Below, one piece after another: positions 1 to 32,971 of a stretch of 32,971 bases of DNA. How positions within the stretch are numbered: the first letter of the stretch is position 1; each line of letters opens with the position of its first letter. A model generated the notes under the pieces. The model ran no database searches, was not told the origin of the DNA, and worked only from the letters and a program-made list of their open reading frames with translations. The position numbers and the translations under genes were made by a program. Origin of the DNA: a virus (taxonomy: Duplodnaviria > Heunggongvirae > Uroviricota > Caudoviricetes); the IMG/VR virus record IMGVR_UViG_2541047885_000016; one strand, 5' to 3'.

Positions 1-1284
1 TTACAGACTTCTGGAAGGTTGCGCAGCTCTTACAACACGCGGTTGATCTTCCGCAGCGTCTTCCAGCGCACTTAAATCACGGTCTTTCACCTCTGGCATT
101 TTCAGCGCAGAGATTAAACCAATCACTGAATATGCCATGATCATAATGGCGATCGGATACCAGGATTCCGTCATGGTGCAGAAAATACCCGCCAGGATAG
201 GACCAAAACCGGAAGCGATAAGACCACCAATTTCTTTAGAAATAGCCATCCGGGTAAAGCGGTTTTTACAGCCGAACATTTCTGCCATGGTAATGTTTTC
301 CAGAGCAAATAATCCCAGCACCGCACAGTTATGAATCACAATCAGTGCAACCATAATGGTGCTCGGGGCATAGCTTTTATCTACAATGATAGAAAGCATT
401 GGCCATGCCAGCACAATCGCGGAGGTATTCATAATAATATACGGGATCCGGCGACCAATTTTATCGGATAACCAACCAAGGAACGGAATGGTCATAAAGC
501 CGAGAATCGAACTGATCATCAATGCATCTGTTGGAATTGCTTTGTTAAACAATAACGTCTGCACTAAATAGCCTGCAAGGAAAGTCTGAATTAACCCGGA
601 GTTACCCGCCTGACCAAAACGCAGCCCTGTTGCCAGCCAGAAGGATTTGCTCTGGAACATGCTACCAGCAGGTGCAGGTTTTGCTGTCGGTTGGTTACTG
701 TCGTTAACCTTCTCAAAGACCGGGCTTTCTTTCAGATTCATACGCAACCAGATAGCAAAGACCATCACGACAACGCTCGCCAGGAACGGTATACGCCATC
801 CCCACGCCAGCAGTTCCTCTTTACTGAGAATGAAGAACATAAAGGCCCAGATTGCCGTTGCGCTCAAGGTTCCGCAGTTAGTTCCCATAGCCACAAATGA
901 GGAGATAATTCCGCGCTTACCTTTTGGCGCATATTCCGCCAGCATCGTACCGGCACCGGAAATTTCCGCACCTGCACCCAACCCCTGAATAATACGCAAC
1001 GTCACCAGCAAGATGGGTGCAAAAACACCAATCTGTGCATAGGTCGGTAACACACCAATTAAGGTGGTACAGATCCCCATCATGGTGATGGTAATAAAGA
1101 GCACTTTTTTACGCCCTATTCTGTCGCCCATTTTGCCGAAAATAAATGCTCCGACAATACGCGCCACATAACCTGCACCGTAGGTTCCCATTGCCAGAAT
1201 TAACGCCATTGCCGTTGATGATTCAGGAAAAAATATTTCATGAAACACTAACGCTGCGCCGAGCGAATATAACTGGAAATCCAT
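1..1284 (-). CDS. ydfJ: MFS-superfamily metabolite:H+ symporter (ProP-like); host gene flanking the prophage
   Basis: 427-aa ORF from the track; many hydrophobic TM segments; MFS loop motif GKMGDRIGRKK between TM2 and TM3; stop at 1..3; in-frame stop immediately upstream of Met1. Symbol assigned from recalled Qin-locus gene order. Confidence 0.75.
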   Translation of the reverse strand: MDFQLYSLGAALVFHEIFFPESSTAMALILAMGTYGAGYVARIVGAFIFGKMGDRIGRKKVLFITITMMGICTTLIGVLPTYAQIGVFAPILLVTLRIIQGLGAGAEISGAGTMLAEYAPKGKRGIISSFVAMGTNCGTLSATAIWAFMFFILSKEELLAWGWRIPFLASVVVMVFAIWLRMNLKESPVFEKVNDSNQPTAKPAPAGSMFQSKSFWLATGLRFGQAGNSGLIQTFLAGYLVQTLLFNKAIPTDALMISSILGFMTIPFLGWLSDKIGRRIPYIIMNTSAIVLAWPMLSIIVDKSYAPSTIMVALIVIHNCAVLGLFALENITMAEMFGCKNRFTRMAISKEIGGLIASGFGPILAGIFCTMTESWYPIAIMIMAYSVIGLISALKMPEVKDRDLSALEDAAEDQPRVVRAAQPSRSL

Positions 1285-1887
1285 AATTCACAGGTGTTTT
1301 TTCCCATCCTGTGGTTCCCTTGGCGTTTTCTAGGTTTTTTCAGATAGTTGCATTTTTTAAAAAGCATCCTGAGTTCGATCTCAGTGTCTATCTGGGGCCT
1401 ATTTCTGTCCCATATATGCCCCAAAAAAACTCCCCAACAGATAAGTGGTTTTTTCATGGATTTATGCGTAAAATCAAGAACGGCTGGAAATCATTCAATA
1501 CACACACTATCGAAAAATTTACCAGCCAACCGCAGCACGTTCTTGCATAAGGCGTGTCTGCGGTTTTTCAACTATTCAGATACATCACTCCCATCACATT
1601 CATTCCTCCGCATCAAAGGCATATAGGCTATATCACCTTGATATTTTTCTTCTTCAGATAAAAACTGTTATCTATGTATACTTTTAAACCCAATCCGTGT
1701 AGAGTCTCTGCATAAGATAGTTTGCAGTTGCCGCTTCAGCTTGCGCCATAAACCGCCTGATTTTTGCTGCCACCTGTTAGCATTCCTGTATACCTGAAAC
1801 GACAATGTTTATCTACGAACTTTAAGAACACCCAAGATAAAAATCGTCAACTATATCATATATAACACATTACTAATTCGAGGCTAT

Positions 1888-2001
1888 ATGAACAGCATAC
1901 TGATAATCACTTCTCTCCTTATCATATTCAGCATTTTTAGTCATGCCCTAATAAAATTAGGGATTGGCATATCCAATAACCCAGACAAAACCGATGTATA
2001 A
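1888..2001 (+). CDS. candidate 37-aa single-helix membrane peptide ([37 protein letters not shown]) in the region upstream of ydfK
   Basis: Hand-translated; ATG at 1888 preceded by GAGG at 1880..1883; below the 60-aa cutoff of the ORF track; hydrophobic N-terminal helix. Confidence 0.3.
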
Positions 2002-2069
2002 GTCAACATATCCTGAATCAGACATACAATATCGCAATGAAAATCAATAATATTTTAAGGAATATCTTC

Positions 2070-2303
2070 ATGAAATCAAAAGACACCCTAAAGTGGTTCC
2101 CTGCGCAGCTTCCTGAAGTAAGAATTATCCTAGGGGATGCTGTAGTGGAAGTAGCAAAACAGGGAAGACCTATCAATACCAGAACATTGCTTGATTACAT
2201 TGAAGGAAACATAAAGAAAAAATCATGGCTGGATAACAAAGAATTATTACAAACAGCGATATCAGTTCTTAAAGACAACCAAAATTTAAATGGTAAAATG
2301 TAA
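2070..2303 (+). CDS. ydfK: small cold-shock-inducible prophage protein (YnaE/YdfK family)
   Basis: Track ORF 2037..2303; preferred start is the internal ATG at 2070 (AAGGAA 7 nt upstream), giving 77 aa MKSKDTLKWFPAQLPEV...; position next to pin and ydfJ matches recalled Qin gene order. Confidence 0.7.
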   Translation: MKSKDTLKWFPAQLPEVRIILGDAVVEVAKQGRPINTRTLLDYIEGNIKKKSWLDNKELLQTAISVLKDNQNLNGKM

Positions 2304-2618
2304 TATAATTAACTTACTTTTTTATCATTTTCCACTTTAACAACATTTTGCTCCACTTTTCCACGACCAAACAACTTGAAATCTGGTTAAAATAACACGC
2401 AACACTATTCTTCTTCCTTGAGTCCGCCTGGAACTCGAAAAACAAACCGAATTAAAGCCATTTTTCACAAAATCGATTTTGGGTCTCACCAAAATTACGG
2501 GGTTGCATACGCATTCGTTTATTTTCGAACGTGTACATACAAATATGCACAAAAATAATCAAAATTATTTTCTGAGATGCATTATGATATGAACACCAAT
2601 TTCGTATAGAGTCTCACT

Positions 2619-3209
2619 ATGTCTCGAATTTTTGCTTACTGTCGGATATCAACGCTGGATCAGACCACCGAAAATCAACGCCGGGAAATCGAAAGTGCAG
2701 GTTTTAAAATCAAACCTCAGCAAATAATCGAAGAACACATTAGCGGCTCAGCAGCAACCAGTGAGCGTCCTGGTTTTAACCGGTTGCTTGCTCGCCTGAA
2801 ATGTGGTGATCAATTGATTGTGACAAAATTGGATCGCCTTGGTTGTAATGCAATGGATATCAGGAAAACAGTGGAACAACTGACCGAAACAGGTATCAGA
2901 GTGCATTGCTTAGCATTGGGGGGCATTGACCTGACCAGTCCAACAGGAAAAATGATGATGCAAGTAATTTCAGCAGTCGCTGAATTTGAACGAGACCTTT
3001 TACTTGAACGCACTCATTCCGGGATAGTAAGAGCCCGGGGCGCAGGGAAACGTTTTGGTCGACCACCTGTGTTAAATGAAGAACAGAAACAGGTGGTATT
3101 CGAACGGATTAAGTCAGGTGTAAGTATAAGTGCCATTGCCCGGGAATTCAAAACCTCGCGGCAAACCATTTTAAGAGCCAAAGCAAAACTTCAGACACCT
3201 GACATATAA
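2619..3209 (+). CDS. pin: serine recombinase, Pin/Gin/Hin-family DNA invertase
   Basis: 196 aa; N-terminal resolvase catalytic motif YCRISTLDQ (active-site Ser10); C-terminal helix-turn-helix region ([19 protein letters not shown]); typical invertase length. Confidence 0.9.
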
Positions 3210-3436
3210 AAAATAATCTCGGTGTGAGATGCTTTACGTCTTCCAAGCCCCCTTCCTTGCCGTAAATGGAAAGATACATCTAATTATAGAATTTATATGT
3301 TTTACCCTACGGCAGTGCTGGCCATTCAATATCCTGTGCAGTTGACGTATCAACACGGTTCAGCAACACCCGATACTTTTTCCTGGCTTCCAGCAACGGG
3401 GTTTCTTCCTCCGTTGCATATACAGCTCACCTTTTT

Positions 3437-3730
3437 TCACCCACGATTAACCAACAGCCAGATCAGCAGACACGCCACCACCGGCACAGCAAAATCCATC
3501 AGGCTTGCCACATCCCAAACACGCGGATCAAAACCGCCCCACCACGGCATGTTAATCCGCTTGCCATGCCCGAACATTTCAATCCAGCGATATTCTGCCT
3601 GGGTGTGTTCACGCGCAATGAAGAACGTACAACCAGCTATCGCCCCATAAGCCCAGTTTCCGGTAAAAAGACCAACCAGTGTCTGCGCAGCCACAGCACA
3701 AAGCGCATGAAGAAAAGGTGTTATATCCAT
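3437..3730 (-). CDS. 97-aa hypothetical integral membrane protein, last gene of the tail-fibre operon
   Basis: Strong RBS (AAGGAGGAG a few nt upstream of ATG at 3730); hydrophobic segments at about residues 5-39 and 75-94 with a Trp-rich loop (MPWWGGFDPRVWDV); 10-nt gap to the upstream gene; no family recognised. Confidence 0.55.
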   Translation of the reverse strand: MDITPFLHALCAVAAQTLVGLFTGNWAYGAIAGCTFFIAREHTQAEYRWIEMFGHGKRINMPWWGGFDPRVWDVASLMDFAVPVVACLLIWLLVNRG

Positions 3731-3740
3731 TACTCCTCCT

Positions 3741-4445
3741 TTATCTAATATCGCTTCGGGAAGTTAATAACAACTTTAATTCTGACTCAAGTTCATCAAC
3801 TCTTTCAGTCAGTTTCTGGATATGGTGAATCAGTGGAACAACCAGACGTTCGTACATTACACCTTCGGCAACAAGGCCATTGCTGGAAATAGCTTCAGGA
3901 GCATCATCTTCGTTAGCTGGTCGCCAGTGTACAAACTGAGGAGCAATTTCTCCTACTTCCTCGGCAATCAATCCGTAGAATCCCCAGTCACGCCTGTCAT
4001 TTTCGCATTGCGACCTGTACCACACAGGGCGCATCCTGAAAATGAGATCGGCGTGCTCTGAATCTATTGTCTCTACTGAATGTTTATAGCGGATAGACGA
4101 TGTTGACCGCAGCACAGACGAAATTGCACGGTCAGGATTAAGATAAAGGTTTGCCGCCGCTGTAGTCGTGGCCAAATTCCATAAATAAAACGCTTCACGA
4201 CCTGTCAGTGGATAAAAATCTCCGCCATAACGACCACTTTCCAGATCGTTCACTTCCACTTTGTTTTTCAGCTTATTATCAACTTCAGTTTTTGTGTATC
4301 TGGAGCTGATATCCTGCTTTGCACTGGTCATCTCAGTCTGAAGCGTTGATACTTTTCTGCTAATTGATGAAATATCTTCCTTAGCTTTACTGACATCCCC
4401 CTTTAGCTTGGTGATATCTCCTGGAATTACTGTCGATGTAGCCAT
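3741..4445 (-). CDS. 234-aa tail-fibre-like protein: N-terminal coiled-coil segment plus C-terminal domain resembling the peptidase S74 intramolecular chaperone of tail fibres/spikes
   Basis: Heptad-like N-terminus (GDITKLKGDVSKAKEDISSISRKVSTLQTEM...); C-terminal pattern SSIRYKHS...GFYGLIAEEVGEIAPQFV...GLVAEGVMYERLVVPLIHHIQKLTERVDELESELK fits the S74 chaperone-domain pattern as I recall it; domain assignment from memory only. Confidence 0.55.
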   Translation of the reverse strand: MATSTVIPGDITKLKGDVSKAKEDISSISRKVSTLQTEMTSAKQDISSRYTKTEVDNKLKNKVEVNDLESGRYGGDFYPLTGREAFYLWNLATTTAAANLYLNPDRAISSVLRSTSSIRYKHSVETIDSEHADLIFRMRPVWYRSQCENDRRDWGFYGLIAEEVGEIAPQFVHWRPANEDDAPEAISSNGLVAEGVMYERLVVPLIHHIQKLTERVDELESELKLLLTSRSDIR

Positions 4446-4454
4446 TTTCCTGCC

Positions 4455-4736
4455 TCACATCCAGCCACGAAGTTGATGCTCAACAACAACCGCGTATTTA
4501 TCGAATATTGACGATTTTTTTGCATCATTAATGATGCGCACGTTTACAAAATATCCGTCTTCCTTAACACATACCGGCTCGCCATCTTCAGTAAGTTCTC
4601 CGGTTTCTTTGTACACGTTACCTATCACGTCAATAAGAATATCATCCTGCATCGACTCGTCATCATAATAGCCAGCACTCTTCATAAAGGCCGAAAAGTC
4701 GGCCTTGTCTGTGAATTTGATAATTAAATCTCGCAT
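4455..4736 (-). CDS. 93-aa acidic hypothetical protein translationally coupled to stf
   Basis: Start codon overlaps the stf stop (ATGA at 4736); acidic composition; no hydrophobic segments; no family recognised. Confidence 0.55.
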   Translation of the reverse strand: MRDLIIKFTDKADFSAFMKSAGYYDDESMQDDILIDVIGNVYKETGELTEDGEPVCVKEDGYFVNVRIINDAKKSSIFDKYAVVVEHQLRGWM

Positions 4737-7114
4737 TATATTATCTCTCCCATTTGCGCATCGGTTAATTCTTTATGCCATATTCTAAAATTCCTGATAT
4801 AACCAAATAAATGACGTAAGCCGGCTGTAGTCTGGCCTCCAATCCTTATACCTGTAGCACCACTAACACTCTTCCACGTTGTTGATGCTGGTGTTGATAA
4901 AACCCCATTGCAGCCAGCCTGAAACTTGCCGTCGCTTTTTATTCTATATACAGCGATAATCTTTCTTGGGTAATTTCCAGGTGGAAATGATATTGGATTA
5001 CCAAATTGAACATATGGAGTTCCTACACTACCTGCTGTATTTCTGAATGCAAAAACAAAAGCGTCGTCTTTTGTTTTAAATCCTGTTATATCATAAATTC
5101 TAGGCGCGGAATTTGGTGCTATAGACCAATTTTTATTCACTTCAACCATGCAGGTTAAAGGTTTGCTGGCCATGTTATTTTTACAAGGCAATGTAACAAT
5201 ATCGCTTGCTCGCGTTGATGCAACTGTATCGGAAATGATAAAAGATGATGCGCATGAGCCGCCTTCAAATTGTGGTGTCGTAACATCCAAACATTCCCCG
5301 CCCAAATAAGTTCCAGGTGAAACAGGTGGAGCAATTTGGATCTGAGAGCCAACCATATTATCAATAGCTTCAGATTGATATGTAACCTCGAAATAAATCC
5401 ATCCATTAGATTCTTTCTCCGCTCGGGCGGTTATTCTTGCAGCCCCTCCTCCCGTTTTCCTAATGGACATATCTGTTATATTAAGATATGCATCTGCCAG
5501 ATAAAAATATGCGGACCCGTCATATCTTTCAAATCTTATACGACATTGTATATTAGCACTATCGCTTTTTACACGACATGATGTTGTAACATACTTTTCA
5601 GTTCCAGTAACATCGACACCTCTTCCTCCTGAAACCGCAGCGATATTCATTGTCGTATTTGTCCCAATTTTTTCGTCCTTTATTTGAAACCGCCCATAAG
5701 TAAAGCCAAACTCATCAACACCACTTTCTGTTATAGTTACACTTGTTGTAGCTCCCCACTTAGATGGCGTAAGTGAATTAAGATGATAGTTGGTTCTTTG
5801 TCCTTCAATCAGCAAACCTTCTCGTTCAAATCGCGGTTCGTCAACTTCAGCAACGGTTAATACTCCTGATTTATTAATGTATGTTGCACCTGATGCGCGT
5901 TTGAAGCTAACAACCTTATCGGATGGCATTTTAATAACATCATCACCTACAGTTATTTGCTTATAACCAGGCGAAAAGCCAGCAAGCATATCCAGTGAAT
6001 CGTTAAACGGTATCCACACATCGGGAAGCGGCTGCAAAACTTGTTTATACGGCTCCGCAGCCTGGCTTGCATACTCTCTGGCTGCGTCTTCACTTGCTTT
6101 TGCAGCCGTCTGGCTTGCAGCGGATGCTTTCGCCGAGTTAGCCGCCGCAGTCTCGCTCGCCTTTGCGTTGGTTTCACTGGTTTTTGCAGCTTTTTGACTG
6201 TTGGCTGATGCAGTGGCAGAAGAAGCCGCCGCACTTGCAGAACCAGCTGCGGCACTCTCGCTTTGGGCCGCTGCATCCTGACTGTTTTTCGCCGCAGTTT
6301 CGCTGGCTTTGGCATTCGTTTCGCTGGTCTTCGCTGCCGTCTGGCTGGACTTTGCGTTAGTTTCACTCGTCTTCGCTGCTTTCTGACTGTTAGCCGCAGC
6401 AGTTGCTGATCCAGCTGCTGAAGTCGCAGAACCGGCTGCCGCGCTCTCGCTTTGGGCTGCTGCAACCTGGCTGTTTTTTGCCGCAGTTTCACTGGCTTTG
6501 GCATTCGTTTCGCTGGTCTTCGCTGCCGTCTGGCTGGACTTTGCGTTGGTTTCGCTCGTCTTTGCGGCTGTCTCGCTGTTTTTCGCGTTGGTTTCTGATT
6601 TTTTGGCTGCTGTCGCGGAGTTTGCCGATGCAGTCTGTGAGGTCGCTGCCGCCTGTGCGCTGTTAGCTGCATTCGTTTCTGAGGTTTTCGCCGCGTTCTT
6701 CGATGATGCCGCTGCAGTTTCGGATTTCTTTGCCGCCGCTGCGCTCTGAGAGGCGGCTTCGGCGTTGCGTGCCGCTTCTTCCACCATTTCCTCAAAACGG
6801 CGCAATGCCTCCGGCATGACATCATCTTCCGTCATGGCACCGAGAAAATCATTCAGCGTACCTGGTCTGGAACCTTCATAGACGGTAATGGTCCCGGCAT
6901 GTGAAGGCGGAAAACCTTCAACCAGCAGGGTGACGCTGTACTGGCCATACTCAACATCCATGCTGTAACGTCCGGCTTCATCCGGATTTTCAGAAGCCAC
7001 CGTGTTCACCAGTACCGTGGTGCTGTTACGCTTTGCCTTCAGTTGAATAGTGCAGTTCTGTATTGGTTTTCCCGCACCATCTTTCAGCACACCTGAGATT
7101 TTTACTGCTGCCAT
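4736..7114 (-). CDS. stf: side tail fibre protein Stf: lambda-like N-terminus and Ala/Ser/Thr-rich repetitive shaft, non-lambda C-terminal region
   Basis: N-terminus MAAVKISGVLKDGAGKPIQNCTIQLKAKRNSTT... matches lambda Stf as recalled; preferred start ATG at 7112..7114 (track extends to a GTG at 7120); GGAG RBS; C-terminal ~450 aa differ from lambda and end ...FGYIRNFRIWHKELTDAQMGEII. Confidence 0.9.
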   Translation of the reverse strand: MAAVKISGVLKDGAGKPIQNCTIQLKAKRNSTTVLVNTVASENPDEAGRYSMDVEYGQYSVTLLVEGFPPSHAGTITVYEGSRPGTLNDFLGAMTEDDVMPEALRRFEEMVEEAARNAEAASQSAAAAKKSETAAASSKNAAKTSETNAANSAQAAATSQTASANSATAAKKSETNAKNSETAAKTSETNAKSSQTAAKTSETNAKASETAAKNSQVAAAQSESAAAGSATSAAGSATAAANSQKAAKTSETNAKSSQTAAKTSETNAKASETAAKNSQDAAAQSESAAAGSASAAASSATASANSQKAAKTSETNAKASETAAANSAKASAASQTAAKASEDAAREYASQAAEPYKQVLQPLPDVWIPFNDSLDMLAGFSPGYKQITVGDDVIKMPSDKVVSFKRASGATYINKSGVLTVAEVDEPRFEREGLLIEGQRTNYHLNSLTPSKWGATTSVTITESGVDEFGFTYGRFQIKDEKIGTNTTMNIAAVSGGRGVDVTGTEKYVTTSCRVKSDSANIQCRIRFERYDGSAYFYLADAYLNITDMSIRKTGGGAARITARAEKESNGWIYFEVTYQSEAIDNMVGSQIQIAPPVSPGTYLGGECLDVTTPQFEGGSCASSFIISDTVASTRASDIVTLPCKNNMASKPLTCMVEVNKNWSIAPNSAPRIYDITGFKTKDDAFVFAFRNTAGSVGTPYVQFGNPISFPPGNYPRKIIAVYRIKSDGKFQAGCNGVLSTPASTTWKSVSGATGIRIGGQTTAGLRHLFGYIRNFRIWHKELTDAQMGEII
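6188..6565 (-). repeat. tandem in-frame duplication (2 x 189 bp, 63 codons) within the stf shaft region
   Basis: The DNA block GCCGCAGTTTCGCTGGCTTTGGCATTCGTTTCGCTGGTCTTCGCTGCCGTCTGGCTGGACTTTGCGTT occurs at about 6291 and again at about 6480 (189 bp apart); the protein repeats AKTSETNAKSSQTAAKTSETNAKASETAAKNSQ.AAAQSESAAAGS twice. Confidence 0.75.
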
Positions 7115-7124
7115 ATCCACTCCA

Positions 7125-7151
7125 CAAAAAAGCCCGCCTGAACCGGCGGGC
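7125..7151 (-). terminator. intrinsic terminator-like hairpin downstream of lom
   Basis: GC stem GCCCGCC/GGCGGGC (7132..7151) followed on the minus strand by a U6 run (7125..7130), between the lom stop and the stf start. Confidence 0.5.
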
Positions 7152-7178
7152 TGTCATAACACTGTGTTACCTGGCTAA

Positions 7179-7778
7179 TCAGAATTTATAACCGACACCC
7201 ACGATGAAACCGTCAGTGCGCCAGTCACCACTGCCGGAGCCTTCATAAGCAATATCAATGGCCACGGATTCGGTCGGGTTAAACTGCACGCCAGCTCCCC
7301 ACGCCAGAGACGTGTTGCTGTGGCGATCATCATCACTTCCGGTCAGCACATCGTGCGTTTTCCCCTTGTTGTCAGTTACGCGGAGATAATCCCCGGAGAA
7401 CGTCGAAACACGGCTGTAAGCCATACCTGCCATCGCATAAGCACTGAACCATTCATTCACGCGTACAGATGGCCCCGCCATCATGCTGAACCAGCGGTTA
7501 CGCACTGAATCTTCATGCCAGCGGGTATCGCTGTAATGCGTTTTTTGCTCATCTTTGGCATTGGCATAACTGAATGACGTCACCAGCCCCAGCGTGTCCG
7601 TAAATTCATAACGGTATTTCACGTTAATCCCGTTCAGATTATCGCTGCCGGGAACGTTCGTCGAGGCATGAAGATACCCCGCGCTCAGCGTGGACTGATG
7701 TTCAGATGCCCATGCAGGCGCACCGGATACGGCCAGACAAATGGCTGCGGACAAAATGGCGGCATAAAGTTTACGCAT
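7179..7778 (-). CDS. lom: outer membrane beta-barrel protein Lom (Ail/Lom family)
   Basis: 199 aa; signal peptide MRKLYAAILSAAICLAVSGAPAWA; C-terminus ...IAYEGSGSGDWRTDGFIVGVGYKF matches lambda Lom as recalled. Confidence 0.9.
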   Translation of the reverse strand: MRKLYAAILSAAICLAVSGAPAWASEHQSTLSAGYLHASTNVPGSDNLNGINVKYRYEFTDTLGLVTSFSYANAKDEQKTHYSDTRWHEDSVRNRWFSMMAGPSVRVNEWFSAYAMAGMAYSRVSTFSGDYLRVTDNKGKTHDVLTGSDDDRHSNTSLAWGAGVQFNPTESVAIDIAYEGSGSGDWRTDGFIVGVGYKF

Positions 7779-7847
7779 AATTACCTCTCGCTTTTCTGCA
7801 ATAAAAAAGGCACCATTTCTGGTGCCCTTATATGGGTTATAACAATT

Positions 7848-8168
7848 TCAACGAATACTGATGCCGGAAGCGGCTTTTTTGGTCACAATCACCGTACAGT
7901 CGGTGATATTACCTGCCCGCTGATTGCCTTTATGGAAAACCTTAAACTCCAGAGTGACGCTTCCCCTGCCACTCGGCATATCAATAACCGCACTGTAGCT
8001 ACCGGGAATGGCCCCTTTAGTTTCTCTGGATGCGATTAATACACCGTTGCCGGTGGATTTCCACCACTGGTAATGGTCGGGGCCGTCAGGCGTTTCAGGA
8101 ACACGTCGTTCATGAATATCTGATCGCCCTGACCAACAAACATCGGTTTTGTGTTGCCATTCGCAGGA
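7848..8168 (-). pseudogene. out-of-frame remnant of the J C-terminal receptor-binding region
   Basis: A frame +1 relative to J is open from 8168 to the stop at 7848..7850; its last ~60 codons (...GAIPGSYSAVIDMPSGRGSVTLEFKVFHKGNQRAGNITDCTVIVTKKAASGISIR) resemble the extreme C-terminus of lambda J as recalled (...IVDMPAGRGNVILTF...VMVIKKQALGISVV); the upstream part of that frame is junk-like. Confidence 0.55.
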
Positions 8169-10969
8169 TTAACCATCGCAATCCTGTCCGCCGCCAGCAG
8201 CACCTGACTCTGCATGCCGTCAGGGGTGTTCTCAATACCGGCACCAATACCCGCGATATAAAGGCGTCCGTCCTGCATCTGCTGCAGCTTCACAGCCCAC
8301 ATGCTGTTCAGGTTATTATTTGTATCAACCTGAACCTTCTGTATCTGCTGAATTGCCGCACTCTGGTCTTCCAGTTTCTTATTGACGGTCTGCGTGATTT
8401 CATTGCTGACATGCGTAATGGACGTCCTGATTTCAGCCAGGTCAGGCGCAAGCTGACCGTTATCAATCTGCGTCCACAGCTCCTGAGCCAGATGGGTTTT
8501 CCCTATCTCGCCTTTGAAAAAATCCAGATAACCGGATGCATCATCACTCGGCTGACCAACAGCCTCCACGAATGCCGATTTGCCGACGGTGTTCACACTG
8601 CGAACGTAAAAATAATAATCATGGCCCGGTTTGATATTGATACTGGCAGCTATCCAGTACAGCGCCGTACCAAGATAGCGGGCTGTGGTTTCAACCTGCC
8701 TGATATCCGCAATCCGCTTTTCCGAGAACCAGAACTCAAACTGTACCGTCGGATCATAAACGGCAAGATGCGGCGTTGCGGTTATCTGAAAATAGCCCGG
8801 CGTCAGCTCAATCCGCGACGGTGCTGCCGGTGCGGCAATCCGGAACGATACCGATGCCGGATCGCCCTGCTGCCCCCAGGCATTTGCCGCCCGGACTGTC
8901 AGCCTGTAGTTTCCCAGCGCCAGTTGCGTGAAGCGGTATGTGGTTTCCGTCGTCCGGGCCGTGCTGACCAGCCGCTCACTGCCGTCGTCTGCTGCCACAG
9001 TCAGGCGAAGCATAAAGCTCACACCCTTCACCACCTTCGGCGTGTCCCATCGCGCCAGCACCTGATATTCCCCGCTGTCTGCAGTGACTTCGGCGGTCAG
9101 ATGCTGCACTGCTGGCGGCGTGACACCATTCACCGTGCCGCTCTGGTCACCGTCAAAGTGCGCCCCGTTATCCACGATGGCCTCTTTCTCCGGCACATGC
9201 TGCACGGCAGTGATGGCATACGTGCCGTCGTCGTTCTCACGGATACTCACGCAGCGGAACAGGCGCTGGCGCAGCGTCGGCAGCTTAAGCCCCCACACGC
9301 TGTATTCAGCAACACCGTCAGGAACCCGGCTCACTTTTACCTTCACGCCGTCGGTGACGGACTGAACCTCCACGCTGACCGGACTCCCCTGCCCGTCAAC
9401 CAGGCTTATCAGCGTGGTGCCGGAGGCTGGCAGCGTGATTTCACGGTCGAGCGTCAGTGTCCGCGTCTGGCTGTTCACCGCCAGCACGCGCCCACCGGTG
9501 CTGATGCCCGCATAGTCATCATCGCAGATTTCAATGACATCGCCCGGTACATGGCGAAGCCCTTCGGCACCCACGCTGAAGTCCACGGTCTGCGTTTCCA
9601 GCAGTTCTGTTTTAATCAGCCACAGCCCGGCTCGGTGCGCCTGCCCCCGACTGGTACAGCCAAACGCATCCATCTTCGTGACGTTACGACCGTAACGGGC
9701 AATGGCCTGCGTGTCCTCCACAAGCTCTGTCGCCGTCTCCCAGCCGTTATCCGGGTCAATCCAGTTCACCTCAACGGCATTATGGCGGTCCTTGAGGGCG
9801 CTGAAGCTGTAGCGGAACGGCGCGCCATCATCCGGCATCACCACATTACTGCGGTTATAGGTCCACACCTTATCCGACGGCCGGTCCTGCACGAACGTCA
9901 GCGTCTGCCCGTTCCATACCGGCATACAGCGCATCGCCGAGCAGAAATCACTGAGCACATCCCACGCCTTGCGCTGTGTGGTCAGGTACGCATTACAGGT
10001 GATGCGCGGCTCCGTGCCGCCAAAGCCGTCCGGCACTGACTGGTCGCAGTACTGGCCGATGACATACAGCGCCCATTTGTCCACATCCGCCGCACCAAGA
10101 CGTTTCCCCATGCCGTAGCGTGGATGGGTCAGCATATCCCACAGACACCAGGCCATGTTATTGCTGTATGCTGGCTTAAACGTTCCGTCCCAGATACCGC
10201 TGTATTGCCGCGTCTGCGGGTTATAGTTCGACGGCACCTGCAGAATGCGCCCGCGAAGATGATAATTACGGCTCACCTGCTGGCTGCCGAACTGCTCCGA
10301 GTCCACCTGCACGCCGACCAGTGCCGTGTTCGGGTAGCACTGTTTCACATCGATGATTTCTGTGTATGACGACCAGAGCGTTTTGTTCTGCAGCTGGTCT
10401 GTGGTGCTGTCCGGCGTCATCCTGCGCATCCGGATATTAAACGGGCGCGGCGGCAGGTTATCCACCACCACCGAGGCCAGATACTGCGACGTGGTTTTGC
10501 CCTTAATGGTGATGTCTTTTTCCGTCACCCAGCCACCGTTACGCTGTATCTGAACCAGCAGACGGACTTCCGACGGATTCCTGTCACCCTTTGAGGTGGT
10601 TTCCACCAGTGCCTGCACACCGAAGGTAAAGCGCAGACGGTCGATGTTTGCAGACGTGATGGTCCGGGTAATCGGCGTGTCGTACTTCACTTCCGTACCC
10701 AGCACCGTCTCGGAGCCGGAGGATTCAAACCCCTCCGGCGGTGTCTGCTCCTGCTCACCTGCCCGGAACACCACCGTGACGCCGGAGATATTGGTATTCC
10801 CCTCACTGTCCAGCACTGGCGTACTGTTCAGCAGCACACTTTTTAATCCGTCCACCGGACCTTCAATCGGCCCTTCACTGATGGCGTCTATCACGCTCAG
10901 CATCTGGGATGATTTCAGGTTGTCCTTCGCTTCGCGCGGGGTATGCCCCTTACTGCTGCCTTTACCCAT
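8036..10969 (-). CDS. J: tail tip host-specificity protein J, C-terminally truncated
   Basis: 976-aa ORF collinear with lambda J from [20 protein letters not shown]... to ...[23 protein letters not shown], then 3 codons and a stop; lambda J is 1132 aa from memory. Confidence 0.9.
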
Positions 10970-11029
10970 TCCTCACGCTCCAGAAACGACAAAACCGCCC
11001 GCAGGCGGTTTCACATAAAACATTTTGCA

Positions 11030-11701
11030 TCAGCGACCAATCACCACAACCTGACCACCATCCCCTTCGTCTGCCGTGCTGATCTCCTGAGAGACCACAC
11101 GAGACCCCACGCGCATTTCACCGTACAGAACAGGCAGAACATTGCCCTGGGCAACCATGTTATCCAGTGAGGAGAAATAGGTGTTCTGTTTGCCGTTATC
11201 CGTTGTCTGTGTACGGGGAGTTCTGGCTTTCGGTGCCAGCATCTGCGCCACACCACCGAGCACCATACTGGCACCGAGAGAAAACAGGATGCCGGTCATA
11301 CCACCGGCCCCAATGGCTGCCCCCCATGCTGCAAGGGTGGCCCCGGCGGTAAAGAATGATCCGGCAATGGCGGCAGCCCCCAGGACAATCTGGAATACGC
11401 CACCTGACTTGGCCCCGGCGACTCTGGGAACAATATGAATCACAGCGCCATCAGGCAGAGTCTCATGTAACTGCGCCGTTAATCCGGACGTGCTGACATC
11501 CTGCCCGGCAATCCGTACCTGATACCAGCCGTCGCTCAGTTTCTGACGAAACGCCGGGAGCTGTGTGGCCAGCGCCCGGATGGCTTCGGCTCCCGTTTTC
11601 ACACGCAGATCGATGCGGCGACCAAATCGTTGTAAATCCCCGTAAAGGCAGATGCGTGCCATGCCCGGTGACGCCAGAGGGAGTGTGTGCGTCGCTGCCA
11701 T
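11030..11701 (-). CDS. I: tail tip assembly protein I
   Basis: 223 aa; matches lambda gpI as recalled (MAATHTLPLASPGMARICLYGDLQRFGRRIDLRVKTGAEAIRALATQL...); overlaps the 3' end of K as in lambda. Confidence 0.9.
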   Translation of the reverse strand: MAATHTLPLASPGMARICLYGDLQRFGRRIDLRVKTGAEAIRALATQLPAFRQKLSDGWYQVRIAGQDVSTSGLTAQLHETLPDGAVIHIVPRVAGAKSGGVFQIVLGAAAIAGSFFTAGATLAAWGAAIGAGGMTGILFSLGASMVLGGVAQMLAPKARTPRTQTTDNGKQNTYFSSLDNMVAQGNVLPVLYGEMRVGSRVVSQEISTADEGDGGQVVVIGR

Positions 11702-12342
11702 TTGTCGGTATACCTCTCTCGTTTGCTCAGTTGTTCAGGAATATGGTGCAGCAGCTCGCCGTCACCACAGTAAATGGCGGCATGATTCGGCACCGATGAA
11801 CCAAAACAGCACAACAGCACATCGCCCGGTTGTGCTGATGACAACGGCACCTGATACAGCCCCGTGGCCTCCAGATTATCCAGATAGAGATTCTGACCGT
11901 TACGCCACCAGTCATCCCCGCGATGAAAATCCGGCATCTCAATCCCCGCCAGATGATAAGCATCCCGGAACAGCGTGTAACAGTCCGTCACCCCGTGCTC
12001 AAAGCGCCGCCCGGTGAGATGCGGCACACAGCGGAACTTATGAATCGTCCCCCGGCAGACCAGCCACCACGGCAAATCACTCTGCACCTGCAGCCGCCGG
12101 TCGGCCTCACTCAGCCAGGGCAGACCACCGGGGTGGCTGTGGACCAGCGCCACAATCTCACCCTGCATTTCTGCCTGCAGCCAGTCTTCCGGCGACAGCC
12201 TGAAATACGCCTCCGGCTTACCGGAGATATTCACACAGGGAAAATATCTTTCCCCTTCCGGCGTTCTCACCACGAAGCCGCACGACTCCGCTGGCGCACA
12301 TCGCCGGGCGTGCGCCAGAATCGCTGATTCTGTCTCTGTCAT
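11599..12342 (-). CDS. K: tail tip assembly protein K (MPN/JAMM plus NlpC/P60-like)
   Basis: Start set at MTETESAILAHARRC... (track ORF extends 14 codons further upstream; start uncertain); JAMM-like motif HSHPGGLPWLSEAD; matches lambda gpK as recalled. Confidence 0.85.
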   Translation of the reverse strand: MTETESAILAHARRCAPAESCGFVVRTPEGERYFPCVNISGKPEAYFRLSPEDWLQAEMQGEIVALVHSHPGGLPWLSEADRRLQVQSDLPWWLVCRGTIHKFRCVPHLTGRRFEHGVTDCYTLFRDAYHLAGIEMPDFHRGDDWWRNGQNLYLDNLEATGLYQVPLSSAQPGDVLLCCFGSSVPNHAAIYCGDGELLHHIPEQLSKRERYTDKWQRRTHSLWRHRAWHASAFTGIYNDLVAASICV

Positions 12343-12346
12343 GGGT

Positions 12347-13045
12347 TTACTGCGAAAGTTTGTTAATGGAAAGGAAGCCGCCAAAGTTACCGACGTTATT
12401 GCGGAACTTACATCCGCTCAGGCATTTGCTGCATTTATCCTTCGTGATATCGGACGTTGGCTGGTCATATTCATCCGCGACCGCCGGACCGTGATAACCG
12501 CACTCATCGCCGCGATAGGTCCAGGTGCAGGTGTTGGCCAGCATGATACGTCCCGGAAAAACAGCGCCGTCCGTTTCCGTCGACGTGGCCAGTACAAAGG
12601 AGGCACTGACCGCGCTCAGTTCGCTGCACTGCTCGATGCGCCAGTGGCTGATCACCTCCTGCTCCGGATCGGCGTCTCTGTTTCCGTTGACGAAGTTCAC
12701 CGCATCCAGAAAACGGGCGTAAACCTTACGCCTGACCACCGTTCCGCCGACCAGACTCTGCAGGTCTTCCGCCATCCCGGTGACCATGCCGTGCAGGTTA
12801 GAAACCGTCAGTGTCGGACGGGCAGCACTGCCCTTGCCATTCAGTTCAAATCCCGTCCCCTGAATGGGGTATGCCTGATACTGCCGCCCCTGCCAGGTAA
12901 CCGGCTCACCTTTTTCGTTCTGCTCATTACAGAAAAAATAACGTTCTCCACCGACCTCTGTCAGATCGATTTCCCAGAGCACCACGCTGGCCGACTGCTC
13001 CGCACGGGTGCATTCATTCAGTGTTTCCTGCCGGATATCCTGCAT
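12347..13045 (-). CDS. L: tail tip protein L
   Basis: 232 aa; matches lambda gpL as recalled (MQDIRQETLNECTRAEQSASVVLWEIDLTEVGGERYFFCNEQNEKGEP...). Confidence 0.9.
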   Translation of the reverse strand: MQDIRQETLNECTRAEQSASVVLWEIDLTEVGGERYFFCNEQNEKGEPVTWQGRQYQAYPIQGTGFELNGKGSAARPTLTVSNLHGMVTGMAEDLQSLVGGTVVRRKVYARFLDAVNFVNGNRDADPEQEVISHWRIEQCSELSAVSASFVLATSTETDGAVFPGRIMLANTCTWTYRGDECGYHGPAVADEYDQPTSDITKDKCSKCLSGCKFRNNVGNFGGFLSINKLSQ

Positions 13046-13374
13046 CAGTTCACCACCTGTTCAAACTCTGCGCTGAACTCAACACGCAGCATACTGACCC
13101 GCGACGACCATTTTGCGCAGGTCACCTTTATCTGCCGCCACTCATAAGGCGGCGTCCACAGAAAGGATTTCCAGCCCCCGTGCTCAGCCAGAAACGACTC
13201 AAGCGCCGTGGCCTCCCAACGGGGAACAGAAAGCGTCACGCTGTACGTTTTCAGGTCAGCGTTCAGCCCGGCAGGCGCTCGCTGGGAATAGCCATCACCA
13301 AAGCGCACCTTTCTTACAGAAGGGACCGAAGCCACATCCATACCGGGTTTCACTTTCCAGCGGAAGGTCTTCAT
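13045..13374 (-). CDS. M: tail tip protein M
   Basis: 109 aa; matches lambda gpM as recalled; start/stop overlaps with H and L. Confidence 0.9.
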   Translation of the reverse strand: MKTFRWKVKPGMDVASVPSVRKVRFGDGYSQRAPAGLNADLKTYSVTLSVPRWEATALESFLAEHGGWKSFLWTPPYEWRQIKVTCAKWSSRVSMLRVEFSAEFEQVVN

Positions 13375-15950
13375 CGTCCACCTCCGGAGAACAGGCCACC
13401 ATCACGCATCTGTGTCTGAATTTCATCGCGGGCACCCTTGCGGGCCATGTCATACACTGCTTTCATCATCTGTGGACCTGGCAGACCATTCGTACCGTCG
13501 TTCTGAATCACCACGTTGTTGTTCTGCTCAAACCTGATACCCTCTGAACGCCGCATTTGCGCCGGACTTCCGGTGCCACCGACATAACCGCCGGTGGCAT
13601 AGCCGCGCATCAGCCGGTAGAGATTTCCCACGCCAATCCGGCTGGTTGCCTCCTTCGTGAAGACAAATTCACCACGGTGAACAATCCCCGCTGGCTCATA
13701 TTTGCCGCCGGTTCCCGTAAATCCTCCGGTTGCAAAATGGAATTTCGCCGCAGCGGCCTGAATGGCTGTACCGCCTGACGCGGATGCGCCGCCACCAACA
13801 GCCCCGCCAATGGCGCTGCCGATACTCCCGACAATCCCCACCATTGCCTGCTTAAGCAGAATTTCTGTCATCATGGACAGCACGGAGCGGGTGAAGCTGC
13901 GCCAGTTCTGCTCACTGCCGGTCAGCATCGCCGCCATATTCTGTGCAATACCATCAAAGGTCTGCGTGGCTGCACTTTTTACCTGCGACATACTGTCCGT
14001 GGCGCTCTCTTCCCACTCTCTCCAGCCGGACCTGAGGCCTGCCATCCAGCTCCCGCGAAGCTGGTCTTCAGCCGCCCAGGTCTTTTTCTGCTCTGACATG
14101 ACGTTATTCAGCGCCAGCGGATTATCGCCATACTGTTCCTTCAGGCGCTGTTCCGTGGCTTCCCGTTCTGCCTGCCGCTCAGTCAGCCCCCGGCTTTTCG
14201 CATCAATGGCGGCCCGTTTTGCCCGTTGCTGCTGTGCGAATTTATCCGCCTGCTGCGCCAGCGCGTTCAGGCGCTCCTGATACGTAACCTTGTCGCCAAG
14301 TGCAGCCAGCTGGCGTTTGTACTCCAGCGTCTCATCTTTATGCGCCAGCAGGGATTTCTCCTGTGCAGACAGCTGGCGACGTTGCGCCGCCTCCTCCAGT
14401 ACCGCGAACTGACTCTCCGCCTTCCACAAATCCCGGCGCTGCTGGCTGATTTTCTCATTTGCTCCGGCATGCCTCTCCAGCGTCCAGAGTTCAGCCTGAA
14501 GCGTCAGCAGGGCAGCATGAGCACTGTCTTCCTGACGATCGCCCGCAGACACCTTCACGCCGGACTGTTTCGCCTTTTTCAGCGTCGCTTCATAGTCCTT
14601 TTTCGCCGCCGCCATCAGCGTGTTGTAATCTGCCTGCAGAATTTTCCCGTCCTTCAGTGCCTTGTTCAGTTCTTCCTGACGGGCGGTATATTTCTCCAGC
14701 GGCGTCTGCAGGCGTTCATAAGCCTTCTGCGCCTCTTCGGTATATTTCAGCCGTGATGCCTCAGACTCGGCCCAGTCCTTTGCTGCCATCTCTCTGGCCT
14801 TTTCAAGATCGGCCTGCAACGTGGCGGCTGAAAGCCCAAGTTGCGCATTCGCTCTGTCCTCCCATGCTCCCCGGAGATTGGCAAGAAATGCGGATGTTTT
14901 ACCGCGCCGGTGGCTCCGGCTCTGATACCACTGCCATTTTTTGTCCGCCTCATCAAAAGCCTTTTCTGCTTTCTCCAGCATTTCCCGGGCAGTGTCCGGG
15001 CGACCAATATCCAGCACCGAATCCCACATGGATTTGAATGCCCGTGCTGTCCTGTCTGCCCAGGTCTCCAGCGTGCCCATGTTCTCTTTCAGGCGGCGGG
15101 TCTGGTCATCAAACCCTTTCGTTGCGGCCTCGTTCGCCGCCTGCAATGCCCCGGCTTCATCTCCGGAACGCTGCAACTGAGCAACATACGCAATCTGCTC
15201 CGCCGTCACGTTATGGAACTGACGTGCCATCGCTGTCAGTCCCGACGTCGGGTCTGTGGTCAGCTTCCCGAAGGCTTCAGCGACCTTGTCCACCTCCACG
15301 CCGGATGCAGAGGAGAAACGCGCCACACTCTGGCTGATCGCCTCAAACTGCTCACCACCACGCACACCGGCATTCACCAGCGCCGTCAGTGACTCGCTGG
15401 TCTGGTTAAACGTCAGCCCTGCCGCCTGCCCGGCTCTGGACAGGGCCAGAATACGATCTGCCGTCAGTCCCGCCTGATTGCCGGAAAGGACCAGCGTTTT
15501 GTTGAAATCGGACAGGGTTGAGTTGCCCTGATACCAGGCATACGCCAGCGCACCGGTCGCCACCGCCAGCGAGGTGGCCCCCACCATCGGCAGGGTGATC
15601 GCACCGGCAAGCCCCCTGAACATGGGGATCATCCCGCCGAAGGAGTCCTTAACCTGACCACCCTGTTGCAGCAGGATCAGCCACGGACTTTGCCCGCCTG
15701 CAAGCTGCGTGGCCACGTCGGTGAACTGTGCAGGCAGCATACGCATGGCGGCTTTATACTGCCCGACGGAAATCCCCGCTTTCTGTGCAGCCAGCGCCTG
15801 TCGGCTCAGCGACTGTTCAACGACTGCCGCTGTTTTTTTCGCATCACTTTCCGTACCGGAAAAATGACGCCTGACTCTGGCCATCTGCTCGTCAAATCTG
15901 GCCGCATCCAGACTCAAATCAACGACCAGATCGCCTACCGGTTCAGCCAT
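13371..15950 (-). CDS. H: tail tape measure protein H
   Basis: 859 aa; N- and C-terminal regions match lambda gpH as recalled (MAEPVGDLVVDLSLDAARFDEQ... / ...MRDGGLFSGGGR); a central segment of about 60 aa differs. Confidence 0.9.
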   Translation of the reverse strand: MAEPVGDLVVDLSLDAARFDEQMARVRRHFSGTESDAKKTAAVVEQSLSRQALAAQKAGISVGQYKAAMRMLPAQFTDVATQLAGGQSPWLILLQQGGQVKDSFGGMIPMFRGLAGAITLPMVGATSLAVATGALAYAWYQGNSTLSDFNKTLVLSGNQAGLTADRILALSRAGQAAGLTFNQTSESLTALVNAGVRGGEQFEAISQSVARFSSASGVEVDKVAEAFGKLTTDPTSGLTAMARQFHNVTAEQIAYVAQLQRSGDEAGALQAANEAATKGFDDQTRRLKENMGTLETWADRTARAFKSMWDSVLDIGRPDTAREMLEKAEKAFDEADKKWQWYQSRSHRRGKTSAFLANLRGAWEDRANAQLGLSAATLQADLEKAREMAAKDWAESEASRLKYTEEAQKAYERLQTPLEKYTARQEELNKALKDGKILQADYNTLMAAAKKDYEATLKKAKQSGVKVSAGDRQEDSAHAALLTLQAELWTLERHAGANEKISQQRRDLWKAESQFAVLEEAAQRRQLSAQEKSLLAHKDETLEYKRQLAALGDKVTYQERLNALAQQADKFAQQQRAKRAAIDAKSRGLTERQAEREATEQRLKEQYGDNPLALNNVMSEQKKTWAAEDQLRGSWMAGLRSGWREWEESATDSMSQVKSAATQTFDGIAQNMAAMLTGSEQNWRSFTRSVLSMMTEILLKQAMVGIVGSIGSAIGGAVGGGASASGGTAIQAAAAKFHFATGGFTGTGGKYEPAGIVHRGEFVFTKEATSRIGVGNLYRLMRGYATGGYVGGTGSPAQMRRSEGIRFEQNNNVVIQNDGTNGLPGPQMMKAVYDMARKGARDEIQTQMRDGGLFSGGGR

Positions 15951-16377
15951 ACCGGACTCCTCCTGCGATCCCTTCTGATACTGTCATCAGCATTACGTCA
16001 TCCTCCGTCATGTCCGCCACATCCGGGGAAGTAGGGATAACTTCATTCCCGTCCGGGCCAAAGCGGACACCTCCGGCAAGCCCTGCCGCTTTCTGCATCA
16101 GCACATCATCTTCAGGCTCCTCGTCAGCCTCGCGCCGGTTCAGCAAACTGAAATCCAGCGGATGCATATCCGGATCGCTGAAAAACAGGCTGAGCACGGT
16201 GTACGTCAGCCCGGAAAAGTGCATATCCAGCAGAACATCATGAAAATAATGGGTACTGTAAAAGCGGTGCCAGTCGGCATACTCCGTGGATGACATCCCG
16301 GCAAGCATGGCACGCCAGTCGGGTCGCCCCATCTCACGCGCCAGTTTCAGGGCAAAACTCAGCTCACCGTCGAACAC
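15943..16377 (-). CDS. T: T portion of the G-T tail assembly chaperone, expressed by -1 frameshift from G
   Basis: ORF in the -1 frame overlapping the 3' end of G; no ATG or RBS of its own (track start is a GTG); sequence FDGELSFALKLAREMGRPDWRAMLAGMSS... matches lambda gpT as recalled. Confidence 0.85.
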   Translation of the reverse strand: MFDGELSFALKLAREMGRPDWRAMLAGMSSTEYADWHRFYSTHYFHDVLLDMHFSGLTYTVLSLFFSDPDMHPLDFSLLNRREADEEPEDDVLMQKAAGLAGGVRFGPDGNEVIPTSPDVADMTEDDVMLMTVSEGIAGGVRYG

Positions 16378-16781
16378 TTTCCCGCAGAAACAGGCTCTGC
16401 AGGCCCGGCGTCCTCTGTCTGTTCAGGGGTATTATTCACAACAAACTCATACATACCAGACAGCCGGTACACCACGTTTTCAGCATGAGAAATTGCCTCC
16501 GTGGGCCAGGTGGTAAGCACTTCCTGCTCAATCTGTTTAACGGCTTCATTCATGGACGGCATCTGCGTCTTCTGCGGATGGTTATGCCACAGGGACATCG
16601 CCACCAGAAACGCGCCGGTTCTGATGGCGTCTTCCACAGTAAACTTCCGGTTGCTGTCTGACTCCGCCTGTTCTGCCTGCCGTTTCATCAGGGCGAGATG
16701 CTCAATACGCTGCAGGGCTGACAGTTCAGAAAGCGTGACGGTCACACCGTTATGTTCAAATGATTCGGTTTTCAGGAACAT
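16359..16781 (-). CDS. G: tail assembly chaperone G
   Basis: 140 aa; matches lambda gpG as recalled; contains the slippery heptamer near its 3' end. Confidence 0.9.
   Translation of the reverse strand: MFLKTESFEHNGVTVTLSELSALQRIEHLALMKRQAEQAESDSNRKFTVEDAIRTGAFLVAMSLWHNHPQKTQMPSMNEAVKQIEQEVLTTWPTEAISHAENVVYRLSGMYEFVVNNTPEQTEDAGPAEPVSAGKCSTVS
16377..16383 (-). other. programmed -1 ribosomal frameshift slippery heptamer G GGA AAG (G to G-T fusion)
   Basis: Minus-strand GGGAAAG read as gcG GGA AAG in the G frame, 5 codons before the G stop; the -1 frame continues into T. Confidence 0.8.
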
Positions 16782-16796
16782 CTCTGACTCTCCGGA

Positions 16797-17537
16797 TTAA
16801 CTGGCGGTGACGGTGATTTCTGCAACCGCAGCAAACTCACCATTACCGGATACGACCGGAATGTTGACCTTACCTGCAGCAACGCCATTCACGGTGATGG
16901 TCATACCACTGACCGACACGGTGGCTTTTGTTTTATCCGCTGACACCGCACGGAAGCTCTTGTCGGTTGCGCCTTCCGGCTGGAATGCCACGGTCAGCGT
17001 GGTGCTCTTCCCTTTCACTACGGAAGCGCTGGCTGGCGTCACGGTCATACCGGTTGCCGCTGTTACCGTGCTGCGATCTTCTGCCATCGACGGACGTCCT
17101 ACGTTGGTGACTTTCACCGTGCGGGTGATCACGTCCTTCGCCGTCACCGCCTTACCGATACTGCTGACCCAGCCGCGGAACACATCGACCGTGCCGTTCG
17201 GGAAGCGGATTTTATAGGCACGGGTATCACCTTCATTAAACCACGCCAGCAGCGCCTGCTGCCCCTGCTCTCCGGGCATCCACGCCAGCGTGAAGCTGGT
17301 ATCTCCGGCAGATTTCTGCCCCTGTCCGGTCGCGGTCCAGTCCGCATCTTCATCATCGAGATAACTGTCGTCATAGGACTCAGCGGTCAGTTCGCCGGGC
17401 GTCAGGTCTTTAACCTTTGCCAGACGCGACCAGTCATTGTCTGAAAGCGGGTTTGCATAAGGGTCGCCGCTCCCGTTATAAACCCACAGTGTGGTCCCGG
17501 CCCCTTTCACCGGTGCCAGAGGATTTGGTGTTGGCAT
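16797..17537 (-). CDS. V: major tail tube protein V
   Basis: Start set at [20 protein letters not shown]... (track ORF has a 10-codon upstream extension); 246 aa; matches lambda gpV as recalled. Confidence 0.9.
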
Positions 17538-17544
17538 ATCGTCC

Positions 17545-17940
17545 TCACATTTCATAGGTAATGACATAAGTCAGATCGGCTGAACTCCACAGGCCCGCAT
17601 CATCGTCGCGCCGGTAGTCATAGCCACTGGCCACCATACTGGTGATCAAATCTGACAGTGCCGGGATATCGCTCATCACCGGATAAATCCGGGACTCCAT
17701 CCACGAATCCAGCTCTGAATCCGGCACCTGAGCAGGCAGGAAAACTTCAATATGCAGCTCCGCCTGCCAGGTATCGCTGTCCAGCTCTTCGCCCGTGTAT
17801 TCAGCGCCGGTGAGATAAACGGCAATTGCCGGAAAATCTTCCTCATCAAAAACAGCGGGGCGACCATCAAAAAGCGTCGCCCCGGTGTCATGCTTCTCCA
17901 GTGCATCCAGTACGGCTGCACGGAGTTCAGTATGTTTCAT
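17545..17940 (-). CDS. U: tail terminator protein U
   Basis: 131 aa; [31 protein letters not shown]... matches lambda gpU as recalled. Confidence 0.9.
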
Positions 17941-18515
17941 CGCTTTATTACCATTCTCAGTTGATGCTGCAGCGCATAGCCCAGCTCTTTCGGAAGACGC
18001 TCACGCCGTATCCGCTCAATATTCTGTTTAAACGCCGTGGTCAGCGGCACCGCCATCGGAATTTTCACCACATCAATGGGGTAACGGTTTTTCCCGGCCA
18101 CACGCTGCATGACATGCCACCGGCCATTTTTCAGTTGCTGAATAAACGCGCCGGGAATACGACGGTTTCCCACCACAAGCACGCTGCCGCCACCTTTCAG
18201 GGATGAACGCTGCCCCTTTTTACGACGCCTGCGGCGGGACAGGACAACCCGCGCATTACCCAGCTTGATTACGGGCAAATCCCCCCGGTTAACCCTGATT
18301 CTGGCCTGCGGATTTTTGACCGTGGCCCTTTTCAGCCTGGCCCTTTCCTTTACCAGTTTCCGGCGTACCTTTGTCTCACGGGCAACCTGTGACGCCGACT
18401 GCGATATCGCGGATGAAGCAACGCGGTTAATGGCCATTGCGGCGGCACCGGGCACCGCCGTTTTGCTGATACGGCTGAGGTTTTCAACGGCCTGCTCAAG
18501 ACCTTTTATGGCCAT
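17937..18515 (-). CDS. Z: tail completion protein Z
   Basis: 192 aa; matches lambda gpZ as recalled; ATGA overlap with U. Confidence 0.9.
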   Translation of the reverse strand: MAIKGLEQAVENLSRISKTAVPGAAAMAINRVASSAISQSASQVARETKVRRKLVKERARLKRATVKNPQARIRVNRGDLPVIKLGNARVVLSRRRRRKKGQRSSLKGGGSVLVVGNRRIPGAFIQQLKNGRWHVMQRVAGKNRYPIDVVKIPMAVPLTTAFKQNIERIRRERLPKELGYALQHQLRMVIKR

Positions 18516-18526
18516 ACATCCCCCTT

Positions 18527-18880
18527 TCAGCGGCGACGGTTAACGGCAGGCGGTACGCCCCGCCCAAGCCAGAGATGACAGCTTCCGCCATCATCCGGCG
18601 AAATCCGGTCTATCCAGAAGTTTTCCTCACCGATGGTTAGCGTGTCGCCGCGCCGCAGCTGCCGCACATCATCAGTCCGGACAAACAGGGACGGGCTGGA
18701 GCCTTCAACGCGTACGCCCTGTCCGGCATAGCTGATATTTTCAGGGTCATCAAAAACACCACGTATTACTGCGCCGGACTGCTCACCGGATGTCATGGTG
18801 GCTGACGTTCCCATGTACCCGCGTATCGTTTCATCGGCGCGGGCAATGGCAGCATCGAACAGGTTATCGAAATCAGCCAC
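18527..18880 (-). CDS. FII: head-tail joining protein FII
   Basis: 117 aa; MADFDNLFDAAIARADETIRGYMGTSATMTSGEQSGAVIRGVFDDPENISYAGQGVRVEGSSPSLFV... matches lambda gpFII as recalled. Confidence 0.9.
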   Translation of the reverse strand: MADFDNLFDAAIARADETIRGYMGTSATMTSGEQSGAVIRGVFDDPENISYAGQGVRVEGSSPSLFVRTDDVRQLRRGDTLTIGEENFWIDRISPDDGGSCHLWLGRGVPPAVNRRR

Positions 18881-18891
18881 AGCGCCTCCCG

Positions 18892-19287
18892 TTATTGCAT
18901 TCTGGCCAGGCCACGTTCTGTCATTTCGGCTGCCACACCGGCAGAGACACGAAACGCCGTTCCCGGCAGCACAAATGCCACAGCCTCATCCCGCGTGACG
19001 TGAAGTGCATCGGTATGCAGCGTCACCAGTGCCACAACCGTGACCAGAGCAGCCGTATCAGTCACGGAATCCGGCTGTGCTGATACCACCTCATTTTCAT
19101 GTCCGGTCAGCGCATTTTCCGGGCTGACAGACGTGTCCTGACCGGCTGCGTCATCCGTGTCATCAAGCTCCTCTTCCAGCTCTGCCACACGGAGCGCCAG
19201 TTCTTCTTTCGTCCCCGTCAGGCTGACATCACGGTTCAGTTGCTCACCCAGCGACCGGAGACGGGCAATCAGTTCATCTTTCGTCAT
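18892..19287 (-). CDS. FI: DNA packaging / head completion protein FI
   Basis: Start set at MTKDELIARLRSLGEQLNRD... with GGAGGAG RBS (track ORF has a 13-codon upstream extension); 131 aa. Confidence 0.85.
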   Translation of the reverse strand: MTKDELIARLRSLGEQLNRDVSLTGTKEELALRVAELEEELDDTDDAAGQDTSVSPENALTGHENEVVSAQPDSVTDTAALVTVVALVTLHTDALHVTRDEAVAFVLPGTAFRVSAGVAAEMTERGLARMQ

Positions 19288-19328
19288 GGACTCCTCCACA
19301 GAGAGAAAATGGCCCCGAAGGGCCATGA

Positions 19329-20354
19329 TTACGCCAGTTGAACGGACACGAACTCATCAGGGTCAGCCAGCAGCATCAGCGGTGCTGACTGAATCATGGT
19401 GAACTCACGCGCCGGGTCGCCGGTGGTCACCCAGTTTTTCGGGTAACGGGCAGAGGCGTTAATGCCTTCGCGCTGTGCGTCCGCATCCTGAATGCAACCA
19501 TAGGTGCGCAGACCGCGTGCCTGAGTGTTCCCCAGCACCATCGTGTTGTCCGGCAGGAAGTTCTTTTTGACGCCGTTTTCCACGTACTGTCCGGAATACA
19601 CGACGATGGCCACATCGCCATACATTCCCTTATAAGACACCGCTTTGCCCAGGTCTTTTACCGCTGTCTCCAGCTCGGAATGAGAGCCGCGACGGGTATC
19701 CAGCTTCTCCTTGACGGCCTTGAAGGAACGGAACAGCGCCCAGCCTTTCGGATCAAACACGATGATATTCACCACACCGCTGGCGTTCAGCGCGTAGGCT
19801 TCGATATCGTCGGTCGGGTCATACGTGGACTTGTCACGCTTGCTCCACTCTGTGCCGCCGGACTGCGTGATGTTATTCGCCGCACTGCGGCCCATATCCA
19901 CCTCAACCGGATCGAAGGCTTCACCGGTCATGGTGTATTTGCCCTTAAGCACGGCAGAAACTGCCTGCATCTCTTCGACCTGGGCAATCGCCAGATTTTC
20001 ATCCAGCATATTCTGCCGAATAATACGGCGACGACGGTAAGCCGGGTCAGCCAGGTTCTGCGGATCTTCATCCGGCAGGCGACGCAGGGTCATCTGCGGA
20101 TTCACCTCATGCTTGGGTTTGACATAACCCGGCGTAAATTCAGAGGTGGAGCCGCCACGGGATCGGATAACCTCACCGGAAACAATCGGCGAAACGTACA
20201 GCGCCATGTTTACCAGTCCCGGAATTTGTGAGAGATAGACTTTTTCCGTGGTGAAAGGATAGGTTTCACGGAAAAACAGGCGCAGAAACAGCGGATCGAA
20301 CTTAAAGTGATGCTGGGTCGATGCCAGTAATTCTGCAGTTGTATATACAGACAT
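19329..20354 (-). CDS. E: major capsid protein E
   Basis: 341 aa; matches lambda gpE as recalled along its length. Confidence 0.95.
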   Translation of the reverse strand: MSVYTTAELLASTQHHFKFDPLFLRLFFRETYPFTTEKVYLSQIPGLVNMALYVSPIVSGEVIRSRGGSTSEFTPGYVKPKHEVNPQMTLRRLPDEDPQNLADPAYRRRRIIRQNMLDENLAIAQVEEMQAVSAVLKGKYTMTGEAFDPVEVDMGRSAANNITQSGGTEWSKRDKSTYDPTDDIEAYALNASGVVNIIVFDPKGWALFRSFKAVKEKLDTRRGSHSELETAVKDLGKAVSYKGMYGDVAIVVYSGQYVENGVKKNFLPDNTMVLGNTQARGLRTYGCIQDADAQREGINASARYPKNWVTTGDPAREFTMIQSAPLMLLADPDEFVSVQLA

Positions 20355-20367
20355 AAATTATTTCCAT

Positions 20368-20388
20368 AAAAAAAGCCGCACAGGCGGC
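20368..20388 (-). terminator. terminator-like hairpin plus U-run between D and E
   Basis: Stem GCCGC/GCGGC with a 4-nt loop followed by U7 on the minus strand, 14 nt upstream of the E start; may be a partial terminator or mRNA-stability element. Confidence 0.35.
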
Positions 20389-20409
20389 CTTTGTTGATGA
20401 AGGGGAAGA

Positions 20410-20742
20410 TTAAACGATGCTGATTGCCGTTCCGGCAAACGCGGTCCGTTTTTTAGTCTCGTCGCTGGCAGCCTCCGGCCAGAGCACATCCTCATAACGA
20501 AACGAGCCGGACTTGTAGAACGTCAGTGTGGTGCTGGTCTGGTCAGCAGCAACCGCCAGAATGCCAACGGCTGCACCGTCGGTGGTGCCATCCCACACAA
20601 CCAGCTTACGGGTAGTGCCATCCAGCATCAGCGGGGTCATTGCAGGCGTTTTCGCACTCAATCCGCCAGGCGCAATTGCTGTATGAGCCGGATCACTGTT
20701 ACCCAGCGGCTGGTAATGGTTAAACTCTTCTTTTGTCGCCAT
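20410..20742 (-). CDS. D: capsid decoration protein D
   Basis: 110 aa; [42 protein letters not shown]... matches lambda gpD as recalled. Confidence 0.95.
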
Positions 20743-20751
20743 AACTGCCTC

Positions 20752-22063
20752 TTATACCGGTAAAGCTTCAGGTGTATTAAGTAATTCTTTATTGGTATCA
20801 GATGCCAGGTTACCTGCAGCCAGCGGTGCCGGTGTACCCTGCATCAGACGATCCAGCGCAGTGTCACTGCGCGCCTGTGCACTCTGTGGTGCTGCAGCCA
20901 GAATGCGGCGGGCCGTTTCCACGGTCATTCCGGGGGTTTCTGCCAGAACGCGCGCCTGTTCTTCGCGTCCGTGAGCCTCCTCACAGTTGAGGATCCCCAT
21001 AATGCGGCTGTTTTCTGCCGCAACCGCTGCGGTGATCTGCGCGTTCACGTCCGGCTGCGCCGCGCTGGCGTTTTCGCCCTCCGTCGCTGGCACCACGTCA
21101 GTAACGTCAGCCTGCGAAGCAGTGGCTGAAACAGTTGTTGATTGAGTCTCTTTGGTCATTCGCCCTCCTGAGAGACGGGATTTACGCGCATCCAGTGCAT
21201 CACGCATGACGGTGATCGCATCGGTGCTGTTAACAAGTTCATCAGCCAGTCCGGCATCAATGGCCTCCTGACCGCTGTACACTGCAGCCTCGGTATCCAG
21301 CACAGCCTGCACAGACAGGCCGGTATATGCCGACACCTTCTGCGCAAACATCTGGCGGGTTGCGTCCATCCGGGACTGCAGTGTCTCCCGGACGTCATCC
21401 GGAAGATGGCTGTAGGGATTGCCATCCACCTTATGGCTGCCGCTGTAAATCAGCGTGATTTCCACACCCTGTTTCTCCAGGGCAGCACCGTAATTACTGT
21501 GAGCCATCATGACGCCGATGGAGCCTGTCCGGGCGGTCTGCGTGACCAGACGCCGGGAGGCGGCACTGGCAAGCAGCTGACCTGCACTGCAGTTCATGTC
21601 GTTGGCCAGCGCCCATACCGGTTTTATGTCACGCACACGGGCGATGATGTCAGCGCAGTCAAATGCCCCCGCCACCATTCCGCCTGGCGTGTCCATATCG
21701 AGCAGAATGCCGTCCACCATCGGGTCGCTGGCAGCCTGTTGCAGACGGGCGATAATGCCGTTGTAACCGGTCATCCCCGAGTACGGCTGCAGCGCCCGCG
21801 TCCGGCTGACCAGCGTGCCGGACACCGGCAGCACGGCGATGCCGTTCATGACCTGATAACTGCGGGCCTGTCGTGGTCCGTCATCATCACCGGATAATGC
21901 CAGCGTCGCGAGTGCCTCCTGGGCAGTCAGGCTGTCGCCGGACACCGCATCCGTCAGGCGGCTGATCCCAAGCTGGCCTGCAAGCGCACAAAAGAAAACC
22001 CGCGCATAGGCGGGTTCAAGCATCAGCGGCTCATTAAAGGCCATGCTGGCAATATGCGGGAGA

Positions 22064-22083
<20 letters not shown>
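20752..22083 (-). CDS. C: capsid assembly protease C (scaffold Nu3 is expected to be nested in-frame in its 3' part)
   Basis: Start set at the GTG giving VTAELRNLPHIASMAFNEPLML... with GGAGGAG RBS (track extends 49 codons upstream); 443 aa; matches lambda gpC as recalled; overlaps the 3' end of B. Confidence 0.85.
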
Positions 22084-25764
<3,681 letters not shown>

Positions 25765-25790
<26 letters not shown>

Positions 25791-26310
25791 TCAGCAACCC
25801 CGGTATCAGTTCATCCAGCGCGGCTGCTTTGTTCATGGCTTTGATGATATCCCGTTTCAGGAAATCAACATGTCGGTTTTCCAGTTCCGGAAAACGCCGC
25901 TGCACCGACAGGGGGATCCCGTCGAGAATACTGGCAATTTCACCTGCGATCCGCGACAGCACGAAAGTACAGAATGCGGTTTCCACCACTTCAGCGGAGT
26001 CTCTGGCATTTTTCAGCTCCTGTGCGTCGGCCTGCGCACGCGTAAGTCGATGGCGTTCATACTCAATAGTCCCTGGCTGGAGATCTGTCTCGCTGGCCAG
26101 CCGCAGTTCTTCAACCTCCCGGCGCAGCTTTTCGTTCTCAATTTCAGCATCCCTTTCGGCATACCATTTTATGACGGCGGCAGAGTCATAAAGCACCTCA
26201 TTACCCTTGCCACCGCCTCGCAGAACGGGCATTCCCTGTTCCTGCCAGTTCTGAATGGTACGGATACTCGCACCGAAAATGTCAGCCAGCTGCTTTTTGT
26301 TGACTTCCAT
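25765..26310 (-). CDS. nu1: terminase small subunit Nu1
   Basis: 181 aa; MEVNKKQLADIFGASIRTIQNWQEQGMPVLRGGGKGNEVLYDSAAVIKWYAERDAEIENEKLRREVEEL... matches lambda Nu1 as recalled. Confidence 0.95.
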
Positions 26311-26590
26311 TGCTCATTCCACGGACAAAAACAGAGAAAGGAAACGACAGAGGCCAAAAAGCTCGCTTTCAGCACCTGTCGTTTCCTTTCTTTTCAGAGG
26401 GTATTTTAAATAAAAACATTAAGTTATGACGAAGAAGAACGGAAACGCCTTAAACCGGAAAATTTTCATAAATAGCGAAAACCCGCGAGGTCGCCGCCCC
26501 GTAACCTGTCGGATCACCGGAAAGGACCCGTAAAGTGATAATGATTATCATCTACATATCACAACGTGCGTGGAGGCCATCAAACCACGT
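26311..26590 (-). other. cos site region (cosB, cosN, cosQ-side flank); 12-nt cohesive-end sequence at 26488..26499
   Basis: Minus strand reads GGGCGGCGACCTCGCGGGTTTTCGCTATTTATGAAAATTTTCCGGTTTAAGGCG... (lambda left end as recalled) directly preceded by ...GATCCGACAGGTTACG (lambda right end), immediately upstream of Nu1. Confidence 0.8.
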
Positions 26591-26698
26591 CAAATAATCA
26601 ATTATGACGCAGGTATCGTATTAATTGATCTGCATCAACTTAACGTAAAAACAACTTCAGACAATACAAATCAGCGACACTGAATACGGGGCAACCTC

Positions 26699-26932
26699 AT
26701 GTCAACGAAGAACAGAACCCGCAGAACAACAACCCGCAACATCCGCTTTCCTAACCAAATGATTGAACAAATTAACATCGCTCTTGAGCAAAAAGGGTCC
26801 GGGAATTTCTCAGCCTGGGTCATTGAAGCCTGCCGCCGGAGACTGTGCTCAGAAAAAAGAGTTTCTTCTGAAGCAAACAAAGAAAAGAGTGACATTACTG
26901 AATTGCTCAGAAAACAGGTCAGACCAGATTGA
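26699..26932 (+). CDS. ynfO: 77-aa small basic protein of unknown function
   Basis: MSTKNRTRRTTTRNIRFPNQMIEQINIALEQKGSGNFSAWVIEACRRRL...; position between cos and ydfO matches recalled Qin order; symbol from recalled order only. Confidence 0.6.
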   Translation: MSTKNRTRRTTTRNIRFPNQMIEQINIALEQKGSGNFSAWVIEACRRRLCSEKRVSSEANKEKSDITELLRKQVRPD

Positions 26933-26989
26933 AGCAATTTAGATAATCGTGCAGACTACGCCCCCTCATATCACATGGAAGGTTTATCT

Positions 26990-27400
26990 ATGGATCAGGT
27001 AGTCATTTTTAAACAAATATTTGATAAAGTTCGAAACGATTTAAACTATCAATGGTTTTATTCTGAGCTAAAACGTCACAATGTCTCACATTACATTTAC
27101 TATTTAGCCACAGAGAATGTTCATATTGTATTAAAAAATGATAATACAGTGTTATTAAAGGGCCTAAAAAACATTGTGTCTGTCAAATTTTCAAAGGATA
27201 GGCATCTTATAGAAACGACCTCTAATAAGCTGAAATCCAGAGAGATCACATTTCAGGAATACAGAAGAAACCTTGCTAAAGCAGGAGTTTTTCGGTGGGT
27301 TACAAATATCCACGAACAAAAAAGATATTACTATACCTTTGATAATTCATTACTATTTACTGAAAGCATCCAGAAAACTACACAGATCTTACCACGCTAA
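26990..27400 (+). CDS. ydfO: DUF1398-family protein (YdfO/YbcV-like)
   Basis: Start set at [11 protein letters not shown]... (136 aa; track ORF starts 5 codons earlier); a hairpin (GTCCGGCT/AGCCGGAC) follows the stop. Confidence 0.65.
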
Positions 27401-27551
27401 ACCATAACGTCCGGCTTCTCTCACTCCTGAGCCGGACTGCATTGGTTTAATAAAAACCATCAACAATTGTGATTTAGATATTCGGAACCATTCAAATATA
27501 ACAAAACCCCGTAAAAACGAGGTTTATGGATAAATTTTATTATTGAATACA

Positions 27552-27725
27552 TCAGATTAAATTAATCTTGACATCATAGCTTTCAAGACCCGTCATTTTT
27601 TCCCGTGCGGTAAACTGAATACTGGTAACTTCTTTCCCGGTCTTTTTCTTAAGTTCAATAATTTTTTTTGTTATATATTCAGAAATATCTGCTTCTGCTT
27701 TTGTTTTTAAGTTTTCAATATTCAT
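27552..27725 (-). CDS. gnsB: GnsA/GnsB-family small protein
   Basis: Hand-translated 57/58 aa (M)MNIENLKTKAEADISEYITKKIIELKKKTGKEVTSIQFTAREKMTGLESYDVKINLI; AGAGGAA RBS; below the track cutoff; frame is intact across the A8 run. Confidence 0.7.
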   Translation of the reverse strand: MNIENLKTKAEADISEYITKKIIELKKKTGKEVTSIQFTAREKMTGLESYDVKINLI

Positions 27726-27896
27726 CATTTCCTCTTTTAGTCTGTTATGACTTTCCAGTTACACAGTAAGTCGATTATATGGTGCAAACGTGTAAAAGAT
27801 AAGATGAAACATCGCAATAATCAACATACGATAGTCTAAATTTTACACAAACAGACAAAGAGAATTTTCCTGAATTATCAATGCAATAGCATCAAA

Positions 27897-28052
27897 TCAA
27901 CTCAAGAGCCTTATTGCTGCTTCCAGAATTTCTTCTGAAGTAACATGTCGATCCGCGGCTACATAAATGACTTTATGATCTCCGGTCAGAGATGGAAACC
28001 CTGCGGCCATTACAGTAAGGTGTGTTTTTTCGCCATTTGGATATTCACGCAT
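27897..28052 (-). CDS. ynfN: small cold-shock-associated prophage protein
   Basis: Track ORF 27897..28169 (90 aa); 51-aa version MREYPNGEKTHLTVMAAGFPSLTGDHKVIYVAADRHVTSEEILEAAIRLLS chosen to match the recalled length of YnfN; start codon uncertain (alternatives at 28127 or 28169). Confidence 0.45.
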   Translation of the reverse strand: MREYPNGEKTHLTVMAAGFPSLTGDHKVIYVAADRHVTSEEILEAAIRLLS

Positions 28053-28398
28053 GATGGTGTTAACTCCAGTCATCGCTGGCACTACCACTGCTGGTTCAGA
28101 GTTAAAAAAAACTATGATTTTTTTCATGATGTTACCGTAGTATGTGAGTATCCATCGAATAGACACCAAGCAAAAAAGCTCCCGAAGGAGCCTTCATTTT
28201 CACTTTTTTAAATCCAACGACAGACGGCTGGCATTTAAGTATTGTGAAATATTATCAAATGTAATCATCATTGATTTACAAAAGATACATTTTGCCCCGA
28301 AAGGATTCATGTCAGAAACATCAAAAGATGATGTTCTATACTGGGAACCATGACAACACGGGCATCTAAAGTGAATATGGTTTGTAATATTGTCTACC

Positions 28399-28611
28399 TC
28401 AAAGCGCCACAACATGAACAGCGGCAGGACCTTTAGGTCCGTTCTCAATACCAAATTCAACTTCCTGATTCTCAGTTAATGTTTTGAAATCGTTGCTCTG
28501 AATTGCTGAGAAATGGACAAACACATCTTTGCTGCCATCTTTCGGCGTGATGAAACCAAAACCTTTTTCAGGGTTAAACCATTTCACTAAACCAGTCATT
28601 TTGTTAGACAT
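28399..28611 (-). CDS. cspI: CspA-family cold shock protein
   Basis: 70 aa [70 protein letters not shown]; RNP1-like motif KGFGFI and RNP2-like VFVHF. Confidence 0.9.
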
Positions 28612-28973
28612 AATTATTACCTTTTGAAGAAATTAGCCCTTGGGCAGAATGGTCCGAAAAAAAATATCAGAGAGAAAAACCAACAAGGAAATCTCAAGAG
28701 GTACAAATAATAAAATTATAACAATGACTGCTTCAGATAAATTTGTAACAAACCAGAACACCATTAACGCATGATTAACCACCCATAGCAAGGATTACTT
28801 TTGTAAAGAAAAACACAGCAATGAAAGAATAGCTTTATTTATTAATAAAACGTGTCATTCTGATTAAGACCTTTTATCTTACCCTTAAGATTTCAGGAAT
28901 TTTGGCTCATGGAAGAGTCCTTTTTATTTAAATTTTACATTCCGCGATGTAAATGTTCCGATTTAATATTACC

Positions 28974-29997
<1,024 letters not shown>

Positions 29998-30001
<4 letters not shown>

Positions 30002-30309
30002 AGATATTTATGATGAGGACGCTCGTGCTTATTGGCAGGATTTTCAATCTTAAAGGAGTACTGATGCTGCAGATAAGACTCAACTTTTTCTGACAATTTT
30101 TCTGCTACTTCCAGGAAGACTTGCCGGACGCTCCTTCTGGCTGCTGCCTCATAAAACTCCAGCGCAGCTCCTTCAACACGGTCCATGGCGACATCCAGGT
30201 CAAAAATTTCACCGTCAAAGCGTTCTTTGTCCTGTAAGGCTACAGTTACCGTAACTTTATTCTCAAAATTACGGACTCCTTTCACAACCAGTTCATAGTC
30301 TTGAGTCAT
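29998..30309 (-). CDS. ydfR: DUF1327-family protein between holin and endolysin
   Basis: 103 aa MTQDYELVVKGVRNFENKVTVTVALQDKERFDGEIFDLDVAMDRVEGAALEFYEAAARR...; ATGA overlap with the endolysin start. Confidence 0.7.
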
Positions 30310-30313
30310 TGGA

Positions 30314-30529
30314 TTACTCTCCTCTCGCAGCCTTACGCCTGTCTTCTTTAATCTTGAAATAAAGATTTGTCAGATACGTCAGCAGGCCAAAAACCAGGCT
30401 ACCCAGCACACCGATTGCAGCCCACTGTGACGGAGTTACTTTATCGAGTAACTGCAATGCCCAGAAACCAGCATTACCCGCCGATGTGCCATAGGCAACA
30501 CCTGTTGTTAACTTATCCATTGATTTCAT
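30314..30529 (-). CDS. essQ: class II holin (S21-like pinholin) with dual-start motif
   Basis: 71 aa [71 protein letters not shown]; Met1/Met4 dual start; GGTGAGGA RBS; closely resembles phage 21 S as recalled (track ORF has a 25-codon upstream extension). Confidence 0.9.
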
Positions 30530-30748
30530 ATCCTCACCCCGATGTACACGGATGGTGCAATATGTTTGAAAAGATCGGAGTCTACGGGGTAGTTTTGACA
30601 GCACACGTTGTTCTCAACGGCGCTAAAAAAACATACACATTAAAAATGTGGGTAATTATTTTGAAAGAAAGTCATATATAAAATAATAATACGAGAAATG
30701 TTTTCATATTTAGTGTACTGTATACGGCCATTTATACAGGAAAAGCCT

Positions 30749-30919
30749 ATGTCAGAACGTAAAAACTCAAAATCACGCCGTAATTATCTCGTTAAATGTT
30801 CCTGCCCAAACTGCACCCAAGAGTCAGAACACAGTTTTTCAAGAGTACAAAAAGGTGCCCTTTTGATCTGCCCTCATTGCAACAAAGTATTCCAGACAAA
30901 TCTTAAAGCTGTAGCCTGA
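30749..30919 (+). CDS. 56-aa four-cysteine zinc-ribbon-like small protein
   Basis: MSERKNSKSRRNYLVKCSCPNCTQESEHSFSRVQKGALLICPHCNKVFQTNLKAVA; AGGAAAAG RBS; Cys pairs CSC/CPNC and CPHC. Possibly the Qin small protein YnfU, but this is not confirmed. Confidence 0.6.
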   Translation: MSERKNSKSRRNYLVKCSCPNCTQESEHSFSRVQKGALLICPHCNKVFQTNLKAVA

Positions 30920-30974
30920 TTGATTTTATTAGTAACAAGTATTTTTTATATTTTAATAATATATTTAAAGCAGA

Positions 30975-31001
30975 TAATAAAAAACCCGCCTGAGCGGGTT
31001 T
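30975..31001. terminator. intrinsic terminator hairpin (probably bidirectional) between the zinc-ribbon gene and cspB
   Basis: Perfect stem AAACCCGC/GCGGGTTT with 4-nt loop at 30982..31001; U-rich run follows on the minus strand (UUUAUUAU). Confidence 0.6.
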
Positions 31002-31282
31002 GAGATTGTGGTGCTTTTTGTGGGAGTCATCCACTTACGCACTTTGTTTTGCCATGCCAGCAGTTAGCTTCTGCTGTAAAACTATTCATGCAGCAAACCT
31101 GCACTTCACCACAATGGTTAGCATACTTTTCCTGATTAAGATTTTGCCAAATATGCTAGCCATTGTTTCATGTATTGGACCTCCTTACTTTTTATTAAAG
31201 AGATCCAATATTCACTACTCTGTCCGTATCTCTACTCAGGCATCAGCCTTCTTCGTTATCGTATACAGACGAGCGATGAATT

Positions 31283-31498
31283 TTAATCAGTAATGATGAC
31301 ATTTGCTGCTGCAGGACCTTTAGCACCACTCTCTATAGAGAAGGTAACCTTTTGACCTTCAAATAAGGTTCGATAATTATCATTCTGAATCGCAGAAAAA
31401 TGCACAAACACATCTTTACTACCATCAACAGGAGAAATAAAGCCGAAACCTTTATCAGCGTTAAACCATTTTACTAAACCAGTCATTTTATTTGACAT
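31283..31498 (-). CDS. cspB: CspA-family cold shock protein
   Basis: 71 aa [71 protein letters not shown]. Confidence 0.9.
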
Positions 31499-31798
31499 TC
31501 TACATTCCTTAACTTGAGCCTTTCGGCATAAATGGTTTGCATAACAGAAACGACTTCGTACTTAATTGGAGAGACTCAAAGAAGGAATAAGTGAATAACA
31601 CCTGAAATGAGAACTGCTTTAGTAAACTACTTCGTATATCGTCTGTTCTTCAAACCGACGCAATCATTAACGCATAGTTGAACATATGAAGCAATGTTTA
31701 TTTTAGACATCCAGCCATCTTCAACCCCATCAAAAAACTATAGCTTTCTTCAGGAACGTGTGTATAGTGCGCCAAGTTATCAGTATTAAGGAATTTTT

Positions 31799-32011
31799 TT
31801 GTCCCGTAAAATGACAGGAATTGTCAAAACCTTTGACGGCAAAAGCGGCAAGGGTCTTATCACCCCATCCGATGGTCGTATCGATGTCCAGCTTCATGTT
31901 TCAGCGCTCAATCTCCGCGATGCAGAAGAAATTACCACCGGATTACGCGTGGAATTTTGCCGGATAAATGGTCTGCGTGGCCCTTCAGCTGCCAATGTTT
32001 ACCTTTCATGA
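31799..32011 (+). CDS. cspF: CspA-family cold shock protein (divergent paralogue), apparent TTG start
   Basis: 70 aa (M)[69 protein letters not shown]; AAGGAA RBS correctly spaced for the TTG at 31799. Confidence 0.85.
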
Positions 32012-32065
32012 GCTATATTAAAGCTTTAATTTCAGGCCCCATCGGATCACACATGGAGAGTTTTT

Positions 32066-32155
32066 ATGAATAACCCCGTCTGTCTTGATGACTGGTTGAT
32101 TGGCTTTAAAAGCTTATGCTGTACTTTGGCCGTAATAGCTCTGCTAATAATATAA
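32066..32155 (+). CDS. candidate 29-aa hydrophobic peptide ([29 protein letters not shown]) downstream of cspF
   Basis: Hand-translated; GGAG at 32056..32059 about 6 nt upstream of the ATG; C-terminal hydrophobic helix; lies between cspF and the terminator at 32304..32327. Confidence 0.3.
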
Positions 32156-32303
32156 TAAGCAGACTCATTGTGTTTAGGGACATTGTACTGGAAGAAAACA
32201 TTTTAAACATCAGGCAAATAACCAAGTCACCAGCTAAATAATAAGTTAACAGACATGAGTCCCGGGATGAGATTCAACATTACCATTGCCCCATTTAAAG
32301 CAC

Positions 32304-32327
32304 AAAACCCGCTCATCAGCGGGTTTT
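32304..32327. terminator. bidirectional intrinsic terminator: tR'-like for the short late-promoter transcript and terminator for the cspF unit
   Basis: AAAACCCGCTCATCAGCGGGTTTT perfect hairpin with flanking U-runs on both strands. Confidence 0.7.
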
Positions 32328-32372
32328 CTACTTTTTCTTAACGTCGGGTATACAAAGCCCATCGTTGAAAAA

Positions 32373-32401
32373 ATTTTATCCATATTTTTTGAAAAATGCA
32401 A
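32373..32401 (-). promoter_or_regulatory. sigma70-type late promoter (pR'-like) immediately downstream of Q
   Basis: Minus strand TTGCAT (-35, 32396..32401), 17-nt spacer, TAAAAT (-10, 32373..32378); about 30 nt after the Q stop; a transcript from about 32366 would end at the hairpin about 65 nt downstream. Confidence 0.6.
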
Positions 32402-32432
32402 ACATCATGTCGCCATCTTCAGCAAAAATCAT

Positions 32433-32743
32433 TTATCTCGTCACCTTCCTCAATTGCGCTTCCGCGTATGCTTCTTCCTGCCAGCACTTTGTTACCAGTT
32501 TACCAATGACGTCCGCATACCCCTTATACCACTGATAATCGGTCAGGTCTGGTACCAGCTTCTGGACATGACGTCGTGCCAGCGTGGTCGGTAAACGACT
32601 AAACCGGTTTCCATTACAACGCCCACAAATCTTATATACCGGTACGCCATGAAACCGGGTTCTTTTTTCATCCAGAACAATCCCTTTACCCTTACACCCT
32701 CTGCACGCTGTGCTGGCTTCGCCCTTACCATGGCAATGCTGAC
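32433..32743 (-). pseudogene. quuQ: late antiterminator Q, C-terminal fragment; the gene is split by an IS insertion
   Basis: Open frame ends at the stop 32433..32435 and runs upstream into the IS end at 32744; encodes ...QHCHGKGEASTACRGCKGKGIVLDEKRTRFHGVPVYKICGRCNGNRFSRLPTTLARRHVQKLVPDLTDYQWYKGYADVIGKLVTKCWQEEAYAEAQLRKVTR with two CxxC pairs; position directly upstream of the late promoter. Confidence 0.65.
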
Positions 32744-32971
32744 TGAACCGCCCCGGGTTTCCTGGAGAGTGTTTTATCTGTGAACTCAGGCTGCCAGATC
32801 ATCGTTTCCGATGGAAGCATAATAAGCTTTTTCTGCTTCTGCCGGAGGAGTATGGCCCAGCCTTTCCAGCAATCGTCGATTGTTATACCAGTCCACCCAC
32901 GTGAGTGTGGCCAGTTCCACTTCTGCACGGTTTTTCCAGCTCTTACGGTGTATTACCTCCGCTTTGTAAAG
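32744..32971 (-). mobile_element. IS3-family insertion sequence (IS629/IS1203-like), one end only; continues beyond the window
   Basis: Terminal inverted repeat TGAACCGCCCCGGGTTTCCTGGAGAGTGTTTTATCTGTGAACTCA starting at 32744 (TG...CA type end); internal transposase 3' end; matches the IS629 end as recalled. Confidence 0.8.
32786..32971 (-). CDS. IS3-family transposase OrfB, C-terminal 61 codons (partial)
   Basis: Hand-translated minus-strand frame LYKAEVIHRKSWKNRAEVELATLTWVDWYNNRRLLERLGHTPPAEAEKAYYASIGNDDLAA-stop (stop at 32786..32788); no Met in the window, so absent from the ORF track. Confidence 0.8.
   Translation of the reverse strand, partial: LYKAEVIHRKSWKNRAEVELATLTWVDWYNNRRLLERLGHTPPAEAEKAYYASIGNDDLAA

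Follow-up and report, generated by a model that had tools for sequence, protein, structure and literature searches.

Organisation of the side tail fibre region

The stretch of DNA analysed (32,971 nucleotides; hereafter referred to as the window) carries four co-directional genes on the minus strand that are associated with the side tail fibre. These are stf (4736-7114), encoding a side tail fibre protein of 792 aa from an ATG at 7114 within an ORF that extends to a GTG at 7120, and the genes for p93 (4455-4736), p234 (3741-4445) and p97 (3437-3730), named after the lengths of their products. The stop codon of stf overlaps the start codon of p93 (TAATG) and the remaining intergenic gaps are 9-10 nt. 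All four ORFs have full-length matches to PHROG families (phrog_1419, phrog_1361 and phrog_1443 for Stf, p93 and p97, respectively) and dN/dS was determined for the three smaller ones (0.34-0.45 for p93, 0.20-0.23 for p234, and for p97 0.19 in one comparison and ~1.0 in a second with few substitutions); they are therefore regarded as real genes and not as chance ORFs. The original prediction had described a mosaic Stf whose N-terminus and shaft are lambda-like but whose C-terminal region is not related to lambda, followed by tightly packed genes for a coupled acidic protein, a protein with a putative S74 domain and a membrane protein, and each of these features was recovered in the present analysis.

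Stf, annotated as such in RefSeq for ATCC 8739, begins with a lambda-type tail-attachment domain (6719-7108, minus strand) that matches PF08400 (E=7e-67) and the structure of the lambda Stf N-terminus (9e7m, E=7e-49). The Ala/Ser/Thr-rich shaft (6065-6784, minus strand; GC ~0.56) is built of 21-nt-based repeats (families D1-D3) and includes a 189-nt tandem duplication (6143-6331 and 6332-6520). Residues 5-285 are 61% identical to lambda orf-401, and no similarity of Stf, including its distal ~440 aa, to orf-314, the distal half of the lambda fibre, was found. The distal region (residues 351-792; 4739-6064, minus strand; hereafter Stf-C) has a GC content of 0.39-0.40 and is 37-76% identical to the C-termini of the lateral fibres of T1-like, T5-like, rV5-like and Dhillonvirus phages. 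Two beta-sandwich domains of ConA/LamG-like type are predicted in this region. The first (5207-5812, minus strand) is GTA head-spike-fibre-like (NCBIfam NF048003, 49.6 bits against a cut-off of 36) and is modelled by AlphaFold with a pLDDT of ~85-90; the second (4775-5197, minus strand) is predicted to be LamG/ConA-like with a lectin-type fold. The AlphaFold model of Stf-C, built as a monomer, is of moderate quality, with a mean pLDDT of 66 and residues 351-443 below 50. A Pfam scan revealed no S74 domain in the window Stf.

The p93 protein, encoded immediately after Stf-C, is acidic (19 D+E against 11 K+R) and is predicted to adopt a compact alpha/beta fold (pLDDT ~80), and no relatives were found in Pfam, NCBIfam, PADLOC or PDB. 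Its 1-nt overlap couples it to stf as orf-314 and tfa are coupled in lambda.

In p234, a putative docking motif (aa 1-15) is followed by a repeat-like coiled shaft (aa ~17-68), a tip (aa 69-115) and an S74 intramolecular chaperone domain (aa 116-234; 3744-4100, minus strand). The Pfam profile Peptidase_S74 (PF13884) begins at residue 116 and covers residues 116-172 with 27.5 bits against a cut-off of 22. The S-x4-K pattern (Ser116/Lys121) is intact, with the spacing expected of the catalytic dyad by analogy with endosialidase K1F, and cleavage is predicted from the sequence between Thr115 and Ser116. The stretch from the shaft to the cleavage site, ~45 residues per chain, is small for a receptor-binding tip.

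The protein p97, whose gene closes the operon, contains hydrophobic segments at residues ~1-40 and ~73-97 and carries the conserved motif GRExxQAEYRWI...NMPWWGGxDPRxW; its family comprises 330 cluster representatives at E<=0.001.

Prophage setting and boundaries of the cassette

The region belongs to a lambdoid prophage at the Qin locus with ~99% identity to the copies in E. coli B and ATCC 8739. This lambda-like E. coli prophage is defective, its J gene being broken or truncated, which the original prediction had overlooked. Because J is broken, the module is probably unused for infection here, and its function in the present host cannot be assumed; the cassette can still be donated by recombination to incoming lambdoid phages.

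Across the cassette the GC content drops from 0.56 to 0.39-0.47. The left junction lies at ~6050-6070, and the right junction (3418/3419) is marked by the edge of a tfa relic at which identity to the K-12 Qin prophage stops. Identity to K-12 Qin DNA is nearly complete from pinQ up to and including the final ~112 nt of tfaQ; past window position 3418 the sequences are unrelated. The relic (3307-3418, minus strand), a 3' fragment just beyond the coordinates covered by the original prediction, retains the last ~37 codons of tfa without a start codon, as judged by its translation against lambda Tfa and by the RefSeq partial annotation 'tail fiber assembly protein'. No intact tfa is present in the region; the earlier claim that a tfa gene is lacking is thus correct as regards a functional gene, but it missed the relic, which marks the recombination junction. 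Neither a canonical Tfa homologue among the ORFs nor a match of Stf-C to a characterised distal domain with a known dedicated chaperone was found. On comparison of synteny at the Qin locus, the allelic prophage of strain 07-4299 was found to encode a 986-aa lambda-type Stf with full tfaQ and pinQ, and its Stf has only the N-terminus and the shaft in common with that of the window. A low-GC cassette of ~2.6 kb (window ~3419-6060) with a two-part fibre architecture has thus very probably displaced most of tfa together with the distal half of a lambda-type stf.

The serine invertase gene pinQ (PF00239, E=2.5e-36) lies on the opposite strand, 98 nt beyond the tfa relic, and this proximity would suit a Pin-driven invertible host-range switch such as the Mu G, P1 C or e14 P segments. 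Such a switch is, however, hardly credible here, as the search for inverted repeats yielded none above 21 nt in length and no pair flanking the fibre genes, the four genes run in one direction without oppositely oriented alternative fibre ends, and the orientation is identical in every related locus inspected. The cassette is a common, horizontally exchanged one, representing ordinary phage mosaicism.

Distribution of the cassette

The downstream genes had been called unusual, a description that does not hold, since E. coli contigs with the same gene set number in the thousands, all four genes are present in the viable phages IdasGreatGrand, HannyBb and PhiR49_1, and phage 21 has the set without the second fibre. 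Phage records with Stf-C number 218 and those with p93 181, their breakdown by genus being nearly equal. A p93 homologue follows Stf-C in all 79 evaluable IMG/VR loci, which were picked by Stf-C alone. The pair also occurs in tonn (T1-like), in T5_ev219, IrisVonRoten and AKFV33 (T5-like), in CarlMeissner (rV5-like), in the phage-plasmid PhiR41_1 and in phage 21. Since p93 is kept in loci without any second fibre (Lambda_2G7a, PhiR41_1, CarlMeissner), its association is with Stf-C, not with the second fibre.

The sequence (T)xIPxDITKLK opens the downstream proteins of 234, 346, 226, 573/574 and 558 aa, and Peptidase_S74 was detected in every scanned protein that opens with it.

The p97 gene ends receptor-binding operons chiefly in temperate phages. 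It is terminal after receptor-binding genes also in phage 21, JEP4, phiHAP-1 and PhiR41_1. In these lambda-like, P22-like and P2/VP882-like phages, as well as in a phage-plasmid, it often overlaps the gene before it, which encodes a tailspike, a Tfa or a fibre. It is absent from the inspected virulent phages having Stf-C and p93; weak matches to the family were obtained in large, probably virulent Aeromonas and Cobetia phages.

Comparison with known fibre systems

A close parallel is offered by phage IrisVonRoten (Bas32), in which the T-shaped receptor-binding protein Gp24 attaches to the proximal fibre Gp22, Gp22 ends with a galectin-like domain and no role has been assigned to the 92-aa Gp23 (PMC11990801). 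The Gp22 C-terminus is 76% identical to residues 360-792 of the window Stf, the 92-aa p93 homologue overlaps the Gp22 stop codon, and the next gene opens with MVTKTVIPTDITKLK and closes with an S74 domain. The two differ in that the N-terminal anchor of IrisVonRoten is T5-type and that of the window lambda-type, its distal protein reaches 574 aa with two receptor-binding domains, where p234 offers no more than a short shaft and a small tip, and p97 is lacking.

The branched L-shaped tail fibres LtfA/LtfB of DT57C (Golomidova 2016, PMC4728585; Ayala 2023, PMC10713586) are similar in that a first fibre carries the second non-covalently, that S74 self-cleaving chaperone domains are present and that DT57C has O-antigen specificity. 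The S74 domain and the repeat-like shaft of p234 resemble LtfA, whose C-terminal structure (8hqz) was matched. The docking, however, differs: the LtfB N-terminus lacks IPxDITKLK and LtfA lacks a Stf-C domain, while LtfA bears an S74 domain of its own and the ltfA-ltfB interval contains no small p93-like gene. Residues 16-498 of AKFV33 orf135 match residues 528-1006 of DT57C LtfA, so that a receptor-binding body fused in cis in one phage recurs in another as a separate protein bearing an extra N-terminal peptide.

With lambda Stf/Tfa the module shares the attachment domain (~87% identical), the Ala-rich shaft, the location after lom and an accessory gene translationally coupled to the stf stop codon. 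It departs from lambda in its unrelated distal half, in a tfa of which only a 37-codon relic is left, and in the additional genes for p234 and p97. In phage 21 (OL657228), a Stf-C of 48% identity is followed by a small hypothetical gene and then by a p97 of 94% identity annotated as a putative membrane protein, apparently with no intervening second fibre gene, as judged from hit tables. In comparison with the S74 domains of T5 pb1 and K1F endosialidase, that of p234 is likewise above the Pfam cut-off, has the Ser-x4-Lys at the domain start and is C-terminal after a trimeric tip, but the part to be folded is only ~115 residues and cleavage is a prediction.

Receptor-masking and exclusion genes, namely cor in phi80, N15 and T1 and llp in T5, follow tail fibre genes. 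By analogy, p97 may be likened to them as a small envelope protein encoded beside receptor-binding genes; unlike them it is no lipoprotein but a polytopic membrane protein, and it has no kinship to them in sequence or fold.

Proposed functions and alternative explanations

Taken as a whole, a two-part side tail fibre is the probable architecture of the cassette. Stf would be joined to the tail tip via its lambda-type N-terminus, and the two lectin-type beta-sandwiches at its end would recognise a glycan on the cell surface, probably O-antigen or some other sugar linked to LPS. For p234, a separate short second fibre is a better reading than a mere protein with a chaperone domain. This fibre would be trimeric and folded by its own S74 chaperone, which is then cut off at Ser116, and its N-terminal IPxDITKLK peptide may dock it onto Stf-C, so that a fibre in two parts or branches results, comparable to Gp22/Gp24 of IrisVonRoten. 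The protein could instead be a decayed, functionless remnant, the C-terminal end of a formerly long fibre: the match covers the last ~240 of 1385 positions of the phrog_3299 profile, and p234 lacks the receptor-binding body of the allelic second fibres, which are far longer (346 and 574 aa). Decay is nevertheless quite improbable in view of its own start codon and RBS, the retained N-terminal motif of the full-size second fibres, the low dN/dS and the unbroken S-x4-K dyad. Moreover, p234 occurs in viable phages, its length of 226-234 aa is kept across most of the sampled lambdoid loci and the virulent T1-like phage tonn has a full-length homologue (57% identity).

In the searchable literature, neither virion proteomics nor genetic work on p93, p234 or p97 was found. 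For p93, the tfa-like position, the coupling to stf and its being the sole accessory gene always present suggest, with a confidence somewhat short of even, a dedicated assembly factor of Stf-C that stands in for Tfa; no tfa annotation was found in the inspected T1-, T5- and rV5-like p93 loci. It may help Stf-C to assemble and possibly remains bound to the distal region. Stf-C may need no chaperone, as beta-sandwiches of the lectin type often fold without help. A stoichiometric structural adaptor, capping the distal domains of Stf and receiving the second fibre by its N-terminal peptide in a socket, or acting as a hinge (cf. T4 gp35), is a rather doubtful alternative to an assembly factor. It would accord with the position of p93 between both fibre genes in every locus having both, with the 'tail fiber protein' annotation of the IrisVonRoten homologue in BASEL and with the compact fold under purifying selection, but a pure socket cannot explain why p93 is kept without a second fibre in Lambda_2G7a, PhiR41_1, CarlMeissner and phage 21.

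The position of its gene allows a guess, itself doubtful, that p97 is a receptor-masking protein. Made together with the fibre proteins and placed in the inner membrane, it would mask or alter the receptor, resulting in superinfection exclusion or in sparing the progeny from adsorption to debris. A role in fibre export or assembly, or in lysis, in place of masking or exclusion would suit its translational coupling to late structural genes, but is unlikely given that the gene is missing from the inspected virulent phages with Stf-C and p93 and that the lysis genes are far away; in general, tail fibre assembly is also cytoplasmic and proceeds without a membrane factor. As p97 is coupled to late genes and no promoter-like site of its own was found on the minus strand near 3730-3800, it is probably made late and not from the prophage.

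Cassette replacement at the Qin locus

The tail-fibre module of the prophage comprises four minus-strand genes, which encode the side tail fibre Stf (4736-7114, 792 residues from the ATG, with a possible GTG start at 7120), the acidic 93-residue protein p93 (4455-4736), the S74-containing protein p234 (3741-4445) and the membrane protein p97 (3437-3730). The three genes downstream of stf had been regarded as unusual in the original prediction; the module is instead a common two-part lateral-fibre cassette, already partly described.

At the right end of the cassette, alignment with the Qin prophage of E. coli K-12 shows essentially complete identity across the end of pinQ and on into tfaQ, of which the final 112 nt or so are covered, and the similarity ends abruptly at 3418/3419. 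The segment thus shared includes a 3' relic of tfa (3307-3418), 37 codons long and devoid of a start codon, which lies 18 nt past the p97 stop, closely resembles the C-terminus of lambda Tfa and bears the RefSeq label 'tail fiber assembly protein', marked partial. This relic, which marks the right junction, had been missed in the original prediction, and no intact tfa gene follows stf. At the left end, protein homology to non-lambdoid fibres starts near Stf residue 351 (window ~6064), where the GC content drops from 0.56 to 0.39-0.47, remaining low to ~3437. The same locus in strain 07-4299 (L099, NZ_CP027462.1 2164500-2176500) carries intact J, lom, a lambda-type Stf of 986 residues, full-length tfaQ and pinQ, and its Stf has only the N-terminus and the shaft in common with the Stf of the window. 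Two alternative fibre cassettes are therefore found between the same flanks at the Qin locus, and the junctions together with the 07-4299 allele indicate that a cassette of about 2.6 kb (window ~3419-6060) displaced four-fifths of tfa along with the distal half of stf. Recombination between lambda and the stf/tfa region of Qin is known to occur (PMC3945230).

Prophage setting and related genomes

The window is a lambdoid prophage with the gene order ydfJ' (1-1284, minus strand), ynfT/ydfK, pinQ (2619-3209, plus strand), the minus-strand fibre genes, lom (7179-7778), J and lambda-like tail and head genes. The ydfJ' copy is N-terminally truncated, as is typical of the Qin insertion site, and is annotated as partial by RefSeq in related genomes. 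Immediately upstream of the fibre operon, in the interval from lom to stf (7131-7152, minus strand), is a strong terminator-like hairpin of 8 pairs, 7 of them G-C, with a T run after it. E. coli ATCC 8739 and E. coli B REL606 share 99.1-99.3% identity with window 3200-7200, and a full-length match to this segment (at least 80% of the query covered) was obtained in 71 of the 5,426 complete genomes searched, with partial matches in almost all. The stf of REL606 (L002 5037-7415) is split by RefSeq into several short coding sequences and a pseudogene; a continuous open reading frame of 794 codons, 99% identical to the Stf of the window, is present there, and the repeat-rich shaft has probably misled the annotation.

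The J protein in the window is 977 residues long (7779-8100 and 8036-10969, minus strand), as against the intact 1165-residue J in the allelic prophage of 07-4299. A deletion of about 360 nt and a frameshift after ...TSGGNPPA take out most of its C-terminal receptor-binding domain, the last 55 or so codons remaining out of frame. Given this truncation, the prophage is probably a defective one that can no longer produce infectious particles, and its fibre module is best regarded as a recombination reservoir.

Gene content and the mosaic structure of Stf

The four open reading frames are as initially described and can be considered real genes, since each of the encoded proteins has a full-length match to a PHROG family and comparison with diverged copies gave dN/dS values of 0.34-0.45 (p93) and 0.20-0.23 (p234); of two comparisons made for p97, one gave 0.19 and the other, with few substitutions, about 1.0. 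The genes are closely packed, the stf stop overlapping the p93 start (TAATG) and the remaining gaps being 9-10 nt.

The mosaic nature proposed for Stf was borne out. Its N-terminus is of the lambda type that attaches to the tail tip (PF08400, E=7e-67; solved lambda Stf N-terminus 9e7m, E=7e-49), and its Ala/Ser/Thr-rich shaft shares 61% identity with lambda orf-401, whereas nothing similar to lambda orf-314 was found in the distal 440 or so residues. The distal region (residues 351-792, hereafter Stf-C) likewise lacks similarity to the distal part of the 986-residue allelic Stf, and a distal half of the lambda/T4 gp37 type is absent. Within the shaft, a 189-nt tandem duplication (6143-6520; 83% identical) is built on 21-nt repeats, and shaft length differs among related loci (Stf of 733-812 residues).

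Within Stf-C, residues 437-638 (numbered from the GTG start) score 49.6 bits, with a cut-off of 36, against the GTA head spike fibre domain of NCBIfam (NF048003). In an AlphaFold model built with 33 homologues (mean pLDDT 66) Stf-C forms two beta-sandwich domains, one with pLDDT of about 85-90 and the other of about 75, and its initial 90 or so residues are unmodelled, plausibly because they are trimeric. The predicted fold of the C-terminus resembles the ConA-like/LamG beta-sandwich, and Laminin_G_3 of Pfam gives a weak match to the last 172 residues (E=0.0013; 19.4 bits, cut-off 27.6). The speculation that Stf has a lectin-like ending thus holds at the level of predicted fold, and Stf-C is presumed to bind sugars. 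The C-terminus of Gp22, the proximal fibre of the T5-like phage IrisVonRoten (Bas32), is 76% identical to Stf-C and has been described by the BASEL authors as a galectin-like domain that may be an additional receptor-binding domain (PMC11990801).

Distribution of the cassette

By tblastn, 218 phage records contain Stf-C and 181 contain p93, the breakdown by genus being almost the same for both. The carriers include lambda-like phages, phage 21, Dhillonvirus, T1-like (tonn), T5-like (T5_ev219, IrisVonRoten, AKFV33) and rV5-like (CarlMeissner) phages and the phage-plasmid PhiR41_1; in P0146 and P0150, Stf-C is fused to a P2-type fibre N-terminus. The full gene set occurs in the isolated phages IdasGreatGrand, PhiR49_1 and HannyBb and in most of the 80 IMG/VR loci recovered with p93. 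Linkage was examined in 80 IMG/VR loci picked on Stf-C alone, one of which reached a contig end; in all 79 evaluable loci a p93 homologue begins at most 60 nt from the Stf stop. The next gene encodes a protein starting with IPxDI..LK in 65 of the 79 and is p97 itself in 5.

The sharing of the cassette by temperate lambdoid and virulent T1-, T5- and rV5-like phages adds a further clear example of fibre modules passing between temperate and virulent phages. In terms of genome annotation the finding is an ordinary one. The first step in the recognition of a host is set by the side tail fibres, which are deliberately swapped in the engineering of lambda-derived delivery particles; as Stf-C is always accompanied by the 93-residue partner gene, and usually by a dockable second fibre bearing its own chaperone, these are the genes to be moved together.

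The predicted second fibre and comparison with known fibre systems

From its sequence features, p234 is a predicted second fibre. The S74 domain suggested for it was confirmed by a Peptidase_S74 score above the curated Pfam threshold (27.5 bits against 22) and by a match to 8hqz (E=3e-6). Its N-terminal stretch of some 15 residues (MATSTVIPGDITKLK) is also found at the head of downstream proteins with otherwise unrelated middles, namely proteins of 343/346 residues, allelic to p234, in HannyBb and many prophages, of 226 residues in tonn (57% identical to p234 over the whole length), of 573/574 residues in T5_ev219 and IrisVonRoten and of 558 residues in AKFV33; all those scanned end in an S74 domain. 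The parts common to p234 and the 343-residue allele are only the N-terminal 32 residues and the S74 region. The layout of p234 comprises the tag, a shaft resembling the 19-residue repeats of LtfA, a tip of about 45 residues and the S74 domain from Ser116. Lys121 follows five residues later, as read from the sequence, a spacing which is that of the Ser/Lys dyad in endosialidase-type chaperones; mature p234 would accordingly consist of residues 1-115 after the predicted cleavage.

Residues 16-498 of AKFV33 orf135 match residues 528-1006 of DT57C LtfA (E=1e-128; L096 5086-6759 and L098 4189-7419), so that a shared receptor-binding body lies within a single long fibre in DT57C and in a separate protein with an extra N-terminal peptide in AKFV33, as expected of a docking tag. 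No region of p234 matches this common body. In IrisVonRoten, Gp24 has been described, on the basis of AlphaFold-Multimer models, as attaching to the proximal fibre Gp22 (PMC11990801).

The Gp22-Gp24 system of IrisVonRoten resembles that of the window in having the lectin-like Stf-C region at the end of its proximal fibre, in a gene of about 92 codons overlapping the fibre stop codon and in a distal protein with N-terminal (T)xIPxDITKLK and C-terminal S74; the T shape of Gp24, with its Gp12-like and T5-like receptor-binding domains, is not found in p234. With the Stf/Tfa system of lambda the window shares the N-terminal domain for attachment to the tail tip, but it has neither the lambda-type distal half nor an intact tfa. 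Docking of the DT57C LtfA/LtfB kind was rejected, as the 45-residue docking sequence at the LtfB N-terminus is without the motif and Stf-C shows no similarity to LtfA, the docking region of which spans residues 223-471; the ltfA and ltfB genes have no small gene between them. The adjacent pinQ raises the possibility of an invertible tail-fibre segment of the Mu G, P1 C or e14 P kind, which was also rejected, since neither suitable inverted crossover repeats flanking alternative fibre ends nor an opposed gene set was found in the window.

p93, a candidate assembly partner

No match to p93 was found in Pfam, NCBIfam, PADLOC or PDB sequences, and its model (pLDDT 76) has a beta-alpha-alpha-beta-beta topology. 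The 120 proteins listed by a second protein search, with a profile of distant homologues, were all at least 46% identical, and the alignment available for structural analysis is therefore shallow. The p93 gene always adjoins Stf-C, even at loci without a second fibre, its overlap with stf is the same coupling as that of tfa with stf in lambda, the inspected T1-, T5- and rV5-like p93 loci carry no tfa annotation and the Stf of the window gave no match to an S74 domain. These features tentatively point to p93 as a dedicated assembly partner acting in place of Tfa, an assignment held with slightly less than even confidence; the main rival is that p93 is a structural adaptor. Nothing on p93 was found in the literature searched, and the small genes are not mentioned in the lambda-P2 STF engineering preprint, in the Hf4s preprint or in the literature found under the phage names and on rV5 cryo-EM.

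p97, a small membrane protein of receptor-binding operons

p97 is hydrophobic at both ends, and the motif GRExxQAEYRWI...NMPWWGGxDPRxW between the hydrophobic segments is strongly conserved in its family, which has 330 cluster representatives at E<=0.001. No matches were obtained in Pfam, NCBIfam, PADLOC or PDB, the sole name in the sources being 'Ybl63', and a promoter-like site specific to the gene was not found. In lambda-like phages, phage 21 and others, the gene is the last one after the receptor-binding genes and often overlaps the preceding gene. Members of the family follow the tailspike and precede int in the P22-like JEP4 (L091 3989-4288), follow a tail fibre assembly gene in the P2/VP882-like Halomonas phiHAP-1 (L092 4001-4306) and follow Stf/p93 in PhiR41_1 (L094 4501-4785); p97 is absent from the inspected Stf-C/p93 loci of virulent T1-, T5- and rV5-like phages. 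On the basis of gene position, a role in receptor masking or exclusion is favoured, which is the weakest part of the present account.

A wider and rather doubtful possibility is that p93 defines an unrecognised class of tail-fibre assembly or adaptor proteins, unrelated to Tfa, gp38/gp57A and S74 chaperones and obligately paired with a lectin-type distal module that moves between siphoviruses and myoviruses, temperate and virulent, and that p97 defines a widely distributed family of small proteins of the membrane, translated together with receptor-binding genes, chiefly those of temperate phages, which alter or mask the cognate receptor. Both proteins are abundant in E. coli genomes with no assigned function and are thus cheap, well-defined targets for experiments. 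In the p97-family genes that come last in receptor-binding operons of temperate phages unrelated to one another, the overlap with the preceding gene is often 4 nt.

What the first reader, a model, noticed from the sequence alone, without database searches (positions are those of the whole stretch)
3437..3730. 97-aa membrane protein at the end of the tail-fibre operon: candidate moron (for example superinfection exclusion)
A small multi-pass membrane protein with a strong RBS is the last gene of the fibre operon, right at the prophage edge next to pin and ydfK. Small inner-membrane proteins in comparable late-region positions in other phages often block DNA entry or modify receptors. I could not assign it to a family from sequence alone.
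Basis: inference. Interest (0 to 1): 0.5.

Follow-up and report, generated by a model that had tools for sequence, protein, structure and literature searches.

The report
Conserved small membrane protein beside tail-fibre genes
The 97-residue gene is real, under purifying selection and very common: it encodes a three-helix inner-membrane protein of an uncharacterised family (PHROG 1443) that sits next to receptor-binding tail genes in very different phages, but it is not a classic self-expressed moron and its proposed role in blocking other phages is untested.

Summary
Window 3437-3730 (-) is an intact 97-aa ORF with a perfect AGGAGG ribosome-binding site, 10 nt after the preceding S74-type fibre gene. 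It is the last intact gene of the Qin-type prophage fibre operon, followed by a tfa remnant, pinQ and ydfK.

It is a full-length member of PHROG 1443 (E 2.7e-58, function unknown), with dN/dS about 0.12. It occurs in 1900 of 5426 complete E. coli genomes, with a median of 2 copies. It matches nothing in Pfam, NCBIfam, PADLOC or PDB. The AlphaFold model is very confident (pLDDT 97.7): a three-helix bundle with no fold relatives. Invariant polar residues (H8, Q16, R40-E41-x-x-Q44-A45-E46, W72, D79, P83) and the K/R count place the conserved loop on the cytoplasmic face.

Homologues lie beside receptor-binding protein genes in lambdoid, P22-like and P2-like prophages, DGR-bearing prophages, a Desulfovibrio prophage and jumbo Aeromonas phages. 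They also occur as lone chromosomal genes.

The unit that moves between genomes is only the ribosome-binding site plus the ORF. It has no promoter or terminator of its own, so it is not a strict moron.

My best guess (about 0.3) is a non-structural accessory protein that acts at the inner membrane like SieA or gp15. An enzyme-like or ligand-binding role at the cytoplasmic face is a close rival.

The parts
3437..3730 (-). 97-aa three-helix membrane protein gene (PHROG 1443; RefSeq WP_000355603.1; called 'Ybl63' in UniRef)
3731..3742 (-). Intergenic 10 nt carrying the AGGAGG Shine-Dalgarno sequence. This is the 5' limit of the mobile homology block: the boundary falls at 3742, 3731 or 3730 in 50 of 84 loci.
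3741..4445 (-). 234-aa short fibre protein: N-terminal coiled coil plus a Peptidase_S74 intramolecular-chaperone domain (residues 116-172). It is the immediate upstream cistron and is optional in related prophages.
4455..4736 (-). 93-aa protein (phrog_1361, with a weaker match to phrog_18574). It recurs as a partner just upstream of the 97-aa gene in E. coli and Comamonas prophages.
4736..7120 (-). 794-aa side tail fibre (phage_tail_N domain plus a long Ala/Ser/Thr-rich repeat), the first gene of the fibre operon
3307..3417 (-). 3' remnant of a tail-fibre assembly (tfa) gene, 19 nt downstream of the 97-aa gene. It is the right-hand junction of the cassette.
2619..3209 (+). pinQ serine invertase (context only; no flanking inverted repeats that would enclose the gene)

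Best explanation
The gene encodes a non-structural accessory protein of the inner membrane. It travels as a minimal cassette (ribosome-binding site plus ORF) attached to receptor-binding-protein (RBP) genes and is expressed as the last cistron of the fibre operon.

The protein is a compact three-helix bundle that exposes almost nothing to the periplasm. Its invariant polar and charged residues sit together at the cytoplasmic membrane interface.

The most likely biological role is protective, like P22 SieA, HK97 gp15 or T4 Imm. In that role it would sit in the inner membrane and interfere with a step that an infecting phage needs there, namely formation or use of the genome-delivery channel. 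That would benefit the carrying phage or lysogen.

Shown here:
- The gene is real and under purifying selection.
- It has a membrane-helix architecture.
- It belongs to PHROG 1443.
- It is linked to RBP genes across unrelated phages.
- It lacks transcription signals of its own.

Inferred:
- The topology with the N-terminus inside.
- The clustering of conserved residues at the cytoplasmic face.
- Dispensability.
- The exclusion function itself.
For: Real gene: PHROG 1443 at E 2.7e-58 and dN/dS 0.115.

Membrane architecture:
- Three hydrophobic helices and an AF2 model with pLDDT 97.7 and pTM 0.83.
- Across 72 family members, the N-terminus plus the 40-73 loop carry 5.8 K/R residues. The turn plus the C-tail carry 0.64. 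By the positive-inside rule the conserved loop is cytoplasmic.

Linkage to RBP genes:
- After stf and the S74 fibre in lambdoid prophages.
- A 4-nt overlap with the tailspike gene in P22-like phage JEP4, with int following.
- A 0-nt gap after an S74 fibre in a Leclercia P2-like prophage.
- After a TSP1/Gp66-type tailspike, a Laminin_G_3 fibre, and a pectate-lyase/S74 spike in Desulfovibrio.
- Directly upstream of a gene with a tail-fibre-like N-terminus in jumbo phage AVP1.

Dispensable and non-structural: only a broken fragment remains after the S74 fibre of phage HC6. The gene is present or absent as a precise module.

Precedents: P22 SieA is a three-TM inner-membrane protein with a conserved cytoplasmic motif (PMC10883804). 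HK97 gp15 is a small inner-membrane protein encoded inside the tail operon (PMC3594210).

Chromosomal copies in gamma-proteobacteria nest among phage copies in the tree. This fits retention of a protective gene after prophage decay.
Against: - No exclusion phenotype or expression data exist, and no paper mentions the protein.
- No promoter or terminator flanks the gene, and the mobile block carries only the ribosome-binding site and ORF. Expression from a repressed prophage, which a lysogen-protecting function usually needs, is therefore not evident.
- E. coli genomes that carry the gene hold a median of 2 and up to 7 copies at 92-100% identity. The protein therefore cannot broadly exclude the lambdoid phages that carry it.
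- Conservation is much higher than is usual for exclusion proteins: identity is 56-65% (best tblastn segment) to Aeromonas and Comamonas copies, 44-60% to most alpha-proteobacterial ones, and about 40% over part of the protein in Desulfovibrio. Many polar residues are invariant or nearly so, which looks more like a catalytic or ligand-binding site.
- Stable lone chromosomal copies sit in non-phage contexts in Aeromonas, Leclercia and sphingomonads.
- Intact copies exist in jumbo Aeromonas phages.
- There is no sequence match to any known exclusion family in PHROGs, PADLOC or Pfam.
Confidence: 0.3

Rival explanations
1. The protein is a small membrane enzyme or ligand/metal-binding regulator. 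It acts at the cytoplasmic leaflet on a conserved envelope component, for example a phosphate-bearing lipid carrier or a conserved membrane machine. Phages borrowed it from bacteria, or bacteria from phages. Expressed late together with the RBP, it would change surface-polymer supply or membrane state, for example to reduce trapping of progeny or to condition the envelope.
For: - Residues H8, R40, E41, Q44, A45, E46, W72 and P83 are invariant or nearly so across 72 diverse members. In closer members D2, Q16, G56, R58, the M61-D68 stretch (MPWWGGFD), S76 and D79 are also invariant, and R70 nearly so.
- The fold is compact and very confidently predicted.
- Lone chromosomal genes sit in stable positions in Aeromonas (beside a Kdo-kinase-like RIO1 gene and two lipid A acyltransferase genes), in Leclercia and in sphingomonads.
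- The gene is conserved regardless of which RBP type it accompanies.
- It is co-transcribed with late genes and has no promoter of its own.
Against: - There is no sequence or fold similarity to any known enzyme.
- At 97 aa it is very small for an enzyme.
- No functional partner is conserved next to the chromosomal copies.
- The catalytic-site reading is inferred from conservation alone.
Confidence: 0.25
2. The protein is a lysis-timing factor (a holin, antiholin or pinholin-like membrane protein) expressed at the end of the late operon.
For: - It is a small protein with three hydrophobic helices.
- In Comamonas and Acidovorax prophages it lies directly before a lysis cassette: holin-like ORFs, then a SAR-endolysin-like or phrog_3108 protein, then an Rz-like spanin.
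- From general knowledge, the T4 and T7 holin genes follow their tail-fibre genes.
Against: - Those lysis cassettes carry their own holin-like ORFs, for example the 67-aa ORF at L116 6320-6523.
- In the other phage contexts examined here the gene lies after the fibre or tailspike gene with no lysis gene annotated next to it.
- It lacks the charged C-terminal tail typical of holins.
- Conservation is far higher than in holin families.
- Stable chromosomal copies lie outside prophages.
Confidence: 0.08
3. The protein is a tail-fibre or virion assembly factor, or a minor virion or ejection component needed for RBP function.
For: - It is tightly linked to RBP genes, and apparently translationally coupled to them, in many phage types.
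- It forms a conserved pair with the 93-aa phrog_1361/18574 protein in E. coli and Comamonas.
Against: - It is an integral membrane protein whose sequence does not co-vary with the RBP type.
- It has decayed in phage HC6, which keeps the fibre gene intact.
- Lone chromosomal copies exist without any tail genes nearby.
- In Aeromonas phage 62AhydR11PP it lies among small genes at the start of the genome, far from recognisable tail genes.
Confidence: 0.08
4. The ORF is spurious or non-functional.
For: It has no assigned function and is annotated everywhere as 'hypothetical protein'.
Against: dN/dS is 0.115. Hundreds of homologues of the same length occur across Proteobacteria. It has a perfect Shine-Dalgarno sequence. 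The AF2 model reaches pLDDT 97.7.
Confidence: 0.01

Closest known systems
P22 SieA (superinfection exclusion, inner membrane)
   Same: Both are phage-encoded inner-membrane proteins with three predicted transmembrane helices and a conserved motif predicted on the cytoplasmic side. Both are encoded near the tailspike region of the virion gene cluster and are dispensable for virion production (PMC10883804).
   Different: SieA has 162-164 aa, is expressed from the prophage, and its types share only weak sequence similarity. The 97-aa protein shows no sequence similarity to it (no exclusion PHROG was hit). It has no promoter of its own and is far more conserved.
HK97 gp15 moron (inner-membrane block of DNA entry)
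   Same: Both are small inner-membrane proteins encoded inside a siphophage tail operon. Both have a GC content that differs from their neighbours and both are horizontally mobile (PMC3594210).
   Different: Morons, of which gene 15 was the first named example, are defined as having their own promoter and terminator for expression from repressed prophages. This gene has neither. There is no sequence similarity.
T5 Llp and phi80/N15 Cor (RBP-adjacent receptor blockers)
   Same: They are encoded next to the receptor-binding gene and are not part of the virion (general knowledge).
   Different: Llp and Cor are outer-membrane lipoproteins that bind the cognate receptor and co-vary with the RBP. 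This protein has no lipobox (sequence) and is predicted to sit in the inner membrane with almost no periplasmic exposure. It is 92-100% identical next to different RBPs.
T4 Imm
   Same: Both are small phage-encoded membrane proteins, and Imm blocks genome delivery (general knowledge).
   Different: Imm has 83 aa and two TM helices, is made early by a virulent phage, and shows no sequence relationship.
Class I holins (e.g. lambda S)
   Same: They are of similar size with three transmembrane helices. The gene lies next to a lysis cassette in some beta-proteobacterial prophages.
   Different: The protein has no charged C-terminal domain. In the E. coli, P22-like and P2-like contexts examined it is not annotated next to an endolysin gene. 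Those lysis cassettes have their own holin-like ORFs. It has a strongly conserved polar motif and chromosomal orthologues.
GtrA / O-antigen conversion genes between tailspike and int in P22-like phages
   Same: They occupy the same genomic slot, between the tailspike gene and int, and are small multi-pass membrane proteins.
   Different: No Pfam family, GtrA or any other, was matched. The protein has three helices, not four, and no gtrB or gtr(type) partners. Homologues also occur in sphingomonads, which, from general knowledge, lack classical LPS.

Membership tests
PHROG 1443 (uncharacterised phage protein family) | Full-length, significant match to the family profile | tested here: met
   E 2.7e-58; residues 1-96 against profile positions 1-96 of 97
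Moron (Juhala/Hendrix definition, as restated in PMC3594210) | [quoted passage not shown] | tested here: met
   About 0.51 over the gene against 0.38-0.46 for the upstream fibre genes
Moron (Juhala/Hendrix definition, as restated in PMC3594210) | Own promoter for expression from the repressed prophage | tested here: not met
   No minus-strand promoter-like site lies between 3730 and 4445. The gap to the upstream gene is 10 nt. The homology block starts at the ribosome-binding site in 50 of 84 loci. The gene overlaps or abuts the upstream gene in JEP4, L089, L115 and L116. A consensus scan cannot exclude a weak internal promoter.
Moron (Juhala/Hendrix definition, as restated in PMC3594210) | Own terminator | tested here: not met
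   No terminator-like hairpin lies downstream of 3437. The homology block ends exactly at the stop codon in 25 loci.
Moron (Juhala/Hendrix definition, as restated in PMC3594210) | An insertion that is present or absent among otherwise related phages | tested here: met
   The module boundaries coincide with the gene limits. The gene is present in 1900 of 5426 E. coli genomes.
Known superinfection-exclusion families (Imm, Sp, SieA, SieB, Cor, Llp, gp15, Sim) | Sequence similarity to a family member | tested here: not met
   The only PHROG hits are 1443 and 34165, both of unknown function. PADLOC, Pfam and NCBIfam gave none. This rests on the assumption, not checked here, that these libraries include profiles for the named exclusion families.
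Known superinfection-exclusion families (Imm, Sp, SieA, SieB, Cor, Llp, gp15, Sim) | Expression reduces plating or DNA entry of challenge phages without loss of adsorption | not testable with these tools
   Needs cloning and phage challenge
Holin | Small protein with at least one TM helix and a charged, hydrophilic C-terminal tail | tested here: not met
   The TM helices are present, but the C-tail averages 4 residues with 0.58 K/R
Holin | Gene adjacent to an endolysin or spanin gene | tested here: inconclusive
   Not adjacent in the window or in the lambdoid, P22-like and P2-like loci. Adjacent to lysis cassettes in Comamonas and Acidovorax, but those have separate holin-like ORFs.
Tail fibre assembly chaperone (Tfa) / Peptidase_S74 chaperone | Match to the Tfa or S74 profiles; a soluble protein | tested here: not met
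   No Pfam hit. The protein is an integral membrane helix bundle.
GtrA-like flippase / O-antigen conversion | Match to the GtrA profile, with gtrB and gtr(type) partner genes | tested here: not met
   No Pfam family at E <= 0.1, and no such neighbours
Virion structural component | Present in purified virions and required for infectivity | not testable with these tools
   Indirect evidence is against it: the gene has decayed in phage HC6 while the fibre gene is intact, and lone chromosomal copies exist

The most novel reading that the evidence does not exclude
PHROG 1443 would be a previously unrecognised class of small three-helix membrane proteins, shared by Proteobacteria and their phages, with a catalytic or ligand-binding site at the cytoplasmic face of the inner membrane. 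Phages of at least five architectures would have coupled it genetically to their receptor-binding genes. It would then define a new RBP-linked function, for example late remodelling of a conserved envelope precursor pool or self-protection of the infected cell, distinct from all known exclusion, conversion and lysis proteins.
Probability: 0.2. Interest if true: 0.7.

Novelty: new variant of a known kind. Interest (0 to 1): 0.4.

Why it matters
The gene is in about a third of complete E. coli genomes, usually in several copies, and in phages of many hosts. No function, domain or structure is assigned to it.

Its recurrent position beside receptor-binding genes makes it part of the module that is swapped when phage host range evolves, and of the module moved when engineering phage host range.

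If it blocks infection, it is a new and very widespread exclusion family. That would affect phage-therapy host-range predictions for E. coli. If it is a small membrane enzyme or regulator, it is a new fold-function pair with chromosomal orthologues.

Either outcome is testable with one cloned 294-bp gene.

Tried and rejected
Searches that found nothing:
- Pfam, NCBIfam and PADLOC scans of the protein gave no hits.
- A profile search of PDB sequences gave no hits at E <= 10.
- Foldseek against BFVD and PDB gave nothing at E <= 0.001. PsaL-like three-helix matches appeared only at E > 3.
- The afdb50 library was unavailable.
- Literature searches for WP_000355603, phrog_1443 and Ybl63 found nothing relevant.
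- General searches on RBP-adjacent small membrane proteins gave no paper on this family.
- The Tai tail-assembly-interference systems were checked and rejected. They are described mainly upstream of the packaging module, and the paper gives no link to this family or position.

Hypotheses tested and rejected:
- An obligate link to Peptidase_S74 fibres. Only 4 of 66 immediate upstream neighbours carry S74, and JEP4, L115 and L117 have other RBP types.
- Membership of a Pin-invertible segment. No convincing inverted repeats flank the gene.
- A lipoprotein. There is no lipobox and C11 is not conserved.
- The only holin of the Acidovorax lysis cassette. A separate 67-aa holin-like ORF lies between it and the endolysin-like gene.

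Other notes:
- One UniRef entry names an Aeromonas member 'Prolipoprotein diacylglyceryl transferase'. I treated this as a probable misannotation and did not pursue it.
- A search of viral contigs with the most diverse alignment failed for lack of a conserved stretch. The closer alignment returned only E. coli-like loci among its best 80.

Full report
**Observation**

The ORF at 3437-3730 on the minus strand exists as described: an ATG start and 97 codons. RefSeq annotates the identical sequence as WP_000355603.1 'hypothetical protein', in the Qin-type prophage end of E. coli strains such as TO6, C and ATCC 8739.

The upstream sequence reads AGA-TAA-AGGAGGAGTA-ATG. The gene therefore begins 10 nt after the stop codon of the preceding gene, behind a consensus Shine-Dalgarno sequence.

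On the minus strand the operon runs as follows:
- J.
- lom (7179-7778).
- A 794-aa side tail fibre (4736-7120, phage_tail_N).
- A 93-aa protein (4455-4736, phrog_1361).
- A 234-aa short fibre protein with a Peptidase_S74 chaperone domain (3741-4445).
- The 97-aa gene.

Nineteen bases after the 97-aa gene comes a 3' remnant of a tfa gene (3307-3417). After that come pinQ, ydfK, ynfT and the truncated ydfJ. The gene is thus the last intact gene of the fibre operon and lies near the prophage edge, not at it.

**Is it more than chance?**

Yes, on five counts:
- The protein matches PHROG 1443 end to end at E 2.7e-58.
- It has about 580 homologous clusters at 90% identity and 330 representatives at 50% identity. 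Nearly all are stand-alone proteins of 90-110 aa.
- Median dN/dS among 38 distinct E. coli alleles is 0.115.
- The gene occurs in 1900 of 5426 complete E. coli genomes, with a median of two and up to seven copies. It is always annotated as hypothetical.
- One UniRef entry calls it Ybl63. No paper mentions it.

**The protein**

Hydropathy shows three hydrophobic segments. AlphaFold2, run with a 72-sequence alignment, gives a very confident model (pLDDT 97.7, pTM 0.83) with helices at 4-23, 26-53 and 74-96.

Across diverse members E41, W72 and P83 are invariant, and H8, R40, Q44, A45 and E46 are nearly so. Among closer members D2, Q16, the whole stretch T43-I50, the M61-D68 stretch (MPWWGGFD), S76, D79 and C87 are also invariant.

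Counting K and R over the family gives 5.8 on the side formed by the N-terminus plus the 40-73 loop. The side formed by the two-residue turn plus the short C-tail has 0.64. By the positive-inside rule (an inference), the N-terminus and the conserved loop are cytoplasmic. Almost nothing then faces the periplasm. The conserved polar residues would lie together at the cytoplasmic interface.

**Genomic context elsewhere: beside receptor-binding protein (RBP) genes**

The most informative result is where homologues sit. The family recurs beside RBP genes in phages of unrelated architecture:
- Lambdoid prophages and phages: after stf, the 93-aa gene and, optionally, an S74 fibre gene.
- P22-like phages: directly after the tailspike gene, with a 4-nt overlap in JEP4, and before int.
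- A Leclercia P2-like prophage: zero bases after a 939-aa fibre that ends in S74.
- After a TSP1/Gp66-type tailspike in Leclercia.
- After a Laminin_G_3 fibre in Chelativorans.
- After a pectate-lyase/S74 spike in Desulfovibrio.
- Between a 383-aa protein (phrog_2889, with a weak tail-protein match) and the avd and RT genes of a diversity-generating retroelement, in Comamonas nitrativorans and Pigmentiphaga.
- Just upstream of a gene with a tail-fibre-like N-terminus in the jumbo Aeromonas phage AVP1.
- Between the tail genes and the lysis cassette in Comamonas and Acidovorax prophages. Those cassettes have their own holin-like ORFs.

The 93-aa partner is part of the pattern. Proteins matching phrog_18574 lie directly upstream of the homologue in Comamonas, as the 93-aa gene does in E. 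coli.

There are exceptions. In Aeromonas phage 62AhydR11PP the gene lies among small genes at the start of the genome.

**Genomic context elsewhere: lone chromosomal copies**

Many homologues are lone chromosomal genes with no phage genes nearby:
- In Aeromonas the gene lies between a pirin gene and a RIO1/Kdo-kinase-like gene followed by two lipid A acyltransferase genes. This position is conserved across species.
- In Leclercia it has a conserved chromosomal position.
- In sphingomonads and other alpha-proteobacteria it lies next to ligA, pnp, DAHP synthase or nadB.

In a neighbour-joining tree the gamma-proteobacterial chromosomal copies nest among phage copies. The alpha-proteobacterial copies form their own clade.

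**How the gene moves and how it is expressed**

I aligned the window against 84 E. coli phage and prophage loci. The homology block that contains the gene starts at 3742, 3731 or 3730 in 50 loci and ends exactly at 3437 in 25 loci. The portable unit is therefore the ribosome-binding site plus the ORF.

Its GC content (about 0.51) is higher than that of the fibre genes before it (0.38-0.46). No promoter-like or terminator-like site flanks it. In every phage type examined it abuts or overlaps the upstream gene.

It is therefore expected to be transcribed with the late fibre genes. It does not meet the definition of a moron, which requires its own promoter and terminator (PMC3594210).

In the E. 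coli phage HC6 and its relatives, only a broken 51-codon fragment remains after an intact S74-ended fibre gene. This argues that the gene is not needed for fibre function or lytic growth in that phage. I did not verify that HC6 is virulent.

No Pin-type inverted repeats enclose the gene.

**Interpretation**

The evidence supports a non-structural, dispensable accessory protein of the inner membrane that is linked genetically to the RBP module.

The closest analogues in architecture are two known exclusion proteins:
- P22 SieA has three TM helices, sits in the inner membrane, carries a conserved cytoplasmic motif, and blocks DNA delivery (PMC10883804).
- HK97 gp15 is a small inner-membrane protein encoded in the tail operon (PMC3594210).

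The protein is not a member of any known exclusion family.

Several observations fit poorly with a fast-evolving exclusion protein expressed from the lysogen:
- The absence of a promoter.
- Several near-identical copies in one genome.
- Very strong conservation with invariant polar residues.
- Intact copies in jumbo phages.
- Stable chromosomal orthologues.

These features fit somewhat better with a small enzyme or a ligand- or metal-binding regulator at the cytoplasmic leaflet, acting on something conserved across Proteobacteria (about 0.25). The two readings are not mutually exclusive, because a biochemical activity could underlie a protective role.

A lysis-timing role and a fibre- or virion-assembly role each get about 0.08. 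The remaining probability is for functions not listed here.

**Novelty and interest**

The gene is already in databases as a hypothetical protein and as PHROG 1443, so its existence is not new.

What this analysis adds:
- The confident three-helix fold with no known relatives.
- The conserved polar cluster on the predicted cytoplasmic face.
- The recurrent linkage to RBP genes across at least five phage architectures and three proteobacterial classes.
- The RBS-plus-ORF cassette structure.
- The chromosomal orthologues.

If it proves to be an exclusion factor, it would be a new family of a known kind. If it is an enzyme-like factor coupled to RBPs, it would be more novel. Interest is moderate (0.4). 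The case is very prevalent and easily testable, but nothing in the data is yet surprising mechanistically.

Noticed in passing
window 3307-3417 (-), 2619-3209 (+): A 3' tfa remnant lies 19 nt after the 97-aa gene and is followed by pinQ. The order [97-aa gene][tfa remnant], with or without pin, recurs in 48 of 80 E. coli IMG/VR loci. This suggests the fibre cassette was recombined in using the conserved tfa 3' end as one homology arm.
   Followed up: partly
window 4455-4736 (-); L100 5714-6001; L110 5432-5998: The 93-aa protein (phrog_1361, weak match to phrog_18574) has phrog_18574 counterparts directly upstream of the 97-aa homologue in Comamonas prophages. The two genes form a conserved pair across gamma- and beta-proteobacterial phages. 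The function of the 93-aa protein is unknown; it may be a fibre chaperone or tip protein.
   Followed up: partly
L162 (Escherichia phage HC6) 3965-4120: An unannotated, decayed 51-codon fragment of the family (…NIPWWGGFDWRAWDLPSLLD) lies right after the S74-ended 859-aa fibre gene. Salmonella phage ST1UNAM and E. coli phages PBM-2 and PBM-3 gave the same partial, unannotated tblastn match (residues 41-93), but their ORFs were not inspected.
   Followed up: partly
L119 and L121 (Comamonas nitrativorans, Pigmentiphaga humi) 4785-8054: The homologue sits between a 383-aa phrog_2889 protein (with a weak tail-protein match) and the avd and reverse-transcriptase genes of a diversity-generating retroelement. 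This is the position between the target gene and the accessory gene in BPP-1-type cassettes.
   Followed up: no
L116 (Acidovorax MAG) 6320-7693: The lysis cassette after the homologue contains a 67-aa holin-like ORF (6320-6523), a 255-aa protein with an N-terminal hydrophobic segment and a lysozyme-like sequence (read by eye; no profile search was run), and an Rz-like spanin with an embedded Rz1-like lipoprotein ORF (7359-7640).
   Followed up: partly
window ~6000-6850 (-), inside stf 4736-7120: There is a long Ala/Ser/Thr-rich repeat (…SETNAK.S.TAAK…) with GC of about 0.56 and AT skew down to -0.7. In strain TO6 the same gene is annotated as several broken pieces, so this repeat appears prone to length variation or assembly error.
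   Followed up: no
window 7131-7152 (-): A strong terminator-like hairpin (8 pairs, 7 of them GC, followed by a T run) lies between lom and the stf start codon. The fibre operon would therefore need antiterminated late transcription, or a promoter of its own, to be expressed.
   Followed up: no
L088, L095, L098, L099, L101 (Aeromonas chromosomes): Aeromonas species carry a lone chromosomal copy at a conserved position. It lies after a pirin gene and is convergent with a RIO1/Kdo-kinase-like gene and two lipid A acyltransferase genes. One UniRef entry names such a copy 'Prolipoprotein diacylglyceryl transferase', which is probably a misannotation.
   Followed up: partly
L002 (Escherichia phage 4A7) 6386-9835: The sitABCD iron/manganese transporter cargo lies immediately downstream of the 97-aa gene homologue and before int. 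An IS element interrupts the fibre region upstream.
   Followed up: no

Follow-up and report, generated by a model that had tools for sequence, protein, structure and literature searches.

A stand-alone 234-residue fibre protein with an S74 chaperone domain as the third gene of a mobile tail-fibre module

Results

The tail-fibre locus and its surroundings

The window, i.e. the whole stretch of 32,971 nucleotides analysed here (IMG/VR record IMGVR_UViG_2541047885_000016, Caudoviricetes), matches the prophage at ydfJ of E. coli B and C strains. Its minus strand carries a compact group of four genes (Table 1): stf, a 93-codon gene whose start overlaps the stf stop, a gene of 234 codons beginning 9 nt further on, and a gene for a hydrophobic protein that follows after another 10 nt. 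The 234-codon gene, hereafter termed the mini-fibre gene, was read directly from an ATG start to a TAA stop, and its Shine-Dalgarno region overlaps the TGA stop of the 93-codon gene. This agrees with a preliminary description of the locus, which had listed a separate open reading frame with its own start and ribosome binding site; the same arrangement as separate frames was found in other phages (see below). Public records disagree on a name. PGAP assigns "tail fiber domain-containing protein" (WP_000235975.1), other entries read 'chaperone of endosialidase' or 'lateral tail fiber chaperone', and the BASEL annotation is 'putative lateral tail fiber chaperone'. A literature search for this short family returned no paper that goes beyond such database labels, and PADLOC gave no match for the mini-fibre, the 93-aa or the 97-aa protein.

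Table 1. Features of the fibre module, ordered by position in the window
Feature	Coordinates	Strand	Description and basis
97-aa hydrophobic protein (phrog_1443)	3437..3730	-	last gene of the module in lambdoid prophages
Mini-fibre gene	3741..4445	-	705 bp, 234 aa; ORF list and annotation
S74 intramolecular chaperone domain, residues 116-234	3744..4100	-	Pfam, invariant residues, fold matches, 8hqz match
Lys121 codon	4083-4085	-	
Ser116 codon	4098-4100	-	
Strand-rich short tip, residues 63-115	4101..4259	-	ends at predicted scissile Thr115; homology to Stf-type fibre ends
Heptad-repeat helix, residues 9-62	4260..4421	-	putative trimeric coiled-coil shaft; AlphaFold2 and heptad register
N-terminal motif, residues 1-16 (MATSTVIPGDITKLKG)	4398..4445	-	putative docking peptide; identity with distal-fibre N-termini
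Shine-Dalgarno region of the mini-fibre gene	4448..4456	-	GAGG at -11..-8, AGGA at -6..-3; read from sequence
93-aa partner (phrog_1361)	4455..4736	-	function-unassigned protein; homologues in 181 phage records
Stf, proximal side tail fibre, 794 aa	4736..7120	-	Pfam phage_tail_N 5-134, NCBIfam GTA_spike_fiber 437-638

Stf itself lacks a chaperone domain. Residues ~105-350 of its shaft (6060-6800, minus strand) form a long Ala/Ser/Thr-rich repeat (AAKTSETNAKxSETAA...), whose composition yields several long spurious open reading frames on both strands, for instance at 5953-6825 (minus strand). The 93-aa protein is a full-length phrog_1361 member (profile positions 1-92 of 92). Neither this protein nor the 97-aa protein had a match in Pfam or NCBIfam, and a profile of ten homologues of the 93-aa protein found nothing in the PDB (best E 0.56); its AlphaFold2 model, built from a shallow alignment, reached a pLDDT of only 53.5. 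The 97-aa gene directly follows the 93-aa gene in phages 4A7 and PhiR40_1 and is absent from T1-like loci; its hydrophobic product may be a membrane moron.

Inside the module, promoter-like and terminator-like sites stayed within chance expectation, which is compatible with its co-transcription with stf. Between lom and stf a strong terminator-like hairpin was found at 7131-7152 (minus strand; 8 pairs, 7 of them G-C, followed by TTTTTTG), and expression of the fibre module would therefore require either late transcription with antitermination or a separate promoter. No inverted repeats that would mark a Pin-invertible segment were detected around the mini-fibre gene. Next to the module, at 2619-3437, the pinQ invertase gene (196 aa, plus strand) lies beside a tail fibre assembly gene of which only 36 codons remain; pinQ is an orphan invertase, left once the fibre module had displaced an older stf-tfa pair. 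On the other side, the host-specificity gene J (7779-10969, minus strand) is broken at its 3' end. The frame of 977 aa stops after ...GGNPPATVY, and the last 66 codons of the normal J C-terminus lie out of frame at about 7851-8048, which implies a deletion of ~127 codons from the receptor-binding end. Given this disruption the prophage is probably defective, its fibre module being intact nonetheless.

The C-terminal half is an S74 chaperone domain preceded by a coiled coil and a short tip

The Pfam family PF13884 (Peptidase_S74) matched residues 116-172 over model positions 1-57 of 58 with an E value of 3.9e-6 and 27.5 bits, the family cut-off being 22 bits. The match starts precisely at Ser116, in the context RSTSSIRYK, with Lys121 five residues further on, and both residues are invariant among 27 homologues with identities down to 27%. 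In the same set, inspected for a counterpart of Arg1250 of T5 pb1, the arginine of the neighbouring subunit that senses correct folding, N99 is invariant and R113 nearly so; from the monomer model neither is assigned to that role. The structures closest to the AlphaFold2 model are the chaperone domains of MyRF, the K1F endosialidase, the GA-1 neck appendage and T5 pb1, and at the sequence level the domain matches residues 953-1068 of DT57C LtfA in PDB entry 8hqz. As the profile match is significant, the Ser/Lys pair invariant and the fold neighbours are solved chaperone domains, the S74 assignment is confirmed. The preliminary description had placed a putative domain of this kind at about residues 115-234 and had named the profile search and the Ser-Lys dyad as checks; both turned out in its favour, and so did the fold.

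In T5 pb1, the cut between Thr1263 and Ser1264 requires Lys1269 and a correctly formed trimer, and receptor binding is masked as long as the chaperone domain stays uncut (PMC4690869). The scissile context of the mini-fibre parallels this site, with Thr115 before Ser116 as Thr1263 before Ser1264.

For the part preceding the domain, coiled-coil-like sequence over some 115 residues had been proposed; this holds for residues 9-62, which comprise six heptads, but not for residues 63-115, which form a strand-rich tip. The AlphaFold2 monomer model predicts helices at residues 9-49 and 52-62 and is confident for residues 120-234 (pLDDT 75-96), while the tip stays below a pLDDT of 50. The a/d positions of the heptads are occupied by I/L, V/A, I/I, V/L, M/A and I/R, and homologues differ in length by whole heptads: that of P0003 is without DVSKAKE, and that of orkinos is longer by 21 residues. 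For a host-range determinant the tip would be unusual, being conserved rather than variable across homologues. No receptor-binding domain is recognisable between the N-terminal motif and the chaperone domain, where there are only the coiled coil and ~50 residues; this interval has no similarity to the middle of IrisVonRoten Gp24 or to the ~240-residue tip of JakobBernoulli Gp36.

The mini-fibre gene is the third gene of a module that recurs across phage groups

A trio of fibre gene, ~92-aa gene and S74 protein gene was found in the lambdoid phage IdasGreatGrand, the T1-like phages KarlJaspers and swan01, the T5-like phages IrisVonRoten and T5_ev219, and the Nonagvirus JenP1. The form with three separate frames for a fibre, a protein of 93 aa and one of ~230 aa was seen again in lambdoid prophages, in one lambdoid phage isolate and in virulent phages of the T1-like group. 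The 93-aa gene lies directly downstream of a fibre gene in all listed rows and at every locus inspected. Each of the eight loci that were compared also pairs it with a proximal fibre that has the homologous ~440-aa C-terminal domain. In PhiR40_1 and in CarlMeissner, an rV5-like phage, this pair is present with no S74 protein downstream, and the third gene of the module is therefore an optional add-on. A comparison of the number of genomes with the 93-aa gene (990) and with the S74 gene (746) as a sign of this optional nature was dropped, because search sensitivities differed and one inspected case had both genes. Altogether, the mini-fibre gene is the third gene of a mobile module composed of proximal fibre, 93-aa protein and distal fibre.

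These comparisons also bear on whether the mini-fibre is merely the 3' part of a longer fibre gene, either interrupted by a frameshift or translated together with the 93-aa frame into one protein. The two frames are indeed in phase, with only the TGA and 9 nt between them (4446-4457), and this spacing is identical in IdasGreatGrand, IrisVonRoten and JenP1, though it amounts to 12 nt in swan01 and differs in KarlJaspers. No evidence of read-through between them was seen. In KarlJaspers the two genes are in different frames, the 93-aa protein is a stand-alone family that also occurs without a downstream S74 gene, the MATxT start of the mini-fibre coincides with the N-terminus of all longer relatives, and a Shine-Dalgarno sequence stands ahead of its ATG. 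We consider a longer gene extremely unlikely. The preliminary description had named a frameshifted longer fibre gene as an outcome that would speak against its proposal; with three separate frames across lineages, the mini-fibre is not the 3' part of such a gene.

The gene is widespread and under purifying selection

The mini-fibre gene was detected in 746 of 5,426 complete E. coli genomes (14%) at 93-100% nucleotide identity, including the laboratory strains BL21 and REL606, in prophages at no fewer than three chromosomal sites. When 40 E. coli records were sampled evenly down the match ranking, the match covered the full 705 bp without gaps in 38. The gene is moreover present in ~50 phages, lambdoid as well as virulent T1-like ones; homologues of 221-269 aa with 56-66% identity occur in virulent T1-like phages and related contigs. 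Among five alleles, dN/dS was 0.13-0.29 overall, 0-0.24 in the tip and 0.05-0.28 in the chaperone domain, with higher values in the coiled coil.

Such figures have to be set against the view that the mini-fibre arose by deletion from a longer distal fibre of the JenP1 gp25/Gp24 type and has no function, having lost the receptor-binding domains and being carried along with the module. It does keep only the two ends of the longer fibres, namely the motif on one side and the tip with the chaperone domain on the other; it is frameshifted in several T1-like phages, and defective prophages retain it. Yet the low dN/dS, most of all that of the tip, the ungapped matches in nearly all sampled E. coli records, frames that are intact between lambdoid and virulent T1-like phages at 56-59% amino acid identity, and length changes by whole heptads that preserve the coiled coil are not what a decaying passenger would leave, and we judge this explanation quite unlikely. 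From the low dN/dS, the wide conservation and the whole-heptad length changes we conclude that the mini-fibre gene is a real gene on which purifying selection acts, most strongly on the tip and the chaperone domain, and neither debris nor the tail of a broken gene. A fragment left by recombination, one of the three readings offered by the preliminary description, is contradicted by the same selection and conservation.

In three independent T1-like isolates, Warwickvirus orkinos, JLBYU19 and AV105, the mini-fibre is split into two frames by a run of six C instead of five. The extra C lies at Tyr-Pro codons (TTTTACCCCCCT; in orkinos at L015:3225-3235, and likewise in L018 and L019) and could reflect a shared true frameshift, repeated slippage or a sequencing artefact. 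The split gene means that the mini-fibre is dispensable at least there, that is for two of these isolates, which were propagated on K-12 derivatives.

A shared N-terminal motif and mosaic relationships

Residues 1-16 are identical at 10-15 of 16 positions to the distal-fibre N-termini of IdasGreatGrand, KarlJaspers, swan01, IrisVonRoten (Gp24) and JenP1 (gp25), and they conform to the consensus M[AV]TxTxIPxDITxLK. In the comparison with Gp24, the mini-fibre N-terminus MATSTVIPGDITKLKG and its counterpart MVTKTVIPTDITKLKN share 12 of 16 residues. The Gp24 N-terminus is present in full length in 61 further phage records, nearly all of them T5-like. Two PHROG tail-fibre families, 4563 and 19752, align with no more of the mini-fibre than residues 1-32 and 1-31, at profile positions 1-32 and 1-31, respectively. 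Neither this shared motif nor the association with the 93-aa protein was part of the preliminary description. JenP1 gp25, a protein of 351 aa that ends in an SDRDLK chaperone domain, has the same N-terminal start. In IrisVonRoten, Gp24 is a 'T-shaped' fibre of 574 aa that carries two receptor-binding domains and, at its C-terminus, a chaperone domain, and an AlphaFold-Multimer model has it attached to the proximal fibre Gp22 (PMC11990801).

The C-terminal 440 aa of Stf (window 4736-6060) are 77% identical to Gp22 of IrisVonRoten (L004:3614-6004) and only 55% identical to the corresponding part of IdasGreatGrand, whose 93-aa and mini-fibre genes reach 87% and 94-97%. Because the end of Stf is thus nearer to a T5-like phage and the next genes are nearer to IdasGreatGrand, a recombination boundary is placed by these identities at the stf/93-aa junction, the exchange having taken place between temperate and virulent phages. 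In other E. coli prophages, Stf proteins that are long and in one piece carry the same tip-chaperone end, with 55-60% identity over residues ~44-234, and are without the motif; judged from these alignments, the tip-plus-chaperone cassette has clearly been exchanged by recombination. The mini-fibre keeps both ends of these distal fibres, the motif as well as tip and chaperone domain, with a coiled coil in place of the receptor-binding middle.

Discussion

A proposed minimal self-processing distal fibre

We propose that the mini-fibre is a minimal distal fibre which uses its chaperone domain to trimerise, cleaves its own chain at Thr115-Ser116 and attaches to Stf, and we regard this as somewhat more probable than not. 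In this mechanism the S74 domain would bring three chains together and template its own N-terminal half, that is the folding of the tip and the zipping of the six-heptad coiled coil. Once the trimer is complete, the Ser116/Lys121 pair would cut the chain and the chaperone domain would depart, so that the mature product would be a trimer of ~12.5-kDa chains. Residues 1-16 would then dock this trimer on the distal end of Stf, possibly together with the 93-aa protein. The domain, its catalytic pair and its fold, the heptads, the selection, the synteny and the shared motif are directly established; trimerisation, cleavage, docking on Stf and the role of the remaining stub on the virion are what we infer from them. 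The invariant cleavage site argues for self-processing, as such a site makes sense only in a protein that cleaves itself. A very short auxiliary fibre was among the readings offered by the preliminary description, and it fits best.

With ~50 residues before the cut, compared to ~240 in Gp36, and a conserved tip, the stub may serve as a small secondary adhesin that recognises a conserved target, or simply as a structural cap. Virion proteomics say little here: for swan01 only five proteins were detected, all encoded outside the fibre locus, and the mass spectrometry of SECphi27 covered one gel band.

The same features invite another explanation, in which the mini-fibre would act in trans on Stf as an assembly chaperone or transient cap, its S74 domain helping to trimerise or mask another polypeptide and leaving no lasting fibre. 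Its gene lies downstream of a fibre gene, the usual place of assembly chaperones, and several phage records annotate it accordingly; Stf lacks a chaperone domain, and the classical tfa nearby is only a remnant. The mature part is also devoid of a receptor-binding domain, and in T5 pb1 the uncut domain masks receptor binding. But PhiR40_1 has a proximal fibre of the same type (53% over the C-terminal 440 aa; 51% by BLASTP) and the 93-aa protein, and manages with no S74 protein, and CarlMeissner, in which the C-terminal domain is 38% identical, shows the same arrangement. Moreover, T5-like phages fill the slot with a genuine structural fibre bearing the same N-terminal motif, and the mini-fibre carries its own substrate together with an invariant self-cleavage site. 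To our knowledge, action in trans is not documented for any S74 domain; a literature check on this point returned no statement for or against it. A trans-acting chaperone for Stf, as suggested in the preliminary description, is weakened by the loci without an S74 protein, the genuine fibres with the same motif and the invariant cleavage site, and we hold it to be rather unlikely.

Related to this, and unlikely in our estimation, is a role other than adhesion in which the mini-fibre would be the first S74 protein working in trans, as a small detachable assembly factor or cap seated by its motif on the proximal fibre and controlling folding or the exposure of a lectin-like end. If so, the prophage copy could even occupy the docking sites of superinfecting phages, given that the motif is common to T5-like, T1-like and Nonagvirus phages.

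Implications of a small S74 protein and a shared docking motif

If the mini-fibre is a minimal distal fibre, its value lies partly in its size. S74 domains are usually studied on fibre or spike proteins of 350 to ~1,400 residues, whereas the passenger here has ~115, and the whole protein is small enough to be expressed, mutated and crystallised as a minimal model for chaperone-templated trimerisation and self-cleavage. Furthermore, the 16-residue motif and the 93-aa partner may constitute a plug-in interface for swapping distal fibres on one type of proximal fibre, which would be used by lambdoid, T1-like, T5-like and Nonagvirus phages and could be useful for host-range engineering.

Comparison with known systems

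T5 pb1, a protein of ~1,400 aa, has a bullet-shaped receptor-binding domain of ~290 residues before its cut, whereas the mini-fibre has only ~50 residues there, is encoded by a gene of its own and starts with an N-terminal motif of its own. K1F endoNF endosialidase and the ICA domain of MyRF resemble it in fold and in the catalytic Ser-Lys pair; their passengers are large enzymatic or DNA-binding parts, in contrast to the ~115 residues of the mini-fibre. Lambda Tfa, Mu U and T4 gp38/gp57A are likewise encoded downstream of a fibre gene, but they act in trans, do not cleave themselves and have no sequence or family relation to the mini-fibre, among whose Pfam, PHROG and NCBIfam matches there was no family of the Tfa type.

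Among lateral fibres, DT57C LtfB starts with MSRPLMPKSG instead of the motif and branches from a different proximal fibre, LtfA; DT57C has no 93-aa gene, and an N-terminus of the LtfB type is absent from the mini-fibre. JakobBernoulli (Bas07) Gp36 and RuthEpting Gp29 share the order of coiled coil, tip and self-cleaving chaperone domain (PMC11990801), but Gp36 is a single fibre of 741 aa anchored directly to the virion, with a far longer tip, no 93-aa partner and no MATxTxIP motif. The closest counterpart is Gp24 of IrisVonRoten, whose gene likewise follows those of a homologous proximal fibre and a homologous ~92-aa protein, and which shares the motif and the C-terminal chaperone domain. It differs by its two receptor-binding domains, in the place of which the mini-fibre has a coiled coil. 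Compared with distal subunits of the Gp24/JenP1 gp25 type, the mini-fibre thus agrees in synteny and motif and departs in the receptor-binding domain, the position in T5-like phages and Nonagvirus being held by receptor-binding fibres of 351-574 aa with the N-terminal motif of the mini-fibre. S74 domains, T5-like tips and branched two-part lateral fibres are already established, and what is added here is their short stand-alone variant.

Follow-up and report, generated by a model that had tools for sequence, protein, structure and literature searches.

A 376-bp deletion and a lineage-specific J pseudogene in the decaying prophage DNA of an Escherichia coli lineage

A phage gene that follows its relatives for most of its length and then stops short raises the question of whether it is broken, has been put to another use, or has merely been misread. 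The gene considered here encodes the tip attachment (host specificity) protein J and lies within a window of 32,971 nucleotides, that is, the whole stretch of DNA analysed, which is an IMG/VR record classified among the Caudoviricetes. The J reading frame occupies 8036..10969 on the minus strand and, as taken from the list of open reading frames, is 977 residues long. Residues 1-974 are collinear with an intact J of 1165 residues and in the minus-strand translation end with ...GGNPPA; these are followed by TVY, three residues derived from a frameshift, and by a stop codon at 8036..8038. A first-pass annotation, which had only the DNA letters to go by, placed the frame and its TVY-stop ending correctly (both are borne out by the list of reading frames and by the translation) and gave about 1132 residues for lambda J, which is the length of chain 8iyk_J in the PDB; its count of 976 residues for the present frame is one too few. 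The 977-residue protein is exactly GenBank EQW94312.1, deposited as a 'phage tail protein' of E. coli UMEA 3139-1.

The surroundings of the gene are in order. On the minus strand the tail-tip genes run I-J-lom-stf, so that J occupies its expected operon position between I and lom/stf: upstream is an intact gene for tail assembly protein I (11030..11602, minus strand, 190 residues), and downstream are an intact lom gene (7179..7778, minus strand), encoding an Ail/Lom outer-membrane protein of 199 residues (PF06316), and an intact stf-like side tail fibre gene (4736..7120, minus strand) with an open reading frame of 794 residues. (Inside stf, positions 5900-6830 hold long repeats rich in Ala, Ser and Thr, of the kind ...KTSETNAK..., copies of which are about 84% identical at an offset of 189 nt.) The J lesion is a discrete one, because a tblastn comparison of the annotated proteins of E. 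coli TO6 with the window gives full-length, collinear matches for every other structural gene from Nu1 to I (11030..26310), J being the sole exception.

The nature of this lesion is revealed by alignment with five intact alleles, namely those of phi458, E. coli A0 34/86, TO6, NCTC86 and phage PhiR49_1. Against all five there is a gap of 376 bp, the flanks of which are 99.7-100% identical to the intact sequences. The junction lies at 8048..8049 (minus strand), where ...CCACCGGC is joined directly to AACGGTG...; 376 bp of intact J are gone from between them. In the alignment with phi458 and A0 34/86 the gap is clean at 376 nt and the flanks differ by two synonymous changes only, and NCTC86 and PhiR49_1 each match at 40 of 40 positions on either side of the junction. 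The missing stretch corresponds to 125 codons plus one nucleotide and removes residues 975-1099 of the 1165-residue protein. Hence the features by which a pseudogene is recognised are all present: orthologues are collinear on both sides, the gap is not a multiple of three, a premature stop occurs three codons past the junction, and the remainder, though out of frame, is still recognisable. An internal deletion with a frameshift had been proposed in the first-pass annotation, and the five alignments uphold it, while enlarging its size from roughly 0.3 kb to 376 bp.

The end points of the deletion have almost nothing in common. Relative to the five intact alleles, the junction can be moved by one nucleotide rightwards and by none leftwards, which means that the A at 8048 may be assigned to either side; apart from this 1-nt microhomology, no direct repeats are found at the end points in those alleles. 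Short direct repeats, for which the neighbourhood of 8040..8050 had seemed a likely place, are thus lacking there, and such repeats as do occur around the junction inside the window are short and attributable to chance. Because the junction slides by only a single nucleotide, the event is best described as an illegitimate deletion without direct repeats.

What remains beyond the junction is an out-of-frame J 3' remnant (7848..8048, minus strand), consisting of 66 codons (8048..7851) and the native stop codon (7848..7850). These 66 codons are residues 1100-1165 of the intact 1165-residue J, that is, the second half of its Ig-like receptor-binding domain. Their translation is 100% identical to residues 1072-1137 of the annotated intact gpJ of E. 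coli TO6, and their DNA is the same, in the alignment, as that of phi458 and A0 34/86. In addition, the 66-residue remnant matches positions 67-134 of the 135-position profile PF12421 (E = 5e-10), out of frame with J. Because of the identity to TO6 gpJ and of this profile match, its resemblance to the J C terminus is judged to lie far beyond chance. On the 5' side of 8048 the same frame merely reads J in the wrong register, and an in-frame TAA at 8171..8169 closes it. The first-pass annotation had come close to all of this, having noted about 60 J-like codons before the stop at 7848..7850 and a frame that was junk-like upstream of about 8045 and closed at 8169..8171. It had also given a J-lom spacer of 257 bp, which agrees with the distance from the J stop to the lom start in the coordinates of the two genes; in intact relatives the spacer is 69 bp. 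An intrinsic, terminator-like hairpin (AAGGGCACCAGAAATGGTGCCTTT and then a run of T) at 7806..7829 on the minus strand is native, lies 3' of the old J stop and has survived the deletion; in phage Ayreon a terminator is annotated under the stretch that matches it.

The consequences for the protein can be read from its Pfam domains. Within the J of the window are FNIII-A_GpJ (PF24801) at residues 86-207 (E = 9e-42), Phage-tail_3 (PF13550) at 330-498 (E = 2.5e-43), Ig_J (PF24421) at 610-714 (E = 5e-42) and Ig_J_second (PF24489) at 716-818 (E = 4e-40). Phage_Tail_Tip (PF09327), by comparison, is incomplete: residues 872-968 cover profile positions 1-99 of 139, versus positions 1-138 in an intact relative. 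In the intact J of phi458, PF09327 spans 872-1000 and Ig_GpJ_C (PF12421), described as 'C-terminal receptor binding domain', spans 1029-1164; this last domain is absent from the 977-residue product, profile positions 1-66 having been deleted. (The limits of the receptor-binding domain are those of Pfam; the main texts of three lambda gpJ structure papers give no residue boundaries.) Because PF09327 stops at position 99 of 139 and no PF12421 follows, the product is without the end of the beta-prism central fibre and without the whole of the Ig-like receptor-binding domain, in keeping with the loss of the receptor-binding region that had been proposed from the letters. In lambda it is the C-terminal part of gpJ that binds LamB (PMC3509688), and contact by the receptor-binding domain starts rearrangements that pass through the fibre and open the tail tip (PMC11101478).

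Two other features of this protein family may be recorded here. At about residues 836-863 (window 8360-8470), where lambda residues 836-845 are aligned, J is longer than lambda gpJ by 28 residues; the additional residues are also present in its intact relatives, phi458 among them, and sit near the alpha-helical shaft, lambda residues 841-861 having been named as shaft helices (PMC11101478). Moreover, intact J proteins of 1137 and of 1165 residues are both known with the same type of C terminus.

The explanation favoured here, with high confidence, is that a single 376-bp deletion made J a pseudogene within a decaying ('grounded') Qin-type prophage of an E. coli lineage that includes UMEA 3139-1. 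According to this model, one illegitimate deletion of 376 bp, with end points sharing 1 nt, would have struck the 3' part of J in a prophage residing at ydfJ. The J product retains the hub, the FNIII and Ig domains, the alpha-helical shaft and the greater part of the beta-prism fibre, and ends three residues past the junction; of the receptor-binding domain, the second half persists only as DNA that is out of frame and untranslated. Tails carrying such a J would be expected neither to bind an outer-membrane receptor nor to trigger the opening of the tail tip, so that the prophage would not spread by infection and would be transmitted only vertically.

The residence at ydfJ is indicated by both the edge and the content of the window. 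At its left end (1..1284, minus strand) is ydfJ without its 5' end, 427 residues long, which in Qin-type prophages is the side of the chromosomal attachment site and is 100% identical to a TO6 gene annotated as 'missing N-terminus'. Qin integrates at the 5' end of ydfJ, and Qin-type prophages at that site are widespread, size-variable and defective, and have been called 'grounded prophages' (PMC6379469). The Qin markers follow one another in canonical order (ynfT, ydfK, pinQ, nohA, ynfO, ydfO, gnsB, ynfN, cspI, rzpQ, rrrQ, ydfR, essD, cspB, cspF, ydfT), and their proteins are 100% identical in amino acid sequence to the TO6 annotation, except for nohA at 98.9%. By these marks the window holds a prophage of Qin type at ydfJ, of which intQ' and the early region lie beyond the window's right end. 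Between the lysis and the packaging genes (26699-32011) there is Qin cargo, comprising the cold-shock paralogues cspI, cspB and cspF together with gnsB, ynfN, ydfO and ynfO, all of whose proteins are 100% identical to those of TO6. At the other end, the invertase gene pinQ (2619..3209, plus strand) adjoins tail-fibre C-terminal and assembly cassettes, and a 16-nt inverted repeat (2528-2543 and 4604-4619) encloses 2060 nt; the stretch thus bracketed resembles the segment that PMC12529663 describes as invertible by PinQ.

How far the deleted allele extends beyond this one record was explored by several routes. An exact-protein look-up, which proved far more productive than scans with a 24-nt junction sequence, finds the 977-residue protein on at least 24 contigs, which belong either to three NCBI assemblies or to assemblies of gut metagenomes, the latter with at least six different study or run labels among them. 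The window itself is 100% identical to the UMEA 3139-1 scaffold over the 22.9 kb compared. In all 10 of the loci first fetched, the junction is the same and the remnant plus spacer, 271 nt in all, is identical; a further locus (L017) is likewise identical across it. Because the look-up returns identical proteins only, no conclusion on selection follows from the invariance of the truncated reading frame. With a 621-nt query across the region, matches are obtained in 198 phage records and in 4,529 of 5,426 complete E. coli genomes; every best match falls into two pieces, which in the record extend over 997 nt, 376 more than in the query. As a single piece, the junction occurs in none of 50,697 phage records and in none of the 5,426 complete genomes. 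The junction 24-mer has one match in IMG/VR, none in a one-genome-per-species collection and none in JGI metagenome contigs. The first-pass annotation had named two findings either of which would refute its reading, namely full-length, functional J homologues that naturally have the same ending and a downstream frame without similarity to J C termini; among the 50,697 phage records no J ends as it does in the window, and the downstream frame is unmistakably a J C terminus.

Other short J proteins exist in the databases. Those of 944-1012 residues within the same 90% cluster turn out to be contig-end partials or N-terminally cut gene calls and not the same allele; among the cluster members P0003, P0008, P0010 and P0013, many entries of 944-973 residues are contig-end partials that end near ...GGNPP, which is the border between the conserved body of J and its variable receptor-binding part. 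Because these partials stop near that border, the short J proteins of the databases are mostly assembly breaks.

The prophage carries further lesions. At the right end of the window, ydfT, which encodes a Q-like late antiterminator, is cut after codon 148: only a 3' fragment matches (32436..32741, minus strand; codons 149-250), and homology to ydfT ends at about window position 32743. The interruption is due to the end of an IS3-family insertion sequence (32744..32971, minus strand), the matching stretch of which is annotated as an IS3 family transposase, and a reading frame there containing ...LATLTWVDWYNNRRLLERLGHTPPAEAEKAYY... has what we take to be the typical C terminus of an IS3-family OrfB. 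As one contiguous piece, the exact IS3/ydfT junction is absent from the complete E. coli genomes. The insertion constitutes a second inactivating lesion, which should prevent expression of the late operon. A third kind of loss is seen in contigs L016 and L020 (1-850), which come from two different ENA assemblies; there about 740 nt of unrelated DNA stand in place of window 20120..26326, that is, of Nu1, A, W, B, C, D and the 5' end of E, and the same J deletion is kept. Head genes have thus been lost in a sublineage.

The order of these events can be approached through the flanking chromosome. Among the six deletion-bearing contigs that reach it, the 3.2-kb ydfJ-ydfI-ydfZ flank shows 0-1 nt differences, which fits descent within one host lineage, a 3.2-kb flank being short for a proof of clonality. 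The prophages themselves differ in patches, with most of the differences falling within H, lom, stf and the fibre cassettes, a pattern suggestive of patchy recombination with different prophages or of chimeras in the metagenome assemblies. From the near-constant flank, together with the later patches and the loss of head genes, it follows that the J deletion is older than the later changes and was carried vertically while the element kept decaying.

An alternative is that the shortened J still works, with tails being built on its intact hub and Stf fibres (whose tips are PinQ-invertible) handling both recognition and triggering, so that the element spreads or acts in the manner of a tailocin. 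There is a precedent in Gifsy-1, a lambda-like phage, for which a Stf-only route of adsorption and ejection has been claimed on smooth Salmonella (PMC12312913), and, with an intact stf present (4736..7120), a J stripped of its receptor-binding domain is not necessarily lethal. In the window, moreover, stf is intact, as are the fibre cassettes downstream of it and pinQ, all other head and tail genes are full length, and the deleted allele has lived long enough to turn up in many samples. Against this, however, the late antiterminator gene is split by IS3 in the window; sublineages with the same J deletion are without terminase, portal, protease and decoration genes; and the chromosomal flank is constant in all contigs reaching it, as vertical descent predicts. 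Nor does the new end of J resemble a neat terminus, being instead an untidy frameshift that leaves half a domain intact and unread. Finally, the deleted allele is found in 0 of 50,697 phage records, whereas plaque-forming phages, PhiR49_1, phi458 and Ayreon among them, have the intact one. A functional short J is therefore regarded as very improbable, and the narrower proposal that a Stf-dependent phage or tailocin-like particle might persist in those lineages that keep head genes and a working late antiterminator as slightly less probable still.

Given that the prophage is best read as a decaying one with a J pseudogene, it may nevertheless be asked whether J is intact in reality, the 376-bp gap having arisen through misassembly of J copies repeated among prophages. 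E. coli genomes do carry J-like sequence repeatedly, the median being 2 places, and many J proteins in the databases are labelled 'partial', their contigs breaking near the boundary between conserved and variable parts. The identical junction, however, recurs in at least 24 contigs from different assemblers, the assemblies concerned including isolates, metaSPAdes (NODE), MEGAHIT (k141 and k127) and a JGI assembly, and collapse of a de Bruijn graph is not expected to create a join at 1 nt of homology. Because so many independent assemblies agree and the junction shares only one nucleotide, misassembly is excluded for practical purposes. The deleted J allele is an inherited state of the prophage and not a sequencing error.

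No more credible is recoding, in which a programmed -1 frameshift at the junction would yield a J with an internal deletion of 125 residues: the remnant frame is indeed open for 66 codons to the native stop and stands at -1 relative to the J frame, but by inspection ...GGA AAT CCA CCG GCA ACG GTG TAT TAA lacks a slippery heptamer X XXY YYZ and the frameshifted product would carry no more than the latter half of the Ig-like domain, which are the reasons for setting it aside, and the arrangement of frames stems from a recent deletion that is seen in a single lineage.

The feature is accordingly a lineage-specific J pseudogene and an instance of ordinary cryptic-prophage decay, that is, of a well-known kind of event in a sequence already public. 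Its importance beyond annotation is small: EQW94312.1, now a 'phage tail protein', should be flagged as a J pseudogene, and the prophage should count as defective in work on prophage prediction or host range. The 24-nt junction ATCCACCGGCAACGGTGTATTAAT offers a handy means of tracing this E. coli lineage in metagenomes of the gut. More generally, the locus provides a small and clean case of stepwise decay, involving the J deletion, an IS3 element in the antiterminator gene and, in a sublineage, the loss of head genes.

Among known systems, the closest structural reference is lambda gpJ (PDB 8IYK, 8XCG, 8XCJ/8XCK), with which residues 1-974 of the J in the window align end to end, starting from residue 1 of 8iyk_J; an intact relative aligns with lambda gpJ over its whole length (E = 0, 2139 bits). 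As far as the central fibre the two agree in their Pfam architecture, and they also share the gene order ...H-M-L-K-I-J-lom-stf. By a count from the alignment, the stop in the window corresponds to about residue 946 of the 1132 in lambda, so that in comparison with lambda the receptor-binding domain is missing. The type of receptor-binding domain carried by the intact allele is itself unlike that of lambda and is closest to PDB 9wca, 'A8 gpJ 713'; a receptor for this type was looked for and not found. Intact J genes of the same type occur in phi458 (OP434518), PhiR49_1 (PV340568), cdtI, Ayreon and ev099, and in E. coli NCTC86, A0 34/86 and TO6. These share 97-100% DNA identity with the window on both sides of the junction and have identical last 66 codons, and they carry the 376 bp, encoding proteins of 1137-1165 residues with a complete PF12421.

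The closest relatives of the element as a whole are Qin of K-12 and the larger prophages at ydfJ, which share the integration site and the order of cargo and lysis genes, and which decay in the same way, through deletion and IS insertion. Qin of K-12 is without the whole head-tail module. The copy in the window, in contrast, keeps a full lambda-like head-tail module, in which J is the sole broken structural gene.

Follow-up and report, generated by a model that had tools for sequence, protein, structure and literature searches.

The DNA analysed here, called the window throughout, is a stretch of 32,971 nt from a tailed virus (Caudoviricetes; IMG/VR record IMGVR_UViG_2541047885_000016). Its chromosomal site is that of a Qin-type prophage lying between ydfJ and rspB, with ydfJ at positions 1-1284 of the window and, in the source scaffold L025 (KE701653.1, GCA_000460275.1), int beside rspB and rspA. 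The scaffold is 100% identical to window 22786-32971 (10,186 bp), and its contig reaches a gap of 815 Ns one base past the window end. The features at the right-hand end of the window are the following.

32744..32971, minus strand: right end of the insertion sequence IS629 (IS3 family), from identity to annotated IS629 and matches to rve_2/rve_3
32433..32743, minus strand: 3' remnant of quuQ/ydfT, a late antiterminator of the Q-lambda family, from its translation, PF03589 and K-12 identity
32373..32402, minus strand: pR'-like late promoter, from a consensus scan and alignment with lambda pR'
32358..32368, minus strand: block TCAACGATGGG resembling a sigma-dependent pause element, from alignment with lambda
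32296..32327, minus strand: intrinsic terminator (tR' equivalent), from a hairpin scan and RNA folding

The Q remnant and its late control region

The frame at 32433-32743 consists of 102 codons and a stop at 32433-32435, and translates as QHCHGKGEASTACRGCKGKGIVLDEKRTRFHGVPVYKICGRCNGNRFSRLPTTLARRHVQKLVPDLTDYQWYKGYADVIGKLVTKCWQEEAYAEAQLRKVTR. It holds codons 149-250 of quuQ plus two nucleotides of codon 148, the break point falling at codon 148 of 250, within the CQHC motif; the 5' 442 nt of the gene are missing, and with them the N-terminal 147 residues. The DNA is 100% identical to the ydfT/quuQ region of K-12 MG1655 over window 31001-32743, and homology ends at 32743. In Pfam the remnant matches 'Antitermination protein Q' (PF03589; 6.5e-32, 110 bits, cut-off 26.7) over profile positions 1-87 of 87, and this profile represents the Q-lambda family (PMC9388147). 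It aligns end to end and free of gaps with lambda Q residues 107-207, the very C-terminus of that protein (PDB 7ubj, 4mo1, 7ubm), and it retains two complete CxxC motifs, CRGC and CGRC, such that its Cys4 zinc ribbon CRGCKGKG...CGRCNGNR pairs with CRDCHGTG...CGRCKGVG in the same lambda Q structures. No NCBIfam model matched the remnant, and a literature search found no functional work on quuQ/ydfT. The original prediction had read this frame as the C-terminal ~100 codons of a Q protein with two CxxC motifs, which agrees with the 102 codons and the lambda alignment, and the Q-family similarity on which that reading hung is evident in the Pfam match. Judged by its sequence, the remnant is a member of the family by descent, but a pseudogene.

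Full-length K-12 QuuQ (L002 4434-5186) contains four CxxC(x)G motifs (CEHC, CQHC, CRGC and CGRC) and matches the Pfam Antiterm domain twice, whereas lambda Q has a single zinc ribbon; the intact proteins differ in length as well (250 aa for QuuQ with its four CxxC motifs, 207 aa for lambda Q). This pattern suggests that the zinc-ribbon unit has been internally duplicated in the QuuQ branch of the Q family.

The loss removes the part of the protein on which antitermination depends in lambda, where residues 1-44 of Q form a torus in the RNA-exit channel and a protein shortened by just residues 1-38 no longer antiterminates (PMC9388147). The remnant covers what corresponds to lambda Q 107-207; it has nothing to match residues 1-106, which include the torus-forming N-terminal segment. 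Nor does the adjoining IS629 sequence offer a replacement for the lost start. The Q frame runs into the element as far as an in-frame stop at 32799-32801, after which there is no ATG in that frame, and the only GTG and TTG codons are found 3 and 6 codons short of the Q stop. No OrfB-Q fusion protein is expected either, because OrfB, the transposase frame of the element, stops 42 nt short of the IS end. By this reading of the frames, a functional Q cannot be made from the remnant, which has no usable start codon. One might suppose that the C-terminal fragment is nevertheless expressed, for example by read-out from IS629, and keeps some antitermination or DNA-binding activity, given that the zinc ribbon and the C-terminal helix region aligning with lambda Q 107-207 are preserved. 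The stop inside the element, the want of a later ATG, the position of GTG and TTG only near the Q stop and the separation from OrfB all argue against such expression, and the far smaller deletion in lambda Q already abolishes antitermination, such that we consider an active fragment extremely improbable.

Downstream of the Q stop, the sequences through which a Q protein would act are in place. The pR'-like promoter starts 30 nt after the stop and comprises a -35 element TTTGCA (32402-32397), an 18-nt spacer and a -10 element TAAAAT (32378-32373). Taken by itself, the sigma70 consensus is weak evidence (3 sites found versus 1.9 expected by chance), but the promoter call is strengthened because the 11-mer TCAACGATGGG, which holds the -10-like AACGAT and occurs exactly once in the window, is identical to that of lambda pR' and lies just as far from the -10 element. 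The spacer of the promoter partly resembles, in a sequence-only alignment, the region of the lambda Q-binding element. The terminator consists of a G+C-rich hairpin (32327-32304) followed by the U-tract UUUUGUGCUUU; it folds at -30.4 kcal/mol (z = -4.3), and 0 of 200 shuffled sequences fold as well. Hence the sigma70-type late promoter that had been predicted ~30 nt past the end of Q, in the position that Q occupies in lambdoid phages, is found there together with a pause block and a terminator.

This layout follows the logic of a Q cassette, in which the Q gene, PR', a sigma-dependent pause element, a terminator and the late genes succeed one another (PMC9388147). The cassette shares with that of lambda the protein family (PF03589), the order of its parts and the identical TCAACGATGGG at equal distance from the -10 element, but it differs in that the terminator is much nearer to the promoter, cold-shock genes lie between the terminator and the holin gene, and the Q gene is truncated and cannot work. 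RNA polymerase leaving the intact pR'-like promoter would be expected to pause at the AACGAT element and, having no Q to load, to end at the hairpin terminator, such that the promoter-proximal transcript would measure roughly 65-70 nt as judged from the coordinates.

The same region is shared with Qin of K-12. Window 27999-32743 is 99.96% identical to MG1655, and the gene order is alike (Q, promoter/terminator, ynfS, cspF, cspB, ynfU, holin, ydfR, lysozyme, rzpQ and cspI). K-12 has a full quuQ of 250 codons followed by ydfU, rem, hokD and relBE, whereas only codons 149-250 are found here; conversely, the lambda-like head and tail genes present in the window are absent from K-12 Qin.

The IS629 element, its flanks and the missing early region

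IS629, also called IS1203, is an element of the IS3 family with a length of 1310 bp. In the window its terminal inverted repeat starts at 32744 (TGAACCGCCCCGGG...), and positions 32744-32971 match the right end of the element annotated as 'IS3 family IS629' in LC567824.1 at 228 of 228 nt, with 0 mismatches; the copy in LC567824.1, an Stx2a phage, measures 1310 bp and is flanked by the target duplication CCAG. The last 61 residues of OrfB are encoded at 32786-32971 on the minus strand (stop at 32786-32788), in the same reading direction as Q, and match rve_2 (3e-6) and rve_3 (1.5e-5) in Pfam. An IS629-like end from 32744 with a minus-strand OrfB C-terminus had been claimed from the DNA alone, and the comparison with the annotated element upholds this. 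The terminal inverted repeats of IS629 are imperfect, the two ends agreeing at 23 of the first 25 positions.

The window ends inside IS629, one base before the 815-N gap of the scaffold, and contains only the OrfB C-terminus. This truncated fragment of 61 residues led to the scaffold, whereas the large terminase and GnsB proteins of the window matched many relatives but not the source. On the scaffold the element is laid out as a left end of 284 nt (0 mismatches), the 815 Ns and a right end of 229 nt; the left 284 nt and the right 228 nt are thus identical to annotated IS629, and the middle 797 nt that one copy of the element needs are replaced by Ns in a gap whose size fits a 1310-bp element. 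A complete IS629 of 1310 bp is found in the closest relative that we found, L012 (GCA_001030635.1, KQ087962.1), with 6 mismatches to the annotated element (99.5% identity), and both of its reading frames, OrfA and OrfB, are hit by the IS3 transposase model of NCBIfam.

Beyond the left end of the element, the scaffold does not return to quuQ. The far flank is a prophage exonuclease gene that lacks some 267 nt at its 5' end; xis and int come next, then rspB and rspA of the chromosome. The sequences abutting the IS are ...ACAAAAGAAGC on the Q side and GTCAGCATTGCC... on the exonuclease side (in a longer extract, ...AAGAAGC and GTCAGCATT...). No target-site duplication accompanies this copy, the flanks ...AAGC and GTCA... 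having no 3-4 bp repeat in common, a result that holds if the join across IS629, which is the assembler's scaffolding through the 815-N gap, is correct. In this respect the element differs from the copies in LC567824.1, with its duplication CCAG, and in strain LC-1302-2020, with TGG. The absence of a duplication points to deletion or recombination after insertion. Searches with QuuQ residues 1-148 by tblastn in the window, in the scaffold (10 kb beyond the IS) and in L012 did not find the N-terminal part of the protein.

To place the break points we used strain 7/2, whose genome is complete and has these Q and late modules as well. They fall at 33858/33859 and 47473-47476 of the corresponding locus (L036), and ~13.6 kb between them are missing here. 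By comparison with strain 7/2, the missing DNA comprises the 5' part of quuQ, ydfU, rem, hokD, relE, relB, ydfV, flxA and ydfW/ISNCY, a KwaB-like gene, queH, a DUF977 gene and ydaT, as well as the cro-like and cI-like repressor genes, ydfA, ydfB, dicB, ydfD and the start of exo. Both flanks, int-xis-exo on one side and Q with the late genes on the other, keep their normal relative orientation, as a plain deletion would leave them. We thus think it likely that Q was truncated and not split: an IS629-bounded deletion would have taken the 5' part of quuQ together with ~13.6 kb of the early region, leaving a scar of prophage decay. Such a deletion could have formed in two ways, either through recombination between two like-oriented IS629 copies, one that had entered quuQ and one that had entered exo, or through an adjacent deletion generated by a single IS629 copy; the sequence fits either route.

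The original prediction had instead taken Q to be interrupted by a simple insertion, such that the second IS end would be reached after about 1.3 kb, together with a target duplication of 3-4 bp and the missing N-terminal half of the gene. This part of the prediction fails on the scaffold, where the left end of the IS adjoins exo, no duplication is present and the frame beyond the element belongs to an exonuclease in place of a continued Q-like ORF, in keeping with the negative tblastn search for the Q N-terminus. The split could be rescued only if multiple copies of IS629 had misled the assembler into the join to exo, with one IS629 sitting in an otherwise intact quuQ; one would then predict, beyond the left end of the element, the 5' half of quuQ ending in …GGAACTAT, with its 147 N-terminal codons, and a repeat of 3-4 bp, GAC or TGAC. 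Events of this kind do occur in quuQ. In LC-1302-2020 (L001 5052-6361) a simple insertion of a 1310-bp IS629 lies 308 bp further into the gene, bears the TGG duplication and has both Q halves annotated; moreover, the join in L025 does run through Ns. However, the contigs on the Q side and the exo side are linked by a gap of 815, close to the 797 nt required for one IS629, the exo-side contig ends in the left end of IS629 in the orientation expected of a single copy, and the nearest relative, L012, also lacks the 5' half of Q beside its IS629. A simple insertion hidden by misassembly is accordingly unlikely, and the deletion remains our preferred reading. The locus also teaches caution in a more general way: a contig that ends inside an IS gives no proof that the interrupted gene continues beyond it, and the scaffold here shows a 13.6-kb deletion.

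Scans for the exact junction between truncated quuQ and the right inverted repeat found it neither in 5,426 complete E. coli genomes nor in GTDB species representatives or JGI metagenomes, and the junction between exo and the left inverted repeat is not present in one piece in the complete E. coli genomes (n = 5,426). Hence no second independent genome sharing both junctions was found among the complete E. coli genomes, the GTDB representatives and the JGI metagenomes.

IS629 and IS1 at quuQ in other genomes

Over 18.9 kb, the relative L012 differs from the window by 5 SNPs and one indel, and it also carries an IS629 at this site. Its copy (1741-3050) is inserted at the equivalent of window 32739-32743, 4 bp away from the junction in the window and in the opposite orientation, such that ...CAATGC meets the left inverted repeat in L012 whereas ...CAATGCTGAC meets the right inverted repeat in the window. 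On the far side of the L012 element lies the DNA beside ydfW/ISNCY, the result of a 4.08-kb deletion, and no target duplication is found. L012 had been considered as the source of the window and was rejected on account of this inverted, displaced element and its other far flank. We considered that the L012 and L025 structures might have been interconverted by recombination between IS copies, and rejected this, since such events preserve each junction between flank and IS. The pair may instead represent independent hits at a favoured site, or a second copy may have been inserted beside a resident IS end before the two prophages diverged.

The inverted copy in L012, 4 bp off and with another far flank, speaks for repeated IS629 activity at this spot, and it lends some colour to a more complex rearrangement, in which at least two IS629 copies with inverted or translocated DNA would occupy the gap and the early region would have been moved elsewhere and not lost. 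Against this, the gap size fits a single IS629, and the int-xis-exo and Q-late flanks lie in normal orientation, as for a plain deletion, so that we judge a relocation of the early region to be quite unlikely. With the deletion as the preferred account, the different arrangement of L012 still marks the locus as prone to rearrangement, and its history may exceed one deletion.

Near-identical prophages with oppositely oriented IS629 copies 4 bp apart and different deletions, a third strain with an independent IS629 in the same gene (LC-1302-2020) and IS1 in the ydfT-ydfU region of five complete E. coli genomes raise the question of whether the gene is struck more often than by chance. These cases could be read to mean that quuQ near codon 148 is a preferred target of IS629, or that selection favours the silencing of Q where a lineage retains the complete late operon; in a related version, the orphan cassette and late operon would be activated in trans. 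If the latter were true, the intact pR', pause element and terminator, together with the late operon, could be switched on by the Q of a co-resident or superinfecting phage of matching specificity. We regard these proposals as rather unlikely. A quuQ-type gene is found in 2,638 of 5,426 complete genomes, and for 2,413 of these 2,638 a single place accounts for 80% or more of the query. This is a rough proxy for an uninterrupted quuQ, as a gene with a short insertion such as IS1 would still count as a single place. A strong hot spot or selection at quuQ is unsupported by these counts.

Stx2a prophages are known to vary mainly in the copy number and position of IS629, and roi, lysozyme and stx2 are among the phage genes that the element interrupts (PMC4587872; PMC7430833). 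The present case resembles the IS629-driven diversification of lambdoid prophages in EHEC O157:H7 in that IS629 inactivates prophage genes, but it differs in its target, the Q gene of a Qin-type prophage without stx, and in its outcome, a large adjacent deletion and not a simple interruption. All of the components (quuQ of Qin, the Q-lambda cassette, IS629 and IS629-driven prophage decay) were already known, and what we describe is ordinary genome decay.

The prophage body and its remaining functions

The late genes that the Q cassette would serve are as follows.

28974..30529, minus strand: lysis cassette downstream of the Q-controlled terminator, from the ORF list, Pfam and K-12 annotation
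30314-30529, minus strand: holin, from Pfam Phage_holin_2_1
29998-30309, minus strand: YdfR, from the ORF list and K-12 annotation
29468-30001, minus strand: lysozyme, from the ORF list and K-12 annotation
28974-29471, minus strand: RzpQ (DUF2514), from Pfam DUF2514
8036..26310, minus strand: lambda-like morphogenesis operon (Nu1, A, W, B, C, D, E, FI, FII, Z, U, V, G, T, H, M, L, K, I and J), from its ORFs and Pfam on L012
8036..10969, minus strand: tail-tip gene J, truncated, from BLASTP, reading frames and DNA alignment

The morphogenesis operon depends on read-through from pR', and its Pfam labels were taken from locus L012 (99.97% identical). The operon is nearly complete, and its structural ORFs are lambda-like in length, with the exception of J. 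The product of this gene has 977 aa, compared with 1159 aa in strain 7/2, and BLASTP shows 98% identity over residues 1-974, followed by a stop. A net loss of 358 nt, with its junction near 7889-8047, has caused a frameshift, and the last ~60 codons of J are readable only in another frame (...VIDMPSGRGSVTLEF...KKAASGISIR). The receptor-binding end of the protein has probably been lost.

Without Q, the lysis and morphogenesis genes would stay silent, and the removal of the cI-like and cro-like regulator genes and of the genes between them and Q would leave the element non-inducible. Read from its genes, the prophage is thus defective for several independent reasons: Q, the early region and J. 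That it is cryptic, as originally predicted, agrees with the impossibility of a functional Q, the frameshift in J and the deletion of the early region. The cause that had been given, the disruption of Q, is right as far as it goes, but it is not the only lesion, in view of the ~13.6 kb of early region deleted with the cI/cro-like genes and the truncated J.

The genes that remain with control regions of their own are cspB, cspI, cspF, the gene for an Ail/Lom protein, gnsB, ydfO and that of a Pin-like invertase. Although cspB and cspI lie within the late operon, they have their own cspA-type 5'UTRs; the Rfam cspA thermoregulator matches 31267-31659 (158.8 bits) and 28372-28757 (110.4 bits), both on the minus strand. 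These leaders lend substance to the earlier suggestion that morons could be expressed from their own promoters, and expression from the prophage would probably be limited to genes so equipped (cspB, cspI, cspF, lom, gnsB and ydfO).

For annotation, the appropriate label is a quuQ pseudogene bounded by IS629. In the scoring of prophages, the element should be entered as a non-inducible remnant without Q, the cI/cro-like regulators, dicB and an intact J, and not as the product of a single reversible IS event. The importance of the case beyond annotation is small.

Two further observations concern the genes left in the prophage. The gene gnsB is intact in the window (27552-27728, minus strand), whereas L012 has one extra base at the equivalent of 27662 and no gnsB call; the 57-aa GnsB of the window is extremely common (58,140 index blocks). 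The Pin-like serine invertase (2619-3209, plus strand; Resolvase and HTH_7, 2.5e-36) adjoins the tail-fibre and tail-fibre-assembly genes (3741-7120, minus strand), an arrangement typical of invertible host-range segments.
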